In this document: one piece after another, positions 1 to 64,000 of the stretch
How positions within the stretch are numbered: the stretch's first letter is position 1
Layout of the letters: every line of letters begins with the position of its first letter
NCBI RefSeq assembly: GCF_030384885.1
Contig: NZ_CP128613.1
Length of the DNA: 64,000 bases
Origin: Escherichia coli
GTDB lineage: Bacteria > Pseudomonadota > Gammaproteobacteria > Enterobacterales > Enterobacteriaceae
Reading direction: 5' to 3' (one strand)
Notes under the pieces: generated by a model
What the model saw: only the letters and a program-made list of their open reading frames with translations
Database searches by the model: none
Told to the model about the DNA's origin: nothing
Translations under genes and position numbers: made by a program

Positions 1-99
1 TTGTCGCCTCTGAAAAACCTCCATTTTGCTCATCCTGGACTAATCATTATCATTCTCTACAAATTCTATGGCGTTAATTTTTCGTTGGAGTGAAAATTA

Positions 100-275
100 T
101 TGCGGTAAAGTTTGGTAGATTTTAGTGGGTATAGAGTTATCTAAAATATTTACTTTTTTAATCAATGGATTAAGTGTTCTTTAACATAATGGATGTGTTG
201 TTTGTGTGATCCTGTAAAGTTGGTAGATTGTGACTGGCTTAAAAAATCATTAATTAATAATAGGTTATGTTTAGA
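100..275 (+). promoter_or_regulatory. AT-rich CRISPR leader upstream of the first repeat of the 16-repeat array; contains the motif agttggtagattgt shared with the leader of the second array
   Basis: AT-rich, no ORF, directly abuts repeat 1; motif gtaaagtt(t)ggtagatt occurs twice here (about 105-121 and 222-238) and again at about 22183-22200. Confidence 0.6.
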
Positions 276-1219
276 GAGTTCCCCGCGCCAGCGGGGATAA
301 ACCGCAAAAACATGCCTCTAATCGCCTCATATCGCCGAGTTCCCCGCGCCAGCGGGGATAAACCGTGAATTCGCGGTCGTCGGTAGTTATTGTCACAGAG
401 TTCCCCGCGCCAGCGGGGATAAACCGTTTATATCCCCGATACGCACGACGCGGACCGGGAGTTCCCCGCGCCAGCGGGGATAAACCGCCCCGCCCTCCTG
501 CACCACGATCGCGCCCTCAGAGTTCCCCGCGCCAGCGGGGATAAACCGCCTTACGCCTGCAACCTCGTGCCACAGTTCATGAGTTCCCCGCGCCAGCGGG
601 GATAAACCGGTTTTCAGTCCAGCGGCAGCTACGAGGAATCGGAGTTCCCCGCGCCAGCGGGGATAAACCGGATGGTTGAGGGTTATATGATGCCAGTTTA
701 CGGAGTTCCCCGCGCCAGCGGGGATAAACCGGCAAAAACCGGGCAATCGCAAAAAGGCGTAATGAGTTCCCCGCGCCAGCGGGGATAAACCGACGCTGAT
801 TATTCCGTACCAGTATTGTGAGGCGAGTTCCCCGCGCCAGCGGGGATAAACCGGATGACTCTGTGGCCTGGGTGGTTACCTGTCTGAGTTCCCCGCGCCA
901 GCGGGGATAAACCGCCCTGCCCGTTTTGCGGGAGTTCCAATGTTGAGAGTTCCCCGCGCCAGCGGGGATAAACCGCATTATTTTTAGACGGTTGCGGGAT
1001 TGGATTAGAGTTCCCCGCGCCAGCGGGGATAAACCGCGGCCTGGTCGATATCTCGCTGCTAGCGTCAAGAGTTCCCCGCGCCAGCGGGGATAAACCGTAA
1101 GATGATCTCACGGAATTGAACGAACTACGGAGTTCCCCGCGCCAGCGGGGATAAACCGGACACAGAGCGCTGCTATAGCGCCTATGCCAAGAGTTCCCCG
1201 CACCAGCGGGAATAAACCA
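276..1219 (+). CRISPR. Type I-E CRISPR array: 16 repeats of 29 bp (GAGTTCCCCGCGCCAGCGGGGATAAACCG) and 15 spacers of 32 bp, 61-bp period; last repeat degenerate (gagttccccgcaccagcgggaataaacca)
   Basis: Repeat starts read at 276, 337, 398 ... 1191, every 61 bp; spacers all unique; partially palindromic repeat typical of E. coli I-E. Confidence 0.97.
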
Positions 1220-1691
1220 CCATATAACCCGTTATCTCTTTCTCAAGTTTTTATATTAGCAGTACTCGTATTAAGCAACATATCCACGTAACACCTCATG
1301 TTCAAAATAGCTCTCCATATATGAGAAGTTCACAATTATCGATACAAAAAATCAAATTTAATTAAAGTGTTAGTTGTATGATACTTAAATCATTAAGAAA
1401 TTATCATATATTATTTTTTTAATATTGAATTGATGTTTGTTAATTTTTTCTTTAGGATAATGGTTTGTTTTTTAAGCTTATTATTCATTGATTAAGTAAT
1501 AAATCTGGAAGTTTGTCTTTGTTTTGAGGCTAATGAGTGATTTTACATAATCGCCTCTATACGCTGTTGATGAATAGTTCTTATGAATAAAGATATCCAG
1601 TTCATACTTTAAGTGAAAATTGATAAAGTACGATTCGCATAGTCTTTTATTCTAAGGACATCGATTGTAGTTAATATTCCTTGTAAAAACA

Positions 1692-1762
1692 GGGATAAAC
1701 CGGACTTGTTATAATTCTTGATGTTGTCGAACTTATGTTCCCCGCGCCAGCGGGGATAACCA
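1692..1762 (+). repeat. CRISPR remnant: truncated repeat 3' half (gggataaaccg), one 32-bp spacer-like segment, one degenerate repeat (atgttccccgcgccagcggggataacc)
   Basis: Direct reading of sequence about 470 bp downstream of the main array, just upstream of the ygcE 3' end. Confidence 0.6.
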
Positions 1763-1808
1763 TTCAGGTATGTTCAGGCCGGGCATTTTCCCGCCCGGCC
1801 TTCCTCAC

Positions 1809-3287
1809 TTACGCATTCGACCAGCTCTGGATCGAATCTGCATTCCCCAACTCACCATGCATCACTTCATACGATTTTTTCAGGATCACATCAGTGTGTT
1901 TGGTTAGGTCTTTGAAAATGCCTTTATTCATCGCGTCGTAGCGTTTGGCATTGCTCTCAATCGGCATAAAGATATCTTTCACGCGAACCATTTTGTCGAC
2001 AGCCGTTGCGTAATCCGGGTATAGCCCCAGACCTACCGCCGTATTAATCGCTGCCCCCAGGCTTGCACAACCGTTAATGGCGTTACGTCGTGCCGGAAGG
2101 TTGAACACGTCGGCAAAAATTTGCATAAACAGATCGCTGTTCGAACCGCCGCCAGTAATGATCACATGTTTCGCAAAGTGATTCATTTCATGACACATAT
2201 TGTCGTAATTGTTCTTCAGCGTCAGCGCCACGCTTTCCAGTATCGAACGATATATCCATGCGTAATCCATGCTGGAATCAAAGCCGATCATAATCCCGCG
2301 TTTGTACGGTTCCCACGGATTGGTCAGCCAGTCCAGCACCGTCATCAGACCATTACAGCCAGGCGGCACACAAGAAGCTTTTTTGTTGAGCAAATCTTCC
2401 GGTGAAAGATCCTGTGCCCTGGCATCCTGAATTAACGACTCGCCTAACATGTCGCGAAGCCAGCTCACCGTCCACATGCCTTTGCGAATACCGTAACCTT
2501 CATACAGCAAGGTTTGCGGAATAGAAGACATAATCGGCCAGTACGCTACCGGATCTTTCGGCAGTACTTTGCCGTTCATCATCAACGCGATGTAAGTGCC
2601 AAGAGAAATTACCGCCGTTTCATCATCCAGTAACCCGGCTCCCAGTGCTTCTACCGGTTTATCACTGGTGGTACAAACAACTGGCAGCCCAGCCGGGAAA
2701 TGTGTCGCCAGCGCGGCTTGTGGTGTGATATGCCCAAGAACAGTGCCCGGCATTTGCACATCAAAAAGCATCTGTCGGGGAATATTAAACTTCTCCATTA
2801 CCGCGGTATCTTCGCTCCATGCCCAGGTCTTATAATCCACCGGCCACTGACCAAAATAGTTGGCGATATTGTCTTTAAACTCGCCGGTTAAACGGTGTGT
2901 CAGATAACCTGAAAAAGAGGTGGCATATGCCACATCAGGATTGGTGTGCTCGTAGGGACGTGTTACGCGTGCATCCTGCCAGCTAATCAACGGCGCAGCT
3001 GGCGTGCCATCGGCTTTCAATAACGCACGGCAGCAACGGATAGATCCCAGACCAATGCCGACAATATCTTCTTTATTCCCGGCAAACTGGCTCATCAAAT
3101 CGTGACCAGCAAAACATAATGATGCCCATAAATCATCGTCAGGATGTTCTGCGGTATCGGCATCTGGAGTGTGCATCGGTTGTAATAAGCCTTTGCCTTC
3201 GCAAACCACGTTACCTTCCAGATCGTACATCACCACTTTTGTGCTCTGACTTCCGCCATCAATCCCTATGATGTATTTTTTCGACAT
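1809..3287 (-). CDS. ygcE: FGGY-family carbohydrate kinase (492 aa)
   Basis: Full-length ORF; N-terminus MSKKYIIGIDGGSQSTK typical of the glycerol/xylulose kinase fold. Confidence 0.9.
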   Translation of the reverse strand: MSKKYIIGIDGGSQSTKVVMYDLEGNVVCEGKGLLQPMHTPDADTAEHPDDDLWASLCFAGHDLMSQFAGNKEDIVGIGLGSIRCCRALLKADGTPAAPLISWQDARVTRPYEHTNPDVAYATSFSGYLTHRLTGEFKDNIANYFGQWPVDYKTWAWSEDTAVMEKFNIPRQMLFDVQMPGTVLGHITPQAALATHFPAGLPVVCTTSDKPVEALGAGLLDDETAVISLGTYIALMMNGKVLPKDPVAYWPIMSSIPQTLLYEGYGIRKGMWTVSWLRDMLGESLIQDARAQDLSPEDLLNKKASCVPPGCNGLMTVLDWLTNPWEPYKRGIMIGFDSSMDYAWIYRSILESVALTLKNNYDNMCHEMNHFAKHVIITGGGSNSDLFMQIFADVFNLPARRNAINGCASLGAAINTAVGLGLYPDYATAVDKMVRVKDIFMPIESNAKRYDAMNKGIFKDLTKHTDVILKKSYEVMHGELGNADSIQSWSNA

Positions 3288-3313
3288 GATTTTTCTCCTG
3301 TAATTTTCCTGGC

Positions 3314-4591
3314 TTACTTGCTGCTAGCCATTGCGGGGGTGCTATCAGCAGTACGAATTTTTTGGAACAGCAAAAAGGTAAAGACGATCACCATGCCAAG
3401 CGCCGCCATGCCCATCAGCCACATATTGCGGTAGGCTTCTGCAGCGGGCAGGGTGTCTTGCCAGTAGCCGATAATTGGGTAAACGAAGACATCCGGCAGA
3501 AATCCAATCACCGAACAAATACCTACCGTGGTGCCCATAATGTAAGACGGTGTTCTCGCTTCGCCAGGGCAGGCCCAGTACAGCCCGCGTGAGGCGTAAC
3601 AGGTGAATCCCAGAAGTAAAATCAGACCAATCCCCATCGCGACCGATTGCGGGTTAGAGTTCGTGATGAGCAGGGCAGTTAACGCCAGCAGGCCGAGTAC
3701 GGAAAGTATTTGAATCACGCGGGTAGGGGATTTCACTTTGCTGTAGGTGGTGATAATGCCACCAAGTGGGCCGCACAGTGCGCGGAAGATTTTGTTGATC
3801 ACAATCCCCATGTAGCTCGCCGCCACCAGCGACATGCCGTACATTTCGGTCAGATAGTTGGTGGAGTAACTCAGAATGGCGTAGATGGTGAAGACGCCAA
3901 AAATCACCATGCTGCAGTACCATGTGGTGCTGATGCGCAAAACGGCCAGGATGTCGCTAAGCTGGAATGACTGTTTTTCTTCGTTATTGGCATTGCGCAG
4001 GTTGTTGTTATCGCTAACAAAAAACCAGCACAGAATCCCCAATAAAATGTAGACCACACTATAGATGATAATGACCGTTTTCAGGCTGGCGCTGTCATCC
4101 GGTGCAAAGCGAGAAAAGACCCACATGGTAAACACCGCCAGCGACATTACACCGACGCCGCGCAGCCCTTCCATCCAGCCCATAATTTTCCCCTGCTCGC
4201 TATGATCGCCAAGCAACGATGCGGCTTTAATCGACACCGACCACAGCATTAAAATCGTCGTTATCGCAAAGGCGACCTGAATACAGAGCATTACCCACAG
4301 CGGTGGATACGTTGCCATTAACAGACCCAGCAATCCGGTAATGATCATCGCGGAAGTAATCATTTTGCGATGCGAAAATTTATCGGCAATAACGCCGCTG
4401 GGGGCATAAAGAATAATAGCCGCAATACCAAAGGTACTCATTATTAAACCTATCTCGGTATTGCTGAATCCCATAAATTTAGCCATGGGAATTTGATAAA
4501 TATAACGTAAATAAGCCAGATCAAAACTAACGCCGCCACTAAAACTAATTATCGCGAGGGTTATCCAACGGCGATATGAGTTGTGTTGCAT
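3314..4591 (-). CDS. yqcE: MFS transporter (425 aa)
   Basis: Full-length hydrophobic ORF with multiple predicted TM segments. Confidence 0.88.
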   Translation of the reverse strand: MQHNSYRRWITLAIISFSGGVSFDLAYLRYIYQIPMAKFMGFSNTEIGLIMSTFGIAAIILYAPSGVIADKFSHRKMITSAMIITGLLGLLMATYPPLWVMLCIQVAFAITTILMLWSVSIKAASLLGDHSEQGKIMGWMEGLRGVGVMSLAVFTMWVFSRFAPDDSASLKTVIIIYSVVYILLGILCWFFVSDNNNLRNANNEEKQSFQLSDILAVLRISTTWYCSMVIFGVFTIYAILSYSTNYLTEMYGMSLVAASYMGIVINKIFRALCGPLGGIITTYSKVKSPTRVIQILSVLGLLALTALLITNSNPQSVAMGIGLILLLGFTCYASRGLYWACPGEARTPSYIMGTTVGICSVIGFLPDVFVYPIIGYWQDTLPAAEAYRNMWLMGMAALGMVIVFTFLLFQKIRTADSTPAMASSK

Positions 4592-4769
4592 ATCGTATTC
4601 CCATTTGTAATAGACAAAAAAAAGAGAAAAGTAAGCCGCCCTTTCAGGTGGATTACTTTTCTCAGGTCTCTAGTAATTGCAATAAGAAATAACATGGAAA
4701 GCAGGGGTGTTGTGTGAGAGTAGTCACGCTTCTGCTTTTTAAAATTATTTGACAATTCGAATATCACAC

Positions 4770-4785
4770 TGTGATTACGATCACA
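4770..4785. promoter_or_regulatory. Perfect CRP-type palindrome TGTGAttacgaTCACA in the yqcE/ygcW divergent intergenic region
   Basis: Sequence tgtgattacgatcaca matches the TGTGA-N6-TCACA consensus exactly; an overlapping palindrome atcacactgtgat lies immediately upstream. Confidence 0.55.
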
Positions 4786-4909
4786 TTAGCGCTTATGCCC
4801 TTATGCTAAAAATTATCTCCAGTTACCAGAGATAATGAGAAAGGTAACTTCCCTCTCGCGGGGGAAGTTACCTTTCTTTTTTTTTGCCTTACGGAAATTG
4901 GAGCTAACT

Positions 4910-5695
4910 ATGTCAATCGAATCTCTCAATGCGTTCTCAATGGATTTTTTCTCCCTGAAAGGTAAAACCGCAATTGTTACTGGTGGGAATAGCGGTTTAG
5001 GCCAGGCATTTGCCATGGCACTGGCAAAAGCAGGCGCAAATATCTTTATTCCTAGTTTCGTTAAAGATAATGGCGAAACAAAGGAAATGATTGAAAAACA
5101 GGGGGTTGAGGTGGGCTTCATGCAGGTGGATATCACCGCAGAAGGCGCGCCGCAGAAGATAATTGCCGCCTGTTGTGAACGTTTCGGCACCGTCGATATT
5201 CTGGTTAACAATGCCGGTATATGTAAGCTGAATAAGGTGCTGGATTTCGGTCGTGCCGACTGGGACCCGATGATTGACGTGAACCTGACCGCCGCATTCG
5301 AGTTAAGCTACGAAGCGGCAAAAATTATGATCCCGCAGAAAAGCGGTAAAATCATTAATATCTGTTCACTGTTTTCTTACTTAGGTGGTCAATGGTCTCC
5401 TGCTTATTCTGCCACTAAACACGCCCTTGCCGGATTTACCAAAGCCTATTGCGATGAATTAGGTCAATATAATATTCAGGTAAATGGTATTGCCCCAGGA
5501 TATTACGCTACCGATATCACCCTGGCGACACGCAGTAATCCAGAAACCAATCAGCGCGTTCTTGATCATATTCCAGCAAACCGTTGGGGCGATACTCAGG
5601 ATTTAATGGGCGCAGCCATATTTCTCGCAAGTCCGGCATCGAATTATGTCAACGGGCATTTATTAGTGGTTGATGGCGGTTATTTAGTGCGCTAA
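4910..5695 (+). CDS. ygcW: Short-chain dehydrogenase/reductase, KduD-like (261 aa)
   Basis: ATG at 4910 preceded by ggag; TGGNSGLG Rossmann motif; the longer track ORF from 4835 is rejected as an upstream in-frame extension. Confidence 0.88.
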   Translation: MSIESLNAFSMDFFSLKGKTAIVTGGNSGLGQAFAMALAKAGANIFIPSFVKDNGETKEMIEKQGVEVGFMQVDITAEGAPQKIIAACCERFGTVDILVNNAGICKLNKVLDFGRADWDPMIDVNLTAAFELSYEAAKIMIPQKSGKIINICSLFSYLGGQWSPAYSATKHALAGFTKAYCDELGQYNIQVNGIAPGYYATDITLATRSNPETNQRVLDHIPANRWGDTQDLMGAAIFLASPASNYVNGHLLVVDGGYLVR

Positions 5696-5764
5696 TCCAT
5701 AACGGTGGTTTCTGATTTCTTTTATTAATGACTATTCCATTTTTATTATCAGGAAGGAATTACT

Positions 5765-7219
5765 ATGTCTTTATCTCGCGCAGCGATTGTCGACCAGCTA
5801 AAGGAAATTGTTGGTGCAGATCGCGTAATTACCGATGAAACGGTATTGAAGAAAAACAGTATTGATCGTTTTCGTAAATTTCCGGATATTCATGGTATTT
5901 ATACTTTGCCTATTCCGGCAGCGGTCGTAAAACTCGGTTCCACTGAGCAAGTGTCCCGTGTGCTGAATTTTATGAATGCACACAAAATTAACGGCGTACC
6001 ACGTACCGGTGCTTCCGCTACCGAAGGCGGGCTGGAAACCGTTGTGGAAAACTCGGTGGTGCTTGATGGCTCTGCAATGAATCAAATCATTAATATTGAT
6101 ATAGAGAATATGCAGGCGACGGCGCAATGTGGCGTTCCGCTGGAAGTGCTGGAAAACGCGTTGCGTGAAAAAGGTTACACCACGGGGCACTCTCCGCAGT
6201 CAAAACCGTTGGCGCAGATGGGTGGACTGGTGGCGACCCGTAGTATTGGGCAGTTCTCCACACTCTACGGCGCAATCGAGGATATGGTCGTTGGCCTGGA
6301 AGCAGTACTGGCTGATGGCACCGTGACACGCATTAAAAACGTGCCACGACGCGCGGCGGGTCCGGACATTCGTCACATCATCATCGGCAACGAAGGCGCA
6401 TTGTGCTATATCACTGAAGTCACTGTGAAAATCTTTAAATTCACCCCGGAAAACAACCTCTTCTACGGCTATATCCTGGAAGACATGAAAACCGGCTTCA
6501 ACATCCTGCGTGAAATCATGGTGGAAGGATATCGTCCGTCGATCGCTCGTTTGTATGACGCTGAAGATGGCACCCAACACTTCACCCATTTTGCCGACGG
6601 AAAATGCGTGCTGATCTTTATGGCTGAAGGTAACCCTCGCATTGCGAAGGCGACGGGCGAAGGGATTGCTGAAATCGTGGCACGTTACCCGCAATGCCAG
6701 CGCGTGGACAGCAAGCTGATCGAAACCTGGTTTAACAACCTGAACTGGGGACCGGATAAAGTGGCTGCCGAACGTGTGCAGATCCTCAAAACCGGCAACA
6801 TGGGCTTTACCACCGAAGTGTCCGGCTGCTGGAGTTGCATACACGAAATCTACGAAAGCGTTATTAACCGTATTCGTACCGAGTTCGCGCACGCCGACGA
6901 CATCACCATGCTGGGCGGTCACTCCTCTCATAGCTATCAGAACGGCACCAACATGTACTTCGTCTACGACTACAACGTCGTTGACTGTAAGCCGGAAGAG
7001 GAAATCGACAAATACCACAATCCGCTCAACAAAATCATCTGCGAAGAAACCATTCGCCTCGGCGGTTCGATGGTACACCATCACGGTATCGGTAAACATC
7101 GTGTTCACTGGAGCAAACTGGAACACGGCAGCGCGTGGACATTGCTGGAAGGGCTGAAAAAACAGTTCGATCCTAACGGTATTATGAATACGGGTACTAT
7201 CTATCCGATTGAAAAATAA
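5765..7219 (+). CDS. ygcU: FAD-linked oxidoreductase, GlcD / alkyl-DHAP synthase-like (484 aa)
   Basis: Full-length ORF with FAD-binding PCMH-type architecture by composition and synteny. Confidence 0.85.
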   Translation: MSLSRAAIVDQLKEIVGADRVITDETVLKKNSIDRFRKFPDIHGIYTLPIPAAVVKLGSTEQVSRVLNFMNAHKINGVPRTGASATEGGLETVVENSVVLDGSAMNQIINIDIENMQATAQCGVPLEVLENALREKGYTTGHSPQSKPLAQMGGLVATRSIGQFSTLYGAIEDMVVGLEAVLADGTVTRIKNVPRRAAGPDIRHIIIGNEGALCYITEVTVKIFKFTPENNLFYGYILEDMKTGFNILREIMVEGYRPSIARLYDAEDGTQHFTHFADGKCVLIFMAEGNPRIAKATGEGIAEIVARYPQCQRVDSKLIETWFNNLNWGPDKVAAERVQILKTGNMGFTTEVSGCWSCIHEIYESVINRIRTEFAHADDITMLGGHSSHSYQNGTNMYFVYDYNVVDCKPEEEIDKYHNPLNKIICEETIRLGGSMVHHHGIGKHRVHWSKLEHGSAWTLLEGLKKQFDPNGIMNTGTIYPIEK

Positions 7220-7312
7220 TGTGTCAGGCAGCGTTTCGCGATGACGGGGCGTTGTCTTTTCGGCTTCTCAACCGGGAAGCCGTTCTTATTACCGGACAAT
7301 GAAGGGGTAAAG

Positions 7313-8650
7313 ATGAACACTTCACCGGTGCGAATGGATGATTTACCGCTTAACCGTTTTCACTGTCGAATTGCTGCGCTGACTTTCGGCGCACACCTGA
7401 CCGACGGTTATGTTCTCGGCGTCATTGGTTACGCCATAATTCAGCTTACTCCAGCCATGCAACTGACGCCGTTTATGGCGGGAATGATCGGCGGCTCGGC
7501 GCTACTTGGCCTGTTTATCGGCAGCCTGGTTTTGGGCTGGATCTCCGACCATATCGGGCGGCAAAAAATCTTCACCTTCAGCTTTATGCTGATTACGCTC
7601 GCCTCGTTCCTGCAATTTTTTGCCACCACGCCAGAGCATCTTATTGGACTACGCATTTTGATCGGCATTGGTCTGGGAGGCGACTATTCAGTAGGTCACA
7701 CCTTGCTGGCTGAATTTTCCCCGCGCCGCCATCGCGGTATTTTGCTAGGCGCTTTCAGCGTGGTGTGGACCGTAGGTTATGTGTTGGCAAGTCTTGCCGG
7801 ACATCACTTTATTAGCGAAAGCCCCGAAGCCTGGCGATGGTTACTTGCATCGGCGGCATTTCCTGCCCTGTTGATTACGTTGTTACGTTGGGGAACGCCA
7901 GAATCGCCACGCTGGCTACTGCGCCAGGGGCGTTTTGCAGAAGCTCACGCTATCGTGCATCGCTATTTTGGTCCCCATGTTTTACTGGGCGATGAAGTGG
8001 CAACGGCGACCCATAAACACATCAAAACCTTGTTCTCTTCGCGCTACTGGCGGCGCACGGCGTTTAACAGCGTCTTCTTTGTCTGCCTCGTAATCCCATG
8101 GTTTGTGATTTATACCTGGCTGCCAACTATCGCCCAAACTATTGGACTGGAAGATGCGCTGACTGCCAGCCTGATGCTTAATGCGTTGTTAATTGTGGGC
8201 GCGCTGCTGGGATTATTTCTGACGCACCTGCTGGCACATCGCAAATTTTTGCTGGGAAGTTTTTTGCTGCTGGCGGCAACGCTGGTAGTGATGGCCTGTT
8301 TGCCTTCTGGCAGTTCATTAACGCTGCTGCTTTTTGTTCTCTTCAGCACCACCATTTCGGCAGTCAGTAATCTGGTGGGCATTTTGCCTGCGGAAAGTTT
8401 TCCTACTGACATTCGCTCGCTGGGTGTCGGTTTTGCCACTGCCATGAGTCGGTTGGGGGCGGCGGTAAGTACTGGCCTGCTGCCGTGGGTGCTGGCGCAG
8501 TGGGGAATGCAAGTCACCTTATTGCTCCTGGCGGCAGTGTTGTTGGTTGGTTTTGTTGTGACCTGGCTATGGGCACCAGAAACCAAAGCACTCCCGCTGG
8601 TGGCGGCGGGAAATGTAGGAGGTACTAATGAACATTCTGTTAGCATTTAA
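7313..8650 (+). CDS. ygcS: MFS sugar-transporter-like protein (445 aa)
   Basis: Start ATG at 7313 after gaagggg SD; hydrophobic multi-TM ORF. Confidence 0.85.
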   Translation: MNTSPVRMDDLPLNRFHCRIAALTFGAHLTDGYVLGVIGYAIIQLTPAMQLTPFMAGMIGGSALLGLFIGSLVLGWISDHIGRQKIFTFSFMLITLASFLQFFATTPEHLIGLRILIGIGLGGDYSVGHTLLAEFSPRRHRGILLGAFSVVWTVGYVLASLAGHHFISESPEAWRWLLASAAFPALLITLLRWGTPESPRWLLRQGRFAEAHAIVHRYFGPHVLLGDEVATATHKHIKTLFSSRYWRRTAFNSVFFVCLVIPWFVIYTWLPTIAQTIGLEDALTASLMLNALLIVGALLGLFLTHLLAHRKFLLGSFLLLAATLVVMACLPSGSSLTLLLFVLFSTTISAVSNLVGILPAESFPTDIRSLGVGFATAMSRLGAAVSTGLLPWVLAQWGMQVTLLLLAAVLLVGFVVTWLWAPETKALPLVAAGNVGGTNEHSVSI

Positions 8651-9407
8651 AGCCGAACCGGATGCCGGAATGCTGGCGGAAAAAGAGTGGCAGGCAGCGG
8701 CTCAGGGTAATAGCGGACCGGATGTTTCGCTTCTGCGAAGTTTACTCGGTGCTGATGAACAGGCTGCCGCCGCGCTGCTGTTGGCGCAGAGAAAAAACGG
8801 TACGTCGATGTCTTTAACCGCGTTGAGCATGGGGGATGAACGGGCGTTGCACTGGCTGCGCTATCTCATGGCTCTTGGGTTTGAGGAAGCTGTATTGCTG
8901 GAGACGGCGGCAGATCTGCGCTTTGCGCCGGAATTTGTCGCTCGCCATATTGCCGAATGGCAGCGCCAGAATCCGCTGGATCTGATCATTACTGGCTGCC
9001 AGAGCAGCGAAGGGCAGAACGGGCAAACGCCATTTTTGCTGGCGGAAATGCTGACCTGGCCCTGTTTTACCCAGGTGGAGCGTTTTACTCTCGACGCACC
9101 GTTTATCTCGCTCGAACAGCGTACTGAACATGGATTACGCTGTTGTCGGGTTCGCTTGCCTGCGGTGATTGCCGTGCGCCAGTGTGGCGAGGTGGCCTTG
9201 CCAGTACCGGGAATGCGCCAGCGAATGGCTGCGGGGAAAGCTGAAATTATCCGCAAAACTGTTACTGCTGAATCGTCAGCGATGCAGTGCCGGCAACTGG
9301 AAAGGCCAGAGCAACGACGCGGTGCAACGCTTCTTGATGGGCAAACGGTAGCAGAAAAAGCGCAAAAGCTATGGCAGGACTATTTACGCCAAAGGATGCA
9401 GCCATGA
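8628..9407 (+). CDS. ygcR: Electron transfer flavoprotein beta-subunit-like (FixA-like) protein (259 aa)
   Basis: ORF overlaps the ygcS 3' end; ETF-beta-like sequence; synteny with ygcQ. Confidence 0.82.
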   Translation: MNILLAFKAEPDAGMLAEKEWQAAAQGNSGPDVSLLRSLLGADEQAAAALLLAQRKNGTSMSLTALSMGDERALHWLRYLMALGFEEAVLLETAADLRFAPEFVARHIAEWQRQNPLDLIITGCQSSEGQNGQTPFLLAEMLTWPCFTQVERFTLDAPFISLEQRTEHGLRCCRVRLPAVIAVRQCGEVALPVPGMRQRMAAGKAEIIRKTVTAESSAMQCRQLERPEQRRGATLLDGQTVAEKAQKLWQDYLRQRMQP

Positions 9408-10264
9408 ATATCGCCATTGTGACAATAAATCAGGAACATGCCGCAATAGCGGGCTGGCTGGCGGAGCAGGATTTCAGCGGCAGCACATTAACGCACTGGC
9501 AAATCGAGCCGCAGCCGATGGTCGCGGAACAGGTGCTGGATGCGCTGGTAGAACAGTGGCAGCGAACGCCTGCGGACGTTGTTCTCTTTCCGCCGGGAAC
9601 GTTTGGCGATGAACTGGCTACCCGCCTGTCCTGGCGTTTACATGGTGCCAGTATATGCCAGGTGACTTCATTAAATATTCCAACCGGAAGCGTACGCAAA
9701 TCCCACTGGGGAAATGCGCTAACGGCGACGCTGCAAACAGAAAAACGCCCGCTATGCCTTTCCCTTGCCCGCCAGGCGGGAGCAGTGAAAAATGCCACGT
9801 TGCCCTCTGGTATGCAGCAACTGAACATTGTCCCCGGCGCGCTTCCCGACTGGCTGGTTAGCACAGAGGATCTGAAAAATGTTACCCACGACCCATTAGC
9901 TGAGGCCAGACGGGTGCTGGTGGTGGGGCAGGGCGGAGAGGCAGATAACCAGGAAATCGCTATGCTGGCAGAAAAGCTGGGAGCCGAAGCGGGCTACAGT
10001 CGGGCGCGAGTAATGAACGGTGGCGTTGATGCCGAAAAAGTGATTGGTATTTCCGGACATCTGCTGGCACCTGAGGTGTGTATTGTTGTTGGCGCTTCCG
10101 GCGCAGCAGCGTTAATGGCGGGCGTCCGCAATAGCAAGTTTGTGGTGGCGATTAATCATGACGCCAGCGCGGCGGTATTTTCACAGGCAGATGTTGGCGT
10201 GGTTGATGACTGGAAAGCGGTGCTGGAGGCACTGGTGACAACCATTCACGCAGATTGCCAATAA
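9404..10264 (+). CDS. ygcQ: Electron transfer flavoprotein alpha-subunit-like (FixB-like) protein (286 aa)
   Basis: ATG at 9404 with AGGA SD, 4-bp overlap with ygcR; C-terminal ETF FAD-binding-like region. Confidence 0.82.
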   Translation: MNIAIVTINQEHAAIAGWLAEQDFSGSTLTHWQIEPQPMVAEQVLDALVEQWQRTPADVVLFPPGTFGDELATRLSWRLHGASICQVTSLNIPTGSVRKSHWGNALTATLQTEKRPLCLSLARQAGAVKNATLPSGMQQLNIVPGALPDWLVSTEDLKNVTHDPLAEARRVLVVGQGGEADNQEIAMLAEKLGAEAGYSRARVMNGGVDAEKVIGISGHLLAPEVCIVVGASGAAALMAGVRNSKFVVAINHDASAAVFSQADVGVVDDWKAVLEALVTTIHADCQ

Positions 10265-10307
10265 CGTGCTGCCGGATGATCCTGTCTACGGTTCTGGGCT
10301 GGGGACT

Positions 10308-10377
10308 GTAGGCCTGATAAGACGCGTCAAGCGTCGTATCAGGCGCTGAATGCCGGATTAGGCATGTGGCCTACAAA
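10308..10377. repeat. REP/BIME repetitive extragenic palindromes
   Basis: gtaggcctgataagacgcg...cgtcgtatcaggcg and gccggattaggcatgtggcctac inverted GC-rich palindromes typical of E. coli REP. Confidence 0.75.
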
Positions 10378-10409
10378 TCACACAAATTCAATTCGTTACG
10401 ATTATCTCG

Positions 10410-10985
10410 TCAAAGCAATTTTTTCGCTAACGTCCAGACCCCGGTATTCGTGGTAGAAAGCGCCACTACACCGGCGTTAATCGCATTACGCGCATCTTCT
10501 TCATCGCACACCAGCCCGCCAGCAATCAGCGGCTGGTGGATTTTCTCCGTTACCCAGCCCAGCACTTTAGGCATACAGCCTGGCAGAATTTCAATACAAT
10601 CAGGATTCGATTGCGCAACCTGCTTATCAATGTTGTGAAAAGAAATCGAGTCGACAATAAACAAGCGATGAATACAGAAAAAGCCTTCCGCTCTCGCCGC
10701 TTTTAGCATTGACGCTTTGGTACTGATAATGCCGTCCGCCTCGGTCACCAGTTTCAGAAACTGAATTACTACTTCTTTATTTGACGCGCCTTCCAGCAAA
10801 TCGACATGAATAAAAGCATATTTTCCGGCGTTCTTAATCTTTTTGACGATATGACTGATGGTGCAAATATTGCCGTATAACACGGAAATAAACTGGCATT
10901 CAGAATCGATTGCCAACTGCAGGCTGGCATTATCTTTAACGGCAGCAATCACCGGATTCTGGCGGAGCAGGTGTAAGAGGGGCAT
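10410..10985 (-). CDS. ygcP: GlpP-like glycerol-3-phosphate-responsive antiterminator family protein (191 aa)
   Basis: Full-length ORF; family assignment from memory. Confidence 0.8.
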   Translation of the reverse strand: MPLLHLLRQNPVIAAVKDNASLQLAIDSECQFISVLYGNICTISHIVKKIKNAGKYAFIHVDLLEGASNKEVVIQFLKLVTEADGIISTKASMLKAARAEGFFCIHRLFIVDSISFHNIDKQVAQSNPDCIEILPGCMPKVLGWVTEKIHQPLIAGGLVCDEEDARNAINAGVVALSTTNTGVWTLAKKLL

Positions 10986-11001
10986 AAATTATCCTTATTA
11001 T

Positions 11002-11262
11002 TTATCCAAAGCGGTAGGTGATGCCGAATCCGGAAGGCGGATAGCGCCACTGTTGTAGGTTTTTTTCATCACACAGTAAACGGCAGGTGCCACACTCCAG
11101 GCAGCCGCGATAATCAACGCGTAAGTCGCCTTCCGGCGTGAGCGAAAAAAGACCAGCCGGACAAGCGTTAATCAACCGTTCTGCCGTCTGGCGCTCAACG
11201 GAGTCTGCCGGAACAATATGTGGCGCATCAGCAGCGCGCCAGAGATTACGGGCTACAGACAT
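11002..11262 (-). CDS. ygcO: Ferredoxin-like protein, FixX-like (86 aa)
   Basis: Start at MSVARN with AGGAG SD; cysteine cluster CLECGTCRLLC. Confidence 0.8.
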   Translation of the reverse strand: MSVARNLWRAADAPHIVPADSVERQTAERLINACPAGLFSLTPEGDLRVDYRGCLECGTCRLLCDEKNLQQWRYPPSGFGITYRFG

Positions 11263-12524
11263 CGAATACTCCTGACAACATCGCCCGCCAGATGCCACAG
11301 GCCATGACGACGTAAATGACGCCAGAGCAACTGGCGCAGCGGCGGAACAGGTTTATCACCTTGATCCCATAAATCACGGGAAATATCCTGCATTAACGCA
11401 GGCCACTTACGGTACCAGCCCGGGCGTTGCAAAAGCGCCGGAACATGCTGATAACGCTGTAGAACATCCCACAACATGCTGTGCTCTACATTGTGATGAT
11501 AAAGCGGAAACAGATTTTGCGGCTCGCGGTGCTGACAGGCGCTTATCAGCGTGTGTGCCGCCGCCTGCGCGCCAGTCAGCGCCATATCCATGCCGCGCAC
11601 GGAAATTCCGGTATTGACGCAACTGCGCAACGTATCGCCCACCAGCAGCCAGCCGTTACCGCCATATTGCACCGGCATACTGTGCAGCCCACCTTCCGGC
11701 ACCAGATGCGCGCCATACTCCAGTGATTCCGTGTTTTTGATAAGCGGGCGCACTGCCGGATGCGTTTTAAAGCGAGCCAGCAGCTCGCTTGCCGGAACAC
11801 GACTTTGCGTAAGTGAAGAGAGCGGGCAAACAATCCCTAACGAGAGCGTTTGTTGATTAGTATAAAGAAATGCGCCGCCGGGTAAGTCATCACAGATTTC
11901 GCCGCTGAATAACAACGCTGCGCCTTCGTTATTCTCCAGATGAAAACGTTCTTCAATAGCGGATGTTTCCAGTGACAGAACTTCTTTAATCCCCAACGCC
12001 ATCACTTCGCCAGCAGGACGAGTCACTAACCCGTGACGCTCAGACAGGACGCTGTTGGCACCTTCTGCCAGCACCACATAACGGGCGCGGAGAATATCGT
12101 CACCACAAATAACGCCGCAAACTCTGCCTTTTTCTTCATACAGTGCATCCACCGTCGTACCGGGGATGCATTCGACACCTTCTTTTTCGGCTTCGGCAAC
12201 CAGCCACGGATCGAATCGCGCACGTAATACACTCCAGGATTCACCGTCGGGCTGTAAGCTGGAAAACGTCGTTGCGCCATCGGGCGTTAACAGAGAAAGG
12301 CTTTCGTGAGTGATGCGTCGTTCAAGGGGCGCGGTCAGGTGAAATTGAGGGAGGAGTTCCGCAAGTGCATGGGTATATAACCGCCCGCCGGAAAGATTTT
12401 TGCTGCCGGGAATTTCAGCGCGTTCCAGTAACAAAACGGATAAACCCGCTCGCGCGCAGCGTAACGCGCAAGCAGTGCCTGCAATACCGGCACCAATAAT
12501 AATAATGTCGCAGTCGTCTTCCAT
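11253..12524 (-). CDS. ygcN: FAD-dependent oxidoreductase, FixC / ETF-ubiquinone-oxidoreductase-like (423 aa)
   Basis: N-terminal DIIIIGAGIAG dinucleotide-binding motif; start taken at MEDDCD. Confidence 0.82.
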   Translation of the reverse strand: MEDDCDIIIIGAGIAGTACALRCARAGLSVLLLERAEIPGSKNLSGGRLYTHALAELLPQFHLTAPLERRITHESLSLLTPDGATTFSSLQPDGESWSVLRARFDPWLVAEAEKEGVECIPGTTVDALYEEKGRVCGVICGDDILRARYVVLAEGANSVLSERHGLVTRPAGEVMALGIKEVLSLETSAIEERFHLENNEGAALLFSGEICDDLPGGAFLYTNQQTLSLGIVCPLSSLTQSRVPASELLARFKTHPAVRPLIKNTESLEYGAHLVPEGGLHSMPVQYGGNGWLLVGDTLRSCVNTGISVRGMDMALTGAQAAAHTLISACQHREPQNLFPLYHHNVEHSMLWDVLQRYQHVPALLQRPGWYRKWPALMQDISRDLWDQGDKPVPPLRQLLWRHLRRHGLWHLAGDVVRSIRCL

Positions 12525-12601
12525 GTCATGCCCCAGATATCCAGAACACAACACCCTAACATAGCGTTACTTAAGGGAAATTGACCGCCGACACACTCTT
12601 A

Positions 12602-12967
12602 TCATTCGCCGCGATAGATACAACCTGCGGTGCAGGTTTCTTTTACCATCACCGCACTTAACAGCGGCACAACGGGTTTAACCTGATCCCAAATCCATTT
12701 TGCTAAAACTTCGCTGGTTGGGTTTTCCAGACCTGGAATATCATTGAGATAATGGTGATCGAGGCGCTCATAAGTTGGCTTAAACGCTGCTTTCAGTTCA
12801 GCGAAATCGATAATCCAGCCCGTATGCGGATCGACTTCCCCGGTAATTTCCAGTCGCACCATAAAGGAATGCCCGTGCAGGCGACCACATTTATGCCCTT
12901 CCGGGACGTGTGGTAAGCGGTGAGCGGCTTCGAAGGTGAAATCTTTAAATAACGTGGTGGACATCAT
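12602..12967 (-). CDS. queD: 6-carboxy-5,6,7,8-tetrahydropterin synthase (121 aa)
   Basis: [19 protein letters not shown]...GHSF motif pattern of the PTPS/QueD family. Confidence 0.88.
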
Positions 12968-13282
12968 AATTTCTCTACAGGACGATAAAACCGCCGTAGA
13001 GTACCGGAAAGGCTGTTTTTTCGCATTATCTAAAACGACTTTGTTGCGCAAAATCGCTGATTTATCTTAATGATTGGATAAATTCATTTGTTTTTCATTG
13101 GGTTGAGTAATCTATTTTGTTGTTAAAGACTATTGCTAAAACAGGTTAGTCGATTTGGTTATTAGTTATCGCTATCCCGTCTTTAATCCACACCGTTCAT
13201 CCCGTTAACCTTACCTTCTCTTCTGTTTTATGGGCGCTGACAGGGCGCAGAAACAGCTTTGCTTACTGGAACATAACGACGC

Positions 13283-15082
13283 ATGACGACACAGGTCCCA
13301 CCTTCCGCGTTGCTTCCGTTGAACCCGGAGCAACTGGCACGCCTTCAGGCGGCCACGACCGATTTAACTCCCACCCAGCTTGCCTGGGTTTCTGGCTATT
13401 TCTGGGGCGTGCTCAACCAGCAGCCTGCTGCGCTTACAGCGACGCCAGCGCCCGCCGCAGAAATGCCGGGTATAACTATTATCTCCGCTTCGCAAACCGG
13501 CAATGCGCGCCGGGTTGCTGAAACATTACGCGATGATTTATTAGCGGCAAAACTGAACGTTAAGCTGGTGAACGCGGGCGACTATAAATTCAAACAAATC
13601 GCCAGCGAAAAACTGCTCATCGTGGTGACGTCAACGCAAGGTGAAGGGGAACCGCCGGAAGAGGCCGTCGCGCTGCATAAGTTCCTGTTCTCCAAAAAAG
13701 CGCCGAAGCTGGAAAACACCGCGTTTGCCGTGTTTAGTCTCGGCGATAGCTCTTATGAATTTTTCTGCCAGTCCGGGAAAGATTTCGATAGCAAGCTGGC
13801 GGAACTGGGCGGTGAACGCCTGCTCGACCGTGTCGATGCCGACGTTGAATACCAGGCTGCTGCCAGCGAGTGGCGCGCCCGCGTGGTCGATGTTCTTAAA
13901 TCGCGCGCGCCTGTCGCAGCACCTTCACAATCCGTCGCTACTGGCGCGGTAAATGAAATCCACACCAGCCCGTACAGCAAAGACGCGCCGCTGGTGGCGA
14001 GCCTTTCGGTTAACCAGAAAATTACCGGGCGTAACTCTGAAAAAGACGTTCGCCATATCGAAATTGACTTAGGTGACTCTGGCCTGCGTTATCAGCCGGG
14101 TGACGCGCTGGGCGTCTGGTATCAGAACGATCCGGCACTGGTGAAAGAACTTGTCGAACTGCTGTGGCTGAAAGGTGATGAACCTGTCACCGTTGAGGGC
14201 AAAACCCTGCCGCTGAATGAGGCGCTACAGTGGCATTTTGAACTCACCGTCAACACCGCCAACATCGTTGAGAACTACGCCACGCTAACCCGCAGTGAAA
14301 CGCTGCTGCCGCTGGTGGGCGATAAATCGAAGTTACAGCATTACGCCGCGACGACGCCGATTGTCGACATGGTGCGTTTTTCTCCGGCACAGCTTGACGC
14401 TGAAGCCCTGATTAACTTGCTGCGCCCGCTGACGCCGCGCCTGTACTCCATCGCCTCCTCGCAGGCGGAAGTCGAGAACGAAGTACACGTCACCGTTGGC
14501 GTGGTGCGTTATGACGTGGAAGGCCGCGCCCGTGCTGGCGGTGCCTCCAGCTTCCTTGCGGACCGTGTGGAAGAAGAGGGCGAAGTCCGCGTATTTATCG
14601 AACATAACGACAACTTCCGCCTACCAGCCAACCCGGAAACGCCGGTGATTATGATTGGCCCGGGCACCGGCATCGCACCGTTCCGCGCCTTTATGCAGCA
14701 ACGTGCTGCTGACGAAGCGCCGGGTAAAAACTGGCTGTTCTTCGGCAACCCACACTTTACGGAAGATTTCCTCTACCAGGTGGAGTGGCAGCGCTACGTC
14801 AAAGAGGGCGTGCTGACACGTATCGATCTCGCCTGGTCGCGCGATCAAAAAGAAAAAATTTACGTACAAGACAAACTGCGCGAACAGGGCGCAGAGCTGT
14901 GGCGCTGGATCAATGACGGTGCCCACATTTATGTCTGCGGCGACGCTAATCGCATGGCGAAAGACGTTGAACAGGCACTTCTGGAAGTGATTGCCGAATT
15001 TGGTGGCATGGACACCGAAGCGGCGGATGAATTTTTAAGTGAGCTGCGCGTAGAGCGCCGTTATCAGCGAGATGTCTACTAA
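13283..15082 (+). CDS. cysJ: Sulfite reductase [NADPH] flavoprotein alpha component (599 aa)
   Basis: Flavodoxin-like plus FAD/NADPH reductase domains; synteny cysJIH. Confidence 0.95.
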
Positions 15083-16794
15083 TGAACGAAAAACATCCAG
15101 GGCCTTTAGTGGTCGAAGGAAAACTGACAGACGCCGAGCGCATGAAGCTTGAGAGCAACTACCTGCGCGGGACCATTGCGGAAGATTTAAACGACGGTCT
15201 GACCGGCGGCTTTAAGGGCGACAACTTCCTGCTGATCCGTTTCCACGGTATGTATCAGCAGGATGACCGCGATATCCGCGCCGAACGTGCTGAACAGAAG
15301 CTGGAACCGCGTCATGCGATGCTGCTGCGCTGCCGTCTGCCGGGTGGGGTGATCACCACTAAACAGTGGCAGGCAATTGATAAATTCGCCGGTGAAAACA
15401 CCATTTATGGCAGCATTCGCCTGACCAACCGCCAGACGTTCCAGTTCCACGGCATTCTGAAAAAGAACGTCAAACCGGTGCACCAGATGCTGCATTCGGT
15501 CGGTCTTGATGCGCTGGCGACCGCCAACGACATGAACCGTAATGTACTCTGCACCTCGAACCCATTTGAATCTCAGTTGCACGCGGAAGCGTATGAGTGG
15601 GCGAAGAAAATCTCTGAACATCTGCTGCCGCGTACCCGCGCCTACGCGGAGATCTGGCTCGATCAGGAGAAAGTCGCCACCACCGATGAAGAACCCATCC
15701 TCGGTCAGACCTACCTGCCGCGTAAATTCAAAACCACGGTAGTGATCCCGCCGCAGAACGATATCGATCTGCACGCCAACGACATGAACTTTGTGGCGAT
15801 CGCGGAAAACGGCAAGCTGGTGGGCTTCAACCTGCTGGTGGGCGGTGGGCTTTCTATCGAACACGGCAACAAGAAAACCTACGCCCGCACGGCGAGCGAG
15901 TTTGGCTATCTGCCACTGGAGCATACGCTGGCGGTGGCGGAAGCGGTCGTTACCACTCAGCGTGACTGGGGTAATCGTACTGACCGTAAAAACGCCAAAA
16001 CCAAATACACGCTGGAGCGCGTGGGTGTTGAGACGTTTAAAGCAGAAGTGGAACGTCGCGCGGGGATCAAATTTGAGCCGATCCGTCCTTATGAATTTAC
16101 CGGACGCGGCGATCGTATCGGCTGGGTAAAAGGGATCGATGACAAATGGCACCTGACGCTGTTTATCGAAAATGGCCGAATTCTTGATTATCCGGGGCGT
16201 CCGCTGAAAACCGGCCTGCTGGAGATCGCGAAGATCCACAAAGGTGATTTCCGCATTACGGCGAACCAGAATCTGATCATCGCCGGTGTACCGGAAAGCG
16301 AGAAAGCGAAGATTGAGAAGATCGCCAAAGAGAGCGGATTGATGAATGCCGTCACGCCGCAGCGCGAAAACTCAATGGCCTGCGTGTCATTCCCGACTTG
16401 CCCGTTGGCGATGGCGGAAGCGGAGCGTTTCCTGCCGTCGTTTATCGATAACATCGATAATTTAATGGCGAAACATGGTGTCAGCGATGAGCACATCGTG
16501 ATGCGTGTAACAGGCTGCCCGAACGGTTGTGGTCGCGCGATGCTGGCGGAAGTGGGCCTGGTGGGTAAAGCGCCGGGTCGCTACAACCTGCATCTTGGCG
16601 GCAACCGCATGGGAACGCGTATCCCACGGATGTATAAAGAAAACATCACCGAGCCGGAAATCCTGGCGACGCTTGATGAACTGATAGGGCGCTGGGCGAA
16701 AGAGCGTGAAGCGGGTGAAGGCTTCGGTGACTTTACGGTGCGTGCGGGCATCATTCGCCCGGTGCTCGATCCGGCGCGTGATTTGTGGGATTAA
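15082..16794 (+). CDS. cysI: Sulfite reductase [NADPH] hemoprotein beta component (570 aa)
   Basis: ATG overlaps the cysJ stop; siroheme/4Fe-4S sulfite reductase family sequence. Confidence 0.95.
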
Positions 16795-16814
16795 CCATCA
16801 GTCCAGTCTTGTAG

Positions 16815-16848
16815 GCCTGATAAGACGCGTAAGCGTCGCATCAGGCAA
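16815..16848. repeat. REP element between cysI and cysH
   Basis: gtaggcctgataagacgcgtaagcgtcgcatcaggc palindrome. Confidence 0.7.
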
Positions 16849-16867
16849 GGCAAACAGTGAGGAATCT

Positions 16868-17602
16868 ATGTCCAAACTCGATCTAAATGCCCTGAACGAA
16901 CTGCCGAAGGTAGATCGCATTCTGGCGCTGGCGGAAACTAACGCCGAGCTTGAAAAACTGGATGCTGAAGGCCGCGTTGCCTGGGCGCTGGAAAATCTGC
17001 CCGGTGAATATGTGCTTTCTTCCAGTTTCGGCATTCAGGCGGCGGTGAGCCTGCATCTGGTTAATCAGATTCGCCCGGATATCCCGGTGATCCTGACCGA
17101 TACGGGTTATCTGTTCCCGGAAACCTACCGCTTTATTGACGAGTTAACGGACAAACTCAAGCTCAACCTGAAAGTGTACCGCGCTACCGAAAGCGCCGCC
17201 TGGCAGGAAGCACGCTACGGCAAACTGTGGGAGCAGGGCGTTGAAGGCATTGAAAAGTACAACGATATCAACAAAGTCGAACCGATGAACCGGGCGCTGA
17301 AAGAACTGAACGCACAAACGTGGTTTGCTGGCCTGCGCCGTGAACAATCCGGCAGCCGCGCTAATTTACCGGTGTTGGCAATTCAACGTGGTGTATTTAA
17401 AGTGCTGCCGATTATCGACTGGGATAACCGAACTATTTATCAGTATCTGCAAAAACATGGCCTGAAATATCACCCATTATGGGACGAAGGATATTTATCG
17501 GTTGGTGATACACATACAACCCGTAAATGGGAACCCGGTATGGCGGAAGAAGAAACGCGTTTCTTTGGCTTAAAAAGGGAATGTGGGCTGCACGAAGGGT
17601 AA
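16868..17602 (+). CDS. cysH: Phosphoadenosine phosphosulfate (PAPS) reductase (244 aa)
   Basis: Start [14 protein letters not shown] at ATG 16868 with gagg SD; track ORF from 16706 rejected as in-frame extension. Confidence 0.93.
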
Positions 17603-17865
17603 ATATTGTCGGATAAAATAAACGCCTCTGTCAGAAATGATGGGGGTGTTTTTATTTTGCGAGCAGCATTCCGGCATTTAAACGTGAATATAGCAGGGGA
17701 AATCAACAGTTATAGAATGGCGTCGGGTGCTTGAGGCTGTCTGGCGTTAAGCATTCGCGAGGTTCCAGATGGACAAAAGCCCCAGGCGATATATCTATCA
17801 ACCTGAGGCTCGCGTTCGAACGTAGCAATTCGGATGTTAGTCTCTTCTTTGCAGGGAGGCAAGAC

Positions 17866-18018
17866 ATGCTGACAAAATATGCCCTTGTGGCAATCATCGT
17901 ACTGTGTTGTACAGTACTGGGATTCACGCTGATGGTAGGCGACTCGTTGTGTGAGTTGAGTATCAGAGAACGTGGTATGGAGTTTAAGGCAGTTCTCGCT
18001 TACGAATCGAAGAAGTAG
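17866..18018 (+). CDS. Hok/Gef-family type I toxin, HokE-like small membrane peptide (50 aa)
   Basis: ATG 17866 after GGGAGG; peptide [50 protein letters not shown] has one TM helix and the conserved Hok C-terminal pattern; 8-bp stem-loop 18024-18045 follows the stop. Confidence 0.75.
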
Positions 18019-18256
18019 CCACCACGCGGGGGTAAAACCCCGCGTATTGAATTGTGATGGTTTGGTCTCCTGCACCCTTTTTTTCATTTATATTGTTTTT
18101 GTGAATATTATGCCTGTGTTTATTATTTATATATATCACAGATGAAAATCATTGAATTATTCATAATGTGAATATTTTATTGAACGATATATATCACAGA
18201 TAATTTTTAATATATGCGTAAATATCCTTTAAGTTTTACTGAAGGATAAAAACATT

Positions 18257-19690
18257 GTGACTTTCTTTGATTTCTGGGGAAAAACCCGACGTGGCGAGAA
18301 AGAGGGTGGCGACGATTATCACCTTCTTTGCTGGCATTCGCTGGATGTAGCCGCGATAGGCTATTTAATGGTCAAAAACAACTGTTTCGGGCTGGCTGAC
18401 TATTTTCGTCAATTAGGTTTCGCTGACACGGATCAGGCAGCACAATTTTTCGCCTGGTTGTTGTGCTGGCACGATACTGGAAAATTTGCCCGCTCATTTC
18501 AGCAACTTTACCTGCACCCACAACTCAAGGTTCCGGAAGGCGCAAGAAAGAATTACGAAAAGATCTCTCATTCAACGCTGGGTTACTGGTTGTGGCATCA
18601 TTATTTAATTGAATGTGAAGAGTTGCTTCCTTCATCTTCACTCTCTTTGCGCAAACTTAAACGAGTAATAGATATGTGGATGCCCGTGACGACCGGGCAT
18701 CATGGTCGGCCTCCTGACCGTATCGATGAACTGGACAACTTTCTGCCTGAAGACAAAGCTGCCGCACGGGATTTTCTCCTTGAAATCAAGGTACTGTTTC
18801 CGCTCATCGAGATCCCTACATTCTGGGATGATGACGAGGGCGTTGAACTTATAAAACATTTTTCCTGGTATATCTCTGCAACCGTCGTACTCGCAGACTG
18901 GACGGGATCGTCAACGCGGTTTTTTCCACGCGTTGCACAGGCAATGGATATTAAAGATTACTGGCAGAAGGCTTTAGTTCAGGCTCAAAACGCATTAACC
19001 GTCTTTCCCCCAAAAGCAGAAAGCGCGCCTTTCACTGGAATTAATACGCTGTTTCCTTTTATTGAGAACCCAACACCGTTACAGCAAAAGGTGTTGGATC
19101 TGGATATCAGCCAGCCAGGACCACAGTTGTTTATTCTGGAAGATGTGACTGGCGCAGGTAAAACAGAAGCGGCGCTTATCCTGGCGCACAGGTTGATGTC
19201 TGCGGGGAAAGCACAGGGTTTGTTTTTTGGTTTGCCAACAATGGCAACGGCCAATGCCATGTACGATAGGCTGGTAAAAACCTGGCTTGCTTTCTATTCG
19301 CCACAATCCCGCCCCAGCCTGGTGCTGGCACACAGCGCTCGTTCGCTAATGGATCGCTTTAACGCATCGCTGTGGTCTGGTGATTTTGTGGGGTCAGAAG
19401 AACCGGATGAACAAGCGTTCAGTCAGGGATGTGCGGCCTGGTTTGCTGACAGTAACAAGAAGGCGTTGCTGGCTGAAATTGGCGTCGGCACGCTGGATCA
19501 GGCGATGATGGCGGTGATGCCGTTCAAACATAATAATCTGCGGCTTCTGGGGCTGAGTAACAAAATCCTGCTAGCCGATGAGATCCACGCCTGTGACGCT
19601 TATATGTCGTGCATTCTTGAAGGGCTGATCGAGCGGCAGGCGCGTGGCGGAAACAGCGTTATTTTGCTTTCTGCTACGTTGCCGGGGTAG
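18257..19690 (+). pseudogene. cas3: Truncated cas3: N-terminal HD nuclease plus start of helicase domain, about 477 codons of an expected roughly 890
   Basis: GTG start; HD-domain N-terminus (HLLCWHSLDVAA...WHDTGKF), Walker A GAGKT and LLSATLP motifs; ORF stops at 19690 and a cas5e fragment begins 57 bp later. Confidence 0.85.
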
Positions 19691-19746
19691 GGATACGGCG
19701 TGATGACACCGAATGCTTAAACGCGTTTAATCGCCACTATTCACTG

Positions 19747-20304
19747 GTGGTTTGCGCCAGCCGTAACCCGCGCTGGGCACGGGATTATCACACGGTCCAG
19801 ATGCCAAAAGAGGTGCGTAAAGCGCGTTATTTCAGCCGTCGCGAAGAGTTGAGCGCCCCTGATCTTCTAAGCGCGATTATCTCCCGGCGCGACTACTACA
19901 CCGATGCCTGGTGGATGGTGGCCGTGGCAACAACAGCTGATGCGCCTTACAGCCTCGAACAGTTGCAGGAAGGTTTACGCCATCCGGTTTTTCCGCTTTA
20001 TCTGGGGCGAAAAAGCCATCCGCTGGCATTACCCCTTGCGCCGTTACTGCTTGAAGGTAACGCGTCTGATGCCTTACGTAACGCATACCAACAGTATCAG
20101 GATCGTTTCCACGAACTGAAAGTCTCACTCCCGAAACTTCAGGATGAATGCTGGTGGGAAGGGGAGCACGATGGCCTGGTCTCGAGCAAAATATTACGCC
20201 GCCGGGATGTTCCTTTAAATCGTCAGCAGTGGCTGTTTGGGGAACGCACCGTCAATCAGGGGCCGTGGCTCAGCAAGGAGGAACCATGTACCTCTCAAGA
20301 ATAA
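19747..20304 (+). pseudogene. cas5: C-terminal fragment of cas5e (casD), N-terminal portion missing
   Basis: Contains RDYHTV and YLGRKSHPL-type Cas5e motifs; ends overlapping the cas6e start as in intact I-E loci; no SD before the first in-frame GTG. Confidence 0.7.
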
Positions 20305-20932
20305 CCTTACATACCGGCCAGCTTTCGCCTGCGCAGTTACTGCATCTGGTGGATCGCGGTGAATATGTGATGCATCAGTGGCTGTGGGATCTTTTTCCTG
20401 GCGGCAAAGAAAGGCAATTTCTTTATCGTCGGGAAGAACTCCAGGGCGCGTTTCGCTTTTTTGTCCTGTCGCAGGAACGCCCGGCGGAAAGTGAAATGTT
20501 CACCATCGAATGCCGGTCATTTGCGCCGGAGCTGCGTACCGGACAATCCCTTTGTTTCAACCTGCGGGCGAATCCAACAGTCTGTAAAGCGGGTAAGCGC
20601 CACGATCTGCTGATGGAGGCGAAACGGCAGGTGAGGGGGCAGGCGGAAGGAAGTGATGTCTGGTTGCATCAACAACAGGCGGCGCTGGGCTGGCTGGCTG
20701 CGCAGGGAGAGAGAAGTGGTTTTACACTGCTGGATACCTCGGTCGATGCCTACCGACAACAGCAACTGCGGCGGGAAAATGCCCGGCAACTGATCCAGTT
20801 CAGTAGCGTGGATTATACGGGGATGCTGACGGTCACCGAGCCAGGGTTATTTCTGCAACGTCTCTGCCTGGGGTATGGCAAAAGCCGGGCGTTCGGCTGT
20901 GGTCTGATGTTAATCAAACCCGGAGCAGAGGC

Positions 20933-20936
<4 letters not shown>
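20286..20936 (+). CDS. cas6e: CRISPR pre-crRNA endoribonuclease Cas6e / CasE (216 aa)
   Basis: ATG 20286 after strong SD aaggagg; N-terminus MYLSRITL typical of CasE; C-terminal glycine-rich loop GYGKSRAFGCGL. Confidence 0.88.
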
Positions 20937-22146
<1,210 letters not shown>

Positions 22147-22242
22147 GTTACCCGTTCTTTAAAAATAAGGAAATGTTTGAATTTAGTTGGTAGATTGTTG
22201 ATGTGGAATAAAATTGTTTAAAAACAGATACGTATGCTTAGT
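22147..22242 (+). promoter_or_regulatory. AT-rich CRISPR leader between cas2 and the first repeat
   Basis: AT-rich, contains agttggtagattgt shared with the other leader. Confidence 0.65.
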
Positions 22243-22576
22243 GTGTTCCCCGCGCCAGCGGGGATAAACCGAATACCCAGCGCTATTTCGAGCGCGAGAG
22301 AGTGTGTTCCCCGCGCCAGCGGGGATAAACCGGAAATTTCGGAAATTAAATCCGCTCGCGATCGGTGTTCCCCGCGCCAGCGGGGATAAACCCCATGGCA
22401 GGAAGAGCGGATGATTTAGGGGTAAGTGTTCCCCGCGCCAGCGGGGATAAACCGAAGCCGGATCACATTTTCTTAGCGGAGCTGACGTGTTCCCCGCGCC
22501 AGCGGGGATAAACCGCTCTCGGTTCTGGGGTACTGTTACCCATAACTGAGCTCCCCCGCGTCAGCGGGGGAACTCC
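22243..22576 (+). CRISPR. Type I-E CRISPR array next to cas2: 6 repeats (GTGTTCCCCGCGCCAGCGGGGATAAACCG; third ends in C; last degenerate) and 5 spacers of 32 bp
   Basis: Repeats read at 22243, 22304, 22365, 22426, 22487 and degenerate at 22548. Confidence 0.95.
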
Positions 22577-22597
22577 CAACTCCCATTTTCAAACGCC

Positions 22598-23635
22598 TCA
22601 TGACGCCTTCGCCAGTTCCTTCACCAGCGGTAGCATTATCCGCATAACGTCACGGCAGCGACGTTCTATTCTTCCAGGAAGCGCCTTATCAATATGCTGT
22701 TGATTATCAAGCCTTACATCATGCCAGCTATTTCCCGCCGGGAAGGCCGGTGTTTTTGCGCGTTGCTGATAACCATCCTTATTTCCAAGATTCCAGTTGG
22801 TCGCCTCCACCGAAAGTACCGCAATACCGGCTTTGTCGAAAACTTCTGCATCGTTACAACACCCAGTGCCTTTCGGATAGTTTTTATTCAAACCTGGATT
22901 TGTTGTCGCTGCAATCCCATGATTACGCGCAATTGCCAGCGCTCGATCACGGGTTAATTTCCTGACAGCCTCTGGTGTATTTACACCACTATTAAAATAC
23001 AATTTATCGCCAACAATTAAGTTATCGAGATTAATCACCAGCAGCGTATTTTTCTTTTCAGTATCGCTCATGCGCTTGAGTAAATTCTCAGCGCCTAATT
23101 TCCCTTCTTCTTCTCCACTGGTTGCCACAAAACGAATACCATACTCGGTAGGCGTATTTTTCAGACGTTCAGCCAGTTCCAGCATGACACCTAAACCTGC
23201 GGCGTTATCATCCATTCCTTGTAACGTCAGCCCGCCGAGATTGGCATCGGCGTCGGCATCGCTCAGTGGAGCGTACGTATCAAGATGCGCCATAATGATG
23301 ATCTGCTGCGGCGCTTTGCCTTCATGAGCGGCAATCACCGTACTTCCCGTCACGTTGTGCCAGTTTTTGCGGTTATCGCGGGCGGTGTAAATATATCGGC
23401 TATTAAATGTCCGAATATCACTGCGATAACCCATCTGTTGAAACTGTTGGCGAATATAATCGGCAGATAACATTTCTGCAGGAGTTCCGGTCATGCGTCC
23501 CGGAAAGAAAGTAGCAATATGTCGTGCCTGTGTATTAGCAAAATCACCAGGTTTAGGTGACGAGGCGTGTACGGGGAGAATAAAGCATACGCCGAGCGCC
23601 AGGGCAGCGGTACGGTGGCGCAATGCGGAAAACAT
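22598..23635 (-). CDS. iap: Alkaline phosphatase isozyme conversion aminopeptidase (345 aa)
   Basis: Full-length ORF with signal-peptide-like N-terminus; synteny cas2-CRISPR-iap-cysD. Confidence 0.9.
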   Translation of the reverse strand: MFSALRHRTAALALGVCFILPVHASSPKPGDFANTQARHIATFFPGRMTGTPAEMLSADYIRQQFQQMGYRSDIRTFNSRYIYTARDNRKNWHNVTGSTVIAAHEGKAPQQIIIMAHLDTYAPLSDADADANLGGLTLQGMDDNAAGLGVMLELAERLKNTPTEYGIRFVATSGEEEGKLGAENLLKRMSDTEKKNTLLVINLDNLIVGDKLYFNSGVNTPEAVRKLTRDRALAIARNHGIAATTNPGLNKNYPKGTGCCNDAEVFDKAGIAVLSVEATNWNLGNKDGYQQRAKTPAFPAGNSWHDVRLDNQQHIDKALPGRIERRCRDVMRIMLPLVKELAKAS

Positions 23636-23887
23636 AGTGAGTCCTTAAATACCATGCAAATTTTTTTACCGCCATAGTATGAAACTGCCGCTGCGCTAAA
23701 ACAATTTCAAATCTTCCTAAACGCCCGAAATCCGGTGCCTTAAGCACTTTTTGATATTAGCTTTGCCAAATCGTTATTCCGTTAAGGAACTACTCATTCT
23801 AATTGGTAATTTCATTCGTTCTCTTACGCTCCCTATAGTCGAAACATCTGATGGCAAGAAAAATAGCGGTATTGCAAAGGAACGGTT

Positions 23888-24796
23888 ATGGATCAAAAAC
23901 GACTTACTCACCTGCGGCAACTGGAGGCGGAAAGCATCCACATTATTCGCGAGGTGGCGGCAGAATTCTCAAATCCGGTGATGCTCTACTCTATCGGTAA
24001 AGATTCCAGCGTCATGCTGCATCTGGCGCGCAAGGCGTTTTATCCGGGTACGCTGCCTTTCCCTCTGCTGCATGTTGATACTGGCTGGAAATTCCGCGAG
24101 ATGTATGAGTTTCGTGATCGTACGGCTAAAGCCTATGGCTGCGAGTTGCTGGTGCATAAAAACCCGGAAGGCGTGGCGATGGGGATTAATCCATTCGTAC
24201 ACGGCAGCGCAAAACATACCGATATTATGAAAACCGAAGGTTTGAAGCAGGCGTTGAACAAGTACGGTTTTGATGCCGCCTTCGGTGGCGCACGTCGTGA
24301 CGAAGAGAAATCCCGCGCTAAGGAGCGAATCTACTCTTTCCGTGACCGCTTCCATCGCTGGGACCCGAAAAATCAGCGCCCGGAGCTGTGGCACAACTAC
24401 AACGGGCAAATTAACAAAGGCGAAAGTATCCGCGTTTTCCCGCTCTCTAACTGGACCGAGCAGGATATCTGGCAATACATCTGGCTGGAAAATATCGACA
24501 TTGTCCCGCTGTATCTCGCTGCTGAACGTCCGGTTCTGGAACGCGACGGTATGTTGATGATGATTGATGACAACCGTATCGACCTGCAACCGGGCGAAGT
24601 GATTAAAAAACGGATGGTGCGTTTCCGTACGCTGGGCTGCTGGCCGCTGACCGGCGCGGTGGAGTCAAATGCGCAAACACTGCCGGAAATCATCGAAGAG
24701 ATGCTGGTTTCCACCACCAGTGAACGTCAGGGGCGCGTGATTGACCGCGACCAGGCAGGTTCTATGGAGCTGAAAAAACGTCAGGGGTATTTTTAA
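23888..24796 (+). CDS. cysD: Sulfate adenylyltransferase subunit 2 (302 aa)
   Basis: PAPS-reductase-like ATP pyrophosphatase fold; synteny cysDNC. Confidence 0.95.
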
Positions 24797-24797
24797 G

Positions 24798-26225
24798 ATG
24801 AACACTGCACTTGCACAACAAATTGCCAATGAAGGCGGCGTTGAAGCCTGGATGATTGCGCAACAACATAAAAGTCTGCTGCGTTTTCTGACCTGTGGTA
24901 GCGTCGATGACGGCAAAAGTACCCTGATTGGTCGCCTGCTGCACGATACCCGCCAAATCTACGAAGATCAGCTCTCATCGCTGCATAACGACAGTAAGCG
25001 TCACGGCACCCAGGGCGAAAAGCTGGATCTGGCACTGCTGGTGGACGGCCTGCAAGCTGAGCGTGAACAGGGCATCACCATTGATGTGGCTTACCGCTAT
25101 TTCTCCACTGAGAAGCGTAAATTTATAATCGCCGATACCCCTGGGCACGAGCAGTACACCCGCAATATGGCGACTGGCGCATCGACATGCGAACTGGCGA
25201 TCTTACTGATCGATGCCCGTAAAGGCGTGCTCGATCAAACGCGTCGTCACAGTTTTATCTCCACACTGTTGGGGATCAAACATCTGATCGTGGCGATCAA
25301 CAAAATGGATCTGGTGGATTACAGCGAAGAGACGTTCACCCGCATTCGTGAAGATTATCTGACCTTTGCCGAGCAGCTGCCGGGTAATCTGGATATTCGC
25401 TTTGTGCCGCTCTCCGCGCTGGAAGGCGACAACGTGGCTTCGCAAAGTGAAAGCATGTCGTGGTACAGCGGTCCGACACTGCTCGAAGTGCTGGAAACCG
25501 TGGAAATCCAGCGAGTGGTGGATGCTCAGCCAATGCGCTTTCCGGTGCAGTACGTTAACCGCCCGAATCTCGATTTTCGTGGCTACGCCGGAACGCTGGC
25601 ATCCGGTCGCGTGGAAGTCGGGCAACGTGTCAAAGTGCTGCCCTCTGGTGTGGAATCAAACGTCGCGCGGATCGTGACCTTTGATGGCGATCGCGAAGAA
25701 GCCTTTGCCGGAGAAGCGATCACCCTGGTGCTGACGGATGAGATCGACATCAGCCGTGGCGATCTGCTGCTGGCGGCAGACGAAGCGTTACCGGCTGTGC
25801 AGAGCGCGTCGGTGGATGTGGTATGGATGGCGGAACAGCCGCTTTCCCCAGGCCAGAGTTACGACATCAAAATTGCCGGTAAGAAGACGCGTGCTCGTGT
25901 TGATGGCATTCGTTATCAGGTTGATATTAATAACCTTACTCAACGCGAAGTTGAAAATCTGCCGCTGAACGGCATCGGCCTGGTGGATCTCACTTTTGAC
26001 GAGCCACTGGTGTTAGATCGTTATCAGCAAAACCCGGTTACTGGTGGTCTGATTTTTATCGATCGCCTGAGCAATGTGACCGTGGGTGCCGGTATGGTGC
26101 ACGAGCCAGTTAGCCAGGCTACTGCTGCGCCATCTGAATTCAGTGCATTCGAACTGGAATTGAATGCCCTGGTTCGCCGCCATTTCCCGCACTGGGGTGC
26201 GCGCGATTTACTGGGAGATAAATAA
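24798..26225 (+). CDS. cysN: Sulfate adenylyltransferase subunit 1, GTPase (475 aa)
   Basis: GTPase motifs [10 protein letters not shown] and DTPGH. Confidence 0.95.
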
Positions 26226-26830
26226 TGGCGCTGCATGACGAAAACGTCGTCTGGCATAGCCACCCAGTAACTCCGCAACAACGCGAACAGCACCACGGTC
26301 ATCGTGGTGTTGTGCTGTGGTTTACCGGCCTCTCTGGTTCCGGTAAATCAACCGTCGCGGGGGCGCTGGAGGAGGCGTTACATAACCTTGGTGTCAGTAC
26401 GTATTTGCTGGATGGCGACAACGTCCGCCACGGCTTATGCAGCGATCTCGGTTTTAGCGATGCCGATCGTAAAGAGAATATCCGTCGCGTCGGTGAAGTG
26501 GCGAATTTAATGGTTGAAGCTGGACTGGTGGTGCTGACCGCTTTTATCTCGCCACACCGCGCCGAACGCCAGATGGTTCGCGAACGCGTAGGAGAAGGGC
26601 GTTTTATCGAAGTGTTTGTCGATACGCCGCTGGCGATTTGCGAGGCCCGCGATCCAAAAGGCTTATATAAGAAAGCACGTGCCGGTGAACTGCGTAACTT
26701 TACGGGAATAGATTCCGTTTACGAAGCACCTGAATCGGCAGAAATTCATCTCAATGGTGAACAATTAGTAACAAATTTGGTACAGCAATTATTAGATCTG
26801 TTGAGACAGAACGATATTATCAGATCCTGA
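26225..26830 (+). CDS. cysC: Adenylyl-sulfate kinase (201 aa)
   Basis: P-loop GLSGSGKST; start overlaps the cysN stop. Confidence 0.95.
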
Positions 26831-26879
26831 GACACCACCGGGTTTCCATGCCCGGTCCGTCAAAGTTACAGGATCAAAT

Positions 26880-27203
26880 ATGCGTAATAGCCATAACATT
26901 ACACTAACAAATAACGACAGCCTTACTGAGGATGAAGAAACCACATGGTCACTGCCAGGTGCTGTGGTTGGTTTTGTCTCCTGGTTATTTGCGCTGGCGA
27001 TGCCGATGTTGATTTATGGCTCTAACACGCTGTTCTTCTTTATCTACACCTGGCCTTTCTTTCTGGCACTGATGCCTGTCGCGGTGGTGGTGGGGATTGC
27101 GCTGCATTCATTGATGGACGGAAAGCTACGCTACAGTATTGTTTTCACCCTGGTGACAGTCGGCATTATGTTTGGCGCACTGTTTATGTGGCTACTGGGC
27201 TAA
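26880..27203 (+). CDS. ygbE: Small inner-membrane protein (107 aa)
   Basis: Hydrophobic ORF in conserved position between cysC and ftsB. Confidence 0.8.
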   Translation: MRNSHNITLTNNDSLTEDEETTWSLPGAVVGFVSWLFALAMPMLIYGSNTLFFFIYTWPFFLALMPVAVVVGIALHSLMDGKLRYSIVFTLVTVGIMFGALFMWLLG

Positions 27204-27396
27204 TTTGTACTTTCCCGTCTCCTCTGTTCATAATTCAAACCGTAACGAATAATGAGATTATGTTCTGCACGCCCTGGGTATACGTAACAATGGACAAATG
27301 TGGTACATTTGCCCGCGTTGTCGCGGTATCCCCAACAGAGGATGTAGAGTCGTCTTCGGATGCATGGGATGAAGATGCCGTTTTTCAGGGGGCAGG

Positions 27397-27708
27397 ATGG
27401 GTAAACTAACGCTGCTGTTGCTGGCTATTCTGGTCTGGCTACAGTATTCGCTGTGGTTCGGTAAGAACGGTATACATGACTATACCCGCGTCAATGATGA
27501 TGTGGCGGCACAGCAAGCTACAAACGCGAAACTTAAAGCGCGAAACGATCAACTTTTTGCCGAAATTGACGATCTCAATGGCGGCCAGGAGGCGCTCGAA
27601 GAGCGTGCGCGTAATGAACTTAGCATGACCAGGCCGGGCGAAACTTTTTATCGTCTGGTGCCTGACGCGTCGAAGCGCGCACAGTCTGCGGGGCAAAACA
27701 CTCGATAA
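27397..27708 (+). CDS. ftsB: Cell division protein FtsB (103 aa)
   Basis: N-terminal TM segment then coiled-coil; synteny with ispDF. Confidence 0.9.
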
Positions 27709-27726
27709 ATCAGCCCGGGAATTAAC

Positions 27727-28437
27727 ATGGCAACCACTCATTTGGATGTTTGCGCCGTGGTTCCGGCGGCCGGATTTGGCCGTCGAATGCAAACGGAATG
27801 TCCTAAGCAATATCTTTCAATCGGTAATCAAACCATTCTTGAACACTCGGTGCATGCGCTGCTGGCGCATCCCCGGGTGAAGCATGTCGTCATTGCCATA
27901 AGTCCTGGCGATAGCCGTTTTGCACAACTTCCTCTGGCGAATCATCCGCAAATCACCGTTGTAGATGGCGGTGATGAGCGTGCCGATTCGGTACTGGCAG
28001 GTCTGAAAGCCGCTGGCGATGCGCAGTGGGTATTGGTGCATGACGCCGCTCGTCCTTGTCTGCATCAGGATGACCTCGCGCGATTGTTGGCGTTGAGCGA
28101 AACCAGCCGCACGGGGGGGATCCTCGCCGCACCAGTGCGCGATACGATGAAACGTGCCGAACCGGGCAAAAATGCCATTGCTCATACCGTTGATCGCAAC
28201 GGCTTATGGCACGCGCTGACGCCGCAATTTTTCCCTCGTGAGCTGTTACATGACTGCCTGACGCGCGCTTTAAATGAAGGTGCGACTATTACCGACGAAG
28301 CCTCGGCGCTGGAATATTGCGGATTTCATCCGCAGTTGGTCGAAGGCCGCGCGGATAACATTAAAGTCACGCGCCCGGAAGATTTGGCACTGGCCGAGTT
28401 TTACCTCACCCGAACCATCCATCAGGAGAATACATAA
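27727..28437 (+). CDS. ispD: 2-C-methyl-D-erythritol 4-phosphate cytidylyltransferase (236 aa)
   Basis: Family sequence; synteny. Confidence 0.93.
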
Positions 28438-28916
28438 TGCGAATTGGACACGGTTTTGACGTACACGCCTTTGGCGGTGAAGGCCCAATTATCATTGGTG
28501 GCGTACGCATTCCTTACGAAAAAGGATTGCTGGCGCATTCTGATGGCGACGTGGCGCTCCATGCGTTGACCGATGCATTGCTTGGCGCGGCGGCGCTGGG
28601 GGATATCGGCAAACTGTTCCCGGATACCGATCCGGCATTTAAAGGTGCCGATAGCCGCGAGCTGCTACGCGAAGCCTGGCGTCGTATTCAGGCGAAGGGT
28701 TATACCCTTGGCAACGTCGATGTCACTATCATCGCTCAGGCACCGAAGATGTTGCCGCACATTCCACAAATGCGCGTGTTTATTGCCGAAGATCTCGGCT
28801 GCCATATGGATGATGTTAACGTGAAAGCCACTACTACGGAAAAACTGGGATTTACCGGACGTGGGGAAGGGATTGCCTGTGAAGCGGTGGCGCTACTCAT
28901 TAAGGCAACAAAATGA
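28437..28916 (+). CDS. ispF: 2-C-methyl-D-erythritol 2,4-cyclodiphosphate synthase (159 aa)
   Basis: Family sequence (GHGFDVH); start overlaps the ispD stop. Confidence 0.93.
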
Positions 28917-29942
28917 TTGAGTTTGATAATCTCACTTACCTCCACGGTAAACCGCAAGGTACCGGGCTGCTGAAAGCCAATCCGGAAGACTTTGTGGTGG
29001 TGGAAGATTTGGGCTTTGAGCCTGATGGTGAAGGTGAGCATATTCTGGTTAGAATCCTCAAAAACGGCTGTAATACCCGTTTTGTGGCGGATGCACTGGC
29101 GAAATTCCTGAAAATTCATGCCCGTGAAGTCAGCTTCGCTGGGCAAAAAGATAAACATGCTGTTACGGAACAGTGGTTTTGTGCACGAGTGCCAGGTAAA
29201 GAGATGCCGGATCTCAGTGCTTTTCAACTGGAAGGTTGTCAGGTGCTGGAGTATGCGCGACACAAGCGTAAGTTACGTTTAGGCGCGCTGAAAGGTAACG
29301 CCTTTACCCTGGTTCTGCGCGAAGTGAGCAATCGCGATGACGTTGAACAACGTCTGATCGATATTTGCGTAAAAGGTGTACCGAACTACTTCGGTGCCCA
29401 ACGTTTTGGGATTGGCGGTAGCAACTTGCAGGGCGCGCTGCGCTGGGCGCAAACCAATACTTCGGTGCGCGATCGCAATAAACGGAGTTTTTGGTTGTCG
29501 GCAGCCCGCAGTGCGTTGTTTAATCAGATTGTTGCTGAGCGCCTCAAAAAAGCAGACGTTAATCAAGTTGTTGACGGCGATGCGCTACAATTAGCCGGAC
29601 GTGGTAGCTGGTTTGTTGCAACCACCGAAGAACTGGCGGAATTACAGCGTCGCGTCAACGATAAAGAGCTAATGATAACCGCCGCATTGCCGGGCAGTGG
29701 CGAATGGGGAACTCAGCGTGAAGCGCTGGCATTCGAACAAGCAGCTGTCGCCGCAGAAACTGAATTACAAGCCTTACTGGTGCGCGAAAAAGTTGAAGCC
29801 GCGCGCAGAGCGATGCTGCTGTATCCGCAACAATTAAGCTGGAACTGGTGGGATGACGTCACCGTAGAAATCCGTTTCTGGCTTCCGGCGGGAAGTTTTG
29901 CAACCAGCGTTGTCAGGGAACTTATCAACACAACAGGTGATT

Positions 29943-29962
<20 letters not shown>
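28913..29962 (+). CDS. truD: tRNA pseudouridine(13) synthase (349 aa)
   Basis: Synteny ispF-truD-surE-pcm; full-length ORF. Confidence 0.9.
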
Positions 29963-31324
<1,362 letters not shown>

Positions 31325-31463
31325 AACGTGAGGAAATACCTGGATTTTTCCTGGTTATTTTGCCGCAGGTCAGCGTATCGTGAACATCTTTTCCAGTGTT
31401 CAGTATGGTGCCTTGCACGGTAATTATGTCACTGGTTATTAACCAATTTTTCCTGGGGGATAA

Positions 31464-32603
31464 ATGAGCGCGGGAAGCCCAAAATTCACCGTTCGCCGCA
31501 TTGCGGCTTTGTCACTGGTTTCGCTATGGCTGGCAGGCTGTTCTGACACTTCAAATCCACCGGCACCGGTCAGCTCCGTTAATGGCAATGCGTCTGCAAA
31601 CACCAATTCTGGTATGTTGATTACGCCGCCGCCGAAAATGGGTACGACGTCTACAACGCAGCAACCGCAAATTCAGCCGGTACAGCAGCCACAAATTCAA
31701 TCTGCACAACAACCGCAAATCCAGCCGGTGCAGCCAGTTGCTCAGCCGCCGGTACAGATGGAAAACGGACGCATCGTCTACAACCGTCAGTATGGGAACA
31801 TTCCGAAAGGCAGTTATAGCGGCAGTACATACACCGTGAAAAAAGGCGACACACTTTTCTATATCGCCTGGATTACTGGCAATGATTTCCGTGACCTTGC
31901 TCAGCGCAACAATATTCAGGCGCCATACGCGCTGAATGTAGGTCAGACCTTACAGGTGGGTAATGCTTCCGGTACGCCAATCACTGGCGGAAATGCCATT
32001 ACCCAGGCCGATGCAGCAGAGCAAGGAGTTGTGATCAAGCCTGCACAAAATTCCACCGTTGCTGTTGCGTCGCAACCGACAATTACGTATTCTGAGTCTT
32101 CGGGTGAACAGAGTGCTAACAAAATGTTGCCGAACAACAAGCCAACTGGGACCACGGTCACAGCGCCTGTAACGGTACCAACAGCAAGCACAACCGAGCC
32201 GACTGTCAGCAGTACATCAACCAGTGCGCCTATCTCCACCTGGCGCTGGCCGACTGAGGGCAAAGTGATCGAAACCTTTGGTGCTTCTGAGGGGGGCAAC
32301 AAGGGGATTGATATCGCAGGCAGCAAAGGACAGGCAATTATCGCGACCGCAGATGGCCGCGTTGTTTATGCCGGTAACGCGCTGCGCGGCTACGGTAATC
32401 TGATTATCATCAAACATAATGATGATTACCTGAGTGCCTACGCCCATAACGACACAATGCTGGTCCGGGAACAACAAGAAGTGAAGGCGGGGCAAAAAAT
32501 AGCAACCATGGGTAGCACCGGAACCAGTTCAACACGCTTGCATTTTGAAATTCGTTACAAGGGGAAATCCGTAAACCCGCTGCGTTATTTGCCGCAGCGA
32601 TAA
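31464..32603 (+). CDS. nlpD: Murein hydrolase activator lipoprotein NlpD (379 aa) with LysM and M23 peptidase-like domains and a Q/P-rich tandem repeat
   Basis: Lipobox LAGCS; QQPQIQ repeats at about 31660-31750; C-terminal M23-like region. Confidence 0.93.
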
Positions 32604-32665
32604 ATCGGCGGAACCAGGCTTTTGCTTGAATGTTCCGTCAAGGGATCACGGGTAGGAGCCACCTT

Positions 32666-33658
32666 ATGAGTCAGAATACGCTGAAAGTTCATGATTTAAA
32701 TGAAGATGCGGAATTTGATGAGAACGGAGTTGAGGTTTTTGACGAAAAGGCCTTAGTAGAAGAGGAACCCAGTGATAACGATTTGGCCGAAGAGGAACTG
32801 TTATCGCAAGGGGCCACACAGCGTGTGTTGGACGCGACTCAGCTTTACCTTGGTGAGATTGGTTATTCACCACTGTTAACGGCCGAAGAAGAAGTTTATT
32901 TTGCGCGTCGCGCACTGCGAGGAGATGTTGCCTCCCGCCGCCGGATGATCGAGAGTAACTTGCGTCTGGTGGTAAAAATTGCCCGCCGTTATGGCAATCG
33001 TGGTCTGGCTTTGCTGGATCTTATCGAAGAGGGCAACCTGGGGCTGATCCGCGCGGTAGAGAAGTTTGACCCGGAACGTGGTTTCCGCTTCTCAACATAC
33101 GCAACCTGGTGGATTCGCCAGACGATCGAACGGGCGATTATGAACCAAACCCGTACTATTCGTTTGCCGATTCACATCGTAAAGGAGCTGAACGTTTACC
33201 TGCGAACCGCACGTGAGTTGTCCCATAAGCTGGACCACGAACCAAGTGCGGAAGAGATCGCAGAGCAGCTGGATAAGCCAGTTGATGACGTCAGCCGTAT
33301 GCTTCGTCTTAACGAGCGCATTACCTCGGTAGACACCCCGCTGGGTGGAGATTCCGAAAAAGCGTTGCTGGACATCCTGGCCGATGAAAAAGAAAACGGC
33401 CCGGAAGACACCACGCAAGATGACGATATGAAACAAAGCATCGTCAAATGGCTGTTCGAACTGAACGCCAAGCAGCGTGAAGTGCTGGCACGTCGATTCG
33501 GTTTGCTGGGATACGAAGCGGCAACACTGGAAGATGTAGGTCGTGAAATTGGCCTCACCCGTGAACGTGTTCGCCAGATTCAGGTTGAAGGCCTGCGCCG
33601 TTTGCGCGAAATCCTGCAAACGCAGGGGCTGAATATCGAAGCGCTGTTCCGCGAATAA
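32666..33658 (+). CDS. rpoS: RNA polymerase sigma factor RpoS (330 aa)
   Basis: Start [14 protein letters not shown] at ATG 32666; sigma-70 family regions; codon 33 is GAG. Confidence 0.95.
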
Positions 33659-33673
33659 GTAAGCATCTGTCAG

Positions 33674-33710
33674 AAAGGCCAGTCTCTTATGAGGCTGGCC
33701 TTTTTCTTTT
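33674..33710 (+). terminator. Rho-independent terminator downstream of rpoS
   Basis: Stem aaaggccagtctc / gaggctggccttt followed by a T-run. Confidence 0.8.
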
Positions 33711-33778
33711 GTATGGGGAGTTGGTGTGTTTCGTCGCCTGGATAAGACACGTCAGCGTCCCATCCGGCAATCAACATC

Positions 33779-34186
33779 CTATTTGCTCATCATCTTGCGC
33801 ACCAGCTGCATAAACAGCTCCTGCTCTTCTCCACTCAAACGCCCCAAAAATTCCTCATCCACACTGTCGCCAATCGGTATCGCCGCAGCAAGTACCTTTT
33901 CTCCTTCGGCAGTCAGCCAGACAAAGCGTCGCCGCTTATCAGCGGTGTCATGTTCACGTCTGACTAAGCCACGATTTTCCATTCTTGCCAACATTTCTGC
34001 CAGCGTTGCTTTGGTGCTGACGGCTGCTTCCATCAGTGCCACCTGTTCGATACCAGGTTTATCAGCAATGGCGCGCATCACCGCGTACTGTGGTTTGGTC
34101 AGGTCAGGTAACTCGTGCTGCCAGCGGGCCGTATGCTGCTGAAAAAGCTGTCGTAACTGATGGAACGCTTTATTTCGTAACGCCAT
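33779..34186 (-). CDS. hosA: MarR/SlyA-family transcriptional regulator, HosA-like (135 aa)
   Basis: Winged-helix MarR-like ORF divergent from the decarboxylase operon. Confidence 0.8.
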   Translation of the reverse strand: MALRNKAFHQLRQLFQQHTARWQHELPDLTKPQYAVMRAIADKPGIEQVALMEAAVSTKATLAEMLARMENRGLVRREHDTADKRRRFVWLTAEGEKVLAAAIPIGDSVDEEFLGRLSGEEQELFMQLVRKMMSK

Positions 34187-34332
34187 GTAAACTCCGGGCT
34201 AATTCTCTGTCGCTATCATAGCGGTTTTTCAGTGACGAAGAAGATGTTGTTACTTTTCAATCCTTGCCGCTGTGGAAATGAAGGAGTATGTTAATAATAA
34301 CGTTCGTATACGAACAATTAAGAGAGTAAGCA

Positions 34333-34926
34333 ATGAAACTGATCGTCGGGATGACAGGGGCTACCGGTGCGCCTCTTGGTGTGGCATTACTGCAAGCGCT
34401 GCGGGAGATGCCGAATGTCGAGACTCATCTGGTGATGTCGAAGTGGGCGAAAACCACTATTGAACTGGAAACGCCTTACAGCGCTCGCGATGTTGCCGCC
34501 CTCGCTGACTTCAGCCATAACCCGGCAGATCAGGCTGCGACCATCTCTTCCGGCTCCTTTCGTACCGACGGCATGATCGTTATTCCATGCAGTATGAAAA
34601 CGCTCGCCGGTATCCGCGCTGGTTACGCCGATGGTCTCGTAGGGCGCGCGGCGGACGTCGTGCTCAAAGAAGGCCGCAAACTGGTGCTGGTGCCGCGTGA
34701 AATGCCGCTTAGCACCATCCATCTCGAAAATATGCTCGCACTTTCGCGCATGGGCGTGGCGATGGTGCCGCCGATGCCTGCCTTTTATAACCATCCCGAA
34801 ACGGTAGATGACATTGTCCACCACGTGGTAGCCCGCGTGCTGGATCAATTTGGCCTCGAACATCCTCACGCCAGGCGCTGGCAAGGGTTGCCGCAGGCCC
34901 GGAATTTTTCTCAGGAGAATGAATAA
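34333..34926 (+). CDS. ecdB: UbiX/Pad1-family flavin prenyltransferase (197 aa)
   Basis: N-terminus MKLIVGMTGATGA typical of UbiX. Confidence 0.85.
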   Translation: MKLIVGMTGATGAPLGVALLQALREMPNVETHLVMSKWAKTTIELETPYSARDVAALADFSHNPADQAATISSGSFRTDGMIVIPCSMKTLAGIRAGYADGLVGRAADVVLKEGRKLVLVPREMPLSTIHLENMLALSRMGVAMVPPMPAFYNHPETVDDIVHHVVARVLDQFGLEHPHARRWQGLPQARNFSQENE

Positions 34927-36353
34927 TGGCATTTGATGATTTACGCAGCTTCTTACAGGCGCTTGATGACCACGGCCAGTTACTGAAAATCAGCGAAGAG
35001 GTGAACGCGGAACCGGATCTGGCAGCCGCTGCCAACGCCACCGGGCGTATCGGCGACGGCGCGCCCGCGCTGTGGTTTGATAATATTCGCGGCTTTATCG
35101 ATGCCCGCGTTGCAATGAACACCATCGGTTCTTGGCAGAACCACGCAATTTCTCTCGGTCTGCCGCCAAACACCCCGGTTAAAAAACAGATTGATGAGTT
35201 TATCCGCCGCTGGGATAACTTCCCGATAGCCCCGGAGCGCCGTGCGAATCCTGCCTGGGCGCAGAACACCGTCGATGGCGACGAGATCAATTTGTTCAAT
35301 ATCCTGCCGCTGTTTCGTTTAAACGATGGCGATGGCGGTTTCTATCTCGACAAAGCGTGCGTGGTTTCCCGCGATCCGCTCGATCCGGATAACTTCGGCA
35401 AGCAGAACGTCGGCATCTATCGCATGGAAGTGAAGGGTAAGCGTAAGCTCGGCCTGCAACCGGTGCCGATGCACGATATCGCCCTGCATCTGCATAAAGC
35501 GGAAGAACGTGGTGAAGATTTGCCAATTGCCATCACGCTGGGTAACGATCCGATCATCACCCTGATGGGCGCCACCCCGCTGAAATATGATCAATCGGAG
35601 TACGAAATGGCGGGCGCGCTACGCGAAAGCCCGTACCCGATCGCCACCGCCCCGCTGACCGGTTTTGATGTGCCGTGGGGTTCAGAAGTGATCCTCGAAG
35701 GGGTTATCGAAAGCCGCAAACGTGAAATCGAAGGGCCGTTCGGTGAGTTTACCGGGCACTACTCCGGTGGGCGCAACATGACCGTAGTGCGCATCGATAA
35801 AGTCTCTTACCGCACCAAACCGATTTTTGAATCGCTCTATCTCGGCATGCCGTGGACCGAAATCGACTACCTGATGGGGCCTGCCACCTGCGTGCCGCTT
35901 TACCAGCAGTTGAAAGCCGAGTTCCCGGAAGTGCAGGCGGTGAACGCTATGTACACCCACGGCCTGCTGGCGATTATCTCCACCAAAAAACGCTATGGCG
36001 GCTTTGCCCGCGCAGTGGGCCTGCGTGCGATGACCACGCCGCACGGTCTGGGTTATGTGAAGATGGTGATTATGGTCGATGAAGACGTTGACCCGTTCAA
36101 CCTGCCGCAGGTGATGTGGGCGCTCTCGTCGAAAGTGAACCCGGCAGGCGATCTGGTGCAACTGCCAAATATGTCCGTGCTGGAACTCGACCCAGGCTCA
36201 AGCCCGGCGGGGATCACCGATAAGCTGATTATCGACGCCACCACGCCTGTCGCCCCGGACAACCGTGGTCACTACAGCCAGCCGGTGGTGGACTTACCGG
36301 AAACCAAAGCCTGGGCTGAAAAACTGACCGCTATGCTGGCCGCACGTAAATAA
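34926..36353 (+). CDS. ecdC: UbiD-family (prFMN-dependent) aromatic acid decarboxylase (475 aa)
   Basis: UbiD-like length and sequence; translationally coupled to the UbiX-like gene. Confidence 0.85.
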   Translation: MAFDDLRSFLQALDDHGQLLKISEEVNAEPDLAAAANATGRIGDGAPALWFDNIRGFIDARVAMNTIGSWQNHAISLGLPPNTPVKKQIDEFIRRWDNFPIAPERRANPAWAQNTVDGDEINLFNILPLFRLNDGDGGFYLDKACVVSRDPLDPDNFGKQNVGIYRMEVKGKRKLGLQPVPMHDIALHLHKAEERGEDLPIAITLGNDPIITLMGATPLKYDQSEYEMAGALRESPYPIATAPLTGFDVPWGSEVILEGVIESRKREIEGPFGEFTGHYSGGRNMTVVRIDKVSYRTKPIFESLYLGMPWTEIDYLMGPATCVPLYQQLKAEFPEVQAVNAMYTHGLLAIISTKKRYGGFARAVGLRAMTTPHGLGYVKMVIMVDEDVDPFNLPQVMWALSSKVNPAGDLVQLPNMSVLELDPGSSPAGITDKLIIDATTPVAPDNRGHYSQPVVDLPETKAWAEKLTAMLAARK

Positions 36354-36363
36354 GGAGAACAAG

Positions 36364-36600
36364 ATGATTTGTCCACGTTGTGCCGATGAACAGATTGAAG
36401 TGATGGCGAAATCGCCGGTGAAAAATGTCTGGACGGTCTACCAGTGCCAGCATTGCCTTTATACATGGCGCGATACTGAACCGCTACGTCGCACCAGCCG
36501 CGAACATTATCCCGAAGCCTTCCGTATGACGCAGAAAGATATTGATGACGCACCGATGGTGCCGAGCATTCCGCCGCTGCTGGCGGAAGGTAAGCGCTAA
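36364..36600 (+). CDS. ecdD: Small zinc-ribbon-like subunit of the decarboxylase (78 aa)
   Basis: CPRC...CQHC cysteine pairs; third gene of a three-gene operon. Confidence 0.75.
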   Translation: MICPRCADEQIEVMAKSPVKNVWTVYQCQHCLYTWRDTEPLRRTSREHYPEAFRMTQKDIDDAPMVPSIPPLLAEGKR

Positions 36601-36602
36601 AT

Positions 36603-36630
36603 AAAAGGTCCGATGCCCATCGGACCTTTT
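36603..36630. terminator. Bidirectional rho-independent terminator between ecdD and ygbN
   Basis: Perfect hairpin ggtccgatg / catcggacc flanked by an A-run upstream and T-run downstream. Confidence 0.8.
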
Positions 36631-36638
36631 TATTAAGG

Positions 36639-38003
36639 TCAAATTACCGCCCATACGCACCAGGTAATTAAGAATCCGGTAAAACCGAGAATGGTCGTTA
36701 ACACTGTCCAGGTTTTCAGACCGTCTGCTACCGACAACCCCAGATATTTGGTCACAATCCAGAACCCTGAGTCATTAATATGTGACGCGCCAAGCCCACC
36801 AAAGCAGGCTGCCAGCGTCACCAATACGCACTGAATCGGATTCAATCCCATCACAGCTTCTGAGAGTAACCCGCCGGTTGTCAGGATTGCTACGGTTGCT
36901 GACCCCTGCGATGCACGCAGCGCCAGTGAAATAATAAATGCGGCTGGTAACAGAGGCAGGTCAATCATTTGTAGCATGTTGGCAAGGGCTTTGCCGACGC
37001 CCGATTCCACCAGCACTTTGCCAAATACCCCTCCAGCACCAGTAACCAAAATCACTACCGCCGCAGTGGGAAGGGCTGAGCCCATAATGTCGCTGGTGTG
37101 TTGTAAGCTCCAGCCGCGACGTAAAGCCAATAACCAGAATGCCAGCACCAGCGCAATCATTAGAGCTACCATTGGTGAGCCGATCAGCTGTAGCGTACCA
37201 AGCAGGGGATGCGAAGGCGGCATCAGTGTTGCGGAAACCGTACCCGCCATGATAATCGCGATAGGAATAACAATTAGCGAGGTGACCAGCGCGACGCCCG
37301 GTGGATTTATTTTATCGCTTAATTTTGTCGCGCCTTCCTCACTGGCCGGAGCCAGTTGCATCTGTTCCAGTACTTCCACCGACATCGCATATTGGCGCTT
37401 ATTGATTATTTTCGCTGCAAAGTAGCCAACAATCCCTACGGGAATAGAAATCGCAATACCGATGATGGTTAGCCAGCCGATGTCTGCGTGGAGTAACCCC
37501 GCTGCGGCGACAGGGCCTGGATGCGGCGGTACCGCCACATGAACAGTTAGCATGATTCCAGCGACAGGCAGGCCAAATTTGAGTGGCGATATTTTGGCAA
37601 CCTTGGCAAAACCGTAAATGATTGGCGCAAGAATAATAAAGCCGACATCAAAGAAGACGGGAATACCGAGGAAGAACGCTGCCAGAGTCAGCGCAGCGAT
37701 AGTTCGTTTGTCACCTAACTTGCGACTGAAATAATTAGCCAGTGACTCTGCACCACCAGAGTGTTCGATCATACGCCCCAGCATAGCGCCCAGACCAATA
37801 ATAATAGTGACGGAACCAAGCACACCGCCCATCCCGGCGATCATCACTTTACCCACTTCGCCCGCCGGTATACCCGCCGCAAGTGCGACTAACAGGCTGA
37901 CGAGGAGCAGAGCAACGAATGGTTGTACCTTTGCCTTGATGACCAGCAGCAACAGCATGATTACGCCAGTTAACGCAATGCATAACAATGTAATTGTGGA
38001 CAT
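36639..38003 (-). CDS. ygbN: GntP-family permease (454 aa)
   Basis: Multi-TM ORF; synteny with ygbMLKJ. Confidence 0.88.
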   Translation of the reverse strand: MSTITLLCIALTGVIMLLLLVIKAKVQPFVALLLVSLLVALAAGIPAGEVGKVMIAGMGGVLGSVTIIIGLGAMLGRMIEHSGGAESLANYFSRKLGDKRTIAALTLAAFFLGIPVFFDVGFIILAPIIYGFAKVAKISPLKFGLPVAGIMLTVHVAVPPHPGPVAAAGLLHADIGWLTIIGIAISIPVGIVGYFAAKIINKRQYAMSVEVLEQMQLAPASEEGATKLSDKINPPGVALVTSLIVIPIAIIMAGTVSATLMPPSHPLLGTLQLIGSPMVALMIALVLAFWLLALRRGWSLQHTSDIMGSALPTAAVVILVTGAGGVFGKVLVESGVGKALANMLQMIDLPLLPAAFIISLALRASQGSATVAILTTGGLLSEAVMGLNPIQCVLVTLAACFGGLGASHINDSGFWIVTKYLGLSVADGLKTWTVLTTILGFTGFLITWCVWAVI

Positions 38004-38091
38004 GGGAAACCCTGTCTGAAAGTTATAGTTAACCTACCCCATCCGTAGATGGGGGGATGTATGGGTACGTTGTAATTAGGGATTTAACGAA

Positions 38092-38868
38092 TTAGCGCCA
38101 GGCGTCAAACCAGCCAAGCCCTTCTTCGGTGAGGCCACGAGGTTTATATTCACAACCGATCCAGCCCTGATATCCCACCTCATCGAACAGGCGGAACAGC
38201 CACGGATAGTTGATTTCTCCATCGTCCGGTTCATGTCGATCAGGTAGTCCGGCAATTTGTACGTGCGCATATTTCCCGGCGTAATCGCGGATTAAATGTG
38301 TCAGGTTGCCATCTACTTTTTGCGCATGGAAAGTATCTAGTTGAATAAACACGTTATCTCGCGCAACCTCTTCAACAATAGCCAGTGCCTGATACTGGCT
38401 GGAGAAGAGATAATGAGGCTTAACGCCGGGGCTGAGTGCTTCAACCAATATTCGCTTGCCGTGTGGCGCAAAGCGGTCGGCAGCGTAGCGGAGATTATCA
38501 ATAAATACTGCCCGGTACCGTTCAGCATCTTCGCCAGCGGGCACGACGCCTGCCATCACATGGACTTGTTCACAATTGAGCGCCAATGCATATTCCAGTG
38601 CCAGGTCGATGTCTGCGCGTGCTTCGTGCTCACGTCCAGGAAGGGCGGATAATCCCCATTCTCCCGCATTAATATCTCCGGGAGCGGTATTGAACAGCGC
38701 CAGTGTCAGATGGTTTTGCACCAGTTGCTTTTGGATTTGCAGGGGGGAGTAGTCATAGGGAAACAGAAATTCCACAGCATCGAACCCGGCTTTTCGCGCT
38801 GCGGCGAAGCGTTCAATAAAAGGCACTTCGGTGAACATCATGGATAAATTAGCTGCAAAACGAGGCAT
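38092..38868 (-). CDS. ygbM: Hydroxypyruvate-isomerase-like TIM-barrel protein, putative 2-oxo-tetronate isomerase (258 aa)
   Basis: Xylose-isomerase-like TIM barrel family; synteny. Confidence 0.85.
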
Positions 38869-38872
38869 TGCA

Positions 38873-39511
38873 TTAACTCCTTAATTCCGCAATTTCACCT
38901 GCGGTCAGATAACGGATCGGGCGGTCACCGAGAATAAAAATCAGCTTTGCCGTTTCCTCCAGCTCTTCCATATTGTTGGCGGCTTCTTGCAGGCTTTCAC
39001 CGCAAACCACTGGGCCATGATTTGCCAGTAAAAAAGCCTGATTGTCTGCTGCCAGTTCCGCCAGATCCTGTGCGATGCGTTTATCGCCCGGTCGGTAATA
39101 GGGCACCAGCGGGACATTACCCATCCGCATCACCACGTATGGTGTGAACGGCCGAATAACGTTATTGCTGTCCAGCCCTTCCAGGCAGGAAAGCGCCGTC
39201 GACCACGTACTGTGCAAATGCACTACCGCTTTACAGCGCGGATTGTTGCGATACAGCGCCAGATGAAAGAGCACCTCTTTCGAGGGTTTGTCACCACTTA
39301 ACCATTCGCCATCCACGGCGACTTTGGAAAGCCGCTGCGGATCGAGATTGCCCAGGCATGAACCTGTCGGTGTCGCCAGTAAATTCCCATCAGGTAAAAG
39401 CAGCGACAGATTGCCAGCCGAACCGGTTGCATAGCCGCGCTGAAAGAATGAACTGGCAATCCGCGTCATCTCCTCTCGCAAAGACTGCTCTACTTTTGCG
39501 AAATCGCTCAT
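38873..39511 (-). CDS. ygbL: Class II aldolase/adducin-family protein, putative 3-oxo-tetronate 4-phosphate decarboxylase (212 aa)
   Basis: Class II aldolase family; synteny. Confidence 0.85.
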
Positions 39512-40770
39512 GATAAAAACTCTCTTTGGGCTCGTGAAAAAAAGGCTTCATCACCGAAGTTGCCAGATTTAAGGGCGAGTGAGACAGGCTTATCCAGTGC
39601 GTTTACCCACGGCACGCCGGGGGAAATGGTTGGGCCAATATGAAACCCTTTTATTCCCAGGCTCTGTGTGACTACGCCGGAGGTCTCACCGCCTGCGACA
39701 ATAAAGCGTGTCACGCCTTCCGCTGCTAACTGCGCCGCTAGTTGAGAAAACAGTGTTTCTACTGCCTGACTGGCTTTTTGTGCACCGTATTGCTGTTGAA
39801 TTGCTGCCAATGCGTCAGTGCTGGCGGTGGCAAAAACCAGTGGAGCAAGTACACTTTCCTGGCCCAGAACCCACTCTGCCAGCTCGTGTGCATAAGCGGC
39901 CAGAGTTTCAATTGAGAGGCAGCGTGCAACATCAACTTCACGGGCTGGTGCAATTTGACGGTAATGTGCCACCTGGCGGTTGGTCATTTGAGAGCATGAA
40001 CCGGAGAGCACTACGCCGCGCCCTGCGAGCGGACGCCCTGCTTCGCGAGCCTGGTTACCATTTTCTTGCGCCCACTGCCGGGCCAGGCCAATTGCCAGAC
40101 CAGAACCGCCCGTTACCAGTGGGGCATCGCGCAAGGCTTCCCCCTGAATTTCCAGATGGTGTTCGGTCAGCGCATCAAGCACCGCGTAGCGATAGCCCTC
40201 TTGCTGTAAGCGAGCCAGCTCCTGACGAACGGCTTTCACACCTTGTTCGAAAACATGTGCTGAAACGACGCCGCAGCGCCCTGTGGATTGCGCTTCAACC
40301 AGACGGGGAAGATAGCTGTCGGTCATGGGATTTACCGGGTGATGGCGCATCCCGGATTCGGCCAGCAGTTGATTCATTACGAACAAATACCCCTGATAAA
40401 CCGTACGTCCGTTGACCGGCAGGGCCGGAGAGAAGACCGTAAACGGCGTGTCGAGAGCATCCATTAATGCATCGGTAACCGGGCCGATATTACCTTTCGC
40501 CGTACTGTCGAAAGTAGAGCAGTATTTGAAATAGATCTGTTTGCAACCTTGCTGTTGCAACCAGCTCAGAGCCGCCAGCGATTGCTGTGTGGCTTCAACC
40601 ACCGGACAGGAGCGCGTTTTCAGGCTGATCACCAGTGCGTCGATTGCTTCCGGCATTTTACCTGTTGGAACACCGTTAATTTGTACCGTTGGTAGACCGT
40701 TTTCCACCAGAAAACTGGCGATATCCGTCGCGCCGGTAAAATCATCGGCGATAACGCCAATCTTGATCAT
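39508..40770 (-). CDS. ygbK: DUF1537-family four-carbon acid-sugar kinase (420 aa)
   Basis: N-terminus MIKIGVIADDFTGATD typical of the family. Confidence 0.85.
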   Translation of the reverse strand: MIKIGVIADDFTGATDIASFLVENGLPTVQINGVPTGKMPEAIDALVISLKTRSCPVVEATQQSLAALSWLQQQGCKQIYFKYCSTFDSTAKGNIGPVTDALMDALDTPFTVFSPALPVNGRTVYQGYLFVMNQLLAESGMRHHPVNPMTDSYLPRLVEAQSTGRCGVVSAHVFEQGVKAVRQELARLQQEGYRYAVLDALTEHHLEIQGEALRDAPLVTGGSGLAIGLARQWAQENGNQAREAGRPLAGRGVVLSGSCSQMTNRQVAHYRQIAPAREVDVARCLSIETLAAYAHELAEWVLGQESVLAPLVFATASTDALAAIQQQYGAQKASQAVETLFSQLAAQLAAEGVTRFIVAGGETSGVVTQSLGIKGFHIGPTISPGVPWVNALDKPVSLALKSGNFGDEAFFSRAQREFLS

Positions 40771-41675
40771 GATTTCGCTCCCGGTAGAGTGATGCCAGAG
40801 AAAATCTTGATAACTGCGCTATCGTCTTCTTTCCCGTAACCCGCGTTACTGGCGCTGGTGAACATATTCAATGCTGTTGAGGCCAATGGCAGCGGAAAGT
40901 GCAGGGCTTTGGCTGTATCGGCAACCAGACCAAGATCCTTAACAAAAATATCGACGGCTGAATGCGGGGTGTAATCGCCATCCACCACATGACGCATCCG
41001 GTTTTCGAACATCCAGGAATTTCCGGCGGCATTGGTCACGACGTCATACATCACATCCAGCGGGATCCCCGCACGGGCTGCAAGTGCCATCGCTTCGGCT
41101 CCGGCAGCAATATGTACGCCCGCTAACAACTGGTGAATAATTTTTACGGTCGAACCTAGTCCCGGTTCTGCACCTATGCGATAAACTTTTCCGGCAACGG
41201 CTTCCAGCACGGGTGCCAGTCGTTCAAAGGCAATATCGCTACCGGAGGCCATGACAGTCATTTCACCGTTAGCGGCTTTTACTGCACCACCAGAAACTGG
41301 CGCATCCAGCATTTCCAGATCGAATCCAGCCAGAGCGGTAGCAATTTCTTGCGCATCAGCACTGGCGATAGTGGAAGAAACCATTACTGCCGTACCGGGT
41401 TTCAGATGTTGTGCAACGCCTGTTTCACCAAACAGCACCTGTTTAACCTGGGCCGCATTGACCACCAGCACCAGCAGAGCGTCCAGTTTTTCGGCAAACG
41501 TCGCGGCGTTATCAGAAACCCCGCAAGCACCTGCCTCTTTCAACGTAGCGCAGGCATTGCTGTTTAGGTCTGCGCCCCAGGTAGAAAGACCTGCGCGGAC
41601 ACATGACAGTGCTGCTCCCATTCCCATTGACCCTAAGCCAACGATACCGACATGAAACTCAGATCCCGTTTTCAT
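40767..41675 (-). CDS. ygbJ: NAD-dependent 3-hydroxyisobutyrate-dehydrogenase-like enzyme, putative L-threonate dehydrogenase (302 aa)
   Basis: N-terminal GxGxMG Rossmann motif (VGIVGLGSMG). Confidence 0.85.
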   Translation of the reverse strand: MKTGSEFHVGIVGLGSMGMGAALSCVRAGLSTWGADLNSNACATLKEAGACGVSDNAATFAEKLDALLVLVVNAAQVKQVLFGETGVAQHLKPGTAVMVSSTIASADAQEIATALAGFDLEMLDAPVSGGAVKAANGEMTVMASGSDIAFERLAPVLEAVAGKVYRIGAEPGLGSTVKIIHQLLAGVHIAAGAEAMALAARAGIPLDVMYDVVTNAAGNSWMFENRMRHVVDGDYTPHSAVDIFVKDLGLVADTAKALHFPLPLASTALNMFTSASNAGYGKEDDSAVIKIFSGITLPGAKS

Positions 41676-41870
41676 CTGCTCTCCTTGTTAATTTAAGTGA
41701 TATTTTGTTTGATAATGTGAATATAAGCGCTGGAAGATAACGATATGGTGAGCTGATTCACAAAAATTAACATTGTGTGTTATTTTATGTGAACTAAGCG
41801 TTAGTTGCGCCGCGCACGTTTCGCAGGCAAATAGCGTAGAATGTCAGCAGGACAAAGGAAGGAGCAAAAG

Positions 41871-42638
41871 TTGATACCCGTAGAGCGTCGCCAAATCATC
41901 CTTGAGATGGTAGCTGAAAAAGGCATTGTCAGTATTGCTGAACTAACGGACAGAATGAATGTGTCACATATGACCATTCGTCGGGATTTACAAAAACTGG
42001 AGCAGCAGGGAGCCGTTGTGCTGGTGTCCGGAGGCGTCCAGTCTCCGGGACGCGTGGCGCATGAACCTTCTCATCAGGTAAAAACTGCGCTGGCAATGAC
42101 GCAAAAAGCGGCTATTGGCAAGCTGGCGGCAAGTCTTGTTCAGCCGGGAAGTTGTATCTATCTGGATGCGGGAACGACCACGCTAGCGATAGCACAGCAT
42201 CTGATTCACATGGAGTCACTGACTGTGGTCACAAACGATTTCGTTATTGCGGACTACTTGCTCGACAACAGTAATTGCACAATTATTCACACTGGCGGTG
42301 CAGTATGTCGGGAAAACCGTTCCTGTGTCGGGGAAGCCGCTGCGACCATGCTGCGCAGCCTGATGATTGATCAGGCTTTTATTTCTGCATCGTCATGGAG
42401 TGTGCGGGGGATTTCTACGCCAGCGGAAGATAAAGTCACGGTGAAACGGGCGATTGCCAGTGCCAGCCGCCAGCGAGTTTTGGTCTGTGATGCGACGAAA
42501 TATGGTCAGGTGGCGACATGGCTGGCGTTACCATTAAGCGAGTTTGATCAGATTATTACAGACGACGGTTTGCCGGAGAGTGCCAGTCGCGCGCTGGCGA
42601 AGCAGGATCTCTCTTTGCTGGTAGCGAAAAATGAATAA
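41871..42638 (+). CDS. ygbI: DeoR-family transcriptional regulator (255 aa)
   Basis: Probable TTG start at 41871 with aaggaaggag SD; DeoR HTH N-terminus. Confidence 0.8.
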   Translation: MIPVERRQIILEMVAEKGIVSIAELTDRMNVSHMTIRRDLQKLEQQGAVVLVSGGVQSPGRVAHEPSHQVKTALAMTQKAAIGKLAASLVQPGSCIYLDAGTTTLAIAQHLIHMESLTVVTNDFVIADYLLDNSNCTIIHTGGAVCRENRSCVGEAAATMLRSLMIDQAFISASSWSVRGISTPAEDKVTVKRAIASASRQRVLVCDATKYGQVATWLALPLSEFDQIITDDGLPESASRALAKQDLSLLVAKNE

Positions 42639-42688
42639 TGGCCTGCAATAACACCGGGTTACTCATGCTTCACAGAAGAAGCATGAGA

Positions 42689-43345
42689 CTACTTTATTTT
42701 ATAAAATGACAGGCGCCCACTTTCCGGCGAACCGGTATCAATATAAACCTGGTTGGCGAATGTCTGGATGTTATCAAACATCATATGTCCGAAGATAAAG
42801 CAGTCGGCGCCGTTTATTTCCTGTAACTCGCCTTTGAGCGATTTCAGTACGCGATCAACAGGCCAGAGCAATTCTCTCTCCGCTATTTCTTTGCCAAAGA
42901 GATATTCATTCCCCGGATAATCTGCATGCGCGATGACATATTTTATTATGTCGTTAGTGATTTAAACAATATGCGGAAGATTATGAAAACGTAGCAACAG
43001 GTCTATTGCTTCTTTTTGTTCCGTATCACTTAACTCAAAGAACCAGTCGCCACCACTGGCAAGCCACATATTGCCATCGCCGGTCGCGAACGCATCCAAT
43101 GCCATCGCTTCATGGTTGCCTTTGACCGATGTAAACCAGGGCTGGTTTAGCAGGCGCAGCACGTTAAGACTCTCCGGCCCACGATCAATATTATCGCCGA
43201 CAGAAATAAGTAAGTCGGTTTCAGGGCAAAAAGAGAGTTGATGTAAGCGGGATTGTAATAATTGATAGTCACCATGAATATCACCAACGGCCCATATATG
43301 GCGATAGTGATGGGCATTAATTTTTTGATAGCGTGTAGATGGCAT
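42689..43345 (-). pseudogene. pphB: Serine/threonine protein phosphatase 2 (lambda-phosphatase-like PPP family) interrupted by an in-frame TAA at 42962-42964
   Basis: Track ORFs 42962..43345 and 42689..42871 are in the same frame; N-part carries GDIHG, GDNIDRG and GNHE motifs, C-part carries the remaining histidine motifs; total 219 codons. Confidence 0.8.
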
Positions 43346-43450
43346 GGTTTTACCCTGTAAAATAAGATTTCCTATTATACAGGGTATTTTTATTTGATTC
43401 GTCAGTTGTCGTTAATATTCCCGATAGCAAAAAACTATCGGGAATTGTTA

Positions 43451-46012
43451 TTACACCAGACTCTTCAAGCGATAAATCCATTCCAGCGCCTGACGCGGGG
43501 TAAGTGAATCCGGGTCAAGATTTTCCAGCGCTTCGACCGCTGGCGACGTTTCTTCTGGCACTGAAAGCAAAGACATTTGCGTACCATCCACTTGCGTAGC
43601 GGCGGCGTTCGGCGAAATGCTTTCCAGCTCACGCAGTTTTTGCCGTGCGCGCTTAATAACCTCTTTTGGTACGCCCGCCAGAGCTGCAACCGCCAGACCG
43701 TAGCTTTTGCTCGCCGCGCCATCCTGCACGCTGTGCATAAAGGCAATGGTGTCGCCGTGCTCCAGCGCATCAAGATGCACGTTGGCGACGCCTTCCATTT
43801 TCTCCGGCAGTTGAGTCAGTTCAAAGTAGTGGGTAGCAAACAACGTCAACGCTTTAATCTTATTCGCCAGATTTTCAGCGCACGCCCATGCCAGCGACAG
43901 ACCATCGTAAGTGGACGTTCCGCGCCCAATCTCATCCATCAACACCAGGCTGTACTCCGTGGCGTTATGCAGAATATTGGCGGTTTCGGTCATCTCCACC
44001 ATAAAGGTTGAACGCCCGGATGCCAGATCGTCAGCCGCGCCCACACGGGTAAAGATACGGTCAATCGGGCCAATCTCGACTTTTTGCGCCGGTACGTAGC
44101 TGCCGATATAGGCCATCAGCGCAATCAGTGCGGTCTGGCGCATATAGGTACTTTTACCGCCCATGTTCGGACCGGTGATGATCAACATGCGACGCTGCGG
44201 CGACAGGTTCAGCGGGTTAGCGATAAACGGCTCATTCAGTACCTGTTCAACCACCGGATGGCGACCTTCGGTAATGCGAATGCCCGGTTTATCAATGAAG
44301 GTCGGGCAGGTGTAGTTCAGGGTATAGGCCCGTTCCGCCAGGTTTACCAGTACGTCGAGTTCTGCCAGTGCGCTCGCGCTCTGTTGCAACGCTTCCAGAT
44401 GCGGCAACAGCAGGTCGAACAACTCTTCATAAAGCTGTTTTTCCAGTGCCAGCGCTTTACCTTTCGAGGTGAGTACTTTGTCTTCATACTCTTTTAGCTC
44501 TGGAATAATGTAGCGTTCGGCGTTTTTCAGCGTCTGGCGACGCATATAGTTGATGGGTGCGAGATGGCTTTGTCCACGGCTAATCTGAATGTAATAACCA
44601 TGCACCGCGTTAAAGCCAACTTTCAGCGTGTCCAGGCCGGTACGTTCACGCTCGCGAACTTCCAGACGCTCCAGATAATCTGTCGCGCCGTCAGCCAGCG
44701 CTCGCCACTCATCCAGCTCTTCGTTATAGCCTGATGCGATAACACCACCGTCGCGTACCAGCACCGGCGGTGTGTCGATGATTGCTCGCTCCAGCAGATC
44801 GCGCAGCTCTGCAAACTCGCCCATTTTCTCACGCAGCGCCTGTACCGGTGCACTAGCGACATTTTCTAACTGCGCACGCAGCTCCGGCAGTTGCTGGAAA
44901 GCGTGACGCATACGGGCCAGATCGCGTGGGCGGGCAGTCCGTAAAGCCAGACGTGCCAGAATACGTTCCAGGTCGCCGACCTGACGCAGTACCGGCTGCA
45001 GCTCAGCGGTGAAATCCTGCAATGCGCCAATAGTTTGCTGGCGCTCAAGCAACACGCGGGTATCGCGCACTGGCATATGCAGCCAGCGTTTCAGCATTCG
45101 ACTCCCCATCGGCGTTACAGTGCAATCGAGCACGGAAGCCAGCGTGTTTTCCGCACCGCCCGCCAGGTTCTGGGTAATTTCCAGGTTACGACGCGTCGCG
45201 GCATCCATAATGATGCTGTCCTGCTCACGTTCCATAGTGATAGAACGAATATGCGGCAGAGTCGTACGTTGAGTATCTTTCGCATACTGCAACAGACAAC
45301 CGGCGGCACAAAGTCCGCGCGGCGCGTTCTCGACGCCAAAACCGACCAGATCGCGAGTGCCAAATTGTAGATTCAACTGCTGGCGCGCGGTGTCGATTTC
45401 AAACTCCCACAGCGGGCGACGGCGCAAGCCGCGACGACCTTCAATCAGCGACATTTCAGCAAAATCTTCTGCATACAGCAGTTCCGCCGGATTAGTGCGT
45501 TGCAGTTCTGCCGCCATCGTTTCGCGGTCAGCCGGTTCACTCAGGCGAAAACGACCGGAACTGATATCCAGCGTCGCGTAGCCGAAACCTTTACTGTCCT
45601 GCCAGATAGCCGCCAGCAGGTTGTCCTGACGCTCCTGCAACAGCGCTTCATCGCTGATGGTGCCCGGCGTAACGATACGCACAACTTTGCGCTCAACCGG
45701 ACCTTTGCTGGTCGCCGGATCGCCAATTTGTTCGCAGATGGCAACGGACTCGCCCTGATTCACCAGTTTGGCGAGGTAGTTTTCCACCGCATGGTATGGA
45801 ATCCCCGCCATCGGGATCGGCTCTCCCGCTGAAGCGCCGCGTTTGGTCAGTGAAATATCCAGCAGTTGTGACGCACGTTTTGCGTCGTCATAAAACAGTT
45901 CGTAAAAGTCACCCATCCGGTAGAACAGCAGGATCTCGGGATGCTGGGCTTTCAGCTTGAGATACTGCTGCATCATTGGCGTGTGGGCGTCGAAATTTTC
46001 TATTGCACTCAT
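43451..46012 (-). CDS. mutS: DNA mismatch repair protein MutS (853 aa)
   Basis: Walker [10 protein letters not shown]; full-length. Confidence 0.97.
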
Positions 46013-46298
46013 GGAGTTATGTCCGGTTCCCTGATTTTAAATGGGGTGTGATGATTTTTATTTTCGTTGTAATCACATAAGGCGCACATGATACCGGAGT
46101 TAATCATTTCAGGGGAAGAAGCGAACGGCGAGTTCTTGATGTCGGTTCCGCGAAAAATGCTGCTTTGCAGCTTTTGCGTGATGCTTATGAAGCAAGTACG
46201 CAAAATTGTATCAGTTGGCGAACCCTTCTTCTTCAGAGACATAGTCCCCTTTAAAATTAAGTTGTAATATAAATGCACCTTAAGAGTATGGAGGCAGC

Positions 46299-46652
46299 AT
46301 GTCCGGCAAGCGTACCTCTCGTGAAAAACTGACGATTAAAAAAATGATCGATCTTTATCAAGCGAAATGCCCGCAGGCGTCAGCAGAGCCGGAGCATTAC
46401 GAAGCGCTGTTTGCCTACGCGCAAAAACGGCTGGATAAATGTGTGTTCGGCGAAGACAAACCCGCCTGTAAGCAGTGCCCGGTGCACTGTTACCAGTCTG
46501 CAAAGCGTGAAGAGATGAAACAGATTATGCGTTGGGCCGGGCCGCGCATGCTGTGGCGTCATCCGATCCTAACCGTACGCCATCTCATTGATGACAAGCG
46601 TCCGGTGCCGGAGTTGCCAGAAAAATATCGCCCGAAAAAACCTCGTGAATAG
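46299..46652 (+). CDS. ygbA: Nitrous-oxide-stimulated-promoter family Cys-rich protein (117 aa)
   Basis: Conserved position divergent from mutS; CxxC motifs. Confidence 0.8.
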   Translation: MSGKRTSREKLTIKKMIDLYQAKCPQASAEPEHYEALFAYAQKRLDKCVFGEDKPACKQCPVHCYQSAKREEMKQIMRWAGPRMLWRHPILTVRHLIDDKRPVPELPEKYRPKKPRE

Positions 46653-46690
46653 TATACCGGACAGGCAGATCTGTCCGGCACCTCATGCAG

Positions 46691-48769
46691 TTAAACCAAT
46701 GCCGATTTATCAATCCCCAGTCGTTTCATCCGTGATAGCAGTGTGGTGCGTTTTAGTCCCAGACGTTGCGCCGCGCCTTTCGGCCCGGCAACCACGCCGT
46801 TAGTCTCTTTTAATACACGCACAATTAGCTGATATTCATCTTCGCCCTCCTGAGCGACGACCGTTGCAGTCGGCGGCGTTTTAGGTTCCGGTAAAGCAAT
46901 ATCAGGCAATGACAGCTGCAGCACGTTGCCACGTGTCAGCAATACCGCGCGCTCAATGACGTTTTCCAGCTCGCGTACGTTACCTGGCCACTCCATATTG
47001 CTCAACGCGCGCAACGTTTCGGCAGGAATGCTGTCGATATTACGCCCCAGACGGCGGGCAATTTTAAAAGTAAAGGCTTTCGCCAGCAGCGGAATATCTT
47101 CCGGACGCTCGCGTAGTGGCGGCAGGTGGATCGGGAATACGTTCAGACGGTAATAGAGATCGCTACGGAACTCGCGGTCGGCAACCATTTTTTTCAGATC
47201 GCGGTTAGTCGCGGCAATTAAACGCACGTCCGTCTGTATAATTTTATTACTGCCGAGACGTTCAAACTCCTGTTCCTGTAATACACGCAGCAACTTCGGT
47301 TGTAACTCCAGCGGCATATCACCCACTTCATCGAGGAACAGGGAGCTTTTATCCGCCAGTTCAAAACGACCGATACGCTGGGCGCTGGCTCCGGTAAACG
47401 CACCACGCTCATGACCAAACAGATCGCTTTCTAACAATCCGGCAGGCATCGCCGCGCAGTTCATTTTTACCATGCGGCGATTATTACGCCCACTGAGATT
47501 ATGGATCGCGCGGGCAATCAGCTCTTTACCGGTGCCAGTTTCACCGAGGATCAGAACTGTACTGTCACTTTGTGCCACCATTTCAACTTGTTTAAGCACG
47601 CTGTACATGGCTTCACTGCGACCAATAATCTCTCCAAATTCACTATCAACATTGTTGAGCTGCTCGGTCAGGGCGAGATTTTCATCAACCAGTCGTTCTT
47701 TCAGACGATGAATTTCCTGATAGGCAAGGGCGTTATCGACAGCGATTGCCACACGTTCGGCAATCTGGCGCAGTAAATTCAGATTGGTCGTGGTAAACAC
47801 TTTCTCTTCGCATTGCGCCAGTTTCAGCACGCCCAGCATGGTGTCGCCAGACATCAGCGGTAACAGGCACAAGGTTTGAATCTGGTTGCCCCAGGTGTCG
47901 AACAACATGCGTTCGTAGGGGGCTAAATTATCTCGCTCGTGGAGATTAATCAGCAGCATCTCTTTGCTTTTAAACACGCGTTCGGTGAGGGTTCCAGCTT
48001 CATCGACTTCGCTCTGTTCGTGAGCGGGATGCTGTTTATCAAGATAGTGAGTGGAGTAGATGTTGAGTTTGTTTTTACGGTGGCTGCGTAAGACGATGCT
48101 TATATCGTCAATGTCGAAATAGTAATGGATTTCTTTGGCGACTTCGCTGACCAGTTCGTCCATATCCAGGCGAGAAAGCACCGCGTTGGTGATGGCAACC
48201 AGGATGCGGAAGTTATCGCGTTCCCGGCATAACAACTCATAGTCGACATTATTGACGACGCGGCTCTGGATTTGTTCGGTGACGACAGAAATGATCTGCG
48301 TAAAAGTTTGCAGGCGATTGAACTCTTTTTCACTCCACGGGCGATCGTCATAACGAATAAATTCACAGCCACCAAAAATATGCCCTTCCGCCGCCAGTGG
48401 CATCAGGCAATAGTGACCAAATTTGGGGTATAGCCCACCAGCGGCCAGCTGCGGCCAGGTTTCACAAAATTCTTCGTAACTGCAATGCAGTGTATCAGGG
48501 CGCGACAAAATGCTGCGCACCGGACCGTGTGCCAGAACAGTTTCGTCTTCATAATTTATGGGGGTGTCTTTTTCACGCGACGCGTAATAAGACGCACGTT
48601 GAGTCTGCGCTTGCCACAACACAATAGCTGCATTGTCGGCGAGCGCAGAACGCTTTACCAATTGCGAAAGAGCCTCACACAGCGAGGCCAGATCGGGCTG
48701 CTGCAATAGTGTCCGAGTGATGTCGAACAACCCTTGTTGTCCGAGATCACTCATCGGTGTATATGACAT
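46691..48769 (-). CDS. fhlA: Formate hydrogenlyase transcriptional activator, sigma54-dependent (692 aa)
   Basis: GETGTGKE Walker A, GAFTGA motif, C-terminal HTH; start at MSYTPMSDL. Confidence 0.95.
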   Translation of the reverse strand: MSYTPMSDLGQQGLFDITRTLLQQPDLASLCEALSQLVKRSALADNAAIVLWQAQTQRASYYASREKDTPINYEDETVLAHGPVRSILSRPDTLHCSYEEFCETWPQLAAGGLYPKFGHYCLMPLAAEGHIFGGCEFIRYDDRPWSEKEFNRLQTFTQIISVVTEQIQSRVVNNVDYELLCRERDNFRILVAITNAVLSRLDMDELVSEVAKEIHYYFDIDDISIVLRSHRKNKLNIYSTHYLDKQHPAHEQSEVDEAGTLTERVFKSKEMLLINLHERDNLAPYERMLFDTWGNQIQTLCLLPLMSGDTMLGVLKLAQCEEKVFTTTNLNLLRQIAERVAIAVDNALAYQEIHRLKERLVDENLALTEQLNNVDSEFGEIIGRSEAMYSVLKQVEMVAQSDSTVLILGETGTGKELIARAIHNLSGRNNRRMVKMNCAAMPAGLLESDLFGHERGAFTGASAQRIGRFELADKSSLFLDEVGDMPLELQPKLLRVLQEQEFERLGSNKIIQTDVRLIAATNRDLKKMVADREFRSDLYYRLNVFPIHLPPLRERPEDIPLLAKAFTFKIARRLGRNIDSIPAETLRALSNMEWPGNVRELENVIERAVLLTRGNVLQLSLPDIALPEPKTPPTATVVAQEGEDEYQLIVRVLKETNGVVAGPKGAAQRLGLKRTTLLSRMKRLGIDKSALV

Positions 48770-48842
48770 TTTGTTCTTCCAGGAAAGCACCGCAAAGCGG
48801 TGCAAAAGGTCATTGACTAACTATAGGAGATTTAGAATTTTA

Positions 48843-49853
48843 TTAGCATATACGCGGAAGCGGTTCGGCGTGTGGTAAATCGAGGGTTCGTTTCACGCCA
48901 TACAGACCGGCAAGACGAACACCTTTACGTTCCACCACTTCACCAATCAGCGCCGCGTCTTTCCCCAGTGGATGGGAATGTAACGCCGCCAGCACTTGCT
49001 CTGCTGCGTTGCGTTCAACGGCGATCACCAGTTTGCCTTCGTTGGCAAAGTTAAGGGCGTCCAGCCCCAGCAGTTCGCAAACGCCGCGCACGGCAGGTTT
49101 AACCGGCAGTGCCGCTTCTGAAATTTCAATACCACAACCGCAGGCTGCCGCGAACTCATGAACTACCGCGTTCACTCCACCACGGGTGGCGTCACGCAGT
49201 GCCTTCACACCGGGAATATCACGCAGCGTCTGGATGAGCGGCGTCAGCACTGCGCAGTCGCTGACCAGTTCGCCATCCAGCCCCAGTTGCTCGCGCAGAT
49301 TAAGAATAGTTGCTCCGTGGTCGCCGAGAGTTCCACTCACCAGCAGAACATCGCCTGCGGTTAGCGTCTGTGCGCCCCAGTGAATATTCGCCGGGATCGC
49401 GCCCATGCCAGCGGTGTTGATAAACAGTTTATCTGCCGCGCCGCGTTGCACCACTTTAGTGTCGCCAGTAACGATGGCAATGCCTGCCGCGCGGGCGGTT
49501 TCTGCCATGCTGGTCACCACGGCTTTTAGCGTCTCCATCGGCAATCCCTCTTCGAGGATAAAGCCACAAGAGAGATAGCGCGGAATAGCGCCACTGACCG
49601 CAACGTCATTCGCGGTGCCACAAATCGCCAGCTTGCCAATATTGCCACCAGGAAAGAACAGCGGGTCGATGACGTAGCTGTCGGTGGAGAACGCCAGCCG
49701 GTCGCCTTCTGCCACCAGCTGCGCCAGCTCAAGGCGCGCCTGGTCTTCCTGTTCTGCCAGCCACGGATTGGCAAAGGCTTCCATAAACAGGCTGTTGATT
49801 AATTGCTGCATCGCCTGGCCGCCGCTACCGTGGGCGAGTTGGATATTATTCAC
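48843..49853 (-). CDS. hypE: Hydrogenase maturation factor HypE (336 aa)
   Basis: Family sequence and synteny. Confidence 0.93.
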   Translation of the reverse strand: MNNIQLAHGSGGQAMQQLINSLFMEAFANPWLAEQEDQARLELAQLVAEGDRLAFSTDSYVIDPLFFPGGNIGKLAICGTANDVAVSGAIPRYLSCGFILEEGLPMETLKAVVTSMAETARAAGIAIVTGDTKVVQRGAADKLFINTAGMGAIPANIHWGAQTLTAGDVLLVSGTLGDHGATILNLREQLGLDGELVSDCAVLTPLIQTLRDIPGVKALRDATRGGVNAVVHEFAAACGCGIEISEAALPVKPAVRGVCELLGLDALNFANEGKLVIAVERNAAEQVLAALHSHPLGKDAALIGEVVERKGVRLAGLYGVKRTLDLPHAEPLPRIC

Positions 49854-50971
49854 GCTTCACTCTCCTGCTGACGATACTGATACCACGCGGCGCACGCTCC
49901 TTCGGAGGAAACCATCAGCGCACCAAACGCGGTTTGAGGATTACAGGTGTTACCAAACAGCGGGCATTGATGCGGCTTACATTTGCCCGTCAAGACTTCG
50001 CCACAACGCGCGCGCGGGTCATCGCAGACCTGCTGCGGTGCCGGGCGGAAATGCGCTTCGGCGTCAAATCGTTGATAATCCGGCGTCAGGTGTACACCAG
50101 AAGATTCAATCACGCCTAAGCCGCGCCATTCGCTGTCGCCGTTGACGCAGAAGACATCCGCAATCGCCTGTTGCGCCAGCAGGTTACCGGCATCCGGCAC
50201 CACCCGACGATACTGATTCTCCACCTTGCTGTGGGCCGCTATTTTCTGCTCCACCAGCATGACCACGCCTTGTAGTAGATCAAGCGGTTCGAATCCAGCA
50301 ACCACCAGAGGACGATGAAAATCACTGGCGATAAAATTATAGGCGTCGGTGCCGATAACCATACTGACGTGGCCCGGCGCGAGGAACGCATCGATACCGT
50401 TATCCGGCTGTTCCAGCAAACTGCGTAGCGTTGGGATCAGCGTAATATGCTGGCAGAAAAAGTAAAAATTTTGCACATCGCGGGCTTTCGCCTGTTGCAG
50501 AGTGATGGCCGTCGTCGGCATGGTGGTTTCAAACCCTAAGCCGAAGAACACCACTTTACGAGTTGGATTCTCCTGCGCCAGTTTTAACGCATCCATTGGC
50601 GAGTAAACGATGCGAACATCGGCACCGCGCGCTTTTGCCTGTAACAGCGACCCCTGTTTCCCCGGCACGCGCATGGCGTCGCCAAAGGTACAGAAGATGA
50701 CTTCCGGATGGCTGGCAATCTCCACGCAGGTGTCGATTCTTCCCATCGGCAGTACACATACCGGGCAACCCGGACCGTGGATAAACTCAACGTTTTCCGG
50801 CAGTAACTGGTCGAGGCCGAATTTAAAAATGGCGTGGGTATGACCGCCGCACACTTCCATAATCCGCAGAGGGCGTTCAGCGGTGTAAGAGAGATGTGAA
50901 GCACGTTCGCGTAGATGCTCAATTAACTGCATCACCTGTTCCGGCGCGCGATATTCATCAACAAAACGCAT
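49850..50971 (-). CDS. hypD: Hydrogenase maturation factor HypD (373 aa)
   Basis: Family sequence, CPVC motif. Confidence 0.93.
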   Translation of the reverse strand: MRFVDEYRAPEQVMQLIEHLRERASHLSYTAERPLRIMEVCGGHTHAIFKFGLDQLLPENVEFIHGPGCPVCVLPMGRIDTCVEIASHPEVIFCTFGDAMRVPGKQGSLLQAKARGADVRIVYSPMDALKLAQENPTRKVVFFGLGFETTMPTTAITLQQAKARDVQNFYFFCQHITLIPTLRSLLEQPDNGIDAFLAPGHVSMVIGTDAYNFIASDFHRPLVVAGFEPLDLLQGVVMLVEQKIAAHSKVENQYRRVVPDAGNLLAQQAIADVFCVNGDSEWRGLGVIESSGVHLTPDYQRFDAEAHFRPAPQQVCDDPRARCGEVLTGKCKPHQCPLFGNTCNPQTAFGALMVSSEGACAAWYQYRQQESEA

Positions 50972-51243
50972 TATTTTTCCTCGCCATACAACAGCGCGCC
51001 GACATCCGGCTCAACGTCAAACATGTTTTGTAAGGCGTCGAGGGTGTCGCGCGCTTCGGCTTCATTAATTACGCTCATGGCAAAGCCAACGTGAACCAGT
51101 ACCCACTGGCCCACGCGTGGCTGACCGTTTTCATCGCAGCTGCCGACTAACGTTAGATCGACGTCGCGCTGAATACCGCAGACGTCGACTTTCGCCTGGT
51201 TGCCGTCAATGGTGCGGATCTGGCCGGGAACGCCTATACACAT
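50971..51243 (-). CDS. hypC: Hydrogenase maturation chaperone HypC (90 aa)
   Basis: N-terminal MCIGVP motif. Confidence 0.93.
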
Positions 51244-52106
51244 CGCTGTGTCTCCAGCCAGTTCAGCCACTGGTCCATCCCTTCGCCGCTGGTGGCGGAA
51301 ATAAGGATGATTTCAATTTCTGGATTGACTTCGCGGGCGCAGGCGATGCACTTCTCAACGTCGAAATTGAGATACGGTAGCAGGTCAACTTTGTTGAGCA
51401 GCATCAGTGAGGCGGCGGCAAACATATGTGGATATTTCAGCGGTTTGTCTTCACCTTCGGTAACGGAAAGCACCGCCACTTTGTGTTTTTCACCAAGATC
51501 GAAGCTCGCCGGACATACGAGGTTGCCAACGTTTTCGATAAACAGAATACCGTTATCGTCCAGTGGCAGGCGCGGCGCGGCGTCGGCAATCATCTGTGCG
51601 TCAAGATGGCAACCTTTACCGGTATTCACCTGAATCGCTGGCGTGCCGGTAGCGCGAATGCGCGCGGCATCGTTCACGGTTTGCTGGTCACCTTCAATAA
51701 CTGCGCACGGAACGCTGTCTTTCAGGCGCATCAAGGTTTCCGTCAGCAGGGTGGTTTTACCGGAACCAGGGCTGGAAACCAGGTTGAGTACCAACTGATT
51801 GCGGGCAGCAAAGCGCGCTCGGTTGCGTTCAGCCAGACGGTTGTTTTTGTCTAGCACGTCAATTTCGACTTCCAGCATCCGACGCTGGCTCATGCCCGGC
51901 GCGTGAGTGCCCGCTTCGCCATGACCGTAATGCAGGTCGCCTTCTTCAGTCTGGCTGGGGGTAAATTCAGGCGCTTTAATGCCGGTGATTTTCATCTTCG
52001 GGCGTGCCGCCGGGGCAAATGGCGCGCTACGAAACGCGGAATGAGGGTTATGTTCATCACCCTCGATATACAGGTTGCCTTCACCGCAACCGCATGTTGT
52101 ACACAT
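51234..52106 (-). CDS. hypB: Hydrogenase nickel incorporation GTPase HypB (290 aa)
   Basis: P-loop GSPGSGKTT; N-terminal Cys/His metal-binding region. Confidence 0.93.
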
Positions 52107-52109
52107 CGC

Positions 52110-52460
52110 TCACTCCTGGTCTATTTCTATCCGCCGAATCTGTAAACCGTCGTCTGCCACAATTTGTAGCATGTCGCCATGACACTGTGGACAGCGCCGG
52201 ACGCGCTGGGTTAATAGCGTCACATATTGTTGGCATGTTTCGCACCAGCATTCGGCCTCTTGTTCTTCGAGGTGCAGTTTACAACCTTCCGCTACGCTGC
52301 CGCGGCAAACCAGATCAAAACAAAAGGCAAGAGAGCTGGTTTCGACACAAGAAAATGCGCCAATTTTGAGCCAGACCCCAGTTACGCGTTTTGCACCGTG
52401 TTTTGCGGCCTGCTGTTCGATCAATTCCAGTGCCCGTTGGCAGAGGGTTATTTCGTGCAT
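52110..52460 (-). CDS. hypA: Hydrogenase nickel insertion protein HypA (116 aa)
   Basis: Start MHEITLCQ; zinc-finger CxxC...CxxC. Confidence 0.93.
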   Translation of the reverse strand: MHEITLCQRALELIEQQAAKHGAKRVTGVWLKIGAFSCVETSSLAFCFDLVCRGSVAEGCKLHLEEQEAECWCETCQQYVTLLTQRVRRCPQCHGDMLQIVADDGLQIRRIEIDQE

Positions 52461-52492
52461 ATCGCCTCCCATTAACTATTGCCAGCTATAAG

Positions 52493-52507
52493 CAATAATT
52501 GTGCCAG
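52493..52507 (-). promoter_or_regulatory. Sigma54 (-24/-12) promoter for the hyp operon
   Basis: Minus-strand sequence TGGCACaattaTTGC (GG-N10-GC) about 35 bp upstream of hypA. Confidence 0.7.
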
Positions 52508-52618
52508 TGTTGATTATCCCTAAAGTGAATAATGTCGATGATGTCGAAATGACACGTCGACACGGCGACGAAATTCACCAGAATCATAAAAATCTCTTTT
52601 ATAACAATAAATTAAAAG

Positions 52619-52636
52619 TTGGCACAAAAAATGCTT
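52619..52636 (+). promoter_or_regulatory. Sigma54 (-24/-12) promoter for the hyc operon
   Basis: TTGGCACaaaaaATGCTT (GG-N10-GC) about 40 bp upstream of hycA. Confidence 0.7.
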
Positions 52637-52671
52637 AAAGCTGGCATCTCTGTTAAACGGGTAACCTGACA

Positions 52672-53133
52672 ATGACTATTTGGGAAATAAGCGAGAAAGC
52701 CGATTACATCGCACAGCGGCATCGTCGCCTACAGGACCAGTGGCATCTCTACTGCAATTCGCTGGTTCAGGGGATCACGTTATCGAAAGCGCGCCTGCAT
52801 CACGCCATGAGCTGTGCGCCAGACAAAGAACTCTGTTTCGTCCTTTTTGAACATTTTCGCATTTACGTCACCCTGGCGGATGGCTTTAACAGCCACACCA
52901 TCGAGTATTACGTCGAAACGAAAGAGGGTGAAGAAAAACAGCGGATTGCGCAGGCACAATTGAGCATTGACGGAATGATAGATGGCAAGGTCAACATCCG
53001 CGATCGCGAACAGGTACTGGAACACTATCTCGAAAAAATCGCTGGCGTTTACGACAGCTTATACACCGCCATTGAAAACAATGTACCGGTGAATTTAAGC
53101 CAACTGGTAAAGGGACAAAGCCCGGCGGCATGA
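52672..53133 (+). CDS. hycA: Formate hydrogenlyase regulatory protein HycA (153 aa)
   Basis: Synteny and sequence. Confidence 0.9.
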   Translation: MTIWEISEKADYIAQRHRRLQDQWHLYCNSLVQGITLSKARLHHAMSCAPDKELCFVLFEHFRIYVTLADGFNSHTIEYYVETKEGEEKQRIAQAQLSIDGMIDGKVNIRDREQVLEHYLEKIAGVYDSLYTAIENNVPVNLSQLVKGQSPAA

Positions 53134-53257
53134 GCTGAGGCTTTGCCCGTTTTGCAGGCGTTACGCCTGTTTGGGGATGGGCGTGTCGATGAGTGTCGAA
53201 AATAACATTTCATCGGCATGTTTTCGTCAAAAATGACAATCACCTGAGGAATGCCTG

Positions 53258-53869
53258 GTGAATCGTTTTGTAATTGCTGACTCCACGCTCTGTATCGGCT
53301 GCCACACCTGTGAGGCCGCCTGTTCAGAGACGCATCGCCAGCACGGCCTGCAATCAATGCCGCGCCTGCGAGTGATGCTAAATGAAAAAGAATCTGCGCC
53401 GCAGCTCTGTCACCACTGTGAAGATGCACCCTGTGCGGTGGTCTGCCCGGTTAACGCTATCACCCGCGTTGATGGGGCAGTGCAGCTGAATGAAAGCCTG
53501 TGCGTAAGCTGCAAACTGTGCGGCATCGCCTGCCCGTTTGGCGCAATCGAATTTTCCGGCAGCCGTCCGCTGGATATTCCGGCAAACGCCAATACCCCGA
53601 AAGCACCACCGGCACCGCCTGCTCCGGCGCGTGTCAGCACGTTGCTTGACTGGGTGCCGGGTATTCGCGCGATCGCCGTCAAATGTGACCTCTGTAGCTT
53701 TGATGAACAAGGTCCAGCCTGCGTGCGGATGTGCCCAACCAAAGCCCTGCATCTGGTGGATAACACCGATATCGCCCGCGTCAGCAAGCGTAAGCGTGAG
53801 CTGACCTTTAACACGGACTTTGGCGATCTCACCTTGTTTCAGCAGGCTCAAAGTGGAGAGGCTAAATGA
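53258..53869 (+). CDS. hycB: Formate hydrogenlyase 4Fe-4S ferredoxin subunit (203 aa)
   Basis: Several CxxCxxCxxxCP motifs. Confidence 0.93.
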   Translation: MNRFVIADSTLCIGCHTCEAACSETHRQHGLQSMPRLRVMLNEKESAPQLCHHCEDAPCAVVCPVNAITRVDGAVQLNESLCVSCKLCGIACPFGAIEFSGSRPLDIPANANTPKAPPAPPAPARVSTLLDWVPGIRAIAVKCDLCSFDEQGPACVRMCPTKALHLVDNTDIARVSKRKRELTFNTDFGDLTLFQQAQSGEAK

Positions 53870-55692
53870 GCGCAATTTCCCTGATCAATAGCGGCGTGGC
53901 GTGGTTTGTTGCCGCCGCTGTTCTGGCATTTCTCTTTTCTTTTCAAAAGGCGTTAAGCGGCTGGATTGCCGGAATTGGCGGCGCGGTGGGTAGCCTGTAT
54001 ACGGCAGCCGCAGGCTTCACTGTGCTGACTGGCGCGGTTGGCGTGAGCGGCGCGTTGTCGCTGGTAAGCTACAATGTGCAAATCTCTCCGCTTAATGCGA
54101 TTTGGCTGATTACCCTCGGCCTGTGCGGTCTGTTTGTCAGCCTTTACAACATTGACTGGCATCGCCATGCGCAGGTGAAATGCAACGGTTTGCAAATCAA
54201 TATGTTGATGGCTGCTGCCGTCTGTGCCGTCATTGCCAGCAATCTGGGCATGTTCGTAGTAATGGCAGAAATCATGGCCCTGTGTGCGGTGTTCCTCACC
54301 AGCAACAGCAAAGAGGGCAAACTGTGGTTTGCGCTGGGGCGTCTTGGCACTTTGCTGCTGGCGATTGCTTGCTGGCTGCTGTGGCAACGTTACGGCACGC
54401 TGGATCTGCGCCTGCTGGATATGCGCATGCAACAGCTGCCGCTTGGTTCCGATATCTGGCTGCTCGGTGTGATTGGTTTTGGCCTGCTGGCCGGGATTAT
54501 CCCGCTGCACGGCTGGGTGCCACAGGCTCATGCTAACGCCTCTGCGCCAGCTGCCGCGCTGTTTTCCACGGTGGTGATGAAAATTGGCCTGCTGGGTATT
54601 TTAACCCTGTCTCTGCTGGGCGGTAATGCGCCGCTGTGGTGGGGAATTGCACTTCTGGTACTCGGCATGATCACCGCGTTCGTCGGCGGTCTGTATGCGC
54701 TGATGGAGCACAACATTCAGCGTTTGCTGGCTTACCACACTCTGGAAAATATCGGCATCATCCTGCTGGGGCTGGGCGCTGGCGTAACGGGTATCGCGCT
54801 TGAACAACCGGCGCTGATTGCCCTTGGCCTGGTCGGTGGTCTGTACCATCTGCTTAACCATAGCCTGTTCAAGAGCGTACTGTTCCTCGGGGCTGGGAGC
54901 GTCTGGTTCCGTACCGGTCATCGCGATATCGAAAAACTCGGCGGTATTGGCAAAAAAATGCCGGTTATCTCCATCGCCATGTTGGTCGGTCTGATGGCAA
55001 TGGCTGCGCTGCCACCGCTGAACGGTTTTGCCGGGGAATGGGTTATCTATCAATCCTTCTTCAAACTGAGCAATAGTGGCGCGTTTGTTGCTCGTCTTCT
55101 CGGGCCGCTGCTCGCCGTGGGGCTGGCAATTACCGGTGCGCTGGCAGTGATGTGTATGGCGAAAGTTTATGGCGTTACTTTCCTTGGCGCGCCGCGTACC
55201 AAAGAAGCCGAAAACGCCACCTGTGCGCCGCTCCTGATGAGCGTAAGCGTAGTGGCACTGGCGATTTGCTGCGTGATTGGCGGTGTTGCTGCGCCGTGGC
55301 TGCTGCCGATGTTGTCTGCTGCCGTACCTCTGCCGCTGGAGCCTGCTAATACAACCGTTTCTCAACCAATGATCACGTTGCTGCTGATTGCCTGCCCGCT
55401 TCTGCCATTCATCATTATGGCGATTTGCAAAGGCGACCGTCTGCCGTCGCGTTCCCGCGGCGCTGCCTGGGTATGTGGCTACGACCATGAAAAATCAATG
55501 GTGATTACCGCTCACGGTTTTGCCATGCCGGTGAAACAGGCATTTGCGCCAGTGCTGAAACTGCGCAAATGGCTGAATCCGGTGTCGCTGGTACCAGGCT
55601 GGCAGTGCGAGGGGAGTGCGTTGCTGTTCCGCCGGATGGCGCTGGTTGAACTGGCGGTACTGGTGGTGATTATTGTTTCACGAGGAGCCTGA
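53866..55692 (+). CDS. hycC: Formate hydrogenlyase membrane subunit 3, NuoL/M-like (608 aa)
   Basis: Large polytopic membrane protein. Confidence 0.93.
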   Translation: MSAISLINSGVAWFVAAAVLAFLFSFQKALSGWIAGIGGAVGSLYTAAAGFTVLTGAVGVSGALSLVSYNVQISPLNAIWLITLGLCGLFVSLYNIDWHRHAQVKCNGLQINMLMAAAVCAVIASNLGMFVVMAEIMALCAVFLTSNSKEGKLWFALGRLGTLLLAIACWLLWQRYGTLDLRLLDMRMQQLPLGSDIWLLGVIGFGLLAGIIPLHGWVPQAHANASAPAAALFSTVVMKIGLLGILTLSLLGGNAPLWWGIALLVLGMITAFVGGLYALMEHNIQRLLAYHTLENIGIILLGLGAGVTGIALEQPALIALGLVGGLYHLLNHSLFKSVLFLGAGSVWFRTGHRDIEKLGGIGKKMPVISIAMLVGLMAMAALPPLNGFAGEWVIYQSFFKLSNSGAFVARLLGPLLAVGLAITGALAVMCMAKVYGVTFLGAPRTKEAENATCAPLLMSVSVVALAICCVIGGVAAPWLLPMLSAAVPLPLEPANTTVSQPMITLLLIACPLLPFIIMAICKGDRLPSRSRGAAWVCGYDHEKSMVITAHGFAMPVKQAFAPVLKLRKWLNPVSLVPGWQCEGSALLFRRMALVELAVLVVIIVSRGA

Positions 55693-55694
55693 GA

Positions 55695-56618
55695 ATGAGT
55701 GTTTTATATCCGTTAATTCAGGCGCTGGTGTTATTTGCCGTTGCGCCGCTGCTCTCCGGTATTACCCGCGTGGCGCGCGCCCGCTTGCATAACCGTCGCG
55801 GTCCGGGCGTGTTGCAGGAGTATCGCGACATTATCAAACTGCTGGGTCGTCAGAGCGTTGGTCCCGATGCCTCCGGCTGGGTGTTCCGCCTGACACCGTA
55901 CGTAATGGTTGGCGTCATGTTGACTATCGCTACCGCGCTGCCGGTAGTGACTGTCGGTTCTCCGCTGCCGCAACTGGGGGATTTGATCACTTTACTGTAT
56001 CTCTTCGCCATTGCGCGTTTCTTCTTTGCCATTTCTGGTCTGGATACCGGTAGTCCGTTTACTGCTATTGGCGCGAGCCGTGAAGCGATGCTGGGCGTGC
56101 TGGTTGAACCGATGCTGCTGCTTGGTCTGTGGGTCGCCGCGCAGGTGGCCGGTTCCACCAACATCAGCAACATCACCGACACCGTTTATCACTGGCCGCT
56201 GAGCCAGAGCATTCCGCTGGTGCTGGCGCTCTGTGCCTGCGCATTCGCCACCTTTATCGAAATGGGCAAACTGCCGTTCGACCTGGCGGAAGCCGAGCAG
56301 GAGCTGCAGGAAGGTCCGCTCTCTGAGTACAGCGGCAGCGGCTTTGGCGTCATGAAATGGGGTATCAGCCTGAAACAGCTGGTGGTGTTACAGATGTTCG
56401 TCGGGGTGTTTATTCCGTGGGGACAAATGGAAACCTTCACTGCCGGTGGGCTGCTGCTGGCGCTGGTGATTGCCATCGTCAAACTGGTGGTCGGCGTACT
56501 GGTTATCGCGCTGTTCGAAAACAGCATGGCCCGTCTGCGTCTTGATATTACACCACGCATTACCTGGGCTGGTTTTGGCTTTGCATTTTTAGCGTTCGTC
56601 TCCTTGCTGGCGGCGTGA
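55695..56618 (+). CDS. hycD: Formate hydrogenlyase membrane subunit 4, NuoH-like (307 aa)
   Basis: Polytopic membrane protein; synteny. Confidence 0.93.
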   Translation: MSVLYPLIQALVLFAVAPLLSGITRVARARLHNRRGPGVLQEYRDIIKLLGRQSVGPDASGWVFRLTPYVMVGVMLTIATALPVVTVGSPLPQLGDLITLLYLFAIARFFFAISGLDTGSPFTAIGASREAMLGVLVEPMLLLGLWVAAQVAGSTNISNITDTVYHWPLSQSIPLVLALCACAFATFIEMGKLPFDLAEAEQELQEGPLSEYSGSGFGVMKWGISLKQLVVLQMFVGVFIPWGQMETFTAGGLLLALVIAIVKLVVGVLVIALFENSMARLRLDITPRITWAGFGFAFLAFVSLLAA

Positions 56619-56635
56619 TTAAAGAGAGTTTGAGC

Positions 56636-58345
56636 ATGTCTGAAGAAAAATTAGGTCAACATTATCTCGCCGCGCTGAATGAGGCATTTCCGGGCGTCGT
56701 GCTGGACCACGCCTGGCAGACCAAAGATCAGCTGACTGTCACCGTGAAGGTGAACTATCTGCCGGAAGTGGTGGAGTTCCTCTACTACAAGCAGGGGGGC
56801 TGGCTGTCGGTGCTGTTTGGTAACGACGAACGCAAACTGAATGGTCATTACGCCGTTTATTACGTGCTGTCGATGGAGAAGGGCACCAAGTGTTGGATTA
56901 CGGTTCGCGTCGAAGTTGACGCCAACAAACCAGAATATCCGTCCGTGACGCCGCGCGTTCCGGCGGCGGTGTGGGGCGAGCGTGAAGTGCGCGATATGTA
57001 CGGTTTGATTCCGGTAGGGCTTCCGGATGAACGCCGTCTGGTGCTGCCGGATGACTGGCCGGATGAACTCTACCCGCTGCGTAAAGACAGCATGGATTAT
57101 CGTCAACGTCCGGCACCAACTACTGATGCTGAAACCTACGAGTTCATCAACGAACTGGGCGACAAGAAAAACAACGTCGTGCCGATTGGTCCACTGCACG
57201 TCACTTCTGATGAACCGGGCCACTTCCGTCTGTTCGTTGATGGCGAAAACATTATCGACGCCGACTACCGCCTGTTCTATGTCCATCGCGGCATGGAAAA
57301 ACTGGCGGAAACCCGCATGGGTTACAACGAAGTGACCTTCCTCTCTGACCGAGTTTGTGGGATCTGCGGCTTTGCCCACAGCACCGCTTACACCACGTCG
57401 GTGGAAAACGCGATGGGTATTCAGGTGCCAGAACGTGCGCAGATGATTCGCGCCATTTTGCTGGAAGTGGAACGCCTGCACTCGCATCTGCTCAACCTTG
57501 GCCTTGCCTGCCACTTCACTGGCTTTGACTCCGGTTTTATGCAGTTCTTCCGCGTGCGTGAAACCTCCATGAAAATGGCGGAGATCCTTACCGGTGCGCG
57601 TAAAACCTACGGCCTGAACCTGATCGGCGGGATTCGTCGCGATCTGCTGAAAGATGACATGATCCAGACCCGTCAACTGGCGCAGCAGATGCGTCGTGAA
57701 GTGCAGGAGCTGGTGGATGTGCTGCTGAGCACACCGAACATGGAACAGCGCACTGTCGGCATTGGTCGTCTGGACCCGGAAATTGCCCGCGACTTCAGTA
57801 ACGTCGGCCCGATGGTCCGCGCCAGCGGTCACGCCCGCGATACCCGTGCCGATCACCCGTTTGTTGGTTATGGCCTGCTGCCAATGGAAGTCCACAGCGA
57901 GCAGGGCTGCGACGTGATTTCCCGTCTGAAAGTGCGTATCAACGAAGTCTATACCGCGCTGAACATGATCGACTACGGTCTGGATAACCTGCCGGGTGGC
58001 CCGCTGATGGTGGAAGGCTTTACCTACATTCCGCACCGTTTTGCGCTGGGCTTTGCCGAAGCGCCGCGCGGTGATGATATTCACTGGAGCATGACCGGCG
58101 ACAACCAGAAGCTGTACCGCTGGCGCTGCCGTGCCGCGACCTACGCGAACTGGCCGACCTTGCGCTACATGCTGCGCGGCAACACCGTTTCTGATGCGCC
58201 GCTGATTATTGGTAGCCTGGACCCTTGCTACTCCTGTACCGACCGCATGACCGTGGTCGATGTGCGTAAGAAGAAGAGCAAAGTGGTGCCGTACAAAGAA
58301 CTTGAGCGCTACAGCATTGAGCGTAAAAACTCGCCGCTGAAATAA
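56636..58345 (+). CDS. hycE: Hydrogenase 3 [NiFe] large subunit (569 aa)
   Basis: Start MSEEKLGQHY; RVCGICGFAHS and C-terminal DPCYSCTDR Ni-binding motifs. Confidence 0.95.
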   Translation: MSEEKLGQHYLAALNEAFPGVVLDHAWQTKDQLTVTVKVNYLPEVVEFLYYKQGGWLSVLFGNDERKLNGHYAVYYVLSMEKGTKCWITVRVEVDANKPEYPSVTPRVPAAVWGEREVRDMYGLIPVGLPDERRLVLPDDWPDELYPLRKDSMDYRQRPAPTTDAETYEFINELGDKKNNVVPIGPLHVTSDEPGHFRLFVDGENIIDADYRLFYVHRGMEKLAETRMGYNEVTFLSDRVCGICGFAHSTAYTTSVENAMGIQVPERAQMIRAILLEVERLHSHLLNLGLACHFTGFDSGFMQFFRVRETSMKMAEILTGARKTYGLNLIGGIRRDLLKDDMIQTRQLAQQMRREVQELVDVLLSTPNMEQRTVGIGRLDPEIARDFSNVGPMVRASGHARDTRADHPFVGYGLLPMEVHSEQGCDVISRLKVRINEVYTALNMIDYGLDNLPGGPLMVEGFTYIPHRFALGFAEAPRGDDIHWSMTGDNQKLYRWRCRAATYANWPTLRYMLRGNTVSDAPLIIGSLDPCYSCTDRMTVVDVRKKKSKVVPYKELERYSIERKNSPLK

Positions 58346-58354
58346 GGAATCGCC

Positions 58355-58897
58355 ATGTTTACCTTTATCAAAAAAGTCATCAAAACCGGCACGGCGACCT
58401 CGTCTTACCCGCTGGAGCCGATTGCGGTTGATAAAAACTTCCGTGGTAAGCCAGAGCAGAACCCGCAGCAGTGCATCGGCTGTGCAGCCTGCGTCAATGC
58501 CTGCCCGTCAAACGCCTTAACGGTTGAAACTGACCTCGCCACCGGTGAGCTGGCGTGGGAGTTCAATCTTGGACGCTGCATCTTCTGTGGACGCTGCGAA
58601 GAAGTCTGCCCGACGGCGGCAATCAAACTGTCGCAAGAGTACGAACTGGCGGTGTGGAAGAAAGAAGATTTCCTGCAACAGTCCCGCTTCGCGCTGTGCA
58701 ACTGCCGCGTCTGCAATCGTCCTTTCGCCGTCCAGAAAGAGATCGACTACGCCATTGCGCTGCTTAAGCACAATGGTGACAACCGTGCGGAAAACCACCG
58801 CGAAAGCTTTGAGACTTGCCCGGAATGTAAGCGCCAGAAATGCCTGGTGCCGTCTGACCGTATTGAACTGACTCGCCATATGAAAGAGGCCATCTGA
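58355..58897 (+). CDS. hycF: Formate hydrogenlyase 4Fe-4S subunit (180 aa)
   Basis: [12 protein letters not shown] and [12 protein letters not shown] motifs. Confidence 0.93.
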
Positions 58898-59664
58898 TGA
58901 GCAATTTATTAGGCCCCCGTGACGCCAACGGCATTCCGGTCCCGATGACGGTGGATGAATCCATCGCCAGTATGAAGGCGTCGTTACTGAAAAAAATCAA
59001 ACGTTCTGCCTACGTTTACCGCGTGGACTGCGGCGGCTGCAACGGCTGCGAAATTGAAATTTTCGCTACCTTATCGCCGCTGTTCGATGCAGAACGCTTC
59101 GGCATTAAAGTTGTGCCGTCTCCGCGTCATGCGGATATTTTACTGTTTACCGGCGCGGTCACCCGTGCAATGCGATCCCCTGCGCTGCGTGCGTGGCAGT
59201 CTGCGCCGGACCCGAAAATCTGTATCTCCTACGGCGCCTGCGGTAACAGCGGCGGGATCTTCCACGATCTCTACTGCGTGTGGGGTGGTACGGATAAAAT
59301 CGTCCCGGTGGATGTCTACATTCCGGGGTGCCCGCCAACGCCTGCCGCCACGCTGTACGGCTTTGCAATGGCGCTTGGCCTGCTGGAGCAGAAAATTCAC
59401 GCCCGTGGGCCGGGTGAACTGGATGAACAACCAGCAGAGATCCTGCATGGCGATATGGTGCAGCCGCTGCGTGTAAAAGTAGATCGCGAAGCACGCCGCC
59501 TGGCGGGTTATCGTTACGGTCGCCAGATTGCCGATGATTTCCTGACGCAGTTAGGGCAGGGTGAAGAGCAGGTTGCACGCTGGCTGGAAGCGGAAAACGA
59601 TCCGCGTCTGAACGAGATTGTCAGCCATCTGAATCATGTTGTTGAAGAGGCGCGTATTCGATGA
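58897..59664 (+). CDS. hycG: Hydrogenase 3 small subunit, NuoB-like (255 aa)
   Basis: CGGCNGC and GCPP motifs. Confidence 0.93.
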
Positions 59665-60071
59665 GTGAAAAGGTGGTGTTCAGTCAACTGAGCCGTAAAT
59701 TTATTGATGAGAACGATGCCACGCCCGCCGAGGCGCAGCAGGTGGTCTATTACAGCCTGGCGATTGGTCACCACCTTGGGGTTATCGATTGCCTGGAAGC
59801 CGCGCTCACCTGCCCGTGGGATGAATATCTGGCATGGATTGCCACTCTGGAGGCGGGCAGTGAAGCCCGCCGTAAAATGGAAGGCGTGCCGAAATATGGT
59901 GAGATCGTTATCGACATTAACCATGTGCCGATGCTGGCCAACGCATTCGATAAAGCCCGGGCAACGCAAACTTCGCAGCAGAAAGAATGGAGTACCATGC
60001 TGTTAAGTATGCTGCATGATATTTATCAGGAAAATGCCATCTATTTGATGGTGAGGAGACTGCGTGACTGA
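59661..60071 (+). CDS. hycH: Formate hydrogenlyase maturation protein HycH (136 aa)
   Basis: Synteny and sequence. Confidence 0.9.
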
Positions 60072-60534
60072 CGTTTTACTCTGTGTTGGCAATAGCATGA
60101 TGGGCGATGATGGCGCAGGTCCGCTGCTGGCGGAAAAGTGCGCCGCCGCGCCGAAAGGTAACTGGGTGGTGATTGACGGCGGTAGCGCACCGGAAAACGA
60201 CATTGTCGCCATCCGCGAACTGCGCCCGACGCGACTGCTGATTGTCGACGCCACGGATATGGGGCTAAACCCCGGCGAGATCCGCATCATCGACCCGGAT
60301 GACATCGCTGAGATGTTTATGATGACTACCCATAACATGCCGCTGAACTACCTTATCGACCAGTTGAAAGAAGATATTGGTGAAGTGATTTTCCTCGGTA
60401 TCCAGCCGGATATCGTCGGTTTTTACTACCCGATGACCCAGCCGATTAAAGATGCGGTAGAAACCGTTTATCAACGACTTGAAGGCTGGGAAGGGAATGG
60501 TGGATTTGCGCAGTTAGCGGTGGAAGAAGAGTAG
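60064..60534 (+). CDS. hycI: Hydrogenase 3 maturation endopeptidase HycI (156 aa)
   Basis: Synteny and sequence. Confidence 0.9.
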   Translation: MTDVLLCVGNSMMGDDGAGPLLAEKCAAAPKGNWVVIDGGSAPENDIVAIRELRPTRLLIVDATDMGLNPGEIRIIDPDDIAEMFMMTTHNMPLNYLIDQLKEDIGEVIFLGIQPDIVGFYYPMTQPIKDAVETVYQRLEGWEGNGGFAQLAVEEE

Positions 60535-60701
60535 TTCGTAGACAAACATATTCACGTTTTTGAATCTGGACGTGCTATTGTGACGTTTAGACGGGTGTTT
60601 ACATATTGTGAATACTCGTGTGATCAACTACTATAGAAAAATAAAACCGAAGGAACGGGTAGTCCAGGCTTAGTCATTCAGGCGCTGATAAGGAAGTTAA
60701 A

Positions 60702-61013
60702 ATGCACATCATTTCGAAAGCGCCATTTGAAGAGTGCGCGCGCAAATATCCTAACGACGCTCTGGCTTTACACTCATTGTATCGGGTTATTAAGGAAACG
60801 GATTTTTCTACGCCAGAAGAAATGCGAACGGCGTTTCCCAACCTCGACAATTTTAAATATCGTAACAAATGGTACGTTCTGGATGTAGGCGGGAACAATC
60901 TTAGGGTTATTGCCTACATAAACTTTGTTAATAAGCGGTTCTTTGTGAAGCACATAACGAATCATGCCGAGTATGACAAACTGACACGTTACTACAGAGA
61001 GAACAGAGAATGA
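60702..61013 (+). CDS. HigB-family (RelE/ParE superfamily) toxin, mRNA interferase-like (103 aa)
   Basis: Pattern MHIISKA...AFPNLDNFKYRNKWYVLDVGGNNLRVIA...HAEYD resembles HigB; immediately followed by an overlapping antitoxin-like gene. Confidence 0.75.
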   Translation: MHIISKAPFEECARKYPNDALALHSLYRVIKETDFSTPEEMRTAFPNLDNFKYRNKWYVLDVGGNNLRVIAYINFVNKRFFVKHITNHAEYDKLTRYYRENRE

Positions 61014-61429
61014 CTGCTAATGCTGCACGCGCTGTTAAAGCAACAAGAGAACTGGTCAATGCAGTCCCCTTTCTGGGAGGCAGTGACTCAGAAGATGATT
61101 ATCGTGAAGCACTGGAACTGGTCGAATATTTGATTGAAGAAGATGACACCAATCCACTTATCGACTTTCTGGCGAGCCGCATTGCAGAGTATGAAAACAA
61201 CCACGAAAAGTTTGCAGAGTTCGACAAAGCCGTTGCTGCAATGCCGGTTGGCGTGGCGTTACTTCGCACGTTGATTGATCAACATAATCTGACCTATGCG
61301 GATTTGAAGAACGAAATCGGCTCTAAATCCCTGGTCAGTCAGATTTTGTCTGGACAAAGATCCCTGACGATATCCCACATTAAGGCACTTTCAGCCCGAT
61401 TTGGCGTTAAGCCGGAATGGTTTCTTTGA
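61010..61429 (+). CDS. HigA-family antitoxin with C-terminal XRE-type HTH (139 aa)
   Basis: Overlaps the toxin stop by 4 bp; C-terminal GSKSLVSQILSGQRSLTISHIKALSARFGV HTH resembles HigA. Confidence 0.75.
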   Translation: MTANAARAVKATRELVNAVPFLGGSDSEDDYREALELVEYLIEEDDTNPLIDFLASRIAEYENNHEKFAEFDKAVAAMPVGVALLRTLIDQHNLTYADLKNEIGSKSLVSQILSGQRSLTISHIKALSARFGVKPEWFL

Positions 61430-61459
61430 TTTTTGACAGATGCCAAACGCCAGATTGCC

Positions 61460-61537
61460 CGATGTGCTGCGCTTATCGGGCCTACATGTCGCACGAACTA
61501 TGTAGGCCGGATAAGGCGTTCACGCCGCATCCGGCAC
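61460..61537. repeat. REP/BIME repetitive extragenic palindromes
   Basis: gctgcgcttatcgggcctaca and tgtaggccggataaggcgttcacgccgcatccggca inverted REP units. Confidence 0.75.
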
Positions 61538-61543
61538 GTTTGC

Positions 61544-64000
<2,457 letters not shown>

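Follow-up and report, generated by a model that had tools for sequence, protein, structure and literature searches.

The window (the whole stretch of 64,000 nucleotides analyzed here) carries a CRISPR array at positions 276 to 1219, which sits between queE (ygcF) and ygcE with its leader on the queE side, according to the annotation of the near-identical NZ_CP027579.1 (strain 2013C-4282). The end of queE lies ~63 bp before window position 1, and the following features make up this end of the window.

1–275, plus strand: CRISPR2 leader, the AT-rich intergenic region between queE and the array, near-identical to the K-12, E400634, and PEC1011 leaders
276–1219, plus strand: CRISPR2 array (CRISPR-II locus), 16 repeats of 29 nt and 15 spacers of 32 nt
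305–336, plus strand: newest CRISPR2 spacer (S1), leader-proximal
1191–1219, plus strand: terminal degenerate repeat GAGTTCCCCGCACCAGCGGGAATAAACCA, 3 mismatches, predicted hairpin of −9.8 kcal/mol
1220–1689, no strand: AT-rich stretch of ~0.5 kb between the main array and the CRISPR2.2 remnant
1690–1763, plus strand: CRISPR2.2 remnant, composed of a truncated repeat CAGGGATAAACCG, one spacer, and a degenerate repeat
1703–1734, plus strand: 32-nt spacer of the CRISPR2.2 remnant
1735–1763, plus strand: degenerate repeat of the CRISPR2.2 remnant
1809–3287, minus strand: ygcE, the downstream neighbor of the CRISPR2 array

The 29-nt repeat is GAGTTCCCCGCGCCAGCGGGGATAAACCG, present in 15 identical copies that start at 276 + 61n. 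Its 27-nt core, GTTCCCCGCGCCAGCGGGGATAAACCG, occurs 16 times from 278 to 1219 with an exact 61-bp period; the first 15 match it perfectly and the sixteenth with 3 mismatches. Except at position 2, the repeats agree with those of K-12. Across the whole window the core gave 22 matches versus none in 100 shuffles. All 15 spacers are 32 nt long and different from one another, the closest pair differing at 16 of 32 positions. A sequence-only reading of this DNA had counted 15 unique 32-nt spacers in the interval, which the 61-bp periodicity and the spacer comparison confirm, and the spacer sequences that it quoted are exact. The repeat is predicted to fold into a 7-bp Cas6e-type hairpin (−15.1 kcal/mol), which is weaker in the terminal repeat, and this terminal repeat is identical in E400634. 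An Rfam scan of the array region returned no matching family. Locus, leader, and repeat together identify the array as CRISPR2, with no contradicting evidence. It is a known, already annotated locus, and the counterpart of the interval in NZ_CP027579.1 bears the RefSeq feature "CRISPR."

Alignment of the two leaders of the window showed blocks common to CRISPR2 and CRISPR1, including a AGTTGGTAGATTGT box; a simple sigma-70 promoter scan of the CRISPR2 leader found no site. The CRISPR2.2 remnant has a two-repeat homologue in K-12 and E400634, with 4 differing positions in its spacer. The succession of array, AT-rich gap, and CRISPR2.2 remnant has been described for E. coli (PMC10910852; PMC3903273). 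The Diez-Villasenor/Almendros scheme names the main array CRISPR2.3, the remnant CRISPR2.2, and the array next to the cas genes CRISPR2.1.

The first cas remnant of the window starts at 18214, far from the CRISPR2 array, and in NZ_CP027579.1 hok, cas3, casA–E, cas1, cas2, the second array, and iap lie 17 to 26 kb downstream of the array. The sequence-only reading had singled out the larger array for having no cas genes beside it. The observation is true, but it marks no peculiarity, because CRISPR2 always lies ~20 kb from the cas operon and this is the standard E. coli architecture. Published surveys place CRISPR1 and CRISPR2 ~20 kb apart with adjacent cas genes at CRISPR1 only (PMC10910852), and the CRISPR-II leader is kept whatever cas variant a strain has, even without cas genes (PMC3903273). 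The CRISPR2 array of E. coli is served in trans by a cas operon ~20 kb off (PMC10910852; PMC3903273). The gene content of the 64-kb window showed that the cas-E operon found at this distance is incomplete. Its features, together with the array beside it, are listed below.

18214–19690, plus strand: cas3 remnant, Pfam domain Cas3_HD kept
19680–19681, no strand: deletion junction with a 2-bp TG microhomology and no IS element
19681–20304, plus strand: cas5e fragment without its 5′ end
20286–20936, plus strand: cas6e, intact, 100% identical to NZ_CP027579.1
20933–21856, plus strand: cas1e, intact, 100% identical to NZ_CP027579.1
21853–22146, plus strand: cas2e, intact, 100% identical to NZ_CP027579.1
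22243–22576, plus strand: CRISPR1 array, 5 spacers, GTG-type repeats

The cas-adjacent array does hold 5 spacers, as had been noted from the sequence; the third of its repeats has a C at the end, and strong divergence marks the terminal one. The same reading described two repeat families that differ at position 2 (GAG versus GTG). The difference at this position is real, but it separates neither repeat families nor loci. K-12 CRISPR2 has GTG repeats with a GAG terminal repeat, GAG repeats occur in CRISPR2 of PEC1011 and E400634, and SE11 CRISPR1 has GTG repeats. This result indicates that GAG/GTG is a single-base polymorphism that is not locus-specific. Each integration copies the leader-proximal repeat, and position 2 is therefore uniform within an array.

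Comparison with 2013C-4282, which came from human stool in the USA and is listed as a complete, stx1-positive Escherichia cryptic clade I genome (PMC10100065), defined the loss in the cas operon. Window positions 1–19681 differ from NZ_CP027579.1 by 4 SNPs in ~20 kb, none of them in the array, and positions 19680–27373 are 100% identical to it. Relative to NZ_CP027579.1, a segment of 4,629 bp is missing between these blocks (L001 24682–29309), comprising the 3′ part of cas3, casA (cse1), casB (cse2), cas7e, and the first ~122 nt of cas5e. The deletion is genuine and not an assembly artefact, because it recurs in independent public assemblies: NCBI assembly GCA_036346665.1 carries it and is 100% identical to window positions 12257–25690, and two independent Logan run assemblies have the same deletion. 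In all, the truncated 477-aa Cas3 with the cas5 fragment, cas6e, cas1, and cas2 behind it is present on at least eight contigs, those of these assemblies included. The statement of the sequence-only reading that the interference genes are deleted is thus confirmed, both by the comparison with NZ_CP027579.1 and by these assemblies.

The 5′ end of cas3 is also altered. Its canonical ATG at 18214 is out of frame via an extra T near 18234 (relative to UK_Dog_Liverpool), which cuts short the N-terminal MRKYPLS... frame, and the open frame from a GTG at 18257 ends 9 nt past the deletion junction; this GTG might be a restart of cas3. The frameshift in the start region is common to the window and 2013C-4282, which points to decay rather than to selection for the deletion. 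From the gene content of the 64-kb window, Cascade would be unable to form in the deletion strain, and interference and priming would be lost, because cse1, cse2, cas7, an intact cas5, and the helicase part of Cas3 are absent. Pre-crRNA cleavage and naive acquisition might in principle persist, since cas6e, cas1, cas2, and both leaders are intact.

To assign targets, protospacers were sought in prophages, phages, and plasmids. STEC384 and STEC379 have a prophage at ttcA with protospacers for S3, S6, S7, S8, S9, and the newest CRISPR1 spacer (C1-S1), and relatives of this prophage were taken from IMG/VR and public assemblies. The assigned spacers of the two arrays (C2, CRISPR2; C1, CRISPR1) are as follows.

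427–458, plus strand: C2-S3; terL, 1 mismatch, AAG, in the STEC384 prophage (L003 7373–7404); L070/L071
610–885, plus strand: C2-S6 to C2-S10, five consecutive spacers, all matching the same phage family
S6: portal, 0 mismatches, AAG (L080/L081)
S7: start of gam, 4 mismatches, AAG, opposite strand (L004)
S8: baseplate hub, 1 mismatch, AAG (L086/L087)
S9: baseplate plug, 0 mismatches, AAG (L085/L088/L090)
S10: 367-aa protein after the baseplate wedge gene, 0 mismatches, AAG (L086/L087)
22272–22303: C1-S1, newest CRISPR1 spacer; recE-like gene, 0 mismatches, ATG (L091, L095–L097; CP057104.1)
22516–22547: C1-S5, oldest CRISPR1 spacer; SSU5/pHCM2-type phage-plasmids, 28/32 identities, AAG

Seven of the 20 spacers (six from CRISPR2 and C1-S1) therefore match one phage family with 0 to 4 mismatches, and all seven lie within the limit of ≤4 mismatches used for spacer matches by Dion et al. 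(PMC10910852). The best matches of the eight assigned spacers are preceded by AAG in seven cases, including C1-S5, and by ATG for C1-S1. S3 also matches 12 other family members with 2 to 4 mismatches, all with AAG. Some members have AAA or GAT in place of the PAM at the S8, S9, and S10 sites. PAM escape was rejected as a reading of the G/A variation at −1, because at all three sites this base falls on the third position of a Lys codon, where the change is synonymous, and the family is ~10% divergent. Six of the seven family-matching spacers lie on the same strand, which is no significant bias by itself (two-sided p ~0.12). The early region of these phages is lambdoid, encoding an integrase, Gam, a RecE-like protein, cI/Cro-type regulators, and NinG, and the late module specifies a contractile tail with Pfam domains named after Pseudomonas phage E217. 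The family TerL shares 70% identity with that of Pectobacterium phage ZF40 and 92% with Salmonella prophage proteins, and no close nucleotide relative of the family was found among 50,697 phage records.

The seven spacers from one family, five of them consecutive and six on one strand, would be compatible with primed adaptation, although repeated naive acquisition would look alike. The run S6–S10 together with S3 and C1-S1 most likely reflects repeated phage encounters and/or primed adaptation.

The phage and plasmid database searches of all 20 spacers that the sequence-only reading had proposed succeeded in part: C1-S5 matched SSU5-like elements, and all the other spacers gave no accepted match. 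In BLAST searches, C1-S5 was the only spacer to match the 50,697 phage records (SSU5 family) and likewise the only one to match 72,556 plasmids. Its matches comprise 676 plasmid records and 12 phage records, and the site is intergenic in SSU5. A repeat of the plasmid search without C1-S5 yielded a single match, of S4 to a Mycobacterium plasmid, which was taken as chance, as were the 21-nt matches (E = 3) of the GC-rich S4 to Microbacterium phages. We also used codon-phase-degenerate patterns, with N at predicted third codon positions. Patterns of S1, S2, S4, S5, and S13 had no match in IMG/VR, where S3, the positive control, found its contig; patterns of S1 and S8 had none in a set of one genome per species. 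In metagenomes, the S2 pattern recovered L063, the array of the strain itself, along with a site in a 1.1-kb contig that has 5 mismatches and no PAM; the protein encoded by this contig has no Pfam match. With ~0.5 such matches expected by chance for this pattern design, the site was taken as chance. Scans of ~40 phage-family loci with up to 8 mismatches found none of S1, S2, S4, S5, S11–S15, and C1-S2 to C1-S4. After the BLAST, pattern, and locus scans, 8 of the 20 spacers have assigned targets, each a temperate element, and 12 are unassigned.

An identical 15-spacer array is present in the window, in the cas-complete 2013C-4282, and in a metagenome contig (SKET01005227.1). Because the array is the same in a cas-complete relative and in the metagenome contig, its spacer content has not changed since the deletion occurred. 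The description of the spacers as a historical record, offered by the sequence-only reading, is borne out by these three sources, with the caveat that some naive uptake might in principle persist, cas1, cas2, cas6e, and the leaders being intact. E400634 and ~10 other genomes have S14, S15, and the degenerate terminal repeat as well, and several of these genomes, including E400634, also carry the oldest CRISPR1 spacer. The other 13 spacers occur as an ordered set only in 2013C-4282 among 5,426 complete genomes. This distribution matches growth at the leader end.

Some single spacers are shared more widely. S8 also stands at the newest, first position of K-12 CRISPR2 and is found in roughly 900 of the 5,426 complete genomes (987 genomes were matched with S8 and S14–S15 in the query and 74 without these). 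S9 is the first spacer of PEC1011 CRISPR2, and SE11 CRISPR1 has a variant of S6 with 3 mismatches in second place. Strain Rb-50 carries a type I-F spacer that shares an overlap of 29 identical nt with S5 at a 2-nt offset, which indicates that the target of S5 has been sampled by two different systems. A literature search on the S8 and S9 sequences found no paper. Other strains also have spacers that match the phage family: three of the six in K-12 CRISPR2, including the newest, 10 of 24 in PEC1011, 5 of 22 in SE11 CRISPR1, and 2 of 6 in E400634. The terL–portal region of the family is found in only 2 of the 5,426 complete genomes.

The sharing of S8, S9, and an S6-like spacer could mean that these spacers came by recombination between arrays, which would make the array a mosaic and not a linear chronology. 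Earlier work on E. coli and E. fergusonii proposed that distant strains exchange spacers (PMC3903273), and S8 stands in the middle of the array here versus the first position in K-12. However, the neighbors of each shared spacer are unrelated between the strains, the repeats around S8 differ (GAG here, GTG in K-12), and the S6-like spacer of SE11 lies in the other array, CRISPR1, and has 3 differing positions. The leader-proximal place of the shared spacer in both K-12 and PEC1011 fits separate acquisitions from a widely targeted phage, and we regard a mosaic origin as unlikely. We give similarly little credence to an array that is not frozen, in which naive adaptation may still add spacers as a memory without interference. 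In its favor, the leaders are conserved, cas1e, cas2e, and cas6e show 100% identity to annotated genes that are intact, and Yosef et al. reportedly found in 2012 that Cas1–Cas2 alone are enough for naive acquisition in E. coli. The casA promoter region, the usual driver of the cas operon, presumably lies inside the deleted segment, however, and the identity of the arrays in the deletion strain, its relative, and the metagenome contig gives no sign of acquisition. Under laboratory conditions, moreover, H-NS silences the type I-E system of E. coli (PMC10910852).

The sequence-only reading also proposed that a spacer matching the host chromosome would explain selection for the cas deletion. On this hypothesis autoimmunity drove the deletion: a spacer would have targeted the chromosome of the strain itself or a prophage resident in it, and the loss of Cascade and Cas3 would have rescued the cell. 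In other systems, self-targeting is a known source of selection for losing either the cas genes or the target (PMC3630108), a self-matching spacer occurs in ~10% of complete E. coli genomes (PMC10910852), and the arrays studied here target temperate phages able to lysogenise Escherichia. Nevertheless, a search of the 64-kb window that allowed up to 8 mismatches found no further site for any of the 20 spacers, and in three BLAST searches of the 2013C-4282 chromosome at E ≤ 10 (with the 15 CRISPR2 spacers, with 12 of these, and with the 5 CRISPR1 spacers) the arrays themselves were the sole matching places. The explanation is unsupported because no second match was found in the window or in this chromosome, that of the nearest complete genome. 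The 15 CRISPR2 spacers had no match in E. coli plasmid records either, and the terL–portal region of the phage family, so rare among complete genomes, is absent from 2013C-4282. The start of cas3 was already frameshifted in both strains, and other lineages have independent internal cas deletions, such as the cas3–cas7 fusion of UK_Dog_Liverpool. Autoimmunity as the cause thus appears very improbable, and neutral decay of a silenced system would be the simpler explanation. With a probability of about 90%, we conclude that positions 276 to 1219 are the Escherichia type I-E CRISPR2 array of a cryptic clade I strain near 2013C-4282, preserved as an unchanged fossil with its interference genes deleted.

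A type I-E array is transcribed from its leader, and Cas6e cuts the transcript at the base of the repeat hairpins to give 61-nt crRNAs. Cascade with a crRNA finds spacer-matching DNA beside an AAG or ATG PAM, Cas3 degrades that DNA, and Cas1–Cas2 insert each new spacer at the leader-proximal repeat. In this fossil CRISPR2 array, S14–S15 at the trailer end are inherited, in common with other lineages; S10, S9, S8, S7, S6, and later S3 were acquired from one temperate phage family, which is also the source of the newest CRISPR1 spacer. The cas deletion would have removed interference and priming, and the array persists unchanged.

The array itself adds little, being a textbook annotated locus in its normal place for which the idea of self-targeting failed. 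Its 15-spacer set and the cas3–cas5 junction are nevertheless a specific marker of one cryptic clade I lineage, recognizable in metagenomes, and this clade includes stx-positive human isolates. The targets suggest, tentatively, that a temperate myovirus family of Escherichia and Salmonella is a major natural target of type I-E systems yet almost absent as a prophage, a possibility that we rate as less likely than not. Were CRISPR the cause of this imbalance, the exclusion of one specific prophage by an E. coli system supposed to be silent would be evident in the field, and K-12 would gain a natural cognate phage for experiments. The family matches native K-12 spacers with the correct PAM and could serve in tests of protection by native E. 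coli spacers against a natural phage.

Compared with known systems, the array most resembles K-12 CRISPR2, with which it shares the locus, a near-identical leader, 29-nt repeats and 32-nt spacers, the terminal repeat type (...AAACCA), the 0.5-kb AT-rich gap, and the remnant repeat pair. By contrast, K-12 CRISPR2 has 6 spacers versus 15 in the window, 14 of the 15 window spacers differ from those of K-12, and repeat positions 1–3 read GAG in the window and GTG in K-12. The first CRISPR2.2 remnant repeat is truncated and the interference genes are deleted in the window strain. Type I-E primed adaptation was reportedly observed by Datsenko et al. and by Swarts et al. in 2012; the possible likeness here lies in runs of spacers from one replicon, AAG PAMs, and a shared strand, whereas the array is a natural one and 1 of the 7 spacers is on the other strand.

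Loss of interference genes with retention of arrays also has a counterpart. In UK_Dog_Liverpool (ST410-like), a separate internal deletion joins cas3 to a Cascade gene, and cas6e–cas1–cas2 and both arrays are kept. The breakpoints differ, however, falling between cas3 and cas5 in the window strain versus cas3 and cas7 in UK_Dog_Liverpool, and the window junction is without an IS element. The window lineage belongs to cryptic clade I (PMC10100065), unlike the ST410-like strains. More generally, E. coli strains with partial or absent cas-E genes that have kept their arrays are among the minor CRISPR-I arrangements of Almendros et al. 2014 (PMC3903273).

Dion et al. (2024), who sequenced CRISPR1 arrays alone, reported that E. 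coli spacers rarely match isolated phages, that they match temperate elements in bacterial genomes, and that same-genome matches are rare (PMC10910852). The window follows this pattern, with temperate targets for 8 of 20 spacers and no match of any of the 20 to the nearest host genome, but most of its assignments are in CRISPR2 and not in CRISPR1. Many spacers against a family that is near-absent as a prophage agree with the anti-prophage interpretation in that study, and the assignments made here extend to CRISPR2 the emerging picture of E. coli spacers as directed at temperate elements.

The temperate Escherichia/Salmonella myovirus family targeted by the 15-spacer type I-E array (CRISPR2, 276-1219) and by the newest spacer of the cas-adjacent array (CRISPR1, 22243-22576) is also represented in the arrays of unrelated strains. 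When the arrays of five loci (L057, L059, L061, L058, and L069) were compared with the phage loci L003-L098, their spacers matched this same family at 0 to 3 mismatches, and the PAMs at most of these matches were AAG or ATG.

Spacers of unrelated E. coli strains matching the target phage family
K-12 CRISPR2: 3 of 6 spacers (spacers 1, 4, and 5)
PEC1011 CRISPR2: 10 of 24 spacers
SE11 CRISPR1: 5 of 22 spacers
E400634 CRISPR2: 2 of 6 spacers
UK_Dog_Liverpool CRISPR1: 1 of 8 spacers

Of 5,426 complete E. coli genomes, just two contained the terL-portal region of the STEC384 prophage (L003:5968-9122), namely STEC384 and STEC379, both of them strains from Beijing pork. Spacer S8 of CRISPR2, directed at the same phage, was in contrast present in approximately 900 of these genomes. 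The phage family is easier to find in draft assemblies and metagenomes, with the exact TerL recorded in the index of 78 collection blocks. Among the phage loci L072, L074, L076, L082, and L083, the gene content between the lysis and terminase genes varied: a small protein carrying an Acb2_Tad1_hairpin domain (Pfam) is encoded there in some members of the family, and ParB-methyltransferase fusions occupy this position in others. Spacer S5 of CRISPR2 and a type I-F spacer of E. coli Rb-50, AGTCTTACGCCTGCAACCTCGTGCCACAGTTC (L060 1998-2029, in an array adjoining infA), overlap across 29 identical nucleotides and are offset by 2 nt.

Under an established rule, the last base of a repeat is derived from PAM position -1 and enters the array together with the spacer. 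The third CRISPR1 repeat (22365-22393) ends in C instead of G, and T-ending repeats are present in the K-12, E400634, and PEC1011 arrays; these C- and T-ending repeats are consistent with the PAM -1 rule and would therefore reflect spacers acquired from non-AAG flanks. The terminal CRISPR1 repeat (22548-22576, GAGCTCCCCCGCGTCAGCGGGGGAACTCC) is strongly diverged, and its predicted hairpin is longer and more stable (-22.2 kcal/mol) than that of the functional repeat. The CRISPR2 leader contains two copies of the motif GT(T)TGGTAGATT (108-122 and 216-230) and the CRISPR1 leader a single copy (22186-22199), at a similar distance to the first repeat, and all three copies are kept across strains. 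ORFs of 100 to 160 amino acids traverse the CRISPR2 array (577-1068 on the minus strand and neighboring ORFs), but these were rejected as artifacts because their translations reiterate repeat-derived motifs such as GLSPLARGT.

The identical 15-spacer array, together with queE and, upstream, the LemA and TPM-domain genes, is carried by a 6.4-kb metagenome contig, SKET01005227.1 (L063), so this array allows direct detection of the lineage in metagenomes. Relative to UK_Dog_Liverpool, the run AAGTTTTAC in the cas3 remnant (region 18214-18257) contains an additional T near position 18234, which shifts the canonical ATG of cas3 out of the reading frame. This T is shared with the near-identical relative 2013C-4282, whose cas3 is labeled "frameshifted" in RefSeq; its ORF downstream, from GTG 18257 on, is intact.

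In many further E. coli genomes the internal deletion is a different one: cas3 without its C-terminus is fused to cas7e without its N-terminus, and cas5e-cas6e-cas1-cas2 are retained. This fusion was seen in L069 (NZ_CP031653.1 1137595-1144250) and in the top matches of a sequence search, with an IS421 or IS150 element within the matched region in some genomes. Loss of the cas3-cse1-cse2 segment therefore appears to be recurrent. A hok/gef toxin gene lies at 17866-18018, flanked by cysH and cas3. Because hok-sok is found in every arrangement except those carrying the E2 cas variant (PMC3903273), the cas locus described here does not belong to the K-12 (E2) type.

What the first reader, a model, noticed from the sequence alone, without database searches (positions are those of the whole stretch)
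1809..12524. ygc cluster: a catabolic/electron-transfer system with no assigned substrate
Ten contiguous genes form a coherent but, to my knowledge, functionally unassigned unit: two MFS transporters (yqcE, ygcS), an FGGY sugar kinase (ygcE), an SDR dehydrogenase (ygcW), an FAD-linked GlcD-like oxidase (ygcU), a FixABCX-like electron-transfer set (ygcR, ygcQ, ygcN, ygcO) and a GlpP-like antiterminator (ygcP). The combination suggests uptake, phosphorylation and ETF-coupled oxidation of an unidentified polyol or sugar acid, possibly under anaerobic or low-potential conditions. The gene set is flanked by CRISPR arrays on one side and queD/cysJIH on the other.
Basis: partly seen in the sequence, partly recalled or inferred. 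Interest (0 to 1): 0.6.

Follow-up and report, generated by a model that had tools for sequence, protein, structure and literature searches.

The report
E. coli ygc catabolic cluster, RNA-switched
The ten ygc genes are a real catabolic unit with no assigned nutrient, and here I find the RNA switch that appears to turn it on and show that its central enzyme resembles the animal ether-lipid enzyme rather than an ordinary sugar oxidase.

Summary
Window 1809-12524 holds ygcE, yqcE, ygcW, ygcU, ygcS, ygcR, ygcQ, ygcP, ygcO and ygcN of E. coli, flanked by a CRISPR array and queD/cysJIH. No paper in the searched library assigns a substrate.

The tools add four things.
1. The SDR YgcW, the flavoenzyme YgcU and an FGGY kinase form a core kept across several phyla. 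YgcU and YgcW stay 62-79% identical to E. coli in Firmicutes, Actinomycetes and Desulfobacterota.
2. YgcU is closest to alkyl-DHAP synthase and keeps its catalytic Arg, Tyr and His-His-His, unlike GlcD/LctD-type dehydrogenases.
3. Each of the two divergent operons starts with a predicted class II CRP promoter. A conserved leader follows, in which a weak antiterminator helix competes with a strong terminator. This leader co-occurs with the GlpP-like gene ygcP across phyla, resembles the B. subtilis glpD leader and is not in Rfam.
4. Outside enterobacteria the same leader precedes BCCT and OsmF/OpuC-type transporter genes and, in one locus, an MttB-family methyltransferase gene. That points to a quaternary-ammonium-type substrate, not a plain sugar.

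The ETF and FixCX-like genes are accessory: missing in many lineages and evolving faster. The substrate is still unknown. My best guess is a substituted glycerol processed through a substituted DHAP.

The parts
1809..3287 (-). ygcE, an FGGY-family kinase; second gene of the yqcE-ygcE operon
   Evidence: ORF and RefSeq annotation. It matches XylB, LsrK and GlpK models, all below their cut-offs. Its nearest solved relatives are the AI-2 kinase and glycerol kinases. A kinase of this family sits beside YgcU in 70 of 82 loci.
3314..4591 (-). yqcE, an MFS transporter (anion:cation symporter-like)
   Evidence: Preceded by the leader element in essentially every Enterobacterales locus that holds the intergenic region, and in Photobacterium.
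4616..4679 (-). yqcE leader RNA. The 5' antiterminator strand AAUUACU lies at 4678-4672. The terminator hairpin runs 4663-4624, followed by a U8 run ending about 20 nt before the ATG.
   Evidence: Model R1 hit at 4618-4667(-), 56 bits, E 3e-15. Folds. The motif GAGAAAAGUAA is seen.
4713..4728 (.). CRP-like site TGTGAgagtagTCACg. Its centre, 4720.5, lies 41.5 bp from the predicted yqcE leader start at 4679.
   Evidence: 1 mismatch. yqcE-ygcE is reported as Crp-activated (PMC8085971). The class II geometry is my inference.
4770..4785 (.). Perfect CRP consensus TGTGAttacgaTCACA. Its centre, 4777.5, lies 41.5 bp from the predicted ygcW leader start at 4819.
   Evidence: 0 mismatches. yqcE and ygcW are among the top predicted CRP targets in PhyloScan (PMC1794230).
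4819..4887 (+). ygcW leader RNA. The 5' antiterminator strand AGUUACC lies at 4821-4827. It is followed by the purine-rich loop AGAGAUAAUGAGAAA, then a 19-bp terminator hairpin at 4837-4878 and a U9 run that ends about 22-24 nt before the ATG.
   Evidence: Terminator scan. Folds: -6.7 kcal/mol for the antiterminator against -33.8 for the full leader. R1 hit at 4833-4884(+), 62 bits, E 3e-17. Covariation.
4910..5695 (+). ygcW, an NAD(P)-dependent SDR; first gene of ygcWUSRQ
   Evidence: Its KduD-like score of 348 bits is below the 369-bit cut-off. It is 62-96% identical across phyla and always adjacent to YgcU. dN/dS is 0.01-0.03.
5765..7219 (+). ygcU, an alkyl-DHAP-synthase-like FAD enzyme and the most conserved protein of the system
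   Evidence: Pfam PF01565 plus PF02913. The best PDB hit is AGPS 4bby, E 7e-56 with the profile. R262, Y398 and H438-440 align with AGPS R419, Y578 and H615-617. It is at least 64% identical in all 80 genome-contig loci.
7241..8650 (+). ygcS, an MFS transporter (sugar-porter / aromatic-acid symporter-like). The K-12 start corresponds to 7313.
   Evidence: Its overexpression raises NMN production from nicotinamide (PMC8601175). In Erwiniaceae it lies in a separate operon with Fae, AKR and SSADH-like genes.
8628..9407 (+). ygcR, a divergent ETF beta subunit
   Evidence: 42 bits against a cut-off of 350; nearest to the canonical ETF beta of Paracoccus and human. dN/dS is 0.10-0.20.
9404..10264 (+). 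ygcQ, a short (286 aa) ETF alpha subunit with no ferredoxin domain
   Evidence: The FAD-binding C-terminal half aligns to 5ow0, LctC and human ETF.
10410..10985 (-). ygcP, a GlpP-family antiterminator protein; last gene of ygcNOP
   Evidence: PF04309 over positions 1-173 of 173, 210 bits. PDB 3kts at E 9e-29. dN/dS is 0.01-0.03. It co-occurs with the leader element.
11002..11262 (-). ygcO, a FixX-like ferredoxin
   Evidence: 82 bits against a cut-off of 166. Among the 80 genome loci it is found only in Enterobacterales.
11253..12524 (-). ygcN, a FixC-like FAD oxidoreductase and putative ETF:quinone oxidoreductase
   Evidence: 359-379 bits, below the cut-offs. Among the 80 genome loci it is found only in Enterobacterales, in 36 loci. 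No R1 element lies upstream of it.

Best explanation
The cluster is an inducible catabolic system for a small, non-sugar hydroxylated compound.

Regulation (well supported by sequence, not by experiment):
- Two divergent promoters look like class II CRP-dependent promoters. They start transcripts whose first 7 nt (AGUUACY / AAUUACU) can pair with the 5' arm of a strong intrinsic terminator about 15 nt downstream.
- Unaided, the terminator wins and transcription stops before yqcE-ygcE and ygcWUSRQ.
- YgcP is a GlpP-family protein. Loaded with a pathway intermediate, it would bind the purine-rich loop (AGAG-N-GAGAAA) and hold the antiterminator helix, allowing read-through. By analogy with GlpP and glycerol-3-phosphate, the ligand is probably the kinase product.

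Chemistry (inferred):
- YqcE and/or YgcS import the compound.
- YgcW oxidises a secondary alcohol and YgcE phosphorylates a primary one, in either order. The product would be a ketone-phosphate resembling a 1-substituted dihydroxyacetone phosphate.
- YgcU uses the alkyl-DHAP-synthase catalytic set (Arg, Tyr, His-His-His and FAD). It would activate the carbon next to the ketone and expel or oxidise off the substituent, leaving a DHAP-level C3 product that needs no further dedicated enzyme.
- In E. coli, reduced flavin is re-oxidised through the private ETF YgcRQ and the FixCX-like YgcNO to the quinone pool.
- In other phyla the substituent appears to be of the quaternary-ammonium type.
For: Core and distribution:
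- The SDR, YgcU and an FGGY kinase co-occur in 70-76 of 82 loci from Enterobacterales, Vibrionaceae, Desulfobacterota, SAR324, Bacillota and Actinomycetes. YgcU is 64-99% and YgcW 62-96% identical.
- No aldolase or isomerase family recurs next to the core.

YgcU:
- Its best solved relative is AGPS.
- AGPS R419, Y578 and H615-617 are invariant in YgcU.
- The co-occurring second oxidase keeps H..H plus EHG, and its nearest PDB hit is LctD.

RNA switch:
- Both leaders have a terminator.
- Model R1 finds exactly two true copies in 64 kb.
- The same element precedes W, yqcE, U, BCCT, ABC permease and MttB genes elsewhere.
- Among the 37 non-enteric loci it co-occurs with ygcP: 17, 1, 2, 17 in the two-by-two table, Fisher p = 2e-7.
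- In the terminator stem, 9 of 16 pairs show compensatory changes.
- In the antiterminator helix, 94% of cells are paired and 6 of 7 pairs have double changes; 0 of 500 shuffles reach this and slid controls give 16-54%. Of 116 unique leaders, 115 have at least 6 of 7 pairs.
- The antiterminator is weak on its own, at -6.7 and -1.4 kcal/mol.
- The B. subtilis glpD leader has the same layout, and GlpP is shown to disrupt that terminator.

CRP:
- Two sites sit 41.5 bp from the leader starts. Crp activation of yqcE-ygcE is published.

Quaternary-amine link:
- BCCT genes occur in 14 loci and OsmF/OpuC-type ABC transporters in about 7.
- MttB, a corrinoid protein and a methyltransferase also occur next to the core.

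ETF as an accessory:
- It is absent from many lineages and has a higher dN/dS.
Against: - No substrate is identified and nothing was measured.
- E. coli uses MFS transporters, not BCCT or OpuC types, so its substrate could differ from the marine and Firmicute one.
- AGPS chemistry is redox-neutral, so a dedicated ETF fits a true dehydrogenase better. YgcU also keeps one His (H386) of the dehydrogenase metal site.
- The kinase is no closer to glycerol kinase than to xylulokinase or LsrK.
- The transcription starts are inferred from geometry, not mapped.
- ygcNOP has no leader element, so the regulator and the FixCX-like genes may be expressed separately.
- YgcP binding to the RNA, and its ligand, are untested.
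Confidence: 0.5

Rival explanations
1. An ordinary polyol or sugar acid is imported and phosphorylated. A GlcD-like dehydrogenase (YgcU) then oxidises it and passes electrons to ETF and FixCX, with YgcU working like the LctD/EtfAB lactate dehydrogenase or like GlpD.
For: - YgcU has the PF01565/PF02913 architecture of GlcD and LctD, and those are its next-best solved relatives.
- ETF genes follow it directly in 59-61 loci.
- The SDR is KduD / gluconate-5-dehydrogenase-like.
- The CRP control is typical of sugar operons.
Against: - YgcU lacks the Glu and the second His of the dehydrogenase metal triad, and has the AGPS Tyr and His-His-His instead.
- No aldolase, isomerase or dehydratase ever accompanies the core.
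- Transporters under the same RNA switch in other phyla are of the betaine/choline/carnitine type.
- The ETF is dispensable in many lineages.
Confidence: 0.27
2. This is the reductive direction. YgcNO and YgcRQ feed low-potential electrons into YgcU, which reductively cleaves a bond next to the ketone. That would parallel the role proposed for FixABCX with the carnitine (cai) pathway.
For: - From my own knowledge, the E. coli paralogue set fixABCX is linked to a reductive carnitine pathway that also handles a quaternary amine.
- In strict anaerobes the ETF genes lie between YgcU and a second, LctD-like dehydrogenase that could donate the electrons.
Against: - Aerobic Bacillaceae, Actinomycetes and Erwiniaceae run the core without any ETF.
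- The expected product, acetol phosphate, is not a central metabolite.
- YgcR is nearer to canonical, non-bifurcating ETF beta than to FixA.
Confidence: 0.12
3. YgcU is a genuine alkyl-DHAP synthase and the cluster makes ether lipids.
For: The AGPS catalytic residues are conserved, and some sources name homologues 'alkyldihydroxyacetonephosphate synthase'.
Against: - YgcU lacks the first ~155-180 residues of AGPS; the alignment starts at AGPS residue 179.
- The context is transporters, a kinase, CRP control and an inducible antiterminator, with no acyltransferase.
- From my own knowledge, E. coli has no ether lipids.
Confidence: 0.03
4. The cluster is a cryptic or decaying remnant in E. coli with no present function.
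For: - No phenotype or substrate has emerged despite decades of K-12 work.
- The ETF and FixCX-like genes evolve fast, and the region is highly polymorphic.
Against: - All ten ORFs are intact, with dN/dS of 0.01-0.2.
- The cluster is kept in 93% of complete genomes.
- The non-coding leader region is 95-99% identical in 5046 genomes.
Confidence: 0.05

Closest known systems
B. subtilis GlpP with the glpD, glpFK and glpTQ leader terminators (glycerol-3-phosphate-dependent antitermination)
   Same: - YgcP is a full-length PF04309 protein.
- Its target operons begin with an intrinsic terminator in a short 5' leader.
- In both systems a short 5' strand can pair with the 5' arm of the terminator across a purine-rich GAGA..UGAG..A loop.
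- Catabolite control is layered on top.
   Different: - The stem sequences differ: GAGAAAAGUAAC against GAGAGACCACAGC.
- The regulated enzymes are different, so the ligand is presumably not glycerol-3-phosphate.
- It occurs in Gram-negative enterobacteria, where it is combined with class II CRP promoters.
- The element is not in Rfam.
Peroxisomal alkyl-DHAP synthase (AGPS, EC 2.5.1.26; PDB 4bby, 2uuu)
   Same: It is the best solved relative of YgcU, with the same two domains. The catalytic Arg419, Tyr578 and His615-617 are conserved.
   Different: - YgcU is 484 aa against 658 and lacks the N-terminal domain.
- It sits in a catabolic, transporter-linked, inducible operon.
- It is paired with an ETF in many lineages, which a redox-neutral enzyme would not need.
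LctBCD, the ETF-dependent lactate dehydrogenase of Acetobacterium woodii (PDB 7qh2)
   Same: A PF01565/PF02913 flavoenzyme is encoded next to etfB-etfA.
   Different: - YgcU lacks the 2-hydroxy-acid dehydrogenase metal triad.
- YgcQ has no ferredoxin domain.
- A separate LctD-like oxidase, with its own LctC-like ETF, sits beside YgcU in several anaerobes.
E. coli FixABCX and YdiQRST (ETF plus an ETF-quinone oxidoreductase-like pair)
   Same: The four-protein layout is the same. YgcN and YgcO are clearly related to FixC and FixX.
   Different: - All four score below the family cut-offs.
- The genes are split over two convergent operons.
- YgcR and YgcQ are extremely divergent: 33 and 63 bits to FixA and FixB, against cut-offs of 219 and 549.

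Membership tests
GlpP-type antitermination system | Regulator with a full G3P_antiterm (PF04309) domain | tested here: met
   210 bits over model positions 1-173 of 173. PDB 3kts at E 9e-29.
GlpP-type antitermination system | Intrinsic terminator in the 5' leader of the regulated operons | tested here: met
   Searches show two leaders, each a hairpin plus a U run ending roughly 20-24 nt before the start codon. The hairpin is conserved across phyla.
GlpP-type antitermination system | Alternative RNA structure or protein site that competes with the terminator | tested here: met
   Searches show a 7-bp antiterminator helix with compensatory changes in 6 of 7 pairs. The layout matches the glpD leader.
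GlpP-type antitermination system | Protein binds the leader RNA in response to glycerol-3-phosphate | not testable with these tools
   Needs binding and in vitro transcription assays. The different enzyme set suggests a different ligand.
Alkyl-DHAP synthase (AGPS) | FAD_binding_4 plus FAD-oxidase_C architecture | tested here: met
Alkyl-DHAP synthase (AGPS) | Catalytic Arg419, Tyr578 and the His615-His617 loop | tested here: met
   One search shows the alignment. One search shows that R262, Y398 and H438-440 are invariant in 14 homologues.
Alkyl-DHAP synthase (AGPS) | N-terminal domain that helps form the long hydrophobic substrate tunnel | tested here: not met
   The alignment begins at AGPS residue 179 and YgcU residue 23. 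YgcU is 484 aa against 658.
Alkyl-DHAP synthase (AGPS) | Exchange of acyl for alkyl on DHAP | not testable with these tools
   Needs an enzyme assay.
GlcD / LctD-type 2-hydroxy-acid dehydrogenases | His, His and Glu (EHG) active-site triad | tested here: not met
   YgcU has Y398 and HHH where these enzymes have His and EHG. The neighbouring FADox2 keeps GH..H and GEHG. That these residues bind a metal is from my own knowledge of LDHD and D2HGDH structures.
FixABCX | Scores reaching the NCBIfam FixA, FixB, FixC and FixX models | tested here: not met
   FixA 33 bits (cut-off 219), FixB 63 (549), FixC 359 (610), FixX 82 (166). They are related paralogues only.
Electron-bifurcating ETF | Second FAD on the beta subunit, or a ferredoxin domain on the alpha subunit | tested here: inconclusive
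   YgcQ has no ferredoxin domain (286 aa). YgcR is slightly nearer to canonical AMP-binding ETF beta. The cofactor content cannot be read from the sequence here.
KduD (2-dehydro-3-deoxy-D-gluconate 5-dehydrogenase) | Score above the equivalog cut-off | tested here: not met
   348 bits against 369, and 275 against 339.

The most novel reading that the evidence does not exclude
YgcU would be a catabolic counterpart of alkyl-DHAP synthase. It would break a non-hydrolysable ether or C-N bond between a glycerol backbone and a betaine head group. An example substrate is glyceryl-trimethylhomoserine, which is left after deacylation of DGTS betaine lipids.

The route would be kinase, then SDR, then a substituted DHAP, then DHAP plus the free betaine. 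That would be a previously unrecognised way for bacteria from E. coli to marine Bacillaceae and sulfate reducers to harvest betaine-lipid or similar head groups. It would be switched by a new class of GlpP-type riboregulator.

Two kinds of neighbouring gene would fit onward breakdown of a C4 hydroxy-betaine:
- aspartase-like lyase, aldehyde dehydrogenase and alcohol dehydrogenase (L003, L051);
- SSADH-like dehydrogenase, AKR and Fae (Erwiniaceae, SAR324).
Probability: 0.12. Interest if true: 0.85.

Novelty: new variant of a known kind. Interest (0 to 1): 0.66.

Why it matters
- The ygc genes are among the larger blocks of E. coli K-12 still without a function. This work gives a concrete handle on them: a defined RNA switch and regulator that can be turned into a reporter to screen for the inducer.
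- It identifies a conserved, unannotated leader RNA that Rfam does not hold. The leader extends GlpP-type antitermination to Gram-negative bacteria and defines a cross-phylum regulon.
- It shows that the alkyl-DHAP-synthase catalytic machinery, known from animal ether-lipid synthesis, is widespread in bacterial catabolic operons. That suggests a new bond-cleaving use of the chemistry.
- The link to quaternary-amine transporters and methyltransferases could bear on trimethylamine-related metabolism in gut and marine communities.

Tried and rejected
- Literature: eight full-text searches on gene names, enzyme and transporter combinations, betaine-lipid catabolism and GlpP found no functional assignment. 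One apparent hit for 'ygcO' was a typo for ycgO. A 2025 review of RNA-binding antiterminators does not mention GlpP or YgcP.
- Rfam: a scan of window 1-14000 at E up to 1 gave only three weak, irrelevant hits.
- NCBIfam: no ygc protein reaches an equivalog cut-off, so no name can be transferred.
- Metagenome scan with the 17-nt leader motif: only about 11 of the 80 fetched loci held a true element, and they repeated known architectures. No new enzyme class such as a lipase or phosphodiesterase turned up.
- I looked for a leader element upstream of ygcN and found none.
- I considered DHPS, glycerophosphocholine, tetritols and S-glycerylcysteine as substrates. None fits all of the transporter types, the absence of downstream enzymes and the AGPS-like site. 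They were rejected on reasoning, not on tests.
- Deciding from nearest solved relatives whether the ETF is bifurcating was inconclusive.
- I did not run structure prediction. Sequence matches to AGPS already cover both domains, and the tools return no coordinates for pocket analysis.

Full report

Yes. Window 1809-12524 is 100% identical to the chromosome of E. coli 2013C-4282.
- yqcE-ygcE on the minus strand
- ygcW-ygcU-ygcS-ygcR-ygcQ on the plus strand
- ygcN-ygcO-ygcP on the minus strand

A CRISPR array lies at about 276-1219, and queD and cysJIH follow from 12602. The family labels hold up:
- FGGY kinase, two MFS transporters, an SDR, ETF beta and alpha, and FixC- and FixX-like proteins.
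- A full-length PF04309 antiterminator domain in YgcP.
- PF01565 plus PF02913 in YgcU.

No protein reaches a curated NCBIfam cut-off, so none can be named by transfer. At least 80% of the cluster is present in 5060 of 5426 complete E. coli genomes. In K-12 every gene is still annotated 'putative'.

**2. Is it already explained?**

Eight full-text searches found no substrate or pathway. What the literature does hold is limited:
- Crp activation of yqcE-ygcE (PMC8085971).
- yqcE and ygcW among the top predicted CRP targets (PMC1794230).
- A biotechnological effect of YgcS overexpression on NMN production (PMC8601175).
- A 2026 paper that still treats YgcU as an unassigned FAD oxidoreductase (PMC13012123).

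The library lacks many subscription-journal papers, so this absence is not proof.

**3. The conserved core**

YgcU homologues are remarkably conserved, at 71% identity or more, in Sporomusa, Alkalihalobacillus, Desulfobacula and Photobacterium. I fetched 80 genomic loci and tabulated their neighbours.
- The SDR YgcW lies beside YgcU in 76 of 82 loci (62-96% identity). An FGGY kinase is there in 70 loci and a YgcP homologue in 55.
- An ETF pair is present in 59-61 loci: Enterobacteriaceae, anaerobic Bacillota, Desulfobacterota and Photobacterium.
- The ETF pair is absent, despite full 10-kb flanks, from five groups. These are aerobic Bacillaceae (Halobacillus, Virgibacillus, Thalassobacillus, Alkalihalobacillus), Actinomycetes (Saccharopolyspora, Prauserella), a SAR324 genome, Erwinia/Pantoea/Izhakiella and Serratia proteamaculans.
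- Among these genomic loci the FixCX-like pair is confined to Enterobacterales (36 loci). One metagenome contig, L165, also carries it.
- No aldolase, isomerase or dehydratase family recurs.

Selection agrees with this split. Against K-12, E. albertii, Klebsiella and Citrobacter, dN/dS falls into three bands:
- ygcW, ygcU and ygcP: 0.01-0.03
- ygcE, yqcE and ygcS: 0.03-0.08
- ygcR, ygcQ, ygcN and ygcO: about 0.07-0.2

So the catalytic core is three enzymes, and the electron-transfer set is a lineage-specific accessory that is still under purifying selection.

**4. What kind of enzyme is YgcU?**

Its best solved relative is peroxisomal alkyl-DHAP synthase (AGPS). The E-value is 5e-40 with the single sequence and 7e-56 with a family profile. 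That is ahead of glycolate oxidase, LctD, D-lactate dehydrogenase and D-2-hydroxyglutarate dehydrogenase.

In the printed alignment:
- YgcU R262 aligns with AGPS R419.
- YgcU Y398 aligns with Y578. PDB entry 4bca differs from 4bby by Phe at this position.
- YgcU H438-H440 align with the H615-H617 loop.

All are invariant in 14 homologues from several phyla. By contrast, the second GlcD-like oxidase found next to YgcU in 17 non-enteric loci keeps the GH..H and GEHG motifs of 2-hydroxy-acid dehydrogenases. Its nearest solved relative is LctD. YgcU lacks the first ~155-180 residues of AGPS, since the alignment starts at AGPS residue 179. It therefore has AGPS-type catalytic machinery in a shorter protein and a catabolic context. 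I do not file it as an AGPS.

**5. The regulatory switch (the main new result)**

The 318-bp region between yqcE and ygcW holds two CRP sites, one of them a perfect consensus (4713-4728 and 4770-4785). It also holds two strong intrinsic terminators, one facing each operon:
- 4837-4878(+): a 19-bp perfect stem followed by U9, which ends about 22-24 nt before the ygcW ATG.
- 4663-4624(-): a hairpin followed by U8, ending about 20 nt before the yqcE ATG.

Both begin GAGAAARGUAA.

The hairpin upstream of the SDR gene is conserved in sequence across phyla. It appears in enterobacteria, Photobacterium, Geosporobacter, Dethiosulfatibacter, Halobacillus, Thalassobacillus, Virgibacillus and uncultured Bacillota. 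Variants occur in Sporomusa and Saccharopolyspora.

A covariance model built from 45 copies behaves as follows:
- It finds exactly two true copies in the 64-kb window, at 62 and 56 bits, and none before ygcN.
- In other loci it finds copies in front of the SDR, yqcE, YgcU, BCCT transporter, OpuC-type permease and MttB genes.
- Among the 37 non-enteric loci, the element and a ygcP gene go together. The two-by-two counts are 17, 1, 2 and 17, with Fisher p = 2e-7. The two exceptions are contigs cut off next to the core.

Immediately upstream of each hairpin lies a second conserved segment, RTTACYAGAG.
- Its first seven bases are complementary to bases 7-13 of the terminator's 5' arm.
- In 116 unique leaders, 115 have at least 6 of 7 pairs, against 12% for shuffled upstream sequence.
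- The pairs covary: AGUAACU with AGUUACU, AGUAAU[U/C] with AAUUACU, GGU[A/G]ACU with AGUUACC, GGCGACU with AGUUGCC, and AGCGACC with GGUCGCC.
- On a 35-sequence alignment the helix is 94% paired and 6 of 7 pairs show changes on both sides. None of 500 shuffles reaches this, and slid controls give 16-54% pairing.
- The helix alone is weak, at -6.7 and -1.4 kcal/mol. The terminator-containing leaders fold at -33.8 and -20.7 kcal/mol.

This is what a protein-stabilised antiterminator should look like.

The B. subtilis glpD leader, read from a published construct (PMC9604022, Table S4), has the same layout. A short strand (GGUC) pairs with the terminator arm (GACC) across a GAGA..UGAG..A-rich loop. 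GlpP with glycerol-3-phosphate is known to disrupt that terminator.

The two CRP sites are each centred 41.5 bp from the first base of the respective leader (4819 and 4679). That is the spacing of class II CRP promoters, by my inference. In the Firmicute loci a -10 box ends a few bases before the RTTACY segment, consistent with the antiterminator strand lying at the very 5' end of the RNA.

The element has no Rfam match. No feature is annotated over it in 5046 E. coli genomes, where the region is 95-99% identical.

**6. What the regulon says about the substrate**

In Enterobacterales the transporters are MFS proteins. Elsewhere the picture differs:
- 14 loci carry BCCT-family transporters. The BCCT subfamily model scores 279 bits, and the nearest equivalogs are betaine, carnitine and choline carriers.
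- About 7 loci carry an OsmF/OpuC-type ABC system. Several of these transporter genes lie directly behind the leader element.
- Anaerobic loci add an MttB-family methyltransferase, in some cases in the same operon as the core (W-K-U-etfB-etfA-MttB in L115 and L129). A cognate corrinoid protein and a methyl-THF methyltransferase also occur.
- Erwiniaceae and a SAR324 genome add an SSADH-like aldehyde dehydrogenase, an aldo-keto reductase related to L-glyceraldehyde-3-phosphate and methylglyoxal reductases, and a formaldehyde-activating-enzyme homologue.
- One Bacillaceae locus adds an aspartase-like lyase, an aldehyde dehydrogenase and a Zn alcohol dehydrogenase.

Together these point to a small cationic or zwitterionic compound of the quaternary-ammonium type in those lineages, not to a sugar. 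The very high identity of YgcW and YgcU across phyla suggests the same chemistry in E. coli. The different transporters leave room for a different substrate there.

**7. Most likely mechanism**

*Shown by sequence analysis:* the parts list, the conserved core, the AGPS-type residues, the terminator/antiterminator RNA with its covariation, its co-occurrence with ygcP, and the CRP sites.

*Inferred:*
- CRP-cAMP starts both transcripts.
- YgcP, loaded with a pathway intermediate, holds the antiterminator so that both operons are read through. By analogy with GlpP, the ligand is probably the kinase product.
- YgcW and YgcE turn the imported compound into a ketone-phosphate that resembles a 1-substituted DHAP.
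- YgcU activates the carbon next to the ketone through its flavin and removes the substituent, giving a DHAP-level product. The absence of any further conserved enzyme is the main argument for a C3 product.
- In E. coli, YgcRQ and YgcNO carry electrons from YgcU to quinone.

Why a redox partner is needed is open. Either the cleavage is oxidative, yielding an aldehyde, which would fit the aldehyde-handling genes seen in some lineages. Or the ETF keeps the flavin oxidised when oxygen is absent. The ETF's distribution, present in anaerobes and facultative enterics and absent in aerobes, is compatible with both.

I put about 0.85 on the regulatory model, 0.85 on 'three-enzyme catabolic core with accessory ETF', and about 0.4 on the substituted-DHAP chemistry.

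**8. Rivals**

It does not explain the AGPS residues, the missing downstream enzymes or the transporter types.
- A reductive role for the ETF, like Fix with carnitine, is possible (0.12). It fits poorly with lineages that lack the ETF.
- Ether-lipid synthesis (0.03) and a decaying remnant (0.05) are unlikely, for the reasons given under each rival.

**9. Novelty and verdict**

The gene cluster itself is a known block of unassigned E. coli genes. The following appear not to be described in the searched literature or in Rfam:
- the cross-phylum core
- the AGPS-type catalytic site in a catabolic setting
- the conserved leader riboregulator that ties YgcP to its targets
- the link to quaternary-amine transport

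I rate it a new variant of known kinds: GlpP-type antitermination and ETF-linked flavoenzyme catabolism. Interest is 0.66, because it makes a long-standing gap in E. coli directly testable with a reporter built from 230 bp of this window.

Noticed in passing
window 1809-15082: The region is unusually polymorphic within E. coli. Synonymous divergence from K-12 is 0.08-0.33 for the ygc genes, queD and cysJ. Only one of 5431 records is at least 99% identical over the 10.7 kb, and most are 90-95% identical. The non-coding yqcE/ygcW spacer is better conserved, at 95-99% in 5046 genomes.
   Followed up: partly
window 10311-10371: A REP/BIME-like palindromic element lies in the convergent gap between ygcQ and ygcP. 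It gives a weak Rfam naRNA4 match of 31 bits, below the gathering score.
   Followed up: no
window 7241-7313: A GC-rich hairpin (7261-7282) lies between the ygcU stop and the K-12-type ygcS start at 7313. In this strain ygcS is annotated 24 codons longer (start 7241), so either the start or a possible intercistronic structure is unclear.
   Followed up: no
L165:9403-14347: A metagenome contig carries a variant order: leader element, SDR, YgcU, FixC-like, FixX-like, a second leader element, then the kinase. No ETF genes lie between YgcU and the FixCX-like pair.
   Followed up: no
L004:13187-16591, also L063, L065, L068: A second, LctD-like FAD oxidase follows the YgcU-ETF genes. It has its own ETF pair, whose alpha subunit is extended; the precomputed Pfam hits give only a faint ferredoxin-domain match on it. 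These loci therefore hold two flavoenzyme-ETF modules side by side.
   Followed up: partly
L034, L035, L039, L048, L049 (about 1-5400); L045 and L042 in part; L050:5033-7390: A formaldehyde-activating-enzyme homologue passes its NCBIfam cut-off. It sits with an aldo-keto reductase and an SSADH-like dehydrogenase next to the core in Erwiniaceae, and the same trio occurs next to the core in a SAR324 genome. The Serratia proteamaculans locus L045 has the dehydrogenase and reductase but no Fae homologue, and L042 lacks this operon. The role of a Fae homologue in these organisms is unexplained.
   Followed up: partly
window about 17866-18018 and from about 18214: Downstream of cysH, the matching RefSeq record annotates a Hok/Gef family toxin gene and a frameshifted cas3.
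   Followed up: no

What the first reader, a model, noticed from the sequence alone, without database searches (positions are those of the whole stretch)
4740..4800. Perfect CRP-consensus palindrome with an overlapping second palindrome in the yqcE/ygcW divergent promoter
The sequence atatcacactgtgattacgatcacattag contains TGTGAttacgaTCACA (exact TGTGA-N6-TCACA) at 4770-4785, overlapped on its left by a second palindrome ATCACAcTGTGAT. It lies between divergently transcribed transporter (yqcE) and dehydrogenase (ygcW) genes and is preceded by a ttgaca hexamer at 4749-4754. This suggests catabolite control of the cluster, possibly with a second regulator competing on the overlapping site.
Basis: seen in the sequence. 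Interest (0 to 1): 0.4.

Follow-up and report, generated by a model that had tools for sequence, protein, structure and literature searches.

The report
Known CRP site in ygcW/yqcE promoter
The palindrome is a genuine, already published binding site for the E. coli catabolite regulator CRP, placed to switch on the ygcW operon; the overlapping second palindrome is probably chance, and the less ordinary feature nearby is a pair of conserved leader RNA attenuators.

Summary
TGTGAttacgaTCACA lies at 4770-4785, ATCACAcTGTGAT at 4763-4775 and TTGACA at 4749-4754, between divergent yqcE and ygcW of E. coli.

The CRP reading is right but already published:
- ChIP-seq peak on this exact sequence (2015).
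- EMSA plus crp-deletion RNA-seq for yqcE-ygcE (2021).
- In vitro Kd of about 1.7 nM (2026).
- A prediction from 2007.

Three things were added here.
1. The site lies 29.5 bp upstream of a conserved extended -10 (TGcTAAAAA). This puts it at about -41.5 from the published ygcW-leader start, which is class II geometry.
2. Both sites are kept in 56 of 57 orthologous regions from many genera, and the spacing between them varies from 36 to 173 bp.
3. The left palindrome arm and the TTGACA are not conserved outside E. coli, so a competing second regulator is not supported.

Both promoters run into a conserved leader RNA: an antiterminator helix with covariation, overlapping an intrinsic terminator. 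It matches no Rfam family. It co-occurs with the GlpP-family protein YgcP in Enterobacterales, Vibrionaceae and Firmicutes. I infer CRP-activated initiation followed by YgcP-dependent antitermination; the YgcP step is untested.

The parts
4770..4785 (.). CRP site 1, TGTGATTACGATCACA (centre 4777.5). Proposed class II activator site of the ygcW-operon promoter.
   Evidence: Only exact consensus in the window. Scores 18.7 bits, the best in the window. Published ChIP-seq, Footprint-seq and prediction. In 56 of 57 orthologous regions a strong site lies 131.5-144.5 bp from the ygcW ATG.
4763..4775 (.). 13-bp palindrome ATCACAcTGTGAT. Its right arm is the left half of CRP site 1. Judged a chance feature.
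   Evidence: Present in the window, K-12, ST131, O157, E5 and Escherichia sp. MOD1. The left arm differs in E69, E. albertii, E. whittamii and strain SCPM, and is absent in all other genera. The window holds 25 such palindromes.
4749..4754 (+). TTGACA hexamer. Not a -35 element for the mapped start, and not conserved.
   Evidence: It lies about 65-70 bp upstream of the start at 4817-4821. It reads TTGATA or TTGATT in O157 and other Escherichia, and nothing similar is seen in other genera. A 2014 paper listed it as a predicted -35 on motif grounds only.
4713..4728 (.). CRP site 2, TGTGAGAGTAGTCACG (centre 4720.5). Proposed class II site of the yqcE-ygcE promoter.
   Evidence: Scores 12.4 bits, third best in 64 kb. 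Sites 1 and 2 are the only two above 4 bits in the intergenic region. Conserved in 56 of 57 regions, in most at 128.5-148.5 bp from the yqcE ATG. It lies 42.5 bp upstream of the published start at 4678.
4804..4812 (+). Extended -10 of the ygcW promoter (TGcTAAAAA; hexamer 4807-4812). There is no -35.
   Evidence: TGnTA starts 18-20 nt after the end of site 1 in 56 of 56 regions. The distance from the CRP centre to the first base of the hexamer is 29.5 bp.
4817..4821 (+). Published class I transcription start cluster of the ygcW leader (short RNA ecr2774, 4817-4890).
   Evidence: Romero et al. 2014 TSS table and Table S5. Coordinates were converted through the gap-free alignment to K-12.
4821..4885 (+). 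ygcW leader RNA element. P1 pairs 4821-4827 with 4843-4849. The purine-rich loop is 4828-4842. The terminator hairpin is 4837-4878, followed by nine U at 4877-4885.
   Evidence: Terminator scan. Folding gives -34.2 kcal/mol, z = -7.0. Covariation for P1 and for the terminator. Covariance-model score 79.9 bits. No Rfam family.
4686..4694 (-). Extended -10 of the yqcE promoter (TGtTATTTC on the minus strand; hexamer 4691 to 4686).
   Evidence: TGnTA starts 18-19 nt after the end of site 2 in 55 of 56 regions. The distance from the CRP centre to the hexamer is again 29.5 bp.
4677..4678 (-). Published class I transcription start of the yqcE leader (short RNA ecr2775, 4678 to 4615).
   Evidence: Romero et al. 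2014.
4616..4678 (-). yqcE leader RNA element, a paralogue of the ygcW one. P1 pairs 4677-4672 with 4657-4652. The terminator hairpin runs 4663 to 4624, followed by eight U at 4623-4616.
   Evidence: Folding gives -21.6 kcal/mol, z = -4.7. Covariance-model score 74.9 bits. Alignment and covariation.
10410..10985 (-). ygcP, a GlpP-family protein. Candidate trans-acting antiterminator for both leaders (inferred).
   Evidence: Full-length match to PF04309 G3P_antiterm, E = 2e-62. ORF confirmed. A homologue was found in 54 of the 58 enterobacterial loci tabulated; three of the four without one have little flank on that side. In 6 of 6 distant loci a homologue lies beside the RNA element.

Best explanation
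The palindrome at 4770-4785 is a high-affinity CRP-cAMP binding site. It is the activator site of a class II, extended -10 promoter that has no -35. The -10 is TGcTAAAAA at 4804-4812 and transcription starts at about 4819 into the ygcW-ygcU-ygcS-ygcR-ygcQ operon.

A second, weaker CRP site at 4713-4728 does the same job, in the same geometry, for the divergent yqcE-ygcE promoter. Its -10 is TGtTATTTC and transcription starts at 4678 on the minus strand. The two promoters stand back to back and are independent of each other.

Both transcripts start with the same conserved leader RNA of about 65 nt. Its default fold is a strong intrinsic terminator, which accounts for the short RNAs ecr2774 and ecr2775 seen in K-12. 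A weak alternative helix, P1, closes a purine-rich loop (AGAGA-N3-5-GAGAAA) and sequesters the 5' half of the terminator.

I infer that the cluster-encoded GlpP-family protein YgcP stabilises P1 and lets RNA polymerase read through. By analogy with GlpK and GlpP, its ligand would be the phosphorylated product of the kinase YgcE. Expression would then need two signals: low glucose, sensed by CRP at initiation, and the specific substrate, sensed through antitermination.

What is shown and what is inferred:
- Shown: CRP binding (published), the positions of the sites relative to published starts, conservation, the terminators, and covariation in P1.
- Inferred: that CRP activates the ygcW promoter, that site 2 is bound, that YgcP acts on the RNA, and the identity of the inducer.

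The overlapping palindrome ATCACAcTGTGAT and the TTGACA have no assigned function.
For: CRP binding:
- ChIP-seq peak listing exactly TGTGATTACGATCACA for ygcW/yqcE.
- Footprint-seq Kd of 1.7 nM.
- yqcE-ygcE listed as Crp-activated, with a positive EMSA.
- PhyloScan prediction.
- Weight-matrix scores of 18.7 and 12.4 bits. These are the only two sites above 4 bits in the intergenic region.

Geometry:
- Published class I starts fall at window 4817-4821 (+) and 4678/4677 (-).
- This gives about -41.5 for site 1 and -42.5 for site 2.
- The distance from each CRP centre to the first base of the conserved TGnTA -10 is 29.5 bp in both promoters.
- That spacing is kept in 56/56 and 55/56 orthologous regions.
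- The ChIP-seq paper itself reports that CRP sites cluster at about -40.5.

Independence of the two promoters:
- Each site keeps its distance to its own gene, while the spacing between sites takes 22 values from 36 to 173 bp.

Leader RNA:
- Terminators with z = -7.0 and -4.7.
- The short RNAs end at the U-runs.
- P1 is 91.5% paired, against 15-54% when the partner strand is slid. GC/AU covariation occurs at two pairs. The alignment column at 5' strand position 35 pairs in 89/94 sequences in P1 but in only 34/94 in the terminator.
- P1 alone folds at only -6.7 and -1.4 kcal/mol, which points to a stabilising factor.

Link to YgcP:
- PF04309, E = 2e-62.
- Co-conserved in the enterobacterial loci.
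- The element occurs only in these two leaders in 1.2 Mb searched.
- It occurs again next to YgcP homologues in Vibrio, Photobacterium, Clostridium, Sporomusa, Thalassobacillus and Fodinisporobacter.
- B. subtilis GlpP targets have the same layout of promoter, GlpP site and 5'UTR terminator.
Against: - No published or computed test shows that transcription of the ygcW operon depends on CRP. Only yqcE-ygcE is listed as Crp-activated.
- Both promoters have some CRP-independent activity. RpoD holoenzyme alone selected this region in genomic SELEX. Sigma-S holoenzyme transcribed the yqcE-upstream region in vitro. According to the paper, the short RNA upstream of yqcE (ecr2775) was probed in cells grown in LB and in M9 glucose and was detected.
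- The ygcW start is a 5-nt cluster, so the site position ranges from -39.5 to -43.5.
- Site 2 has never been resolved from site 1 experimentally. ChIP-seq and Footprint-seq each list one site here.
- P1 covariation rests on perhaps 3-5 independent substitution events, because the sequences are related.
- Nothing shows that YgcP binds RNA. The element could instead bind a metabolite directly.
- The probe printed for ecr2775 in the stored text of Table S9 does not match this region. I could therefore not re-check the northern confirmation.
Confidence: 0.75

Rival explanations
1. The 13-bp palindrome ATCACAcTGTGAT is the operator of a second DNA-binding regulator that competes with CRP for the shared TGTGAT arm.
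For: The palindrome is perfect. It is retained in the E. coli lineages sampled: K-12, ST131, O157:H7, E5 and the window strain.
Against: The left arm is not conserved in E. coli E69, E. albertii, E. whittamii or strain SCPM, nor in any other genus. In those same genomes the CRP site, the -10 and the leader are conserved. Retention within E. coli is expected by descent alone, given about 2% divergence. The window holds 25 palindromes of this type. No DNA-binding regulator was found among the ten cluster proteins.
Confidence: 0.05
2. One shared CRP site. Site 1 alone controls both divergent promoters: class II for ygcW, and a distant upstream site at about -99.5 for yqcE. The 4713-4728 match is not bound.
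For: ChIP-seq and Footprint-seq each list only one site for this region. Site 2 scores only 12.4 bits, about the median of bound sites.
Against: Site 2 is conserved in 56 of 57 regions. It tracks the yqcE -10 at a fixed 18-19 nt, whereas its distance to site 1 varies from 36 to 173 bp. A position of -99.5 is off the usual class I phasing. ChIP-seq cannot resolve two sites 57 bp apart.
Confidence: 0.12
3. The conserved leader element is a metabolite-binding riboswitch, or some other protein-independent attenuator. YgcP has a different role.
For: The loop and stem bases are nearly invariant across phyla. This degree of conservation is also typical of ligand-binding RNAs. No experiment links YgcP to RNA.
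Against: The element is small and simple: a weak 6-7 bp helix with a loop of about 15 nt, folding at -1.4 to -6.7 kcal/mol. It co-occurs with a PF04309 gene in every locus examined that has enough flank. PF04309 is named for B. subtilis GlpP, whose targets have this same layout.
Confidence: 0.15
4. CRP acts here as a repressor or roadblock of a promoter that uses the TTGACA at 4749-4754, as in the published motif prediction TTGACA-16-TGTGAT.
For: A 2014 genomic SELEX paper listed TTGACA-16-TGTGAT as the putative ygcW promoter.
Against: That listing was a motif match, not a mapped start. The published starts are at 4817-4821 and 4678. In this sequence the spacer is 15 nt and the '-10' would be TGTGAT. 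The TTGACA is not conserved.
Confidence: 0.03

Closest known systems
Class II CRP-dependent promoters with an extended -10, such as E. coli galP1 (my own knowledge: Busby and Ebright 1999)
   Same: A CRP dimer is centred near -41.5 and replaces the -35 element. A TGn extended -10 is present. There is some basal activity without CRP.
   Different: Two such promoters stand back to back here, each with its own site. CRP dependence of the ygcW promoter has not been measured.
E. coli bgl operon: a CRP-dependent promoter followed by a leader terminator and the BglG antiterminator, which binds the RAT RNA (my own knowledge)
   Same: The same two-layer logic in the same organism: catabolite control at initiation, then substrate-specific antitermination at a leader terminator that overlaps an alternative hairpin. 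An H-NS signal is also flagged for this region.
   Different: The candidate antiterminator is a PF04309 (GlpP-family) protein, not a BglG/SacY CAT-PRD protein. The RNA motif is unrelated in sequence. No PTS gene was seen in the cluster.
B. subtilis GlpP with the glpD, glpFK and glpT leaders
   Same: The protein family is the same (PF04309). Each target has a promoter, a protein-binding site and an intrinsic terminator in the 5'UTR. An FGGY-family kinase is encoded alongside, GlpK there and YgcE here.
   Different: The operon content differs and the substrate is unknown: SDR, FAD oxidase, ETF and MFS or BCCT transporters. The effector is probably not glycerol-3-phosphate. I could not obtain the B. 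subtilis leader sequences, so sequence or structure similarity of the RNA targets was not tested.
Divergent CRP-controlled sugar operons with one site per promoter, such as mtlA/yibI, which has two listed sites per peak in the same ChIP-seq table
   Same: An intergenic region between divergent catabolic operons carries more than one CRP site.
   Different: Here both sites have identical class II geometry, and both transcripts carry the same attenuator.

Membership tests
CRP-cAMP binding site | Two-fold symmetric site with TGTGA-N6-TCACA core half-sites | tested here: met
   Exact core at 4770-4785. Scores 18.7 bits with a matrix built from 106 ChIP-seq sites, with this site left out.
CRP-cAMP binding site | Occupied by CRP in vivo and bound in vitro | not testable with these tools
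   Published. ChIP-seq peak in ETEC H10407. Footprint-seq Kd of 1.7 nM on K-12 DNA. Positive EMSA on the yqcE-ygcE promoter fragment.
CRP-cAMP binding site | Conserved in orthologous regulatory regions | tested here: met
   A strong site at a fixed distance from ygcW in 56 of 57 regions from many genera. Also present in Vibrio hannami.
Class II CRP-dependent promoter | Site centred at about -41.5 from the transcription start, overlapping the -35 position | tested here: met
   Site 1 lies at -39.5 to -43.5 from the published start cluster 4817-4821. Site 2 lies at -42.5 from 4678. Both centres are 29.5 bp from the conserved -10.
Class II CRP-dependent promoter | Transcription depends on CRP-cAMP | not testable with these tools
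   Published for yqcE-ygcE only. No data for ygcW. Basal CRP-independent activity is indicated.
GlpP-type (PF04309) antitermination system | A PF04309 protein is encoded with the regulated genes | tested here: met
   YgcP is a full-length match, 210 bits, E = 2e-62. Co-conserved in enterobacterial loci and in 6 of 6 distant loci.
GlpP-type (PF04309) antitermination system | An intrinsic terminator lies in the 5' leader between the promoter and the first gene | tested here: met
   Hairpins followed by U8-9. Covariation in the stem. The published short RNAs end there.
GlpP-type (PF04309) antitermination system | An alternative RNA structure or binding site overlaps the terminator | tested here: met
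   Helix P1 shares 6-7 nt with the 5' half of the terminator. It is 91.5% paired, with compensatory changes.
GlpP-type (PF04309) antitermination system | The protein binds the leader RNA and causes read-through when its effector is present | not testable with these tools
   No experiment found. No paper in the library mentions ecr2774, ecr2775 or PF04309, and the ygcP hits, judged from titles and abstracts only, do not concern regulation.
GlpP-type (PF04309) antitermination system | The RNA target resembles the B. subtilis glpD, glpFK and glpT leaders | not tested
   The sequences could not be obtained.
Any Rfam RNA family | Reaches the family's gathering score | tested here: not met
   The best hit was 25 bits against a 100-bit threshold, and nothing relevant was found.
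Operator of a second DNA-binding regulator (the 13-bp palindrome) | The palindrome is conserved where the regulated genes are conserved | tested here: not met
   Found only in E. coli lineages and one close relative.

The most novel reading that the evidence does not exclude
The two leaders define an undescribed, widely distributed cis-regulatory RNA. It consists of a 5'-terminal antiterminator hairpin with a conserved AGAGA...GAGAAA loop, overlapping an intrinsic terminator. The proposal is that this RNA is the target of the orphan GlpP-family antiterminator YgcP. The ygc cluster would then be a second CRP-plus-antitermination catabolic system in E. coli. The same RNA-protein pair has spread, together with an SDR/FGGY-kinase/FAD-oxidase gene set, across Enterobacterales, Vibrionaceae and Firmicutes.
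Probability: 0.55. Interest if true: 0.6.

Novelty: already known. Interest (0 to 1): 0.3.

Why it matters
The CRP site itself adds little. It was predicted in 2007, seen by ChIP-seq in 2015, tied to Crp-dependent yqcE-ygcE expression in 2021, and measured in vitro in 2026.

What is useful is the complete map of the control region:
- two independent class II promoters, each with its own CRP site;
- each promoter is followed by the same conserved attenuator.

This map suggests why the ygc genes may stay silent even when CRP is active, and it explains where the short RNAs ecr2774 and ecr2775 come from. It also gives the uncharacterised protein YgcP a concrete, testable RNA target. That in turn offers a handle for finding the unknown substrate of the ygc pathway: screen for compounds that relieve termination.

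Tried and rejected
- Rfam search of 4400-5100 at E <= 10: nothing relevant.
- My first guess for the yqcE -10 (TCTTAT, 4687-4682) and the scan tool's TTCTCA-18-GATAAT: dropped in favour of the conserved TGtTATTTC, which fits the mapped start.
- A motif search with a fixed 5-nt spacer failed because the spacer is 3-4 nt in this strain. The shorter motif GAGAAARGTAA hit only this intergenic region.
- Leader-peptide attenuation: rejected. The ATG at 4835, in frame with ygcW, is not conserved, and the U-run length varies.
- Extra copies of the RNA element elsewhere in the clusters, for example before ygcN, ygcP or ygcS: none found in 1.2 Mb.
- Supplements of the 2021 and 2026 CRP papers are not held. 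I could not see which site the EMSA authors predicted, or whether Footprint-seq resolved site 2.
- B. subtilis glp leader sequences were available only as images.
- One YgcP homologue (P0092) had no contig on record.
- My first attempt to align other Escherichia species used wrong coordinates for four loci. Those species were judged instead.
- LacI-type operator reading of TGATTA-CG-ATCACA, considered by eye: rejected. It is not symmetric about the CG, and no such regulator was found in the cluster.

Full report
OBSERVATION

The window is E. coli. The stretch tested is 100% identical to strain 2013C-4282 and is present in 5066 of 5426 complete genomes. The finding lies in the 318-bp region between yqcE (3314-4591, minus strand; MFS transporter, followed by the kinase gene ygcE) and ygcW (4910-5695, plus strand; SDR, followed by ygcU, ygcS, ygcR and ygcQ).

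The last is the only exact TGTGA-N6-TCACA in 64 kb, where 0.05 is expected by chance.

I built a weight matrix from 106 CRP sites in a published ChIP-seq table, leaving this site out. The site scores 18.7 bits, the best in the window. A second match, TGTGAGAGTAGTCACG at 4713-4728, scores 12.4 bits, third best in the window and about the median of bound sites. These are the only two positions above 4 bits in the intergenic region.

WHAT IS ALREADY PUBLISHED

- PhyloScan ranked ygcW/yqcE among its top CRP predictions in 2007.
- CRP ChIP-seq in ETEC H10407 lists a peak with exactly TGTGATTACGATCACA for ygcW/yqcE.
- Li et al. 2021 list yqcE-ygcE as Crp-activated from crp-deletion RNA-seq, validated by EMSA.
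- A 2026 Footprint-seq preprint gives an estimated Kd of 1.7 nM. It calls the site novel only in the sense of lying more than 500 bp from any of the 308 sites it counted as already described or predicted.

PROMOTER ARCHITECTURE

The intergenic region aligns to K-12 without gaps, which allows published coordinates to be converted (K-12 U00096.3 coordinate = 2905183 minus window coordinate).

Romero et al. 2014 mapped class I primary starts at window 4817-4821 (+) and 4678/4677 (-). They also reported two short RNAs: ecr2774 (4817 to 4890) and ecr2775 (4678 to 4615).

Site 1 (centre 4777.5) is therefore at about -41.5 from the ygcW-leader start. Site 2 (centre 4720.5) is at -42.5 from the yqcE-leader start.

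To test this I fetched orthologous loci from one genome per species. The yqcE/ygcW divergent pair is present in 57 usable regions, from Escherichia through Klebsiella, Citrobacter, Cedecea and Serratia to Rahnella, Erwinia, Pantoea and Budvicia. The results:
- 56 of the 57 regions have two strong CRP sites.
- Site 1 always lies 131.5-144.5 bp from the ygcW ATG.
- Site 2 lies 128.5-148.5 bp from the yqcE ATG in most regions. The exceptions have insertions downstream of the leader.
- The distance between the two sites takes 22 different values from 36 to 173 bp.
- Each site is followed, after 18-20 variable bases, by a conserved extended -10. This is TGnTAAAAA or a variant for ygcW in 56/56 regions, and TGnTATTTC or a variant for yqcE in 55/56.
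- In both promoters the CRP centre is 29.5 bp from the first base of the hexamer. That is what a site at -41.5 and a hexamer at -12 require.

These are two independent class II promoters, each lacking a -35, standing back to back.

THE SECOND PALINDROME AND THE TTGACA

- The left arm ATCACA is kept in the E. coli lineages sampled (K-12, ST131, O157:H7, E5) and in one close relative.
- It reads AGCACA in E. coli E69. It is unrecognisable in E. albertii, E. whittamii, a cryptic-clade strain and every other genus, whereas the CRP site, the -10 and the leader are conserved there.
- Perfect 6-N1-6 palindromes occur 25 times in this window.
- The TTGACA lies about 65-70 bp upstream of the mapped start. 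It reads TTGATA in O157:H7 and in other Escherichia.
- A Pfam scan of the ten cluster proteins found no DNA-binding regulator.

I therefore treat both features as chance features of the E. coli lineage. The evidence does not exclude a lineage-specific role, but nothing supports one.

WHAT LIES DOWNSTREAM OF BOTH PROMOTERS

Each transcript begins with the same element of about 65 nt (window 4821-4885 on the plus strand, 4678-4616 on the minus strand). Its consensus is:

5' AGUUACY - AGAGA N3-5 GAGAAA - RGUAAC - variable GC-rich hairpin top - UUGCUUUUCUC - U7-9

- The default fold is an intrinsic terminator: -34.2 kcal/mol (z = -7.0) and -21.6 kcal/mol (z = -4.7). The published short RNAs end at its U-run.
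- On an alignment of 94 distinct copies, the terminator is 91.6% paired, and 7 pairs change on both sides.
- A second helix, P1, pairs the 5' AGUUACY with RGUAACU, which is the middle of the terminator's 5' half.
  - It is 91.5% paired, against 15-54% when the partner strand is slid, and no shuffle reaches it.
  - Covariation is GC:61 / AU:28 at one pair, UA:64 / CG:22 at another, and a single A-U to G-C change at a third.
  - The base at alignment column 35 pairs in 89 of 94 sequences in P1 but in only 34 of 94 in the terminator. P1 is therefore constrained in its own right.
- P1 alone is weak, at -6.7 and -1.4 kcal/mol. This is what one expects of an antiterminator that needs a factor to stabilise it.
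- The element matches no Rfam family. No conserved leader peptide is present.

THE CANDIDATE FACTOR

ygcP (window 10410-10985, minus strand) is a full-length PF04309 protein, the family named for the glycerol-3-phosphate responsive antiterminator (E = 2e-62).

- A ygcP homologue was found in 54 of the 58 enterobacterial loci tabulated. Three of the four without one have little flank on that side. It is present even where the ETF genes are missing and ygcP has moved next to ygcE.
- A covariance model of the element finds exactly the two leaders per locus and nothing else in 1.2 Mb.
- YgcP has homologues of 54-62% identity in Vibrionaceae and Firmicutes. I fetched six such loci: Vibrio hannami, Photobacterium gaetbulicola, Clostridium sediminicola, Sporomusa, Thalassobacillus and Fodinisporobacter.
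  - All six carry SDR, FGGY-kinase and FAD-oxidase genes beside the PF04309 gene.
  - All six carry one or two copies of the RNA element, at 37-65 bits.
  - Each copy lies just upstream of the SDR gene, or of a transporter or oxidase gene.
- In the two Firmicute leaders read, the element follows an ordinary TTGACA-17/18-TATACT promoter with no CRP site. In Vibrio a CRP-like site again lies about 41 bp upstream.
- The catabolite input is therefore lineage-specific, while the RNA-protein pair travels with the genes.
- B. subtilis GlpP targets are described as a promoter, a GlpP site and a terminator in the 5'UTR, which is the same layout.

By analogy with GlpK and GlpP, I infer that YgcP binds the P1-loop structure when the product of the kinase YgcE is present, and so prevents termination. 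No experiment addresses this.

CAVEATS

- CRP dependence of the ygcW promoter has not been measured.
- Both promoters show CRP-independent activity in vitro, and according to the paper the short RNA upstream of yqcE was detected by northern blot of cells grown in LB and M9 glucose.
- Site 2 has not been resolved experimentally from site 1.
- The covariation rests on a handful of independent events.
- The ecr2775 probe printed in the stored supplement does not match this region, so I report the northern confirmation as stated by the authors only.

VERDICT

The CRP interpretation is correct and already known. The idea of a competing second regulator is not supported. The finding as given is ordinary. 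The surrounding twin attenuators and their likely link to YgcP are the part worth following up.

Noticed in passing
window 4713-4728: A second CRP-type site (TGTGAGAGTAGTCACG, 12.4 bits) lies 57 bp from the reported one. It is conserved in 56 of 57 orthologous regions and sits at -42.5 from the published yqcE-leader start.
   Followed up: yes
window 4821-4885 (+) and 4616-4678 (-): Twin paralogous leader RNA elements: antiterminator helix P1, a purine-rich loop and an intrinsic terminator. They match no Rfam family and correspond to the published short RNAs ecr2774 and ecr2775. They are conserved in Enterobacterales, Vibrionaceae and Firmicutes next to YgcP homologues.
   Followed up: yes
window 10410-10985 (-): ygcP encodes a full-length PF04309 (GlpP-family) protein with no described target. 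It is more conserved across genera (67-99% identity) than the neighbouring ETF genes ygcR, ygcQ, ygcO and ygcN.
   Followed up: partly
L066 9830-9850 (minus strand as read): In Clostridium sediminicola the promoter in front of the leader element contains ATGAAAACGATTATA in its spacer. By eye this is one mismatch from the CcpA cre consensus. It would be a Firmicute counterpart of the CRP input.
   Followed up: no
L065-L070: Outside Enterobacterales the conserved gene set (SDR, FGGY kinase, FAD oxidase, ETF, PF04309) is usually paired with a BCCT-family transporter rather than only the MFS transporters of E. coli. This is a hint about the unknown substrate.
   Followed up: no
window 4835-4837: An ATG in frame with ygcW gives a 286-aa ORF (4835-5695) that would run through the terminator hairpin. 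The ATG is not conserved in other genera, so the annotated start at 4910, with GGAG 6-7 nt upstream, stands.
   Followed up: partly
window 16497-16512: CGTGATGCGTGTAACA scores 12.1 bits with the CRP matrix. It is the cysI-internal/cysH-upstream site listed in the ETEC ChIP-seq table, and it was part of the matrix training set.
   Followed up: no
window about 276-1219 and 18214 onward: The reference annotation of the identical strain shows a CRISPR array between queE and ygcE. Further on it shows a Hok/Gef gene (about 17866-18018) followed by a frameshifted cas3. Window coordinates were derived from L001.
   Followed up: no
PMC4681348 supplement, Table S9: The oligonucleotide listed as the ecr2775 northern probe (CTCAAGGGGAGAAAACTTAGGGCCTCTATG) has no match within 3 mismatches anywhere in the window. 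The stored table may be mis-parsed or mislabelled.
   Followed up: partly
L035 9892-9973: In Limnobaculum eriocheiris the yqcE-ygcW region is only 130 bp. It has no CRP site at or above the 9-bit listing threshold and a single leader element that scores on both strands. This is the one exception among the 57 regions.
   Followed up: no

Follow-up and report, generated by a model that had tools for sequence, protein, structure and literature searches.

The small gene between cysH and cas3 in an Escherichia coli chromosome is very probably an intact copy of the known hokX/sokX toxin–antitoxin locus

The small gene that lies between cysH and cas3 in this Escherichia coli chromosome can be assigned with high confidence to hokX/sokX, of which it is an intact copy; hokX/sokX is a chromosomal toxin–antitoxin locus of type I and belongs to the hok/sok family. 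The locus is already known, having been described in papers of 2014, 2020 and 2025, and it is present here in its common, uninterrupted form. Published work likewise covers its place next to the type I-E CRISPR-Cas genes, the fact that K-12 lacks it and the toxicity of this very peptide. The outcome of our analysis is a map that places the toxin, its antisense RNA SokX and the RNA elements of regulation in the coordinates of the window (the whole 64,000-nucleotide stretch that was analysed, numbered from its first letter), together with reasons not to infer a functional link from the proximity of cas3; its value lies mainly in correct annotation.

The toxin gene comprises two elements.

17854–17859, plus strand: Shine-Dalgarno sequence GGGAGG of hokX, 6 nt 5′ of the ATG.
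17866–18018, plus strand: hokX coding sequence of 50 codons, with the ATG at 17866 and a TAG ending at 18018 (from the sequence and the open reading frame list).

An initial annotation, made from the letters of the window, had reported a 50-codon reading frame at 17866–18018 behind a strong GGGAGG Shine-Dalgarno sequence, and re-reading the sequence returned the same coordinates and the 6-nt spacing. The peptide of 50 amino acids has the architecture that the initial annotation had ascribed to it, a transmembrane helix near the N-terminus followed by the Hok/Gef pattern. Residues 6–24 form the hydrophobic helix (mean Kyte-Doolittle hydropathy 2.76), and the polar C-terminal part carries the conserved Cys29 within an SLCE motif that aligns with HokA, HokC, HokD, HokE and R1 Hok. 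A profile search, proposed at the time as a check, was significant: the peptide matches the Pfam family HOK_GEF (PF01848) over model positions 1–42 of 42 (38.9 bits, E = 6.3e-10). In NCBIfam, the best-scoring models are HokA, with 53 bits where 89 are required, and one for a generic Hok subfamily, with 39.5 bits where 73 are required. By its Pfam match the peptide belongs to the Hok family, but with these scores it is not HokA. The assignment to HokA (NCBIfam equivalog NF007290) was rejected on this score and on an identity of 48% to K-12 HokA; the HokA model came out on top in NCBIfam only because no nearer equivalog model scored.

To place the peptide among its relatives, we used the five Hok proteins translated from the MG1655 record. 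HokX is identical to HokE at 39 of 50 positions (78%), to HokA at 24 of 50 (48%) and to HokB, HokC and HokD at 32–37%, which, among the K-12 proteins, bears out the earlier statement that the peptide is closest to HokE. We nevertheless rejected orthology with hokE: the K-12 gene adjoins ybdK, in a different neighbourhood, and at 78% peptide identity the two are paralogues. The “HokE-like” reading was therefore right about the family and the nearest paralogue but not about the locus, which is the named hokX/sokX and neither hokE nor new. In RefSeq the product is WP_000956458.1, “Hok/Gef family protein”, annotated by PGAP in thousands of genomes. Among eight hokX alleles the distinct codon changes comprise seven synonymous ones and a single non-synonymous one (K41R).

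The Tyr46 codon of HokX is a TAC, and its UACG context (18001–18004) is nearly identical to that in hokE. According to a preprint, A-to-I editing by TadA recodes the corresponding tyrosine to cysteine in hokC, hokD and hokE. HokX Tyr46 may be edited likewise; a search of the local fold around the UACG codon did not find a convincing tRNA-Arg-like hairpin, so that the candidate editing site is based on the similarity to hokE.

The identity of the locus follows from its position and its leader. cysH ends at 17602 and the cas3 reading frame begins at 18257; the gene thus lies immediately 3′ of cysH, in the cysH–cas3/iap interval, and is preceded by a sokX-homologous leader. This leader is 90–95% identical to the known hokX/sokX, the annotated sokX included. 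In MG1655, the annotated ncRNA sokX (b4701) separates cas3 from cysH and is encoded antiparallel to these two genes, and homology with K-12 spans the whole leader including the hok ATG and stops right there: K-12 has lost the toxin reading frame and kept sokX. In the literature, hokX was placed in the cysH–iap region and first seen in E. coli B, in which an insertion sequence (IS) was reported there (PMC7232551). A hok toxin gene and sokX adjoin cysH in 90% of 237 urinary isolates, the remaining ones having sokX alone, as in K-12 (PMC12736100). A “hok sok system” is also one of the blocks of the CRISPR-I locus, found in all strains but those with the E2 cas variant (Almendros et al, 2014; PMC3903273).

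A comparison across E. coli genomes, likewise suggested by the initial annotation, shows the locus next to cysH in most strains. The predicted hokX mRNA is present in part or whole in 5,415 of 5,426 complete genomes, 4,146 of which have at least 80% of its length. About three quarters of the complete genomes retain the hokX reading frame, mostly with the identical protein WP_000956458.1, which also occurs in strain 2013C-4282 (in a 100% identical region), in O157:H7 and in other strains. In an even sampling of the ranked matches, about 60% were full-length, about 12% ended at 18040 and about 20% consisted of the K-12-type leader only.

On the plus strand, the following elements delimit the hokX transcript and its regulatory structures.

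17620–17660, plus strand: intrinsic terminator of cysH, a hairpin with a T-run (terminator scan), forming the 5′ boundary and lying outside the module.
17710–17717, plus strand: TATAGAAT, a putative −10 element for hokX transcription; the Rfam match begins 7 nt further on, at 17725.
17725–18084, plus strand: predicted full-length hokX mRNA of about 360 nt, from the 5′ end GGGUGCUUGAGG to the end of a run of seven T (T7).
17725–17738, plus strand: tac, the 5′-terminal GGGUGCUUGAGGCU (14 nt), which pairs with fbi in the full-length RNA.
About 17777–17783, plus strand: ucb, AAGCCCC, which pairs with tac in the Rfam consensus.
17805–17844, plus strand: Sok-target hairpin, in which the Shine-Dalgarno-like GAGGCU (17805–17810) pairs with dcb, AGUCUC (17839–17844).
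18024–18045, plus strand: GC-rich 8-bp hairpin ACGCGGGG-GTAAAA-CCCCGCGT, with eight perfect pairs and a 6-nt loop.
18064–18084, plus strand: fbi, GGUCUCCUGCACCC (18064–18077), complementary to the 5′ terminus of the mRNA, with the T7 run (18078–18084) behind it.

The leader at 17725–17881 on the plus strand matches the Rfam family RF01794 over the full model (positions 1–157) with 104.5 bits (E = 3.6e-24, gathering score 59), the sole above-threshold Rfam match in the 64-kb window. As the match is on the plus strand, the model, although named “sok”, describes the leader of the hok mRNA. Annotations derived from RF01794 assign “sok” to the incorrect strand and overstate its length by about 100 nt; in an EHEC RNA-Seq table, “sok_15/sokX” appears as a feature of 152 nt. 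A second Rfam candidate, ctRNA_p42d at 17618–17660, was dismissed as weak (24.8 bits, threshold 50) and corresponds to the cysH terminator hairpin.

Both ends of the predicted transcript have comparative backing. The 5′ end is conserved and coincides with the start of the Rfam model at 17725, and the putative −10 motif upstream of it is conserved in seven alleles, with variable sequence 5′ of the motif. We found no good −35 box for this promoter, and a sigma-70 scan listed neither the hok nor the sok promoter; both were assigned by homology and geometry and match the consensus more weakly than the scan threshold demands. At the other end, homology with strains that lack cas genes ends at 18083/18084, where the T-run ends, which fits a 3′ end of the hokX mRNA at this point. 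A separate terminator hairpin before the T7 run was not found; what precedes the run is fbi, whose pairing partner is the mRNA 5′ end about 340 nt away.

The initial annotation had called for RNA folding and a covariance search for the fbi and tac elements, and these could now be located. The tac/fbi duplex has a predicted free energy of −21.8 kcal/mol, a value reached by none of 5,000 shuffles of the 3′ tail, and the pairing is kept in five other alleles through G-C/G-U exchanges. In the minimum free energy fold of 17725–18083, the ends are paired and the AGCC of ucb pairs with the GGCU of the Shine-Dalgarno-like GAGGCU (the predicted closed form). When the RNA is truncated after the 3′ hairpin, the GAGGCU/AGUCUC hairpin forms instead, as in the Rfam consensus (the predicted open form). 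These folds predict a switch between a closed and an open form, in which ucb and dcb would compete for pairing with the Shine-Dalgarno-like box. The perfect 8-bp stem–loop at 18024–18045, noted earlier as consistent with the structured 3′ end of hok mRNAs, is present and forms in both folds, full-length and truncated. By analogy with the last stem–loop of the R1 hok mRNA, whose role has been described (PMC9841398), processing is predicted to stop at this stem–loop, which would then form the 3′ end of the active hokX mRNA.

The same GGGG-N6-CCCC hairpin, located behind the hok stop codon, has taken up an IS421/IS186-family element in other strains, whose homology to the window ends at 18040; in one examined strain of this class, the element lies inside the hairpin. 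K-12 hokC and hokE also have an IS186 just 3′ of the reading frame, and the hairpin looks like a recurrent IS target.

The antisense partner is encoded on the minus strand.

17769–17826, minus strand: SokX antisense RNA (by alignment to the MG1655 ncRNA sokX, b4701).
17834–17862, minus strand: putative sokX promoter, with a −35 element TTGCCT (17862–17857), a 17-nt spacer and a −10 element TAACAT (17839–17834).

The initial annotation could place neither Sok nor mok. A search for the antisense RNA now returns a homologue of the annotated sokX at about 17826–17769 on the minus strand, with a predicted promoter and a hairpin followed by a U-tract; a canonical mok is still absent. In the predicted fold of the minus strand from 17830 to 17765 (−23.7 kcal/mol, z = −3.1), an unpaired 5′ tail precedes a GC-rich hairpin and UUUUGU. 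The putative −10 element ends 7 nt before the 5′ end of Sok, and the −35 element overlaps the hok Shine-Dalgarno sequence. The promoter stretch is invariant in eight sequences including K-12 and agrees with the consensus at eight of 12 positions, below the scan threshold.

The mok question was addressed in seven hokX alleles and in hokE, none of which has an ATG, GTG or TTG at a workable distance after the Shine-Dalgarno-like GAGG. An R1-like mok start about 8 nt after GAGG was rejected because no start codon occurs there in any allele or in hokE. The 95-amino-acid in-frame extension of hokX from a TTG at 17731 was also rejected as mok: the reading frame exists, but a 1-nt indel near 17823 breaks it in four of the seven alleles, leaving there 20 open codons that contain no ATG, GTG or TTG. 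The doubt expressed in the initial annotation, that this extension is probably not real, was thus justified. One short frame is left as a candidate.

17834–17872, plus strand: candidate minimal mok, an upstream open reading frame (uORF) of 12 codons that crosses the hok Shine-Dalgarno sequence and whose UGA (17870–17872) overlaps the hok AUG (AUGCUGA).

The 12 codons do not vary among the seven alleles, and O157 retains a stop in the form of UAA. No Shine-Dalgarno sequence was found before the ATG at 17834. Moreover, the first six nucleotides of the uORF, ATGTTA, are the reverse complement of the sok −10 box, and because the ATG doubles as part of this box, the conservation may reflect the promoter rather than translation. 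The uORF is the only conserved mok candidate, and an unproven one. We tentatively consider it possible that, in a subgroup formed by hokX and hokE, the long mok has been replaced by a minimal leader frame coupled to hok through termination and reinitiation, with the helix of tac and fbi plus the U7 possibly acting as the terminator.

How such a locus would work can be outlined by analogy with plasmid R1. There, tac at the 5′ end pairs with fbi at the 3′ end and ucb covers the mok Shine-Dalgarno sequence; trimming of the 3′ end frees tac, the leader refolds and the mok Shine-Dalgarno sequence pairs with dcb; Sok then binds and the duplex is cut by RNase III; and hok translation requires translation of mok at least as far as the hok Shine-Dalgarno sequence (PMC9841398). 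Transferred to hokX, a weak promoter would yield the mRNA of about 360 nt, with its 5′ tac paired to its 3′ fbi. In this closed form, ucb would cover the Shine-Dalgarno-like GAGG and allow neither translation nor Sok binding. Slow 3′ trimming back to the hairpin at 18024–18045 would remove fbi, upon which the leader would refold and expose the GAGGCU/AGUCUC hairpin. The unstable SokX, made from a promoter that overlaps the hok Shine-Dalgarno sequence, would pair with the exposed region and direct cleavage by RNase III. Should SokX fall, ribosomes would translate HokX, a 50-amino-acid single-pass inner-membrane peptide expected to collapse the membrane potential; translation of the 12-codon uORF, whose stop overlaps the hok AUG, might come first.

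The toxic end point of this scheme has been addressed with the very same peptide. A preprint (bioRxiv 10.1101/2025.08.07.668861) contains the identical sequence as homologue 46_982, carried on plasmid LRP171 under an arabinose promoter and grouped with HokE in cluster 46 (60% identity). According to the preprint's text, 42 of 45 homologues were toxic and 19_179, 60_1482 and 69_1540 were the only non-toxic ones; 46_982 is not among these three, and the text thus reports the exact HokX peptide as toxic on induced expression.

Whether the native locus behaves in the same way is a separate matter. Work of Pedersen and Gerdes (1999), as cited in a preprint passage, counts against an R1-style switch at chromosomal loci, and such a switch may accordingly not operate at hokX. 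The module is also dispensable: in the even sampling, about a fifth of the genomes have leader and sokX only and about an eighth an IS in the 3′ hairpin. The strongest alternative to a functional module is hence a regulatory fossil, whose peptide is toxic if its expression is forced, whose native locus is silent, without translation or mok, and which persists solely through linkage to cysH. A similar proposal has been made for other chromosomal hok loci, of which hokA, hokB and hokC, according to work cited in a preprint passage, gave neither post-segregational killing nor activation by rifampicin. The lack of a canonical mok in the seven alleles, the repeated loss or IS disruption of the locus in E. 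coli and the low coverage, in RNA-Seq and by ribosomes, of the Rfam interval “sok_15/sokX” in EHEC fit this view as well. The pattern of conservation does not: of the eight distinct codon changes, seven are silent, lineages far apart share the identical protein, the leader shows no variation between 17834 and the hok ATG, the tac/fbi pairing is kept through G-C/G-U exchanges, and K-12 has retained sokX after the loss of hok. Neutral decay would not preserve the synonymous bias, the invariant leader and the tac/fbi pairing together, and we regard the fossil as an unlikely explanation compared with an intact hokX/sokX module.

The neighbouring cas genes raise the question of a link between the toxin module and CRISPR-Cas. 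From 16000 to 19681, the window matches strain 2013C-4282 at 100% identity; the homology breaks off inside cas3 (junction 19681/19682), which is left as an N-terminal reading frame of 477 amino acids. Beyond the junction lie a C-terminal fragment of Cas5e (profile positions 70–228) and apparently intact Cas6e, Cas1e and Cas2e, so that casA, casB and cas7e are lacking. A deletion has thus removed part of the type I-E cas operon (18257–22146), and the earlier description of a decayed CRISPR-Cas locus is borne out by the loss of the interference genes. cas2 is followed by a CRISPR array of five repeats with 61-nt spacing and four spacers (22240–22515), which was missed by Tandem Repeats Finder and recovered by another repeat search. 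After the array comes a minus-strand reading frame of 345 amino acids (22598–23635), where related strains have iap annotated. Between the hok module and the start of cas3, a very AT-rich spacer of 172 nt (18085–18256) holds two copies of TATATATCACAGAT at about 18129–18142 and 18187–18200; it occurs only in strains with this cas variant, whereas the homology of other strains ends at 18084.

In a functional reading of this arrangement, the toxin module would serve as an addiction or abortive-infection partner of CRISPR-Cas, or would drive or insulate the transcription of cas3. From the end of the module at 18084 it is indeed only 173 nt to the start of cas3, which lies on the same strand, and R1 hok/sok reportedly excludes phage, as cited in a passage of another paper. 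The comparative evidence, however, separates the two. The module adjoins cysH, with iap downstream, also where strains have no cas genes at all; the toxin reading frame is gone from K-12 though the cas operon of this strain is intact; Almendros et al (2014; PMC3903273) treat the module as a separate block that is absent only with the E2 cas variant; in the window itself, the interference genes are deleted and hokX is untouched; and hok genes in general are not enriched near defence systems (12% versus 9.4% expected at random). On these grounds we rejected a functional coupling, which we regard as very improbable. The initial annotation was correct in that the module lies upstream of cas3, but “physically coupled” over-reads what is, by this comparison of sequences, a purely positional adjacency.

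That the reading frame is a chance small intergenic ORF rather than a gene, for which its small size and nothing else speaks, is practically negligible given the matches to Pfam, NCBIfam and Rfam, the PGAP annotation in thousands of genomes and the synonymous bias of its substitutions.

The K-12 genes hokA, hokB, hokC (gef) and hokD (relF) encode proteins of the same Pfam family and the same length with 32–48% identity to HokX, and HokA, HokC and HokD share with it the LCE motif including Cys29. In K-12, mokC and mokA start at an ATG and extend the hok frame in phase, and mokB is read in a different frame; hokX shows no such arrangement.

The hok/sok system of plasmid R1 contains the same parts as hokX, namely tac, ucb, the Shine-Dalgarno-like GAGG, dcb, Sok, the hairpin after the stop codon and fbi, and in both systems the Sok promoter overlaps the hok Shine-Dalgarno sequence. 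The peptides are presumably about 40% identical. In contrast to R1, the hokX leader is about 30 nt shorter and does not contain the 70-codon out-of-frame mok, fbi abuts the T-run without a separate terminator hairpin, and the locus is chromosomal, so that a role in plasmid stabilisation is not expected.

The nearest paralogous system in K-12 is hokE/sokE (b4415/b4835): aligned over 461 nt that span each locus, the two have a mean column identity of 81%, and the spacing from Sok to hok is the same. The two differ by a 4-nt indel, an insertion in hokE, before the hok ATG, and the upstream ATG is in frame in hokE but out of frame in hokX; K-12 hokE moreover adjoins ybdK and is followed by IS186 18 nt after the reading frame.

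Finally, hokX/sokX as known from K-12 (b4701), from E. coli B and as the “hok sok system” of the CRISPR-I locus occupies the same site as in the window, directly 3′ of cysH. K-12 has the leader and sokX only, and an IS has been reported in the E. coli B copy; the copy in the window is complete and uninterrupted.

What the first reader, a model, noticed from the sequence alone, without database searches (positions are those of the whole stretch)
18100..18256. Direct repeat tatatatcacagat in the AT-rich cas3 upstream region
Two copies of a 14-bp element (about 18130-18143 and 18188-18201) lie 58 bp apart in the very AT-rich segment immediately upstream of the cas3 GTG start. This could be paired binding sites for a regulator or nucleoid protein controlling the truncated cas3 and the downstream cas6e-cas1-cas2 genes, which have lost the internal promoter region together with cse1.
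Basis: seen in the sequence. Interest (0 to 1): 0.3.

Follow-up and report, generated by a model that had tools for sequence, protein, structure and literature searches.

The report
Lineage-specific repeat in cas3 promoter
The two identical 15-base copies upstream of cas3 are real, but only the one nearest the gene is conserved: it overlaps a probable CRP-type activator site in the cas3 promoter, while the other copy is an accident of one rare E. coli lineage, so the finding is ordinary.

Summary
The repeat exists and is one base longer than reported: ATATATATCACAGAT at 18129-18143 and 18187-18201, 58 bp apart. It lies in the 82%-AT tract between the hok terminator and the cas3 GTG at 18257. 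Locally it is unlikely by chance (0-4 of 5000 shuffles).

It is not a conserved pair. The downstream copy is invariant in 12 sampled E. coli alleles. The upstream copy sits in the fastest-evolving part of the spacer, and its CACAG core reads CACCA, TATAG, TACTG, TACGG or TTCAA elsewhere. Only about 6 of 5,426 complete E. coli genomes carry the window-type allele. No third copy occurs in the window or in an intact cas locus.

The downstream copy supplies the spacer and TCACA half of AACGATATATATCACA (18183-18198). This start, 74 bp before the start codon, falls where cas3 orthologues of seven other genera carry 8-9/10 matches to the CRP core (0 of 1000 shuffles). A -10-like hexamer follows 20-21 nt later, the geometry of the CRP-activated K-12 cas3 promoter.

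Most likely the downstream copy belongs to a CRP-type, presumably H-NS-silenced, cas3 promoter and the upstream copy is a bystander. Binding and the transcription start are untested. Interest is low.

The parts
18129..18143 (+). Upstream copy of the 15-bp repeat ATATATATCACAGAT. It is exact only in the window-type allele and is probably a non-functional bystander.
   Evidence: It varies in other alleles (ATATATATCACCAAT, ATATATTTTATAGAT, ATATATATTACTGAT, ATATATATTACGGAT, TATGAATTTCAAAT). It reads ATATATATTACAGAT in Escherichia sp. MOD1.
18187..18201 (+). Downstream copy of the 15-bp repeat. It is conserved and lies inside the cas3 core promoter region.
   Evidence: Invariant in all 12 E. coli sequences of alignment A2. 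Its TCACA core is retained 60 to 64 bp before the start codon in E. albertii and Intestinirhabdus.
18183..18198 (.). Predicted CRP-type (CRP/FNR family) core site AACGA-TATATA-TCACA. It starts 74 bp before the GTG and is centred at 18190.5.
   Evidence: 7/10 match to TGTGA-N6-TCACA here. The O157/SE11 and CFSAN alleles read 8/10, by my count from alignment A2. Seven other genera have 8-9/10 matches starting 71 to 80 bp before their cas3 start codons, against a shuffle mean of 0.11, with 0 of 1000 shuffles reaching 7. Binding is inferred, not shown.
18219..18225 (+). Predicted -10 element (TAAATA or AAATAT), 20-21 nt after TCACA. This implies a transcription start near 18231-18233.
   Evidence: GCGTAAATATCC is invariant in 12 E. 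coli sequences. TAAA is invariant in 8 sequences including E. albertii (TAAAAT) and Intestinirhabdus. The geometry matches K-12 TCGAA-N21-GATAAT (PMC7019758). The transcription start is not mapped.
18199..18204 (+). Alternative -10 candidate GATAAT. Its first three bases are the last three of the downstream copy.
   Evidence: 5/6 match to TATAAT. With TTTATT 17 bp upstream it scores 8/12. It is conserved in E. coli alleles but reads AATTAA in Intestinirhabdus.
18086..18256 (.). AT-rich tract between the hok terminator T-run and the cas3 start. It is the presumed H-NS-type silenced promoter region. It is crowded with weak promoter-like hexamer pairs on both strands.
   Evidence: G+C is 0.18-0.20. 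There are 21 TpA steps in 131 bp. Seven plus-strand and eleven minus-strand hexamer pairs reach 8/12 or better. No ORF or Rfam family is present.
18091..18109 (+). First copy of a looser repeat (TATTGTTTTTGTGAATATT). Its partner is at 18158-18176, 79% identical, at a spacing of 67 bp rather than 58.
   Evidence: family D1. The pair ATGTGAAT/ATGTAAAT recurs in other alleles.
18162..18167 (+). CATAAT hexamer, exactly 21 nt after the upstream copy's TCACA. It is relevant only to the speculative second-promoter reading.
   Evidence: Read. It is conserved in most alleles.
18243..18247 (+). Shine-Dalgarno-like AAGGA, 9 nt before the GTG.
   Evidence: Read. It is invariant in the E. coli alleles.
18257..19690 (+). 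Truncated cas3 (477 aa, the HD domain plus the start of the helicase). It is fused at 19680/19681 to cas5e sequence by a 4,628-bp deletion.
   Evidence: The N-terminus aligns with K-12 Cas3 from residue 6 against residue 10.
17866..18018 (+). hok toxin gene. Its transcript's G+C-rich 3' region and T-run (to about 18085) bound the AT-rich tract on the left.
   Evidence: The sok RNA family matches 17725-17881.

Best explanation
The two copies are not a functional pair.

The downstream copy (18187-18201) is part of the conserved cas3 core promoter. Its TATATA-TCACA forms the spacer and the promoter-proximal half of a CRP-type site, AACGATATATATCACA (18183-18198). A weak -10 (TAAATAT, 18219-18225) follows 20-21 nt later. 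This is the geometry of a class II activator-dependent promoter with no usable -35, and it implies a start near 18232 and a leader of about 25 nt carrying the AAGGA ribosome-binding site before GTG 18257. The surrounding 82%-AT tract is the kind of DNA that H-NS coats, so the promoter is probably silenced by H-NS and helped by cAMP-CRP, as reported for the unrelated K-12 cas3 allele.

The upstream copy (18129-18143) lies in the rapidly drifting, slippage-prone spacer behind the hok terminator. An older, imperfect resemblance (ATATATATTACAGAT in Escherichia sp. MOD1) became perfect in one rare lineage by a single T-to-C change.

Shown here: the repeat, its rarity, the conservation asymmetry and the positional conservation of CRP-like sites. 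Inferred: CRP binding, H-NS binding, the -10 element and the transcription start.
For: - **Repeat is real and locally non-random:**
- **Downstream copy invariant, upstream copy hypervariable:** seen in 12 E. coli sequences.
- **Conservation asymmetry:** between alleles, the half of the spacer holding the upstream copy is 80-90% identical. The half holding the downstream copy is 90-97% identical, and cas3 coding sequence is 91-94%.
- **Rarity:** the window-type allele is at 99% identity or more in 5 genomes and at 98.5% in 1, out of 5,426. About 981 genomes carry the RIVM-type allele and the rest a more diverged one.
- **No self-similarity elsewhere:** the spacer's best self-match is not significant in the other alleles (460, 938, 333 and 587 of 1000 shuffles).
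- **TCACA at a fixed distance:** it lies 60 to 64 bp before the start codon in E. albertii and Intestinirhabdus despite diverged flanks.
- **Positional enrichment of CRP-like sites:** matches of 8/10 or better start 71 to 80 bp before the start codon in 7 of 29 species, with only 2 such matches elsewhere in 200 bp. The shuffle mean is 0.11 and 0 of 1000 shuffles reach 7.
- **K-12 precedent:** the K-12 cas3 promoter has TATGAgcagcaTCGAA-N21-GATAAT. CRP-cAMP footprinting, loss of binding on mutation and 3.5-4-fold lower activity without CRP or the site are reported in PMC7019758. An eight-fold rise of cas3 transcript in stationary-phase cells lacking H-NS is reported in PMC4782391.
Against: - The window's site matches the CRP core at only 7/10, and its left half (AACGA) lacks one of the two key G residues. 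Matches of 7/10 are common in AT-rich DNA: 17 of 29 upstream regions have one elsewhere.
- The -80 to -71 window was chosen after seeing the data.
- Some orthologous sites fit FNR (TTGAT-N4-ATCAA) about as well (my reading).
- The proposed -10 is weak (3/6), and GATAAT (18199-18204) is a better hexamer.
- No transcription start, ChIP or footprint data exist for this allele. The only enteric CRP ChIP-seq list I found is from H10407, which carries the K-12-type allele.
- The 14/15 resemblance of the two copies in MOD1 (60 of 1000 shuffles) leaves room for an old duplication.
Confidence: 0.55

Rival explanations
1. First reader's reading. Both copies are binding sites for one sequence-specific regulator or are twin nucleation sites for a nucleoid protein (H-NS, LeuO). 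Together they control cas3 and the genes read through from it.
For: The exact 15-bp identity is unlikely by chance locally. Both copies are TpA-rich and sit in 82%-AT DNA. ACGATATATA at 18184 matches the proU-type H-NS motif TCGATATATT at 8/10 (the motif is recalled from my own knowledge). H-NS control of cas3 is known in K-12 and in Salmonella Typhi (PMC4782391, PMC8039139).
Against: The upstream copy is not conserved, and only about 0.1% of E. coli genomes have the exact pair. The H-NS-like CGAT precedes only the downstream copy and is itself variable (GCTGAT, AATGAT). The 58-bp spacing puts the copies on opposite helix faces. No other copy is found in the window or near casA. H-NS would bind this tract whatever the exact 15-mer.
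Confidence: 0.1
2. The downstream copy matters as plain sigma-70 promoter sequence, not as an activator site. Its last three bases begin the -10 hexamer GATAAT (18199-18204) and the rest is spacer, giving a start near 18211.
For: GATAAT is the best -10-like hexamer near the gene. It scores 5/6 and keeps the key A and T positions, and with TTTATT 17 bp upstream the pair scores 8/12. It is conserved in the E. coli alleles. It reads CATAGT and GAATAT in the SCPM and E. albertii sequences, which keep the A and the T.
Against: The -35 is poor. Intestinirhabdus has AATTAA at that place. This model does not explain why TCACA, which would be spacer, is the most deeply conserved element, nor why CRP-like palindromes sit at the same distance in seven other genera.
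Confidence: 0.2
3. The copies are relics of an old tandem duplication of a promoter module of about 58-67 bp (TGTGAATATT ... ATATATATCACAGAT). The common alleles have since decayed it.
For: Two repeat families lie in the same order: D1 (18091-18109 and 18158-18176, 79% identical) and the 15-mer. Escherichia sp. MOD1 keeps 15 of 17 bases identical at the same 58-bp spacing. The D1 pair is still the best self-match in the SCPM allele (51 of 1000 shuffles). The tract clearly changes by slippage: MOD1 lacks roughly 40 bp between the two TTTATAT repeats (with family D5).
Against: The two families have different spacings (67 and 58 bp). By my count, identity beyond the 15-mer in the 58-bp register is about 37%, which is what AT-rich DNA gives by chance. 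Self-similarity is not significant in the common alleles.
Confidence: 0.12

Closest known systems
CRP-activated cas3 promoter of E. coli K-12 (Yang et al. 2020, PMC7019758)
   Same: It controls the same gene and sits in the same place, between cysH and cas3. An imperfect CRP core at 7/10 is followed after 21 nt by a -10-like hexamer, and there is no good -35. The right half of the site ends 52 bp before the start codon in K-12 and 59 bp before it here.
   Different: The allele is different. The Cas3 proteins are only 31% identical and the upstream DNA is not alignable. K-12 has lost hok. CRP binding is demonstrated for K-12 and only inferred here.
H-NS-silenced, LeuO-relieved cas promoters (K-12 Pcas and the CRISPR leader; Salmonella Typhi cas3 and the cas-CRISPR operon)
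   Same: Very AT-rich upstream DNA next to horizontally mobile cas genes. H-NS repression of cas3 is reported in both K-12 and S. Typhi (PMC4782391, PMC8039139).
   Different: No binding data exist for this allele. In S. Typhi cas3 is divergent from the operon (PMC8039139). Nothing ties H-NS or LeuO to the 15-mer itself.
Direct-repeat operator pairs or iteron-like sites
   Same: Two identical 15-bp direct repeats lie in a regulatory region.
   Different: Only one copy is conserved. The spacing is a half-integral number of helical turns. There are no further copies and no nearby gene for a cognate regulator.

Membership tests
CRP-dependent class II promoter | A site resembling TGTGA-N6-TCACA | tested here: inconclusive
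   AACGATATATATCACA matches 7/10, with a perfect right half and a weak left half. The O157/SE11 and CFSAN alleles match 8/10, by my count from alignment A2. A 7/10 match alone is common in AT-rich DNA.
CRP-dependent class II promoter | The site is conserved in position among orthologous promoters | tested here: met
   Matches of 8-9/10 start 71 to 80 bp before the cas3 start codon in 7 of 29 species, with 2 elsewhere. 0 of 1000 shuffles reach this count. TCACA lies 60 to 64 bp before the start codon in E. albertii and Intestinirhabdus.
CRP-dependent class II promoter | Site centre near -41.5 relative to the transcription start, overlapping the -35 position | not testable with these tools
   Only the predicted geometry is available: TCACA-N20/21-TAAATAT. 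No mapped transcription start exists for this allele.
CRP-dependent class II promoter | cAMP-CRP binds the site and activity falls without CRP | not testable with these tools
   Shown only for the K-12 allele (PMC7019758).
H-NS-silenced AT-rich promoter | AT content well above the genome average, with many TpA steps | tested here: met
   82% AT and 21 TpA steps in 131 bp.
H-NS-silenced AT-rich promoter | H-NS occupancy and derepression when hns is deleted | not testable with these tools
   Known for cas3 in K-12 and S. Typhi (PMC4782391, PMC8039139), not for this allele.
Paired direct-repeat operator sites | Both copies are conserved in relatives | tested here: not met
   The upstream copy has six variants in 12 E. 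coli sequences. The window-type allele occurs in about 6 of 5,426 genomes.
Paired direct-repeat operator sites | The copies are helically phased, or the motif recurs at co-regulated promoters | tested here: not met
   58 bp is about 5.5 turns. No other copy with 3 or fewer mismatches occurs in the intact cas locus L006, and none with 2 or fewer in the 64-kb window.
Tandem duplication | Homology extends beyond the repeat core in one register | tested here: not met
   Identity beyond the 15-mer at the 58-bp offset is about 37% (my count). The second repeat family has a 67-bp offset.

The most novel reading that the evidence does not exclude
In the window-type lineage, the T-to-C change that perfected the upstream copy also created a TCACA half-site exactly 21 nt upstream of the conserved CATAAT hexamer (18162-18167). 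This could give a second, lineage-specific CRP-type promoter 58 bp upstream of the ancestral one. That would raise cas3 transcription and, in this deletion strain, read-through into cas6e-cas1-cas2.
Probability: 0.06. Interest if true: 0.3.

Novelty: new member of a known kind. Interest (0 to 1): 0.12.

Why it matters
It matters little for the repeat itself, which is a lineage-specific coincidence and not a regulatory device. The useful by-product is modest. The widespread non-K-12 type I-E cas3 allele is present in about 3,300 of 5,426 complete E. coli genomes, including O157:H7. Its promoter appears to share the CRP-type, activator-dependent architecture shown experimentally for the unrelated K-12 allele, and similar sites sit at the same distance from cas3 in several other enterobacterial genera. 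If confirmed, linking cas3 expression to cAMP and carbon status would be a general feature of enterobacterial type I-E systems and not a K-12 peculiarity. The analysis also suggests that many RefSeq 'frameshifted cas3' pseudogene calls stem from an over-extended start codon.

Tried and rejected
- **Another RNA or small gene in the tract:** the Rfam scan found only sok and a chance ctRNA hit at the cysH terminator. No credible ORF is present.
- **A motif shared with the casA promoter or elsewhere:** no further copies.
- **Sequence homology with the K-12 cas3 upstream region:** GATATCATCGATAAT in K-12 resembles GATATATATCACAGATAAT here. The proteins are only 31% identical and the rest does not align, so I treat this as a resemblance of architecture and not as homology.
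- **Salmonella Typhi cas3 promoter mapping as a guide:** cas3 there is divergent from the operon (PMC8039139), so it is not transferable.
- **ETEC H10407 CRP ChIP-seq list:** there is no cas3 peak, but H10407 carries the K-12-type allele interrupted by an IS66-family element, so it is uninformative.
- **A lambda-operator-like reading of TATCAC, IHF, FNR and RcsB-box resemblances:** I considered these by eye. Each lacks its second half-site or key positions. Only FNR stays ambiguous at some orthologous sites.
- **Picking the true promoter from consensus scans:** the tract has 18 hexamer pairs at 8/12 or better on the two strands, so sequence alone cannot decide.

Full report
**Observation.**
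The window around the finding reads cysJ-cysI-cysH, a hok/sok toxin-antitoxin locus, an AT-rich spacer, then cas3. The sok RNA family matches 17725-17881 and the hok CDS is 17866-18018.

The repeat is real and one base longer than reported. ATATATATCACAGAT occurs at 18129-18143 and 18187-18201, 58 bp apart, and nowhere else in the 64-kb window even with two mismatches. The tract from about 18086 to 18256 has 18-20% G+C.

An exact direct repeat of 15 bp or more arose in 0 of 5000 dinucleotide-preserving shuffles of the spacer. It arose in 2 and 4 of 5000 shuffles of its two AT-rich sub-regions. The observation therefore stands and is locally non-random. Over the thousands of spacers in a genome it is not extraordinary.

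**Context.**
The window is 100% identical to E. coli 2013C-4282 on both sides of a 4,628-bp deletion whose junction is at 19680/19681. The deletion removes the 3' half of cas3, the cas3-casA spacer, casA, casB, cas7e and the start of cas5e. What remains is an N-terminal Cas3 ORF (18257-19690), a Cas5e fragment, Cas6e, Cas1e and Cas2e.

The GTG at 18257 is the credible start for four reasons:
- It is preceded by AAGGA at the right distance.
- It is invariant in eight sequences, out to Intestinirhabdus.
- It aligns with the start of K-12 Cas3.
- RefSeq's ATG, which corresponds to window 18214, is thrown out of frame by a one-T indel in several alleles.

**Is the pair conserved?**
It is not. The spacer is present in 3,286 of 5,426 complete E. 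coli genomes. The window-type allele of its AT-rich core is at 99% identity or more in only 5 genomes and at 98.5% in 1. About 981 genomes carry a 90-95% allele, and the remainder carry an O157/SE11-type allele too diverged for megablast.

In an alignment of 12 E. coli sequences, the downstream copy and its flank (GATATATATCACAGAT) are invariant. The upstream copy reads CACAG, CACCA, TATAG, TACTG, TACGG or, with a 3-bp deletion, TTCAA at its core.

Between alleles, the half of the spacer with the upstream copy is 80-90% identical. The half with the downstream copy is 90-97% identical, and cas3 coding sequence is 91-94%. The best self-match of the spacer is not significant in the RIVM, O157, SE11 or Pseudocitrobacter alleles.

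Escherichia sp. MOD1 has ATATATATTACAGAT upstream and ATATATGTCACAGAT downstream. An imperfect resemblance is therefore old, and a single T-to-C change makes it perfect in the window lineage. MOD1 also lacks roughly 40 bp between two TTTATAT repeats, so the tract evolves by slippage.

**What the downstream copy is.**
I retrieved cas3 orthologues with their upstream DNA from one genome per species. TCACA lies 63 bp before the start codon in the window, 60 bp in E. albertii and 64 bp in Intestinirhabdus, although the surrounding sequence has diverged.

I then scanned 200 bp upstream of cas3 in 29 species for the CRP core TGTGA-N6-TCACA. Matches of 8-9/10 start 71 to 80 bp before the start codon in seven species:

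| Species | Site | Site start (bp before start codon) |
|---|---|---|
| E. albertii | GGCGACGCTCATCACA | 71 |
| S. enterica subsp. diarizonae | CGTGAGGTGTATCAAA | 72 |
| Citrobacter MAG | TGTGAGGTGTGTCAAT | 73 |
| Phytobacter ursingii | GGTGATTTAAATCACA | 74 |
| Serratia inhibens | TGTGCCGAATGTTACA | 74 |
| Intestinirhabdus alba | ATTGAGATGGCTCACA | 75 |
| Klebsiella grimontii | TTTGATGTAAATCACA | 80 |

Only two such matches occur anywhere else in those 200-bp regions. Shuffles give a mean of 0.11 sequences, and none of 1000 shuffles reaches seven.

The window's AACGATATATATCACA (18183-18198) starts 74 bp before the GTG and scores 7/10. By my count from alignment A2, the commonest E. coli allele (GCTGATATATATCACA) scores 8/10. 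The 15-mer thus supplies the six-base spacer and the TCACA half-site.

A -10-like hexamer follows 20-22 nt after the right half in most of these species. It is TAAATA/AAATAT at 18219-18225 here, within a block (GCGTAAATATCC) that is invariant in E. coli. It is TAAAAT in E. albertii.

This is the geometry of a class II CRP-dependent promoter. It is also the geometry of the K-12 cas3 promoter, TATGAgcagcaTCGAA-N21-GATAAT. For that promoter, a cAMP-CRP footprint, loss of binding on mutation and a 3.5-4-fold drop in activity without CRP or the site have been published (PMC7019758).

H-NS represses cas3 in K-12 stationary phase and in Salmonella Typhi (PMC4782391, PMC8039139). The 82%-AT tract here is the kind of DNA H-NS binds (established knowledge). 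Neither interaction has been tested for this allele.

**Mechanism proposed.**
- **Shown:** the repeat, its rarity, the asymmetric conservation and the positionally conserved CRP-like site.
- **Inferred:** cAMP-CRP, or a close family member, binds at 18183-18198 and recruits RNA polymerase to a weak -10 at 18219-18225. This gives a start near 18232 and a short leader with the ribosome-binding site. H-NS coats the tract and keeps it low.
- **Bystander:** the upstream copy has no role.
- **Consequence in this strain:** transcripts from this promoter would be the main route into cas6e-cas1-cas2, because the internal promoter region is deleted.

**Rivals.**
- **Paired sites for one regulator or twin H-NS nucleation sites (0.10).** This fails on conservation, helical phasing and the absence of other copies.
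- **Plain sigma-70 promoter using GATAAT at 18199-18204 (0.20).** It remains possible but does not explain the deep conservation of TCACA.
- **Decayed tandem duplication (0.12).** It is weakly suggested by the second repeat family and by MOD1. The two families have different offsets and the flanks are no more alike than chance.

**Limits.**
The CRP assignment rests on consensus counts and not on a weight matrix. The positional window was chosen after seeing the data. Several of the orthologous sites also resemble FNR sites. The AT-rich tract carries 18 promoter-like hexamer pairs, so sequence alone cannot fix the start.

**Verdict.**
The feature is a new member of a known kind, a CRP-type cas3 promoter in the non-K-12 allele. 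Interest is low (0.12).

Noticed in passing
window 18214-18256 (also L001, L003-L005, L007-L013): RefSeq starts this cas3 allele at an ATG equivalent to window 18214 (MRKYPLSLLKDKNIV...). It then flags cas3 as 'frameshifted' in genomes with TTTT rather than TTT at 18235-18238. The indel, the lack of a ribosome-binding site before the ATG, the AAGGA before GTG 18257 and the alignment with K-12 Cas3 all suggest the ATG extension is an annotation artefact. Some of these pseudogene calls are therefore probably spurious.
   Followed up: partly
window 19680/19681: A 4,628-bp deletion relative to E. coli 2013C-4282 (L006 3680-8307) fuses mid-cas3 to cas5e with only 2 bp (TG) of microhomology. The flanks are 100% identical to that strain. 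No complete E. coli genome in the collection shows the same architecture.
   Followed up: partly
window about 18028-18030; L009, L011-L013, L016: An IS421 (IS4-family) element sits about 10 bp after the hok stop codon in many E. coli genomes. It is at the same junction (…GCGCTTATG|GGGTAAAACCCC) in the E. albertii type strain. This suggests either a site-specific target or horizontal transfer of the IS-cas3 block. It would cut off the 3' end of the hok mRNA.
   Followed up: partly
L014 (E. coli GF60), equivalent to window about 18161: An IS21-family element (ISSso4) is inserted just before CATAATG. It leaves only about 95 bp of native sequence, with the downstream copy only, ahead of an intact annotated cas3. 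This is a natural test of whether the upstream copy is needed, but no expression data exist.
   Followed up: no
window 18136-18140 and aligned columns of A2: The five bases CACAG of the upstream copy have six different versions among 12 E. coli sequences, while the flanking ATATATAT and ATGAAAATCATT are much more stable. This is a small hypervariable spot without an explanation.
   Followed up: no
window 17725-18018 versus L002 (K-12): This allele keeps an intact hok/sok locus. In K-12 the sequence diverges right at the hok ATG (caagacATG|tgtatatcac...), so hok is gone and only sokX is annotated. The boundary between the two cas3 allele types therefore lies inside hok.
   Followed up: partly
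window 18089-18132; L015: Escherichia sp. MOD1 lacks roughly 40 bp lying between two TTTATAT direct repeats (family D5). This is evidence that the tract changes by slippage between short AT-rich repeats.
   Followed up: partly
window 16868-17602 (cysH): cysH is only about 95% identical to the cysH of three other E. coli strains. That is low for a housekeeping gene within the species, so the whole cysH-cas neighbourhood of this lineage looks divergent or recombinant.
   Followed up: no
L095 (ETEC H10407): H10407 carries the K-12-type cas3 allele, split by an IS66-family element (ISCro1).
   Followed up: no
window about 22243-22514: A short CRISPR array lies downstream of cas2. It is annotated as 272 bp at the matching position in the sister strain, which would fit about five repeats.
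   Followed up: no
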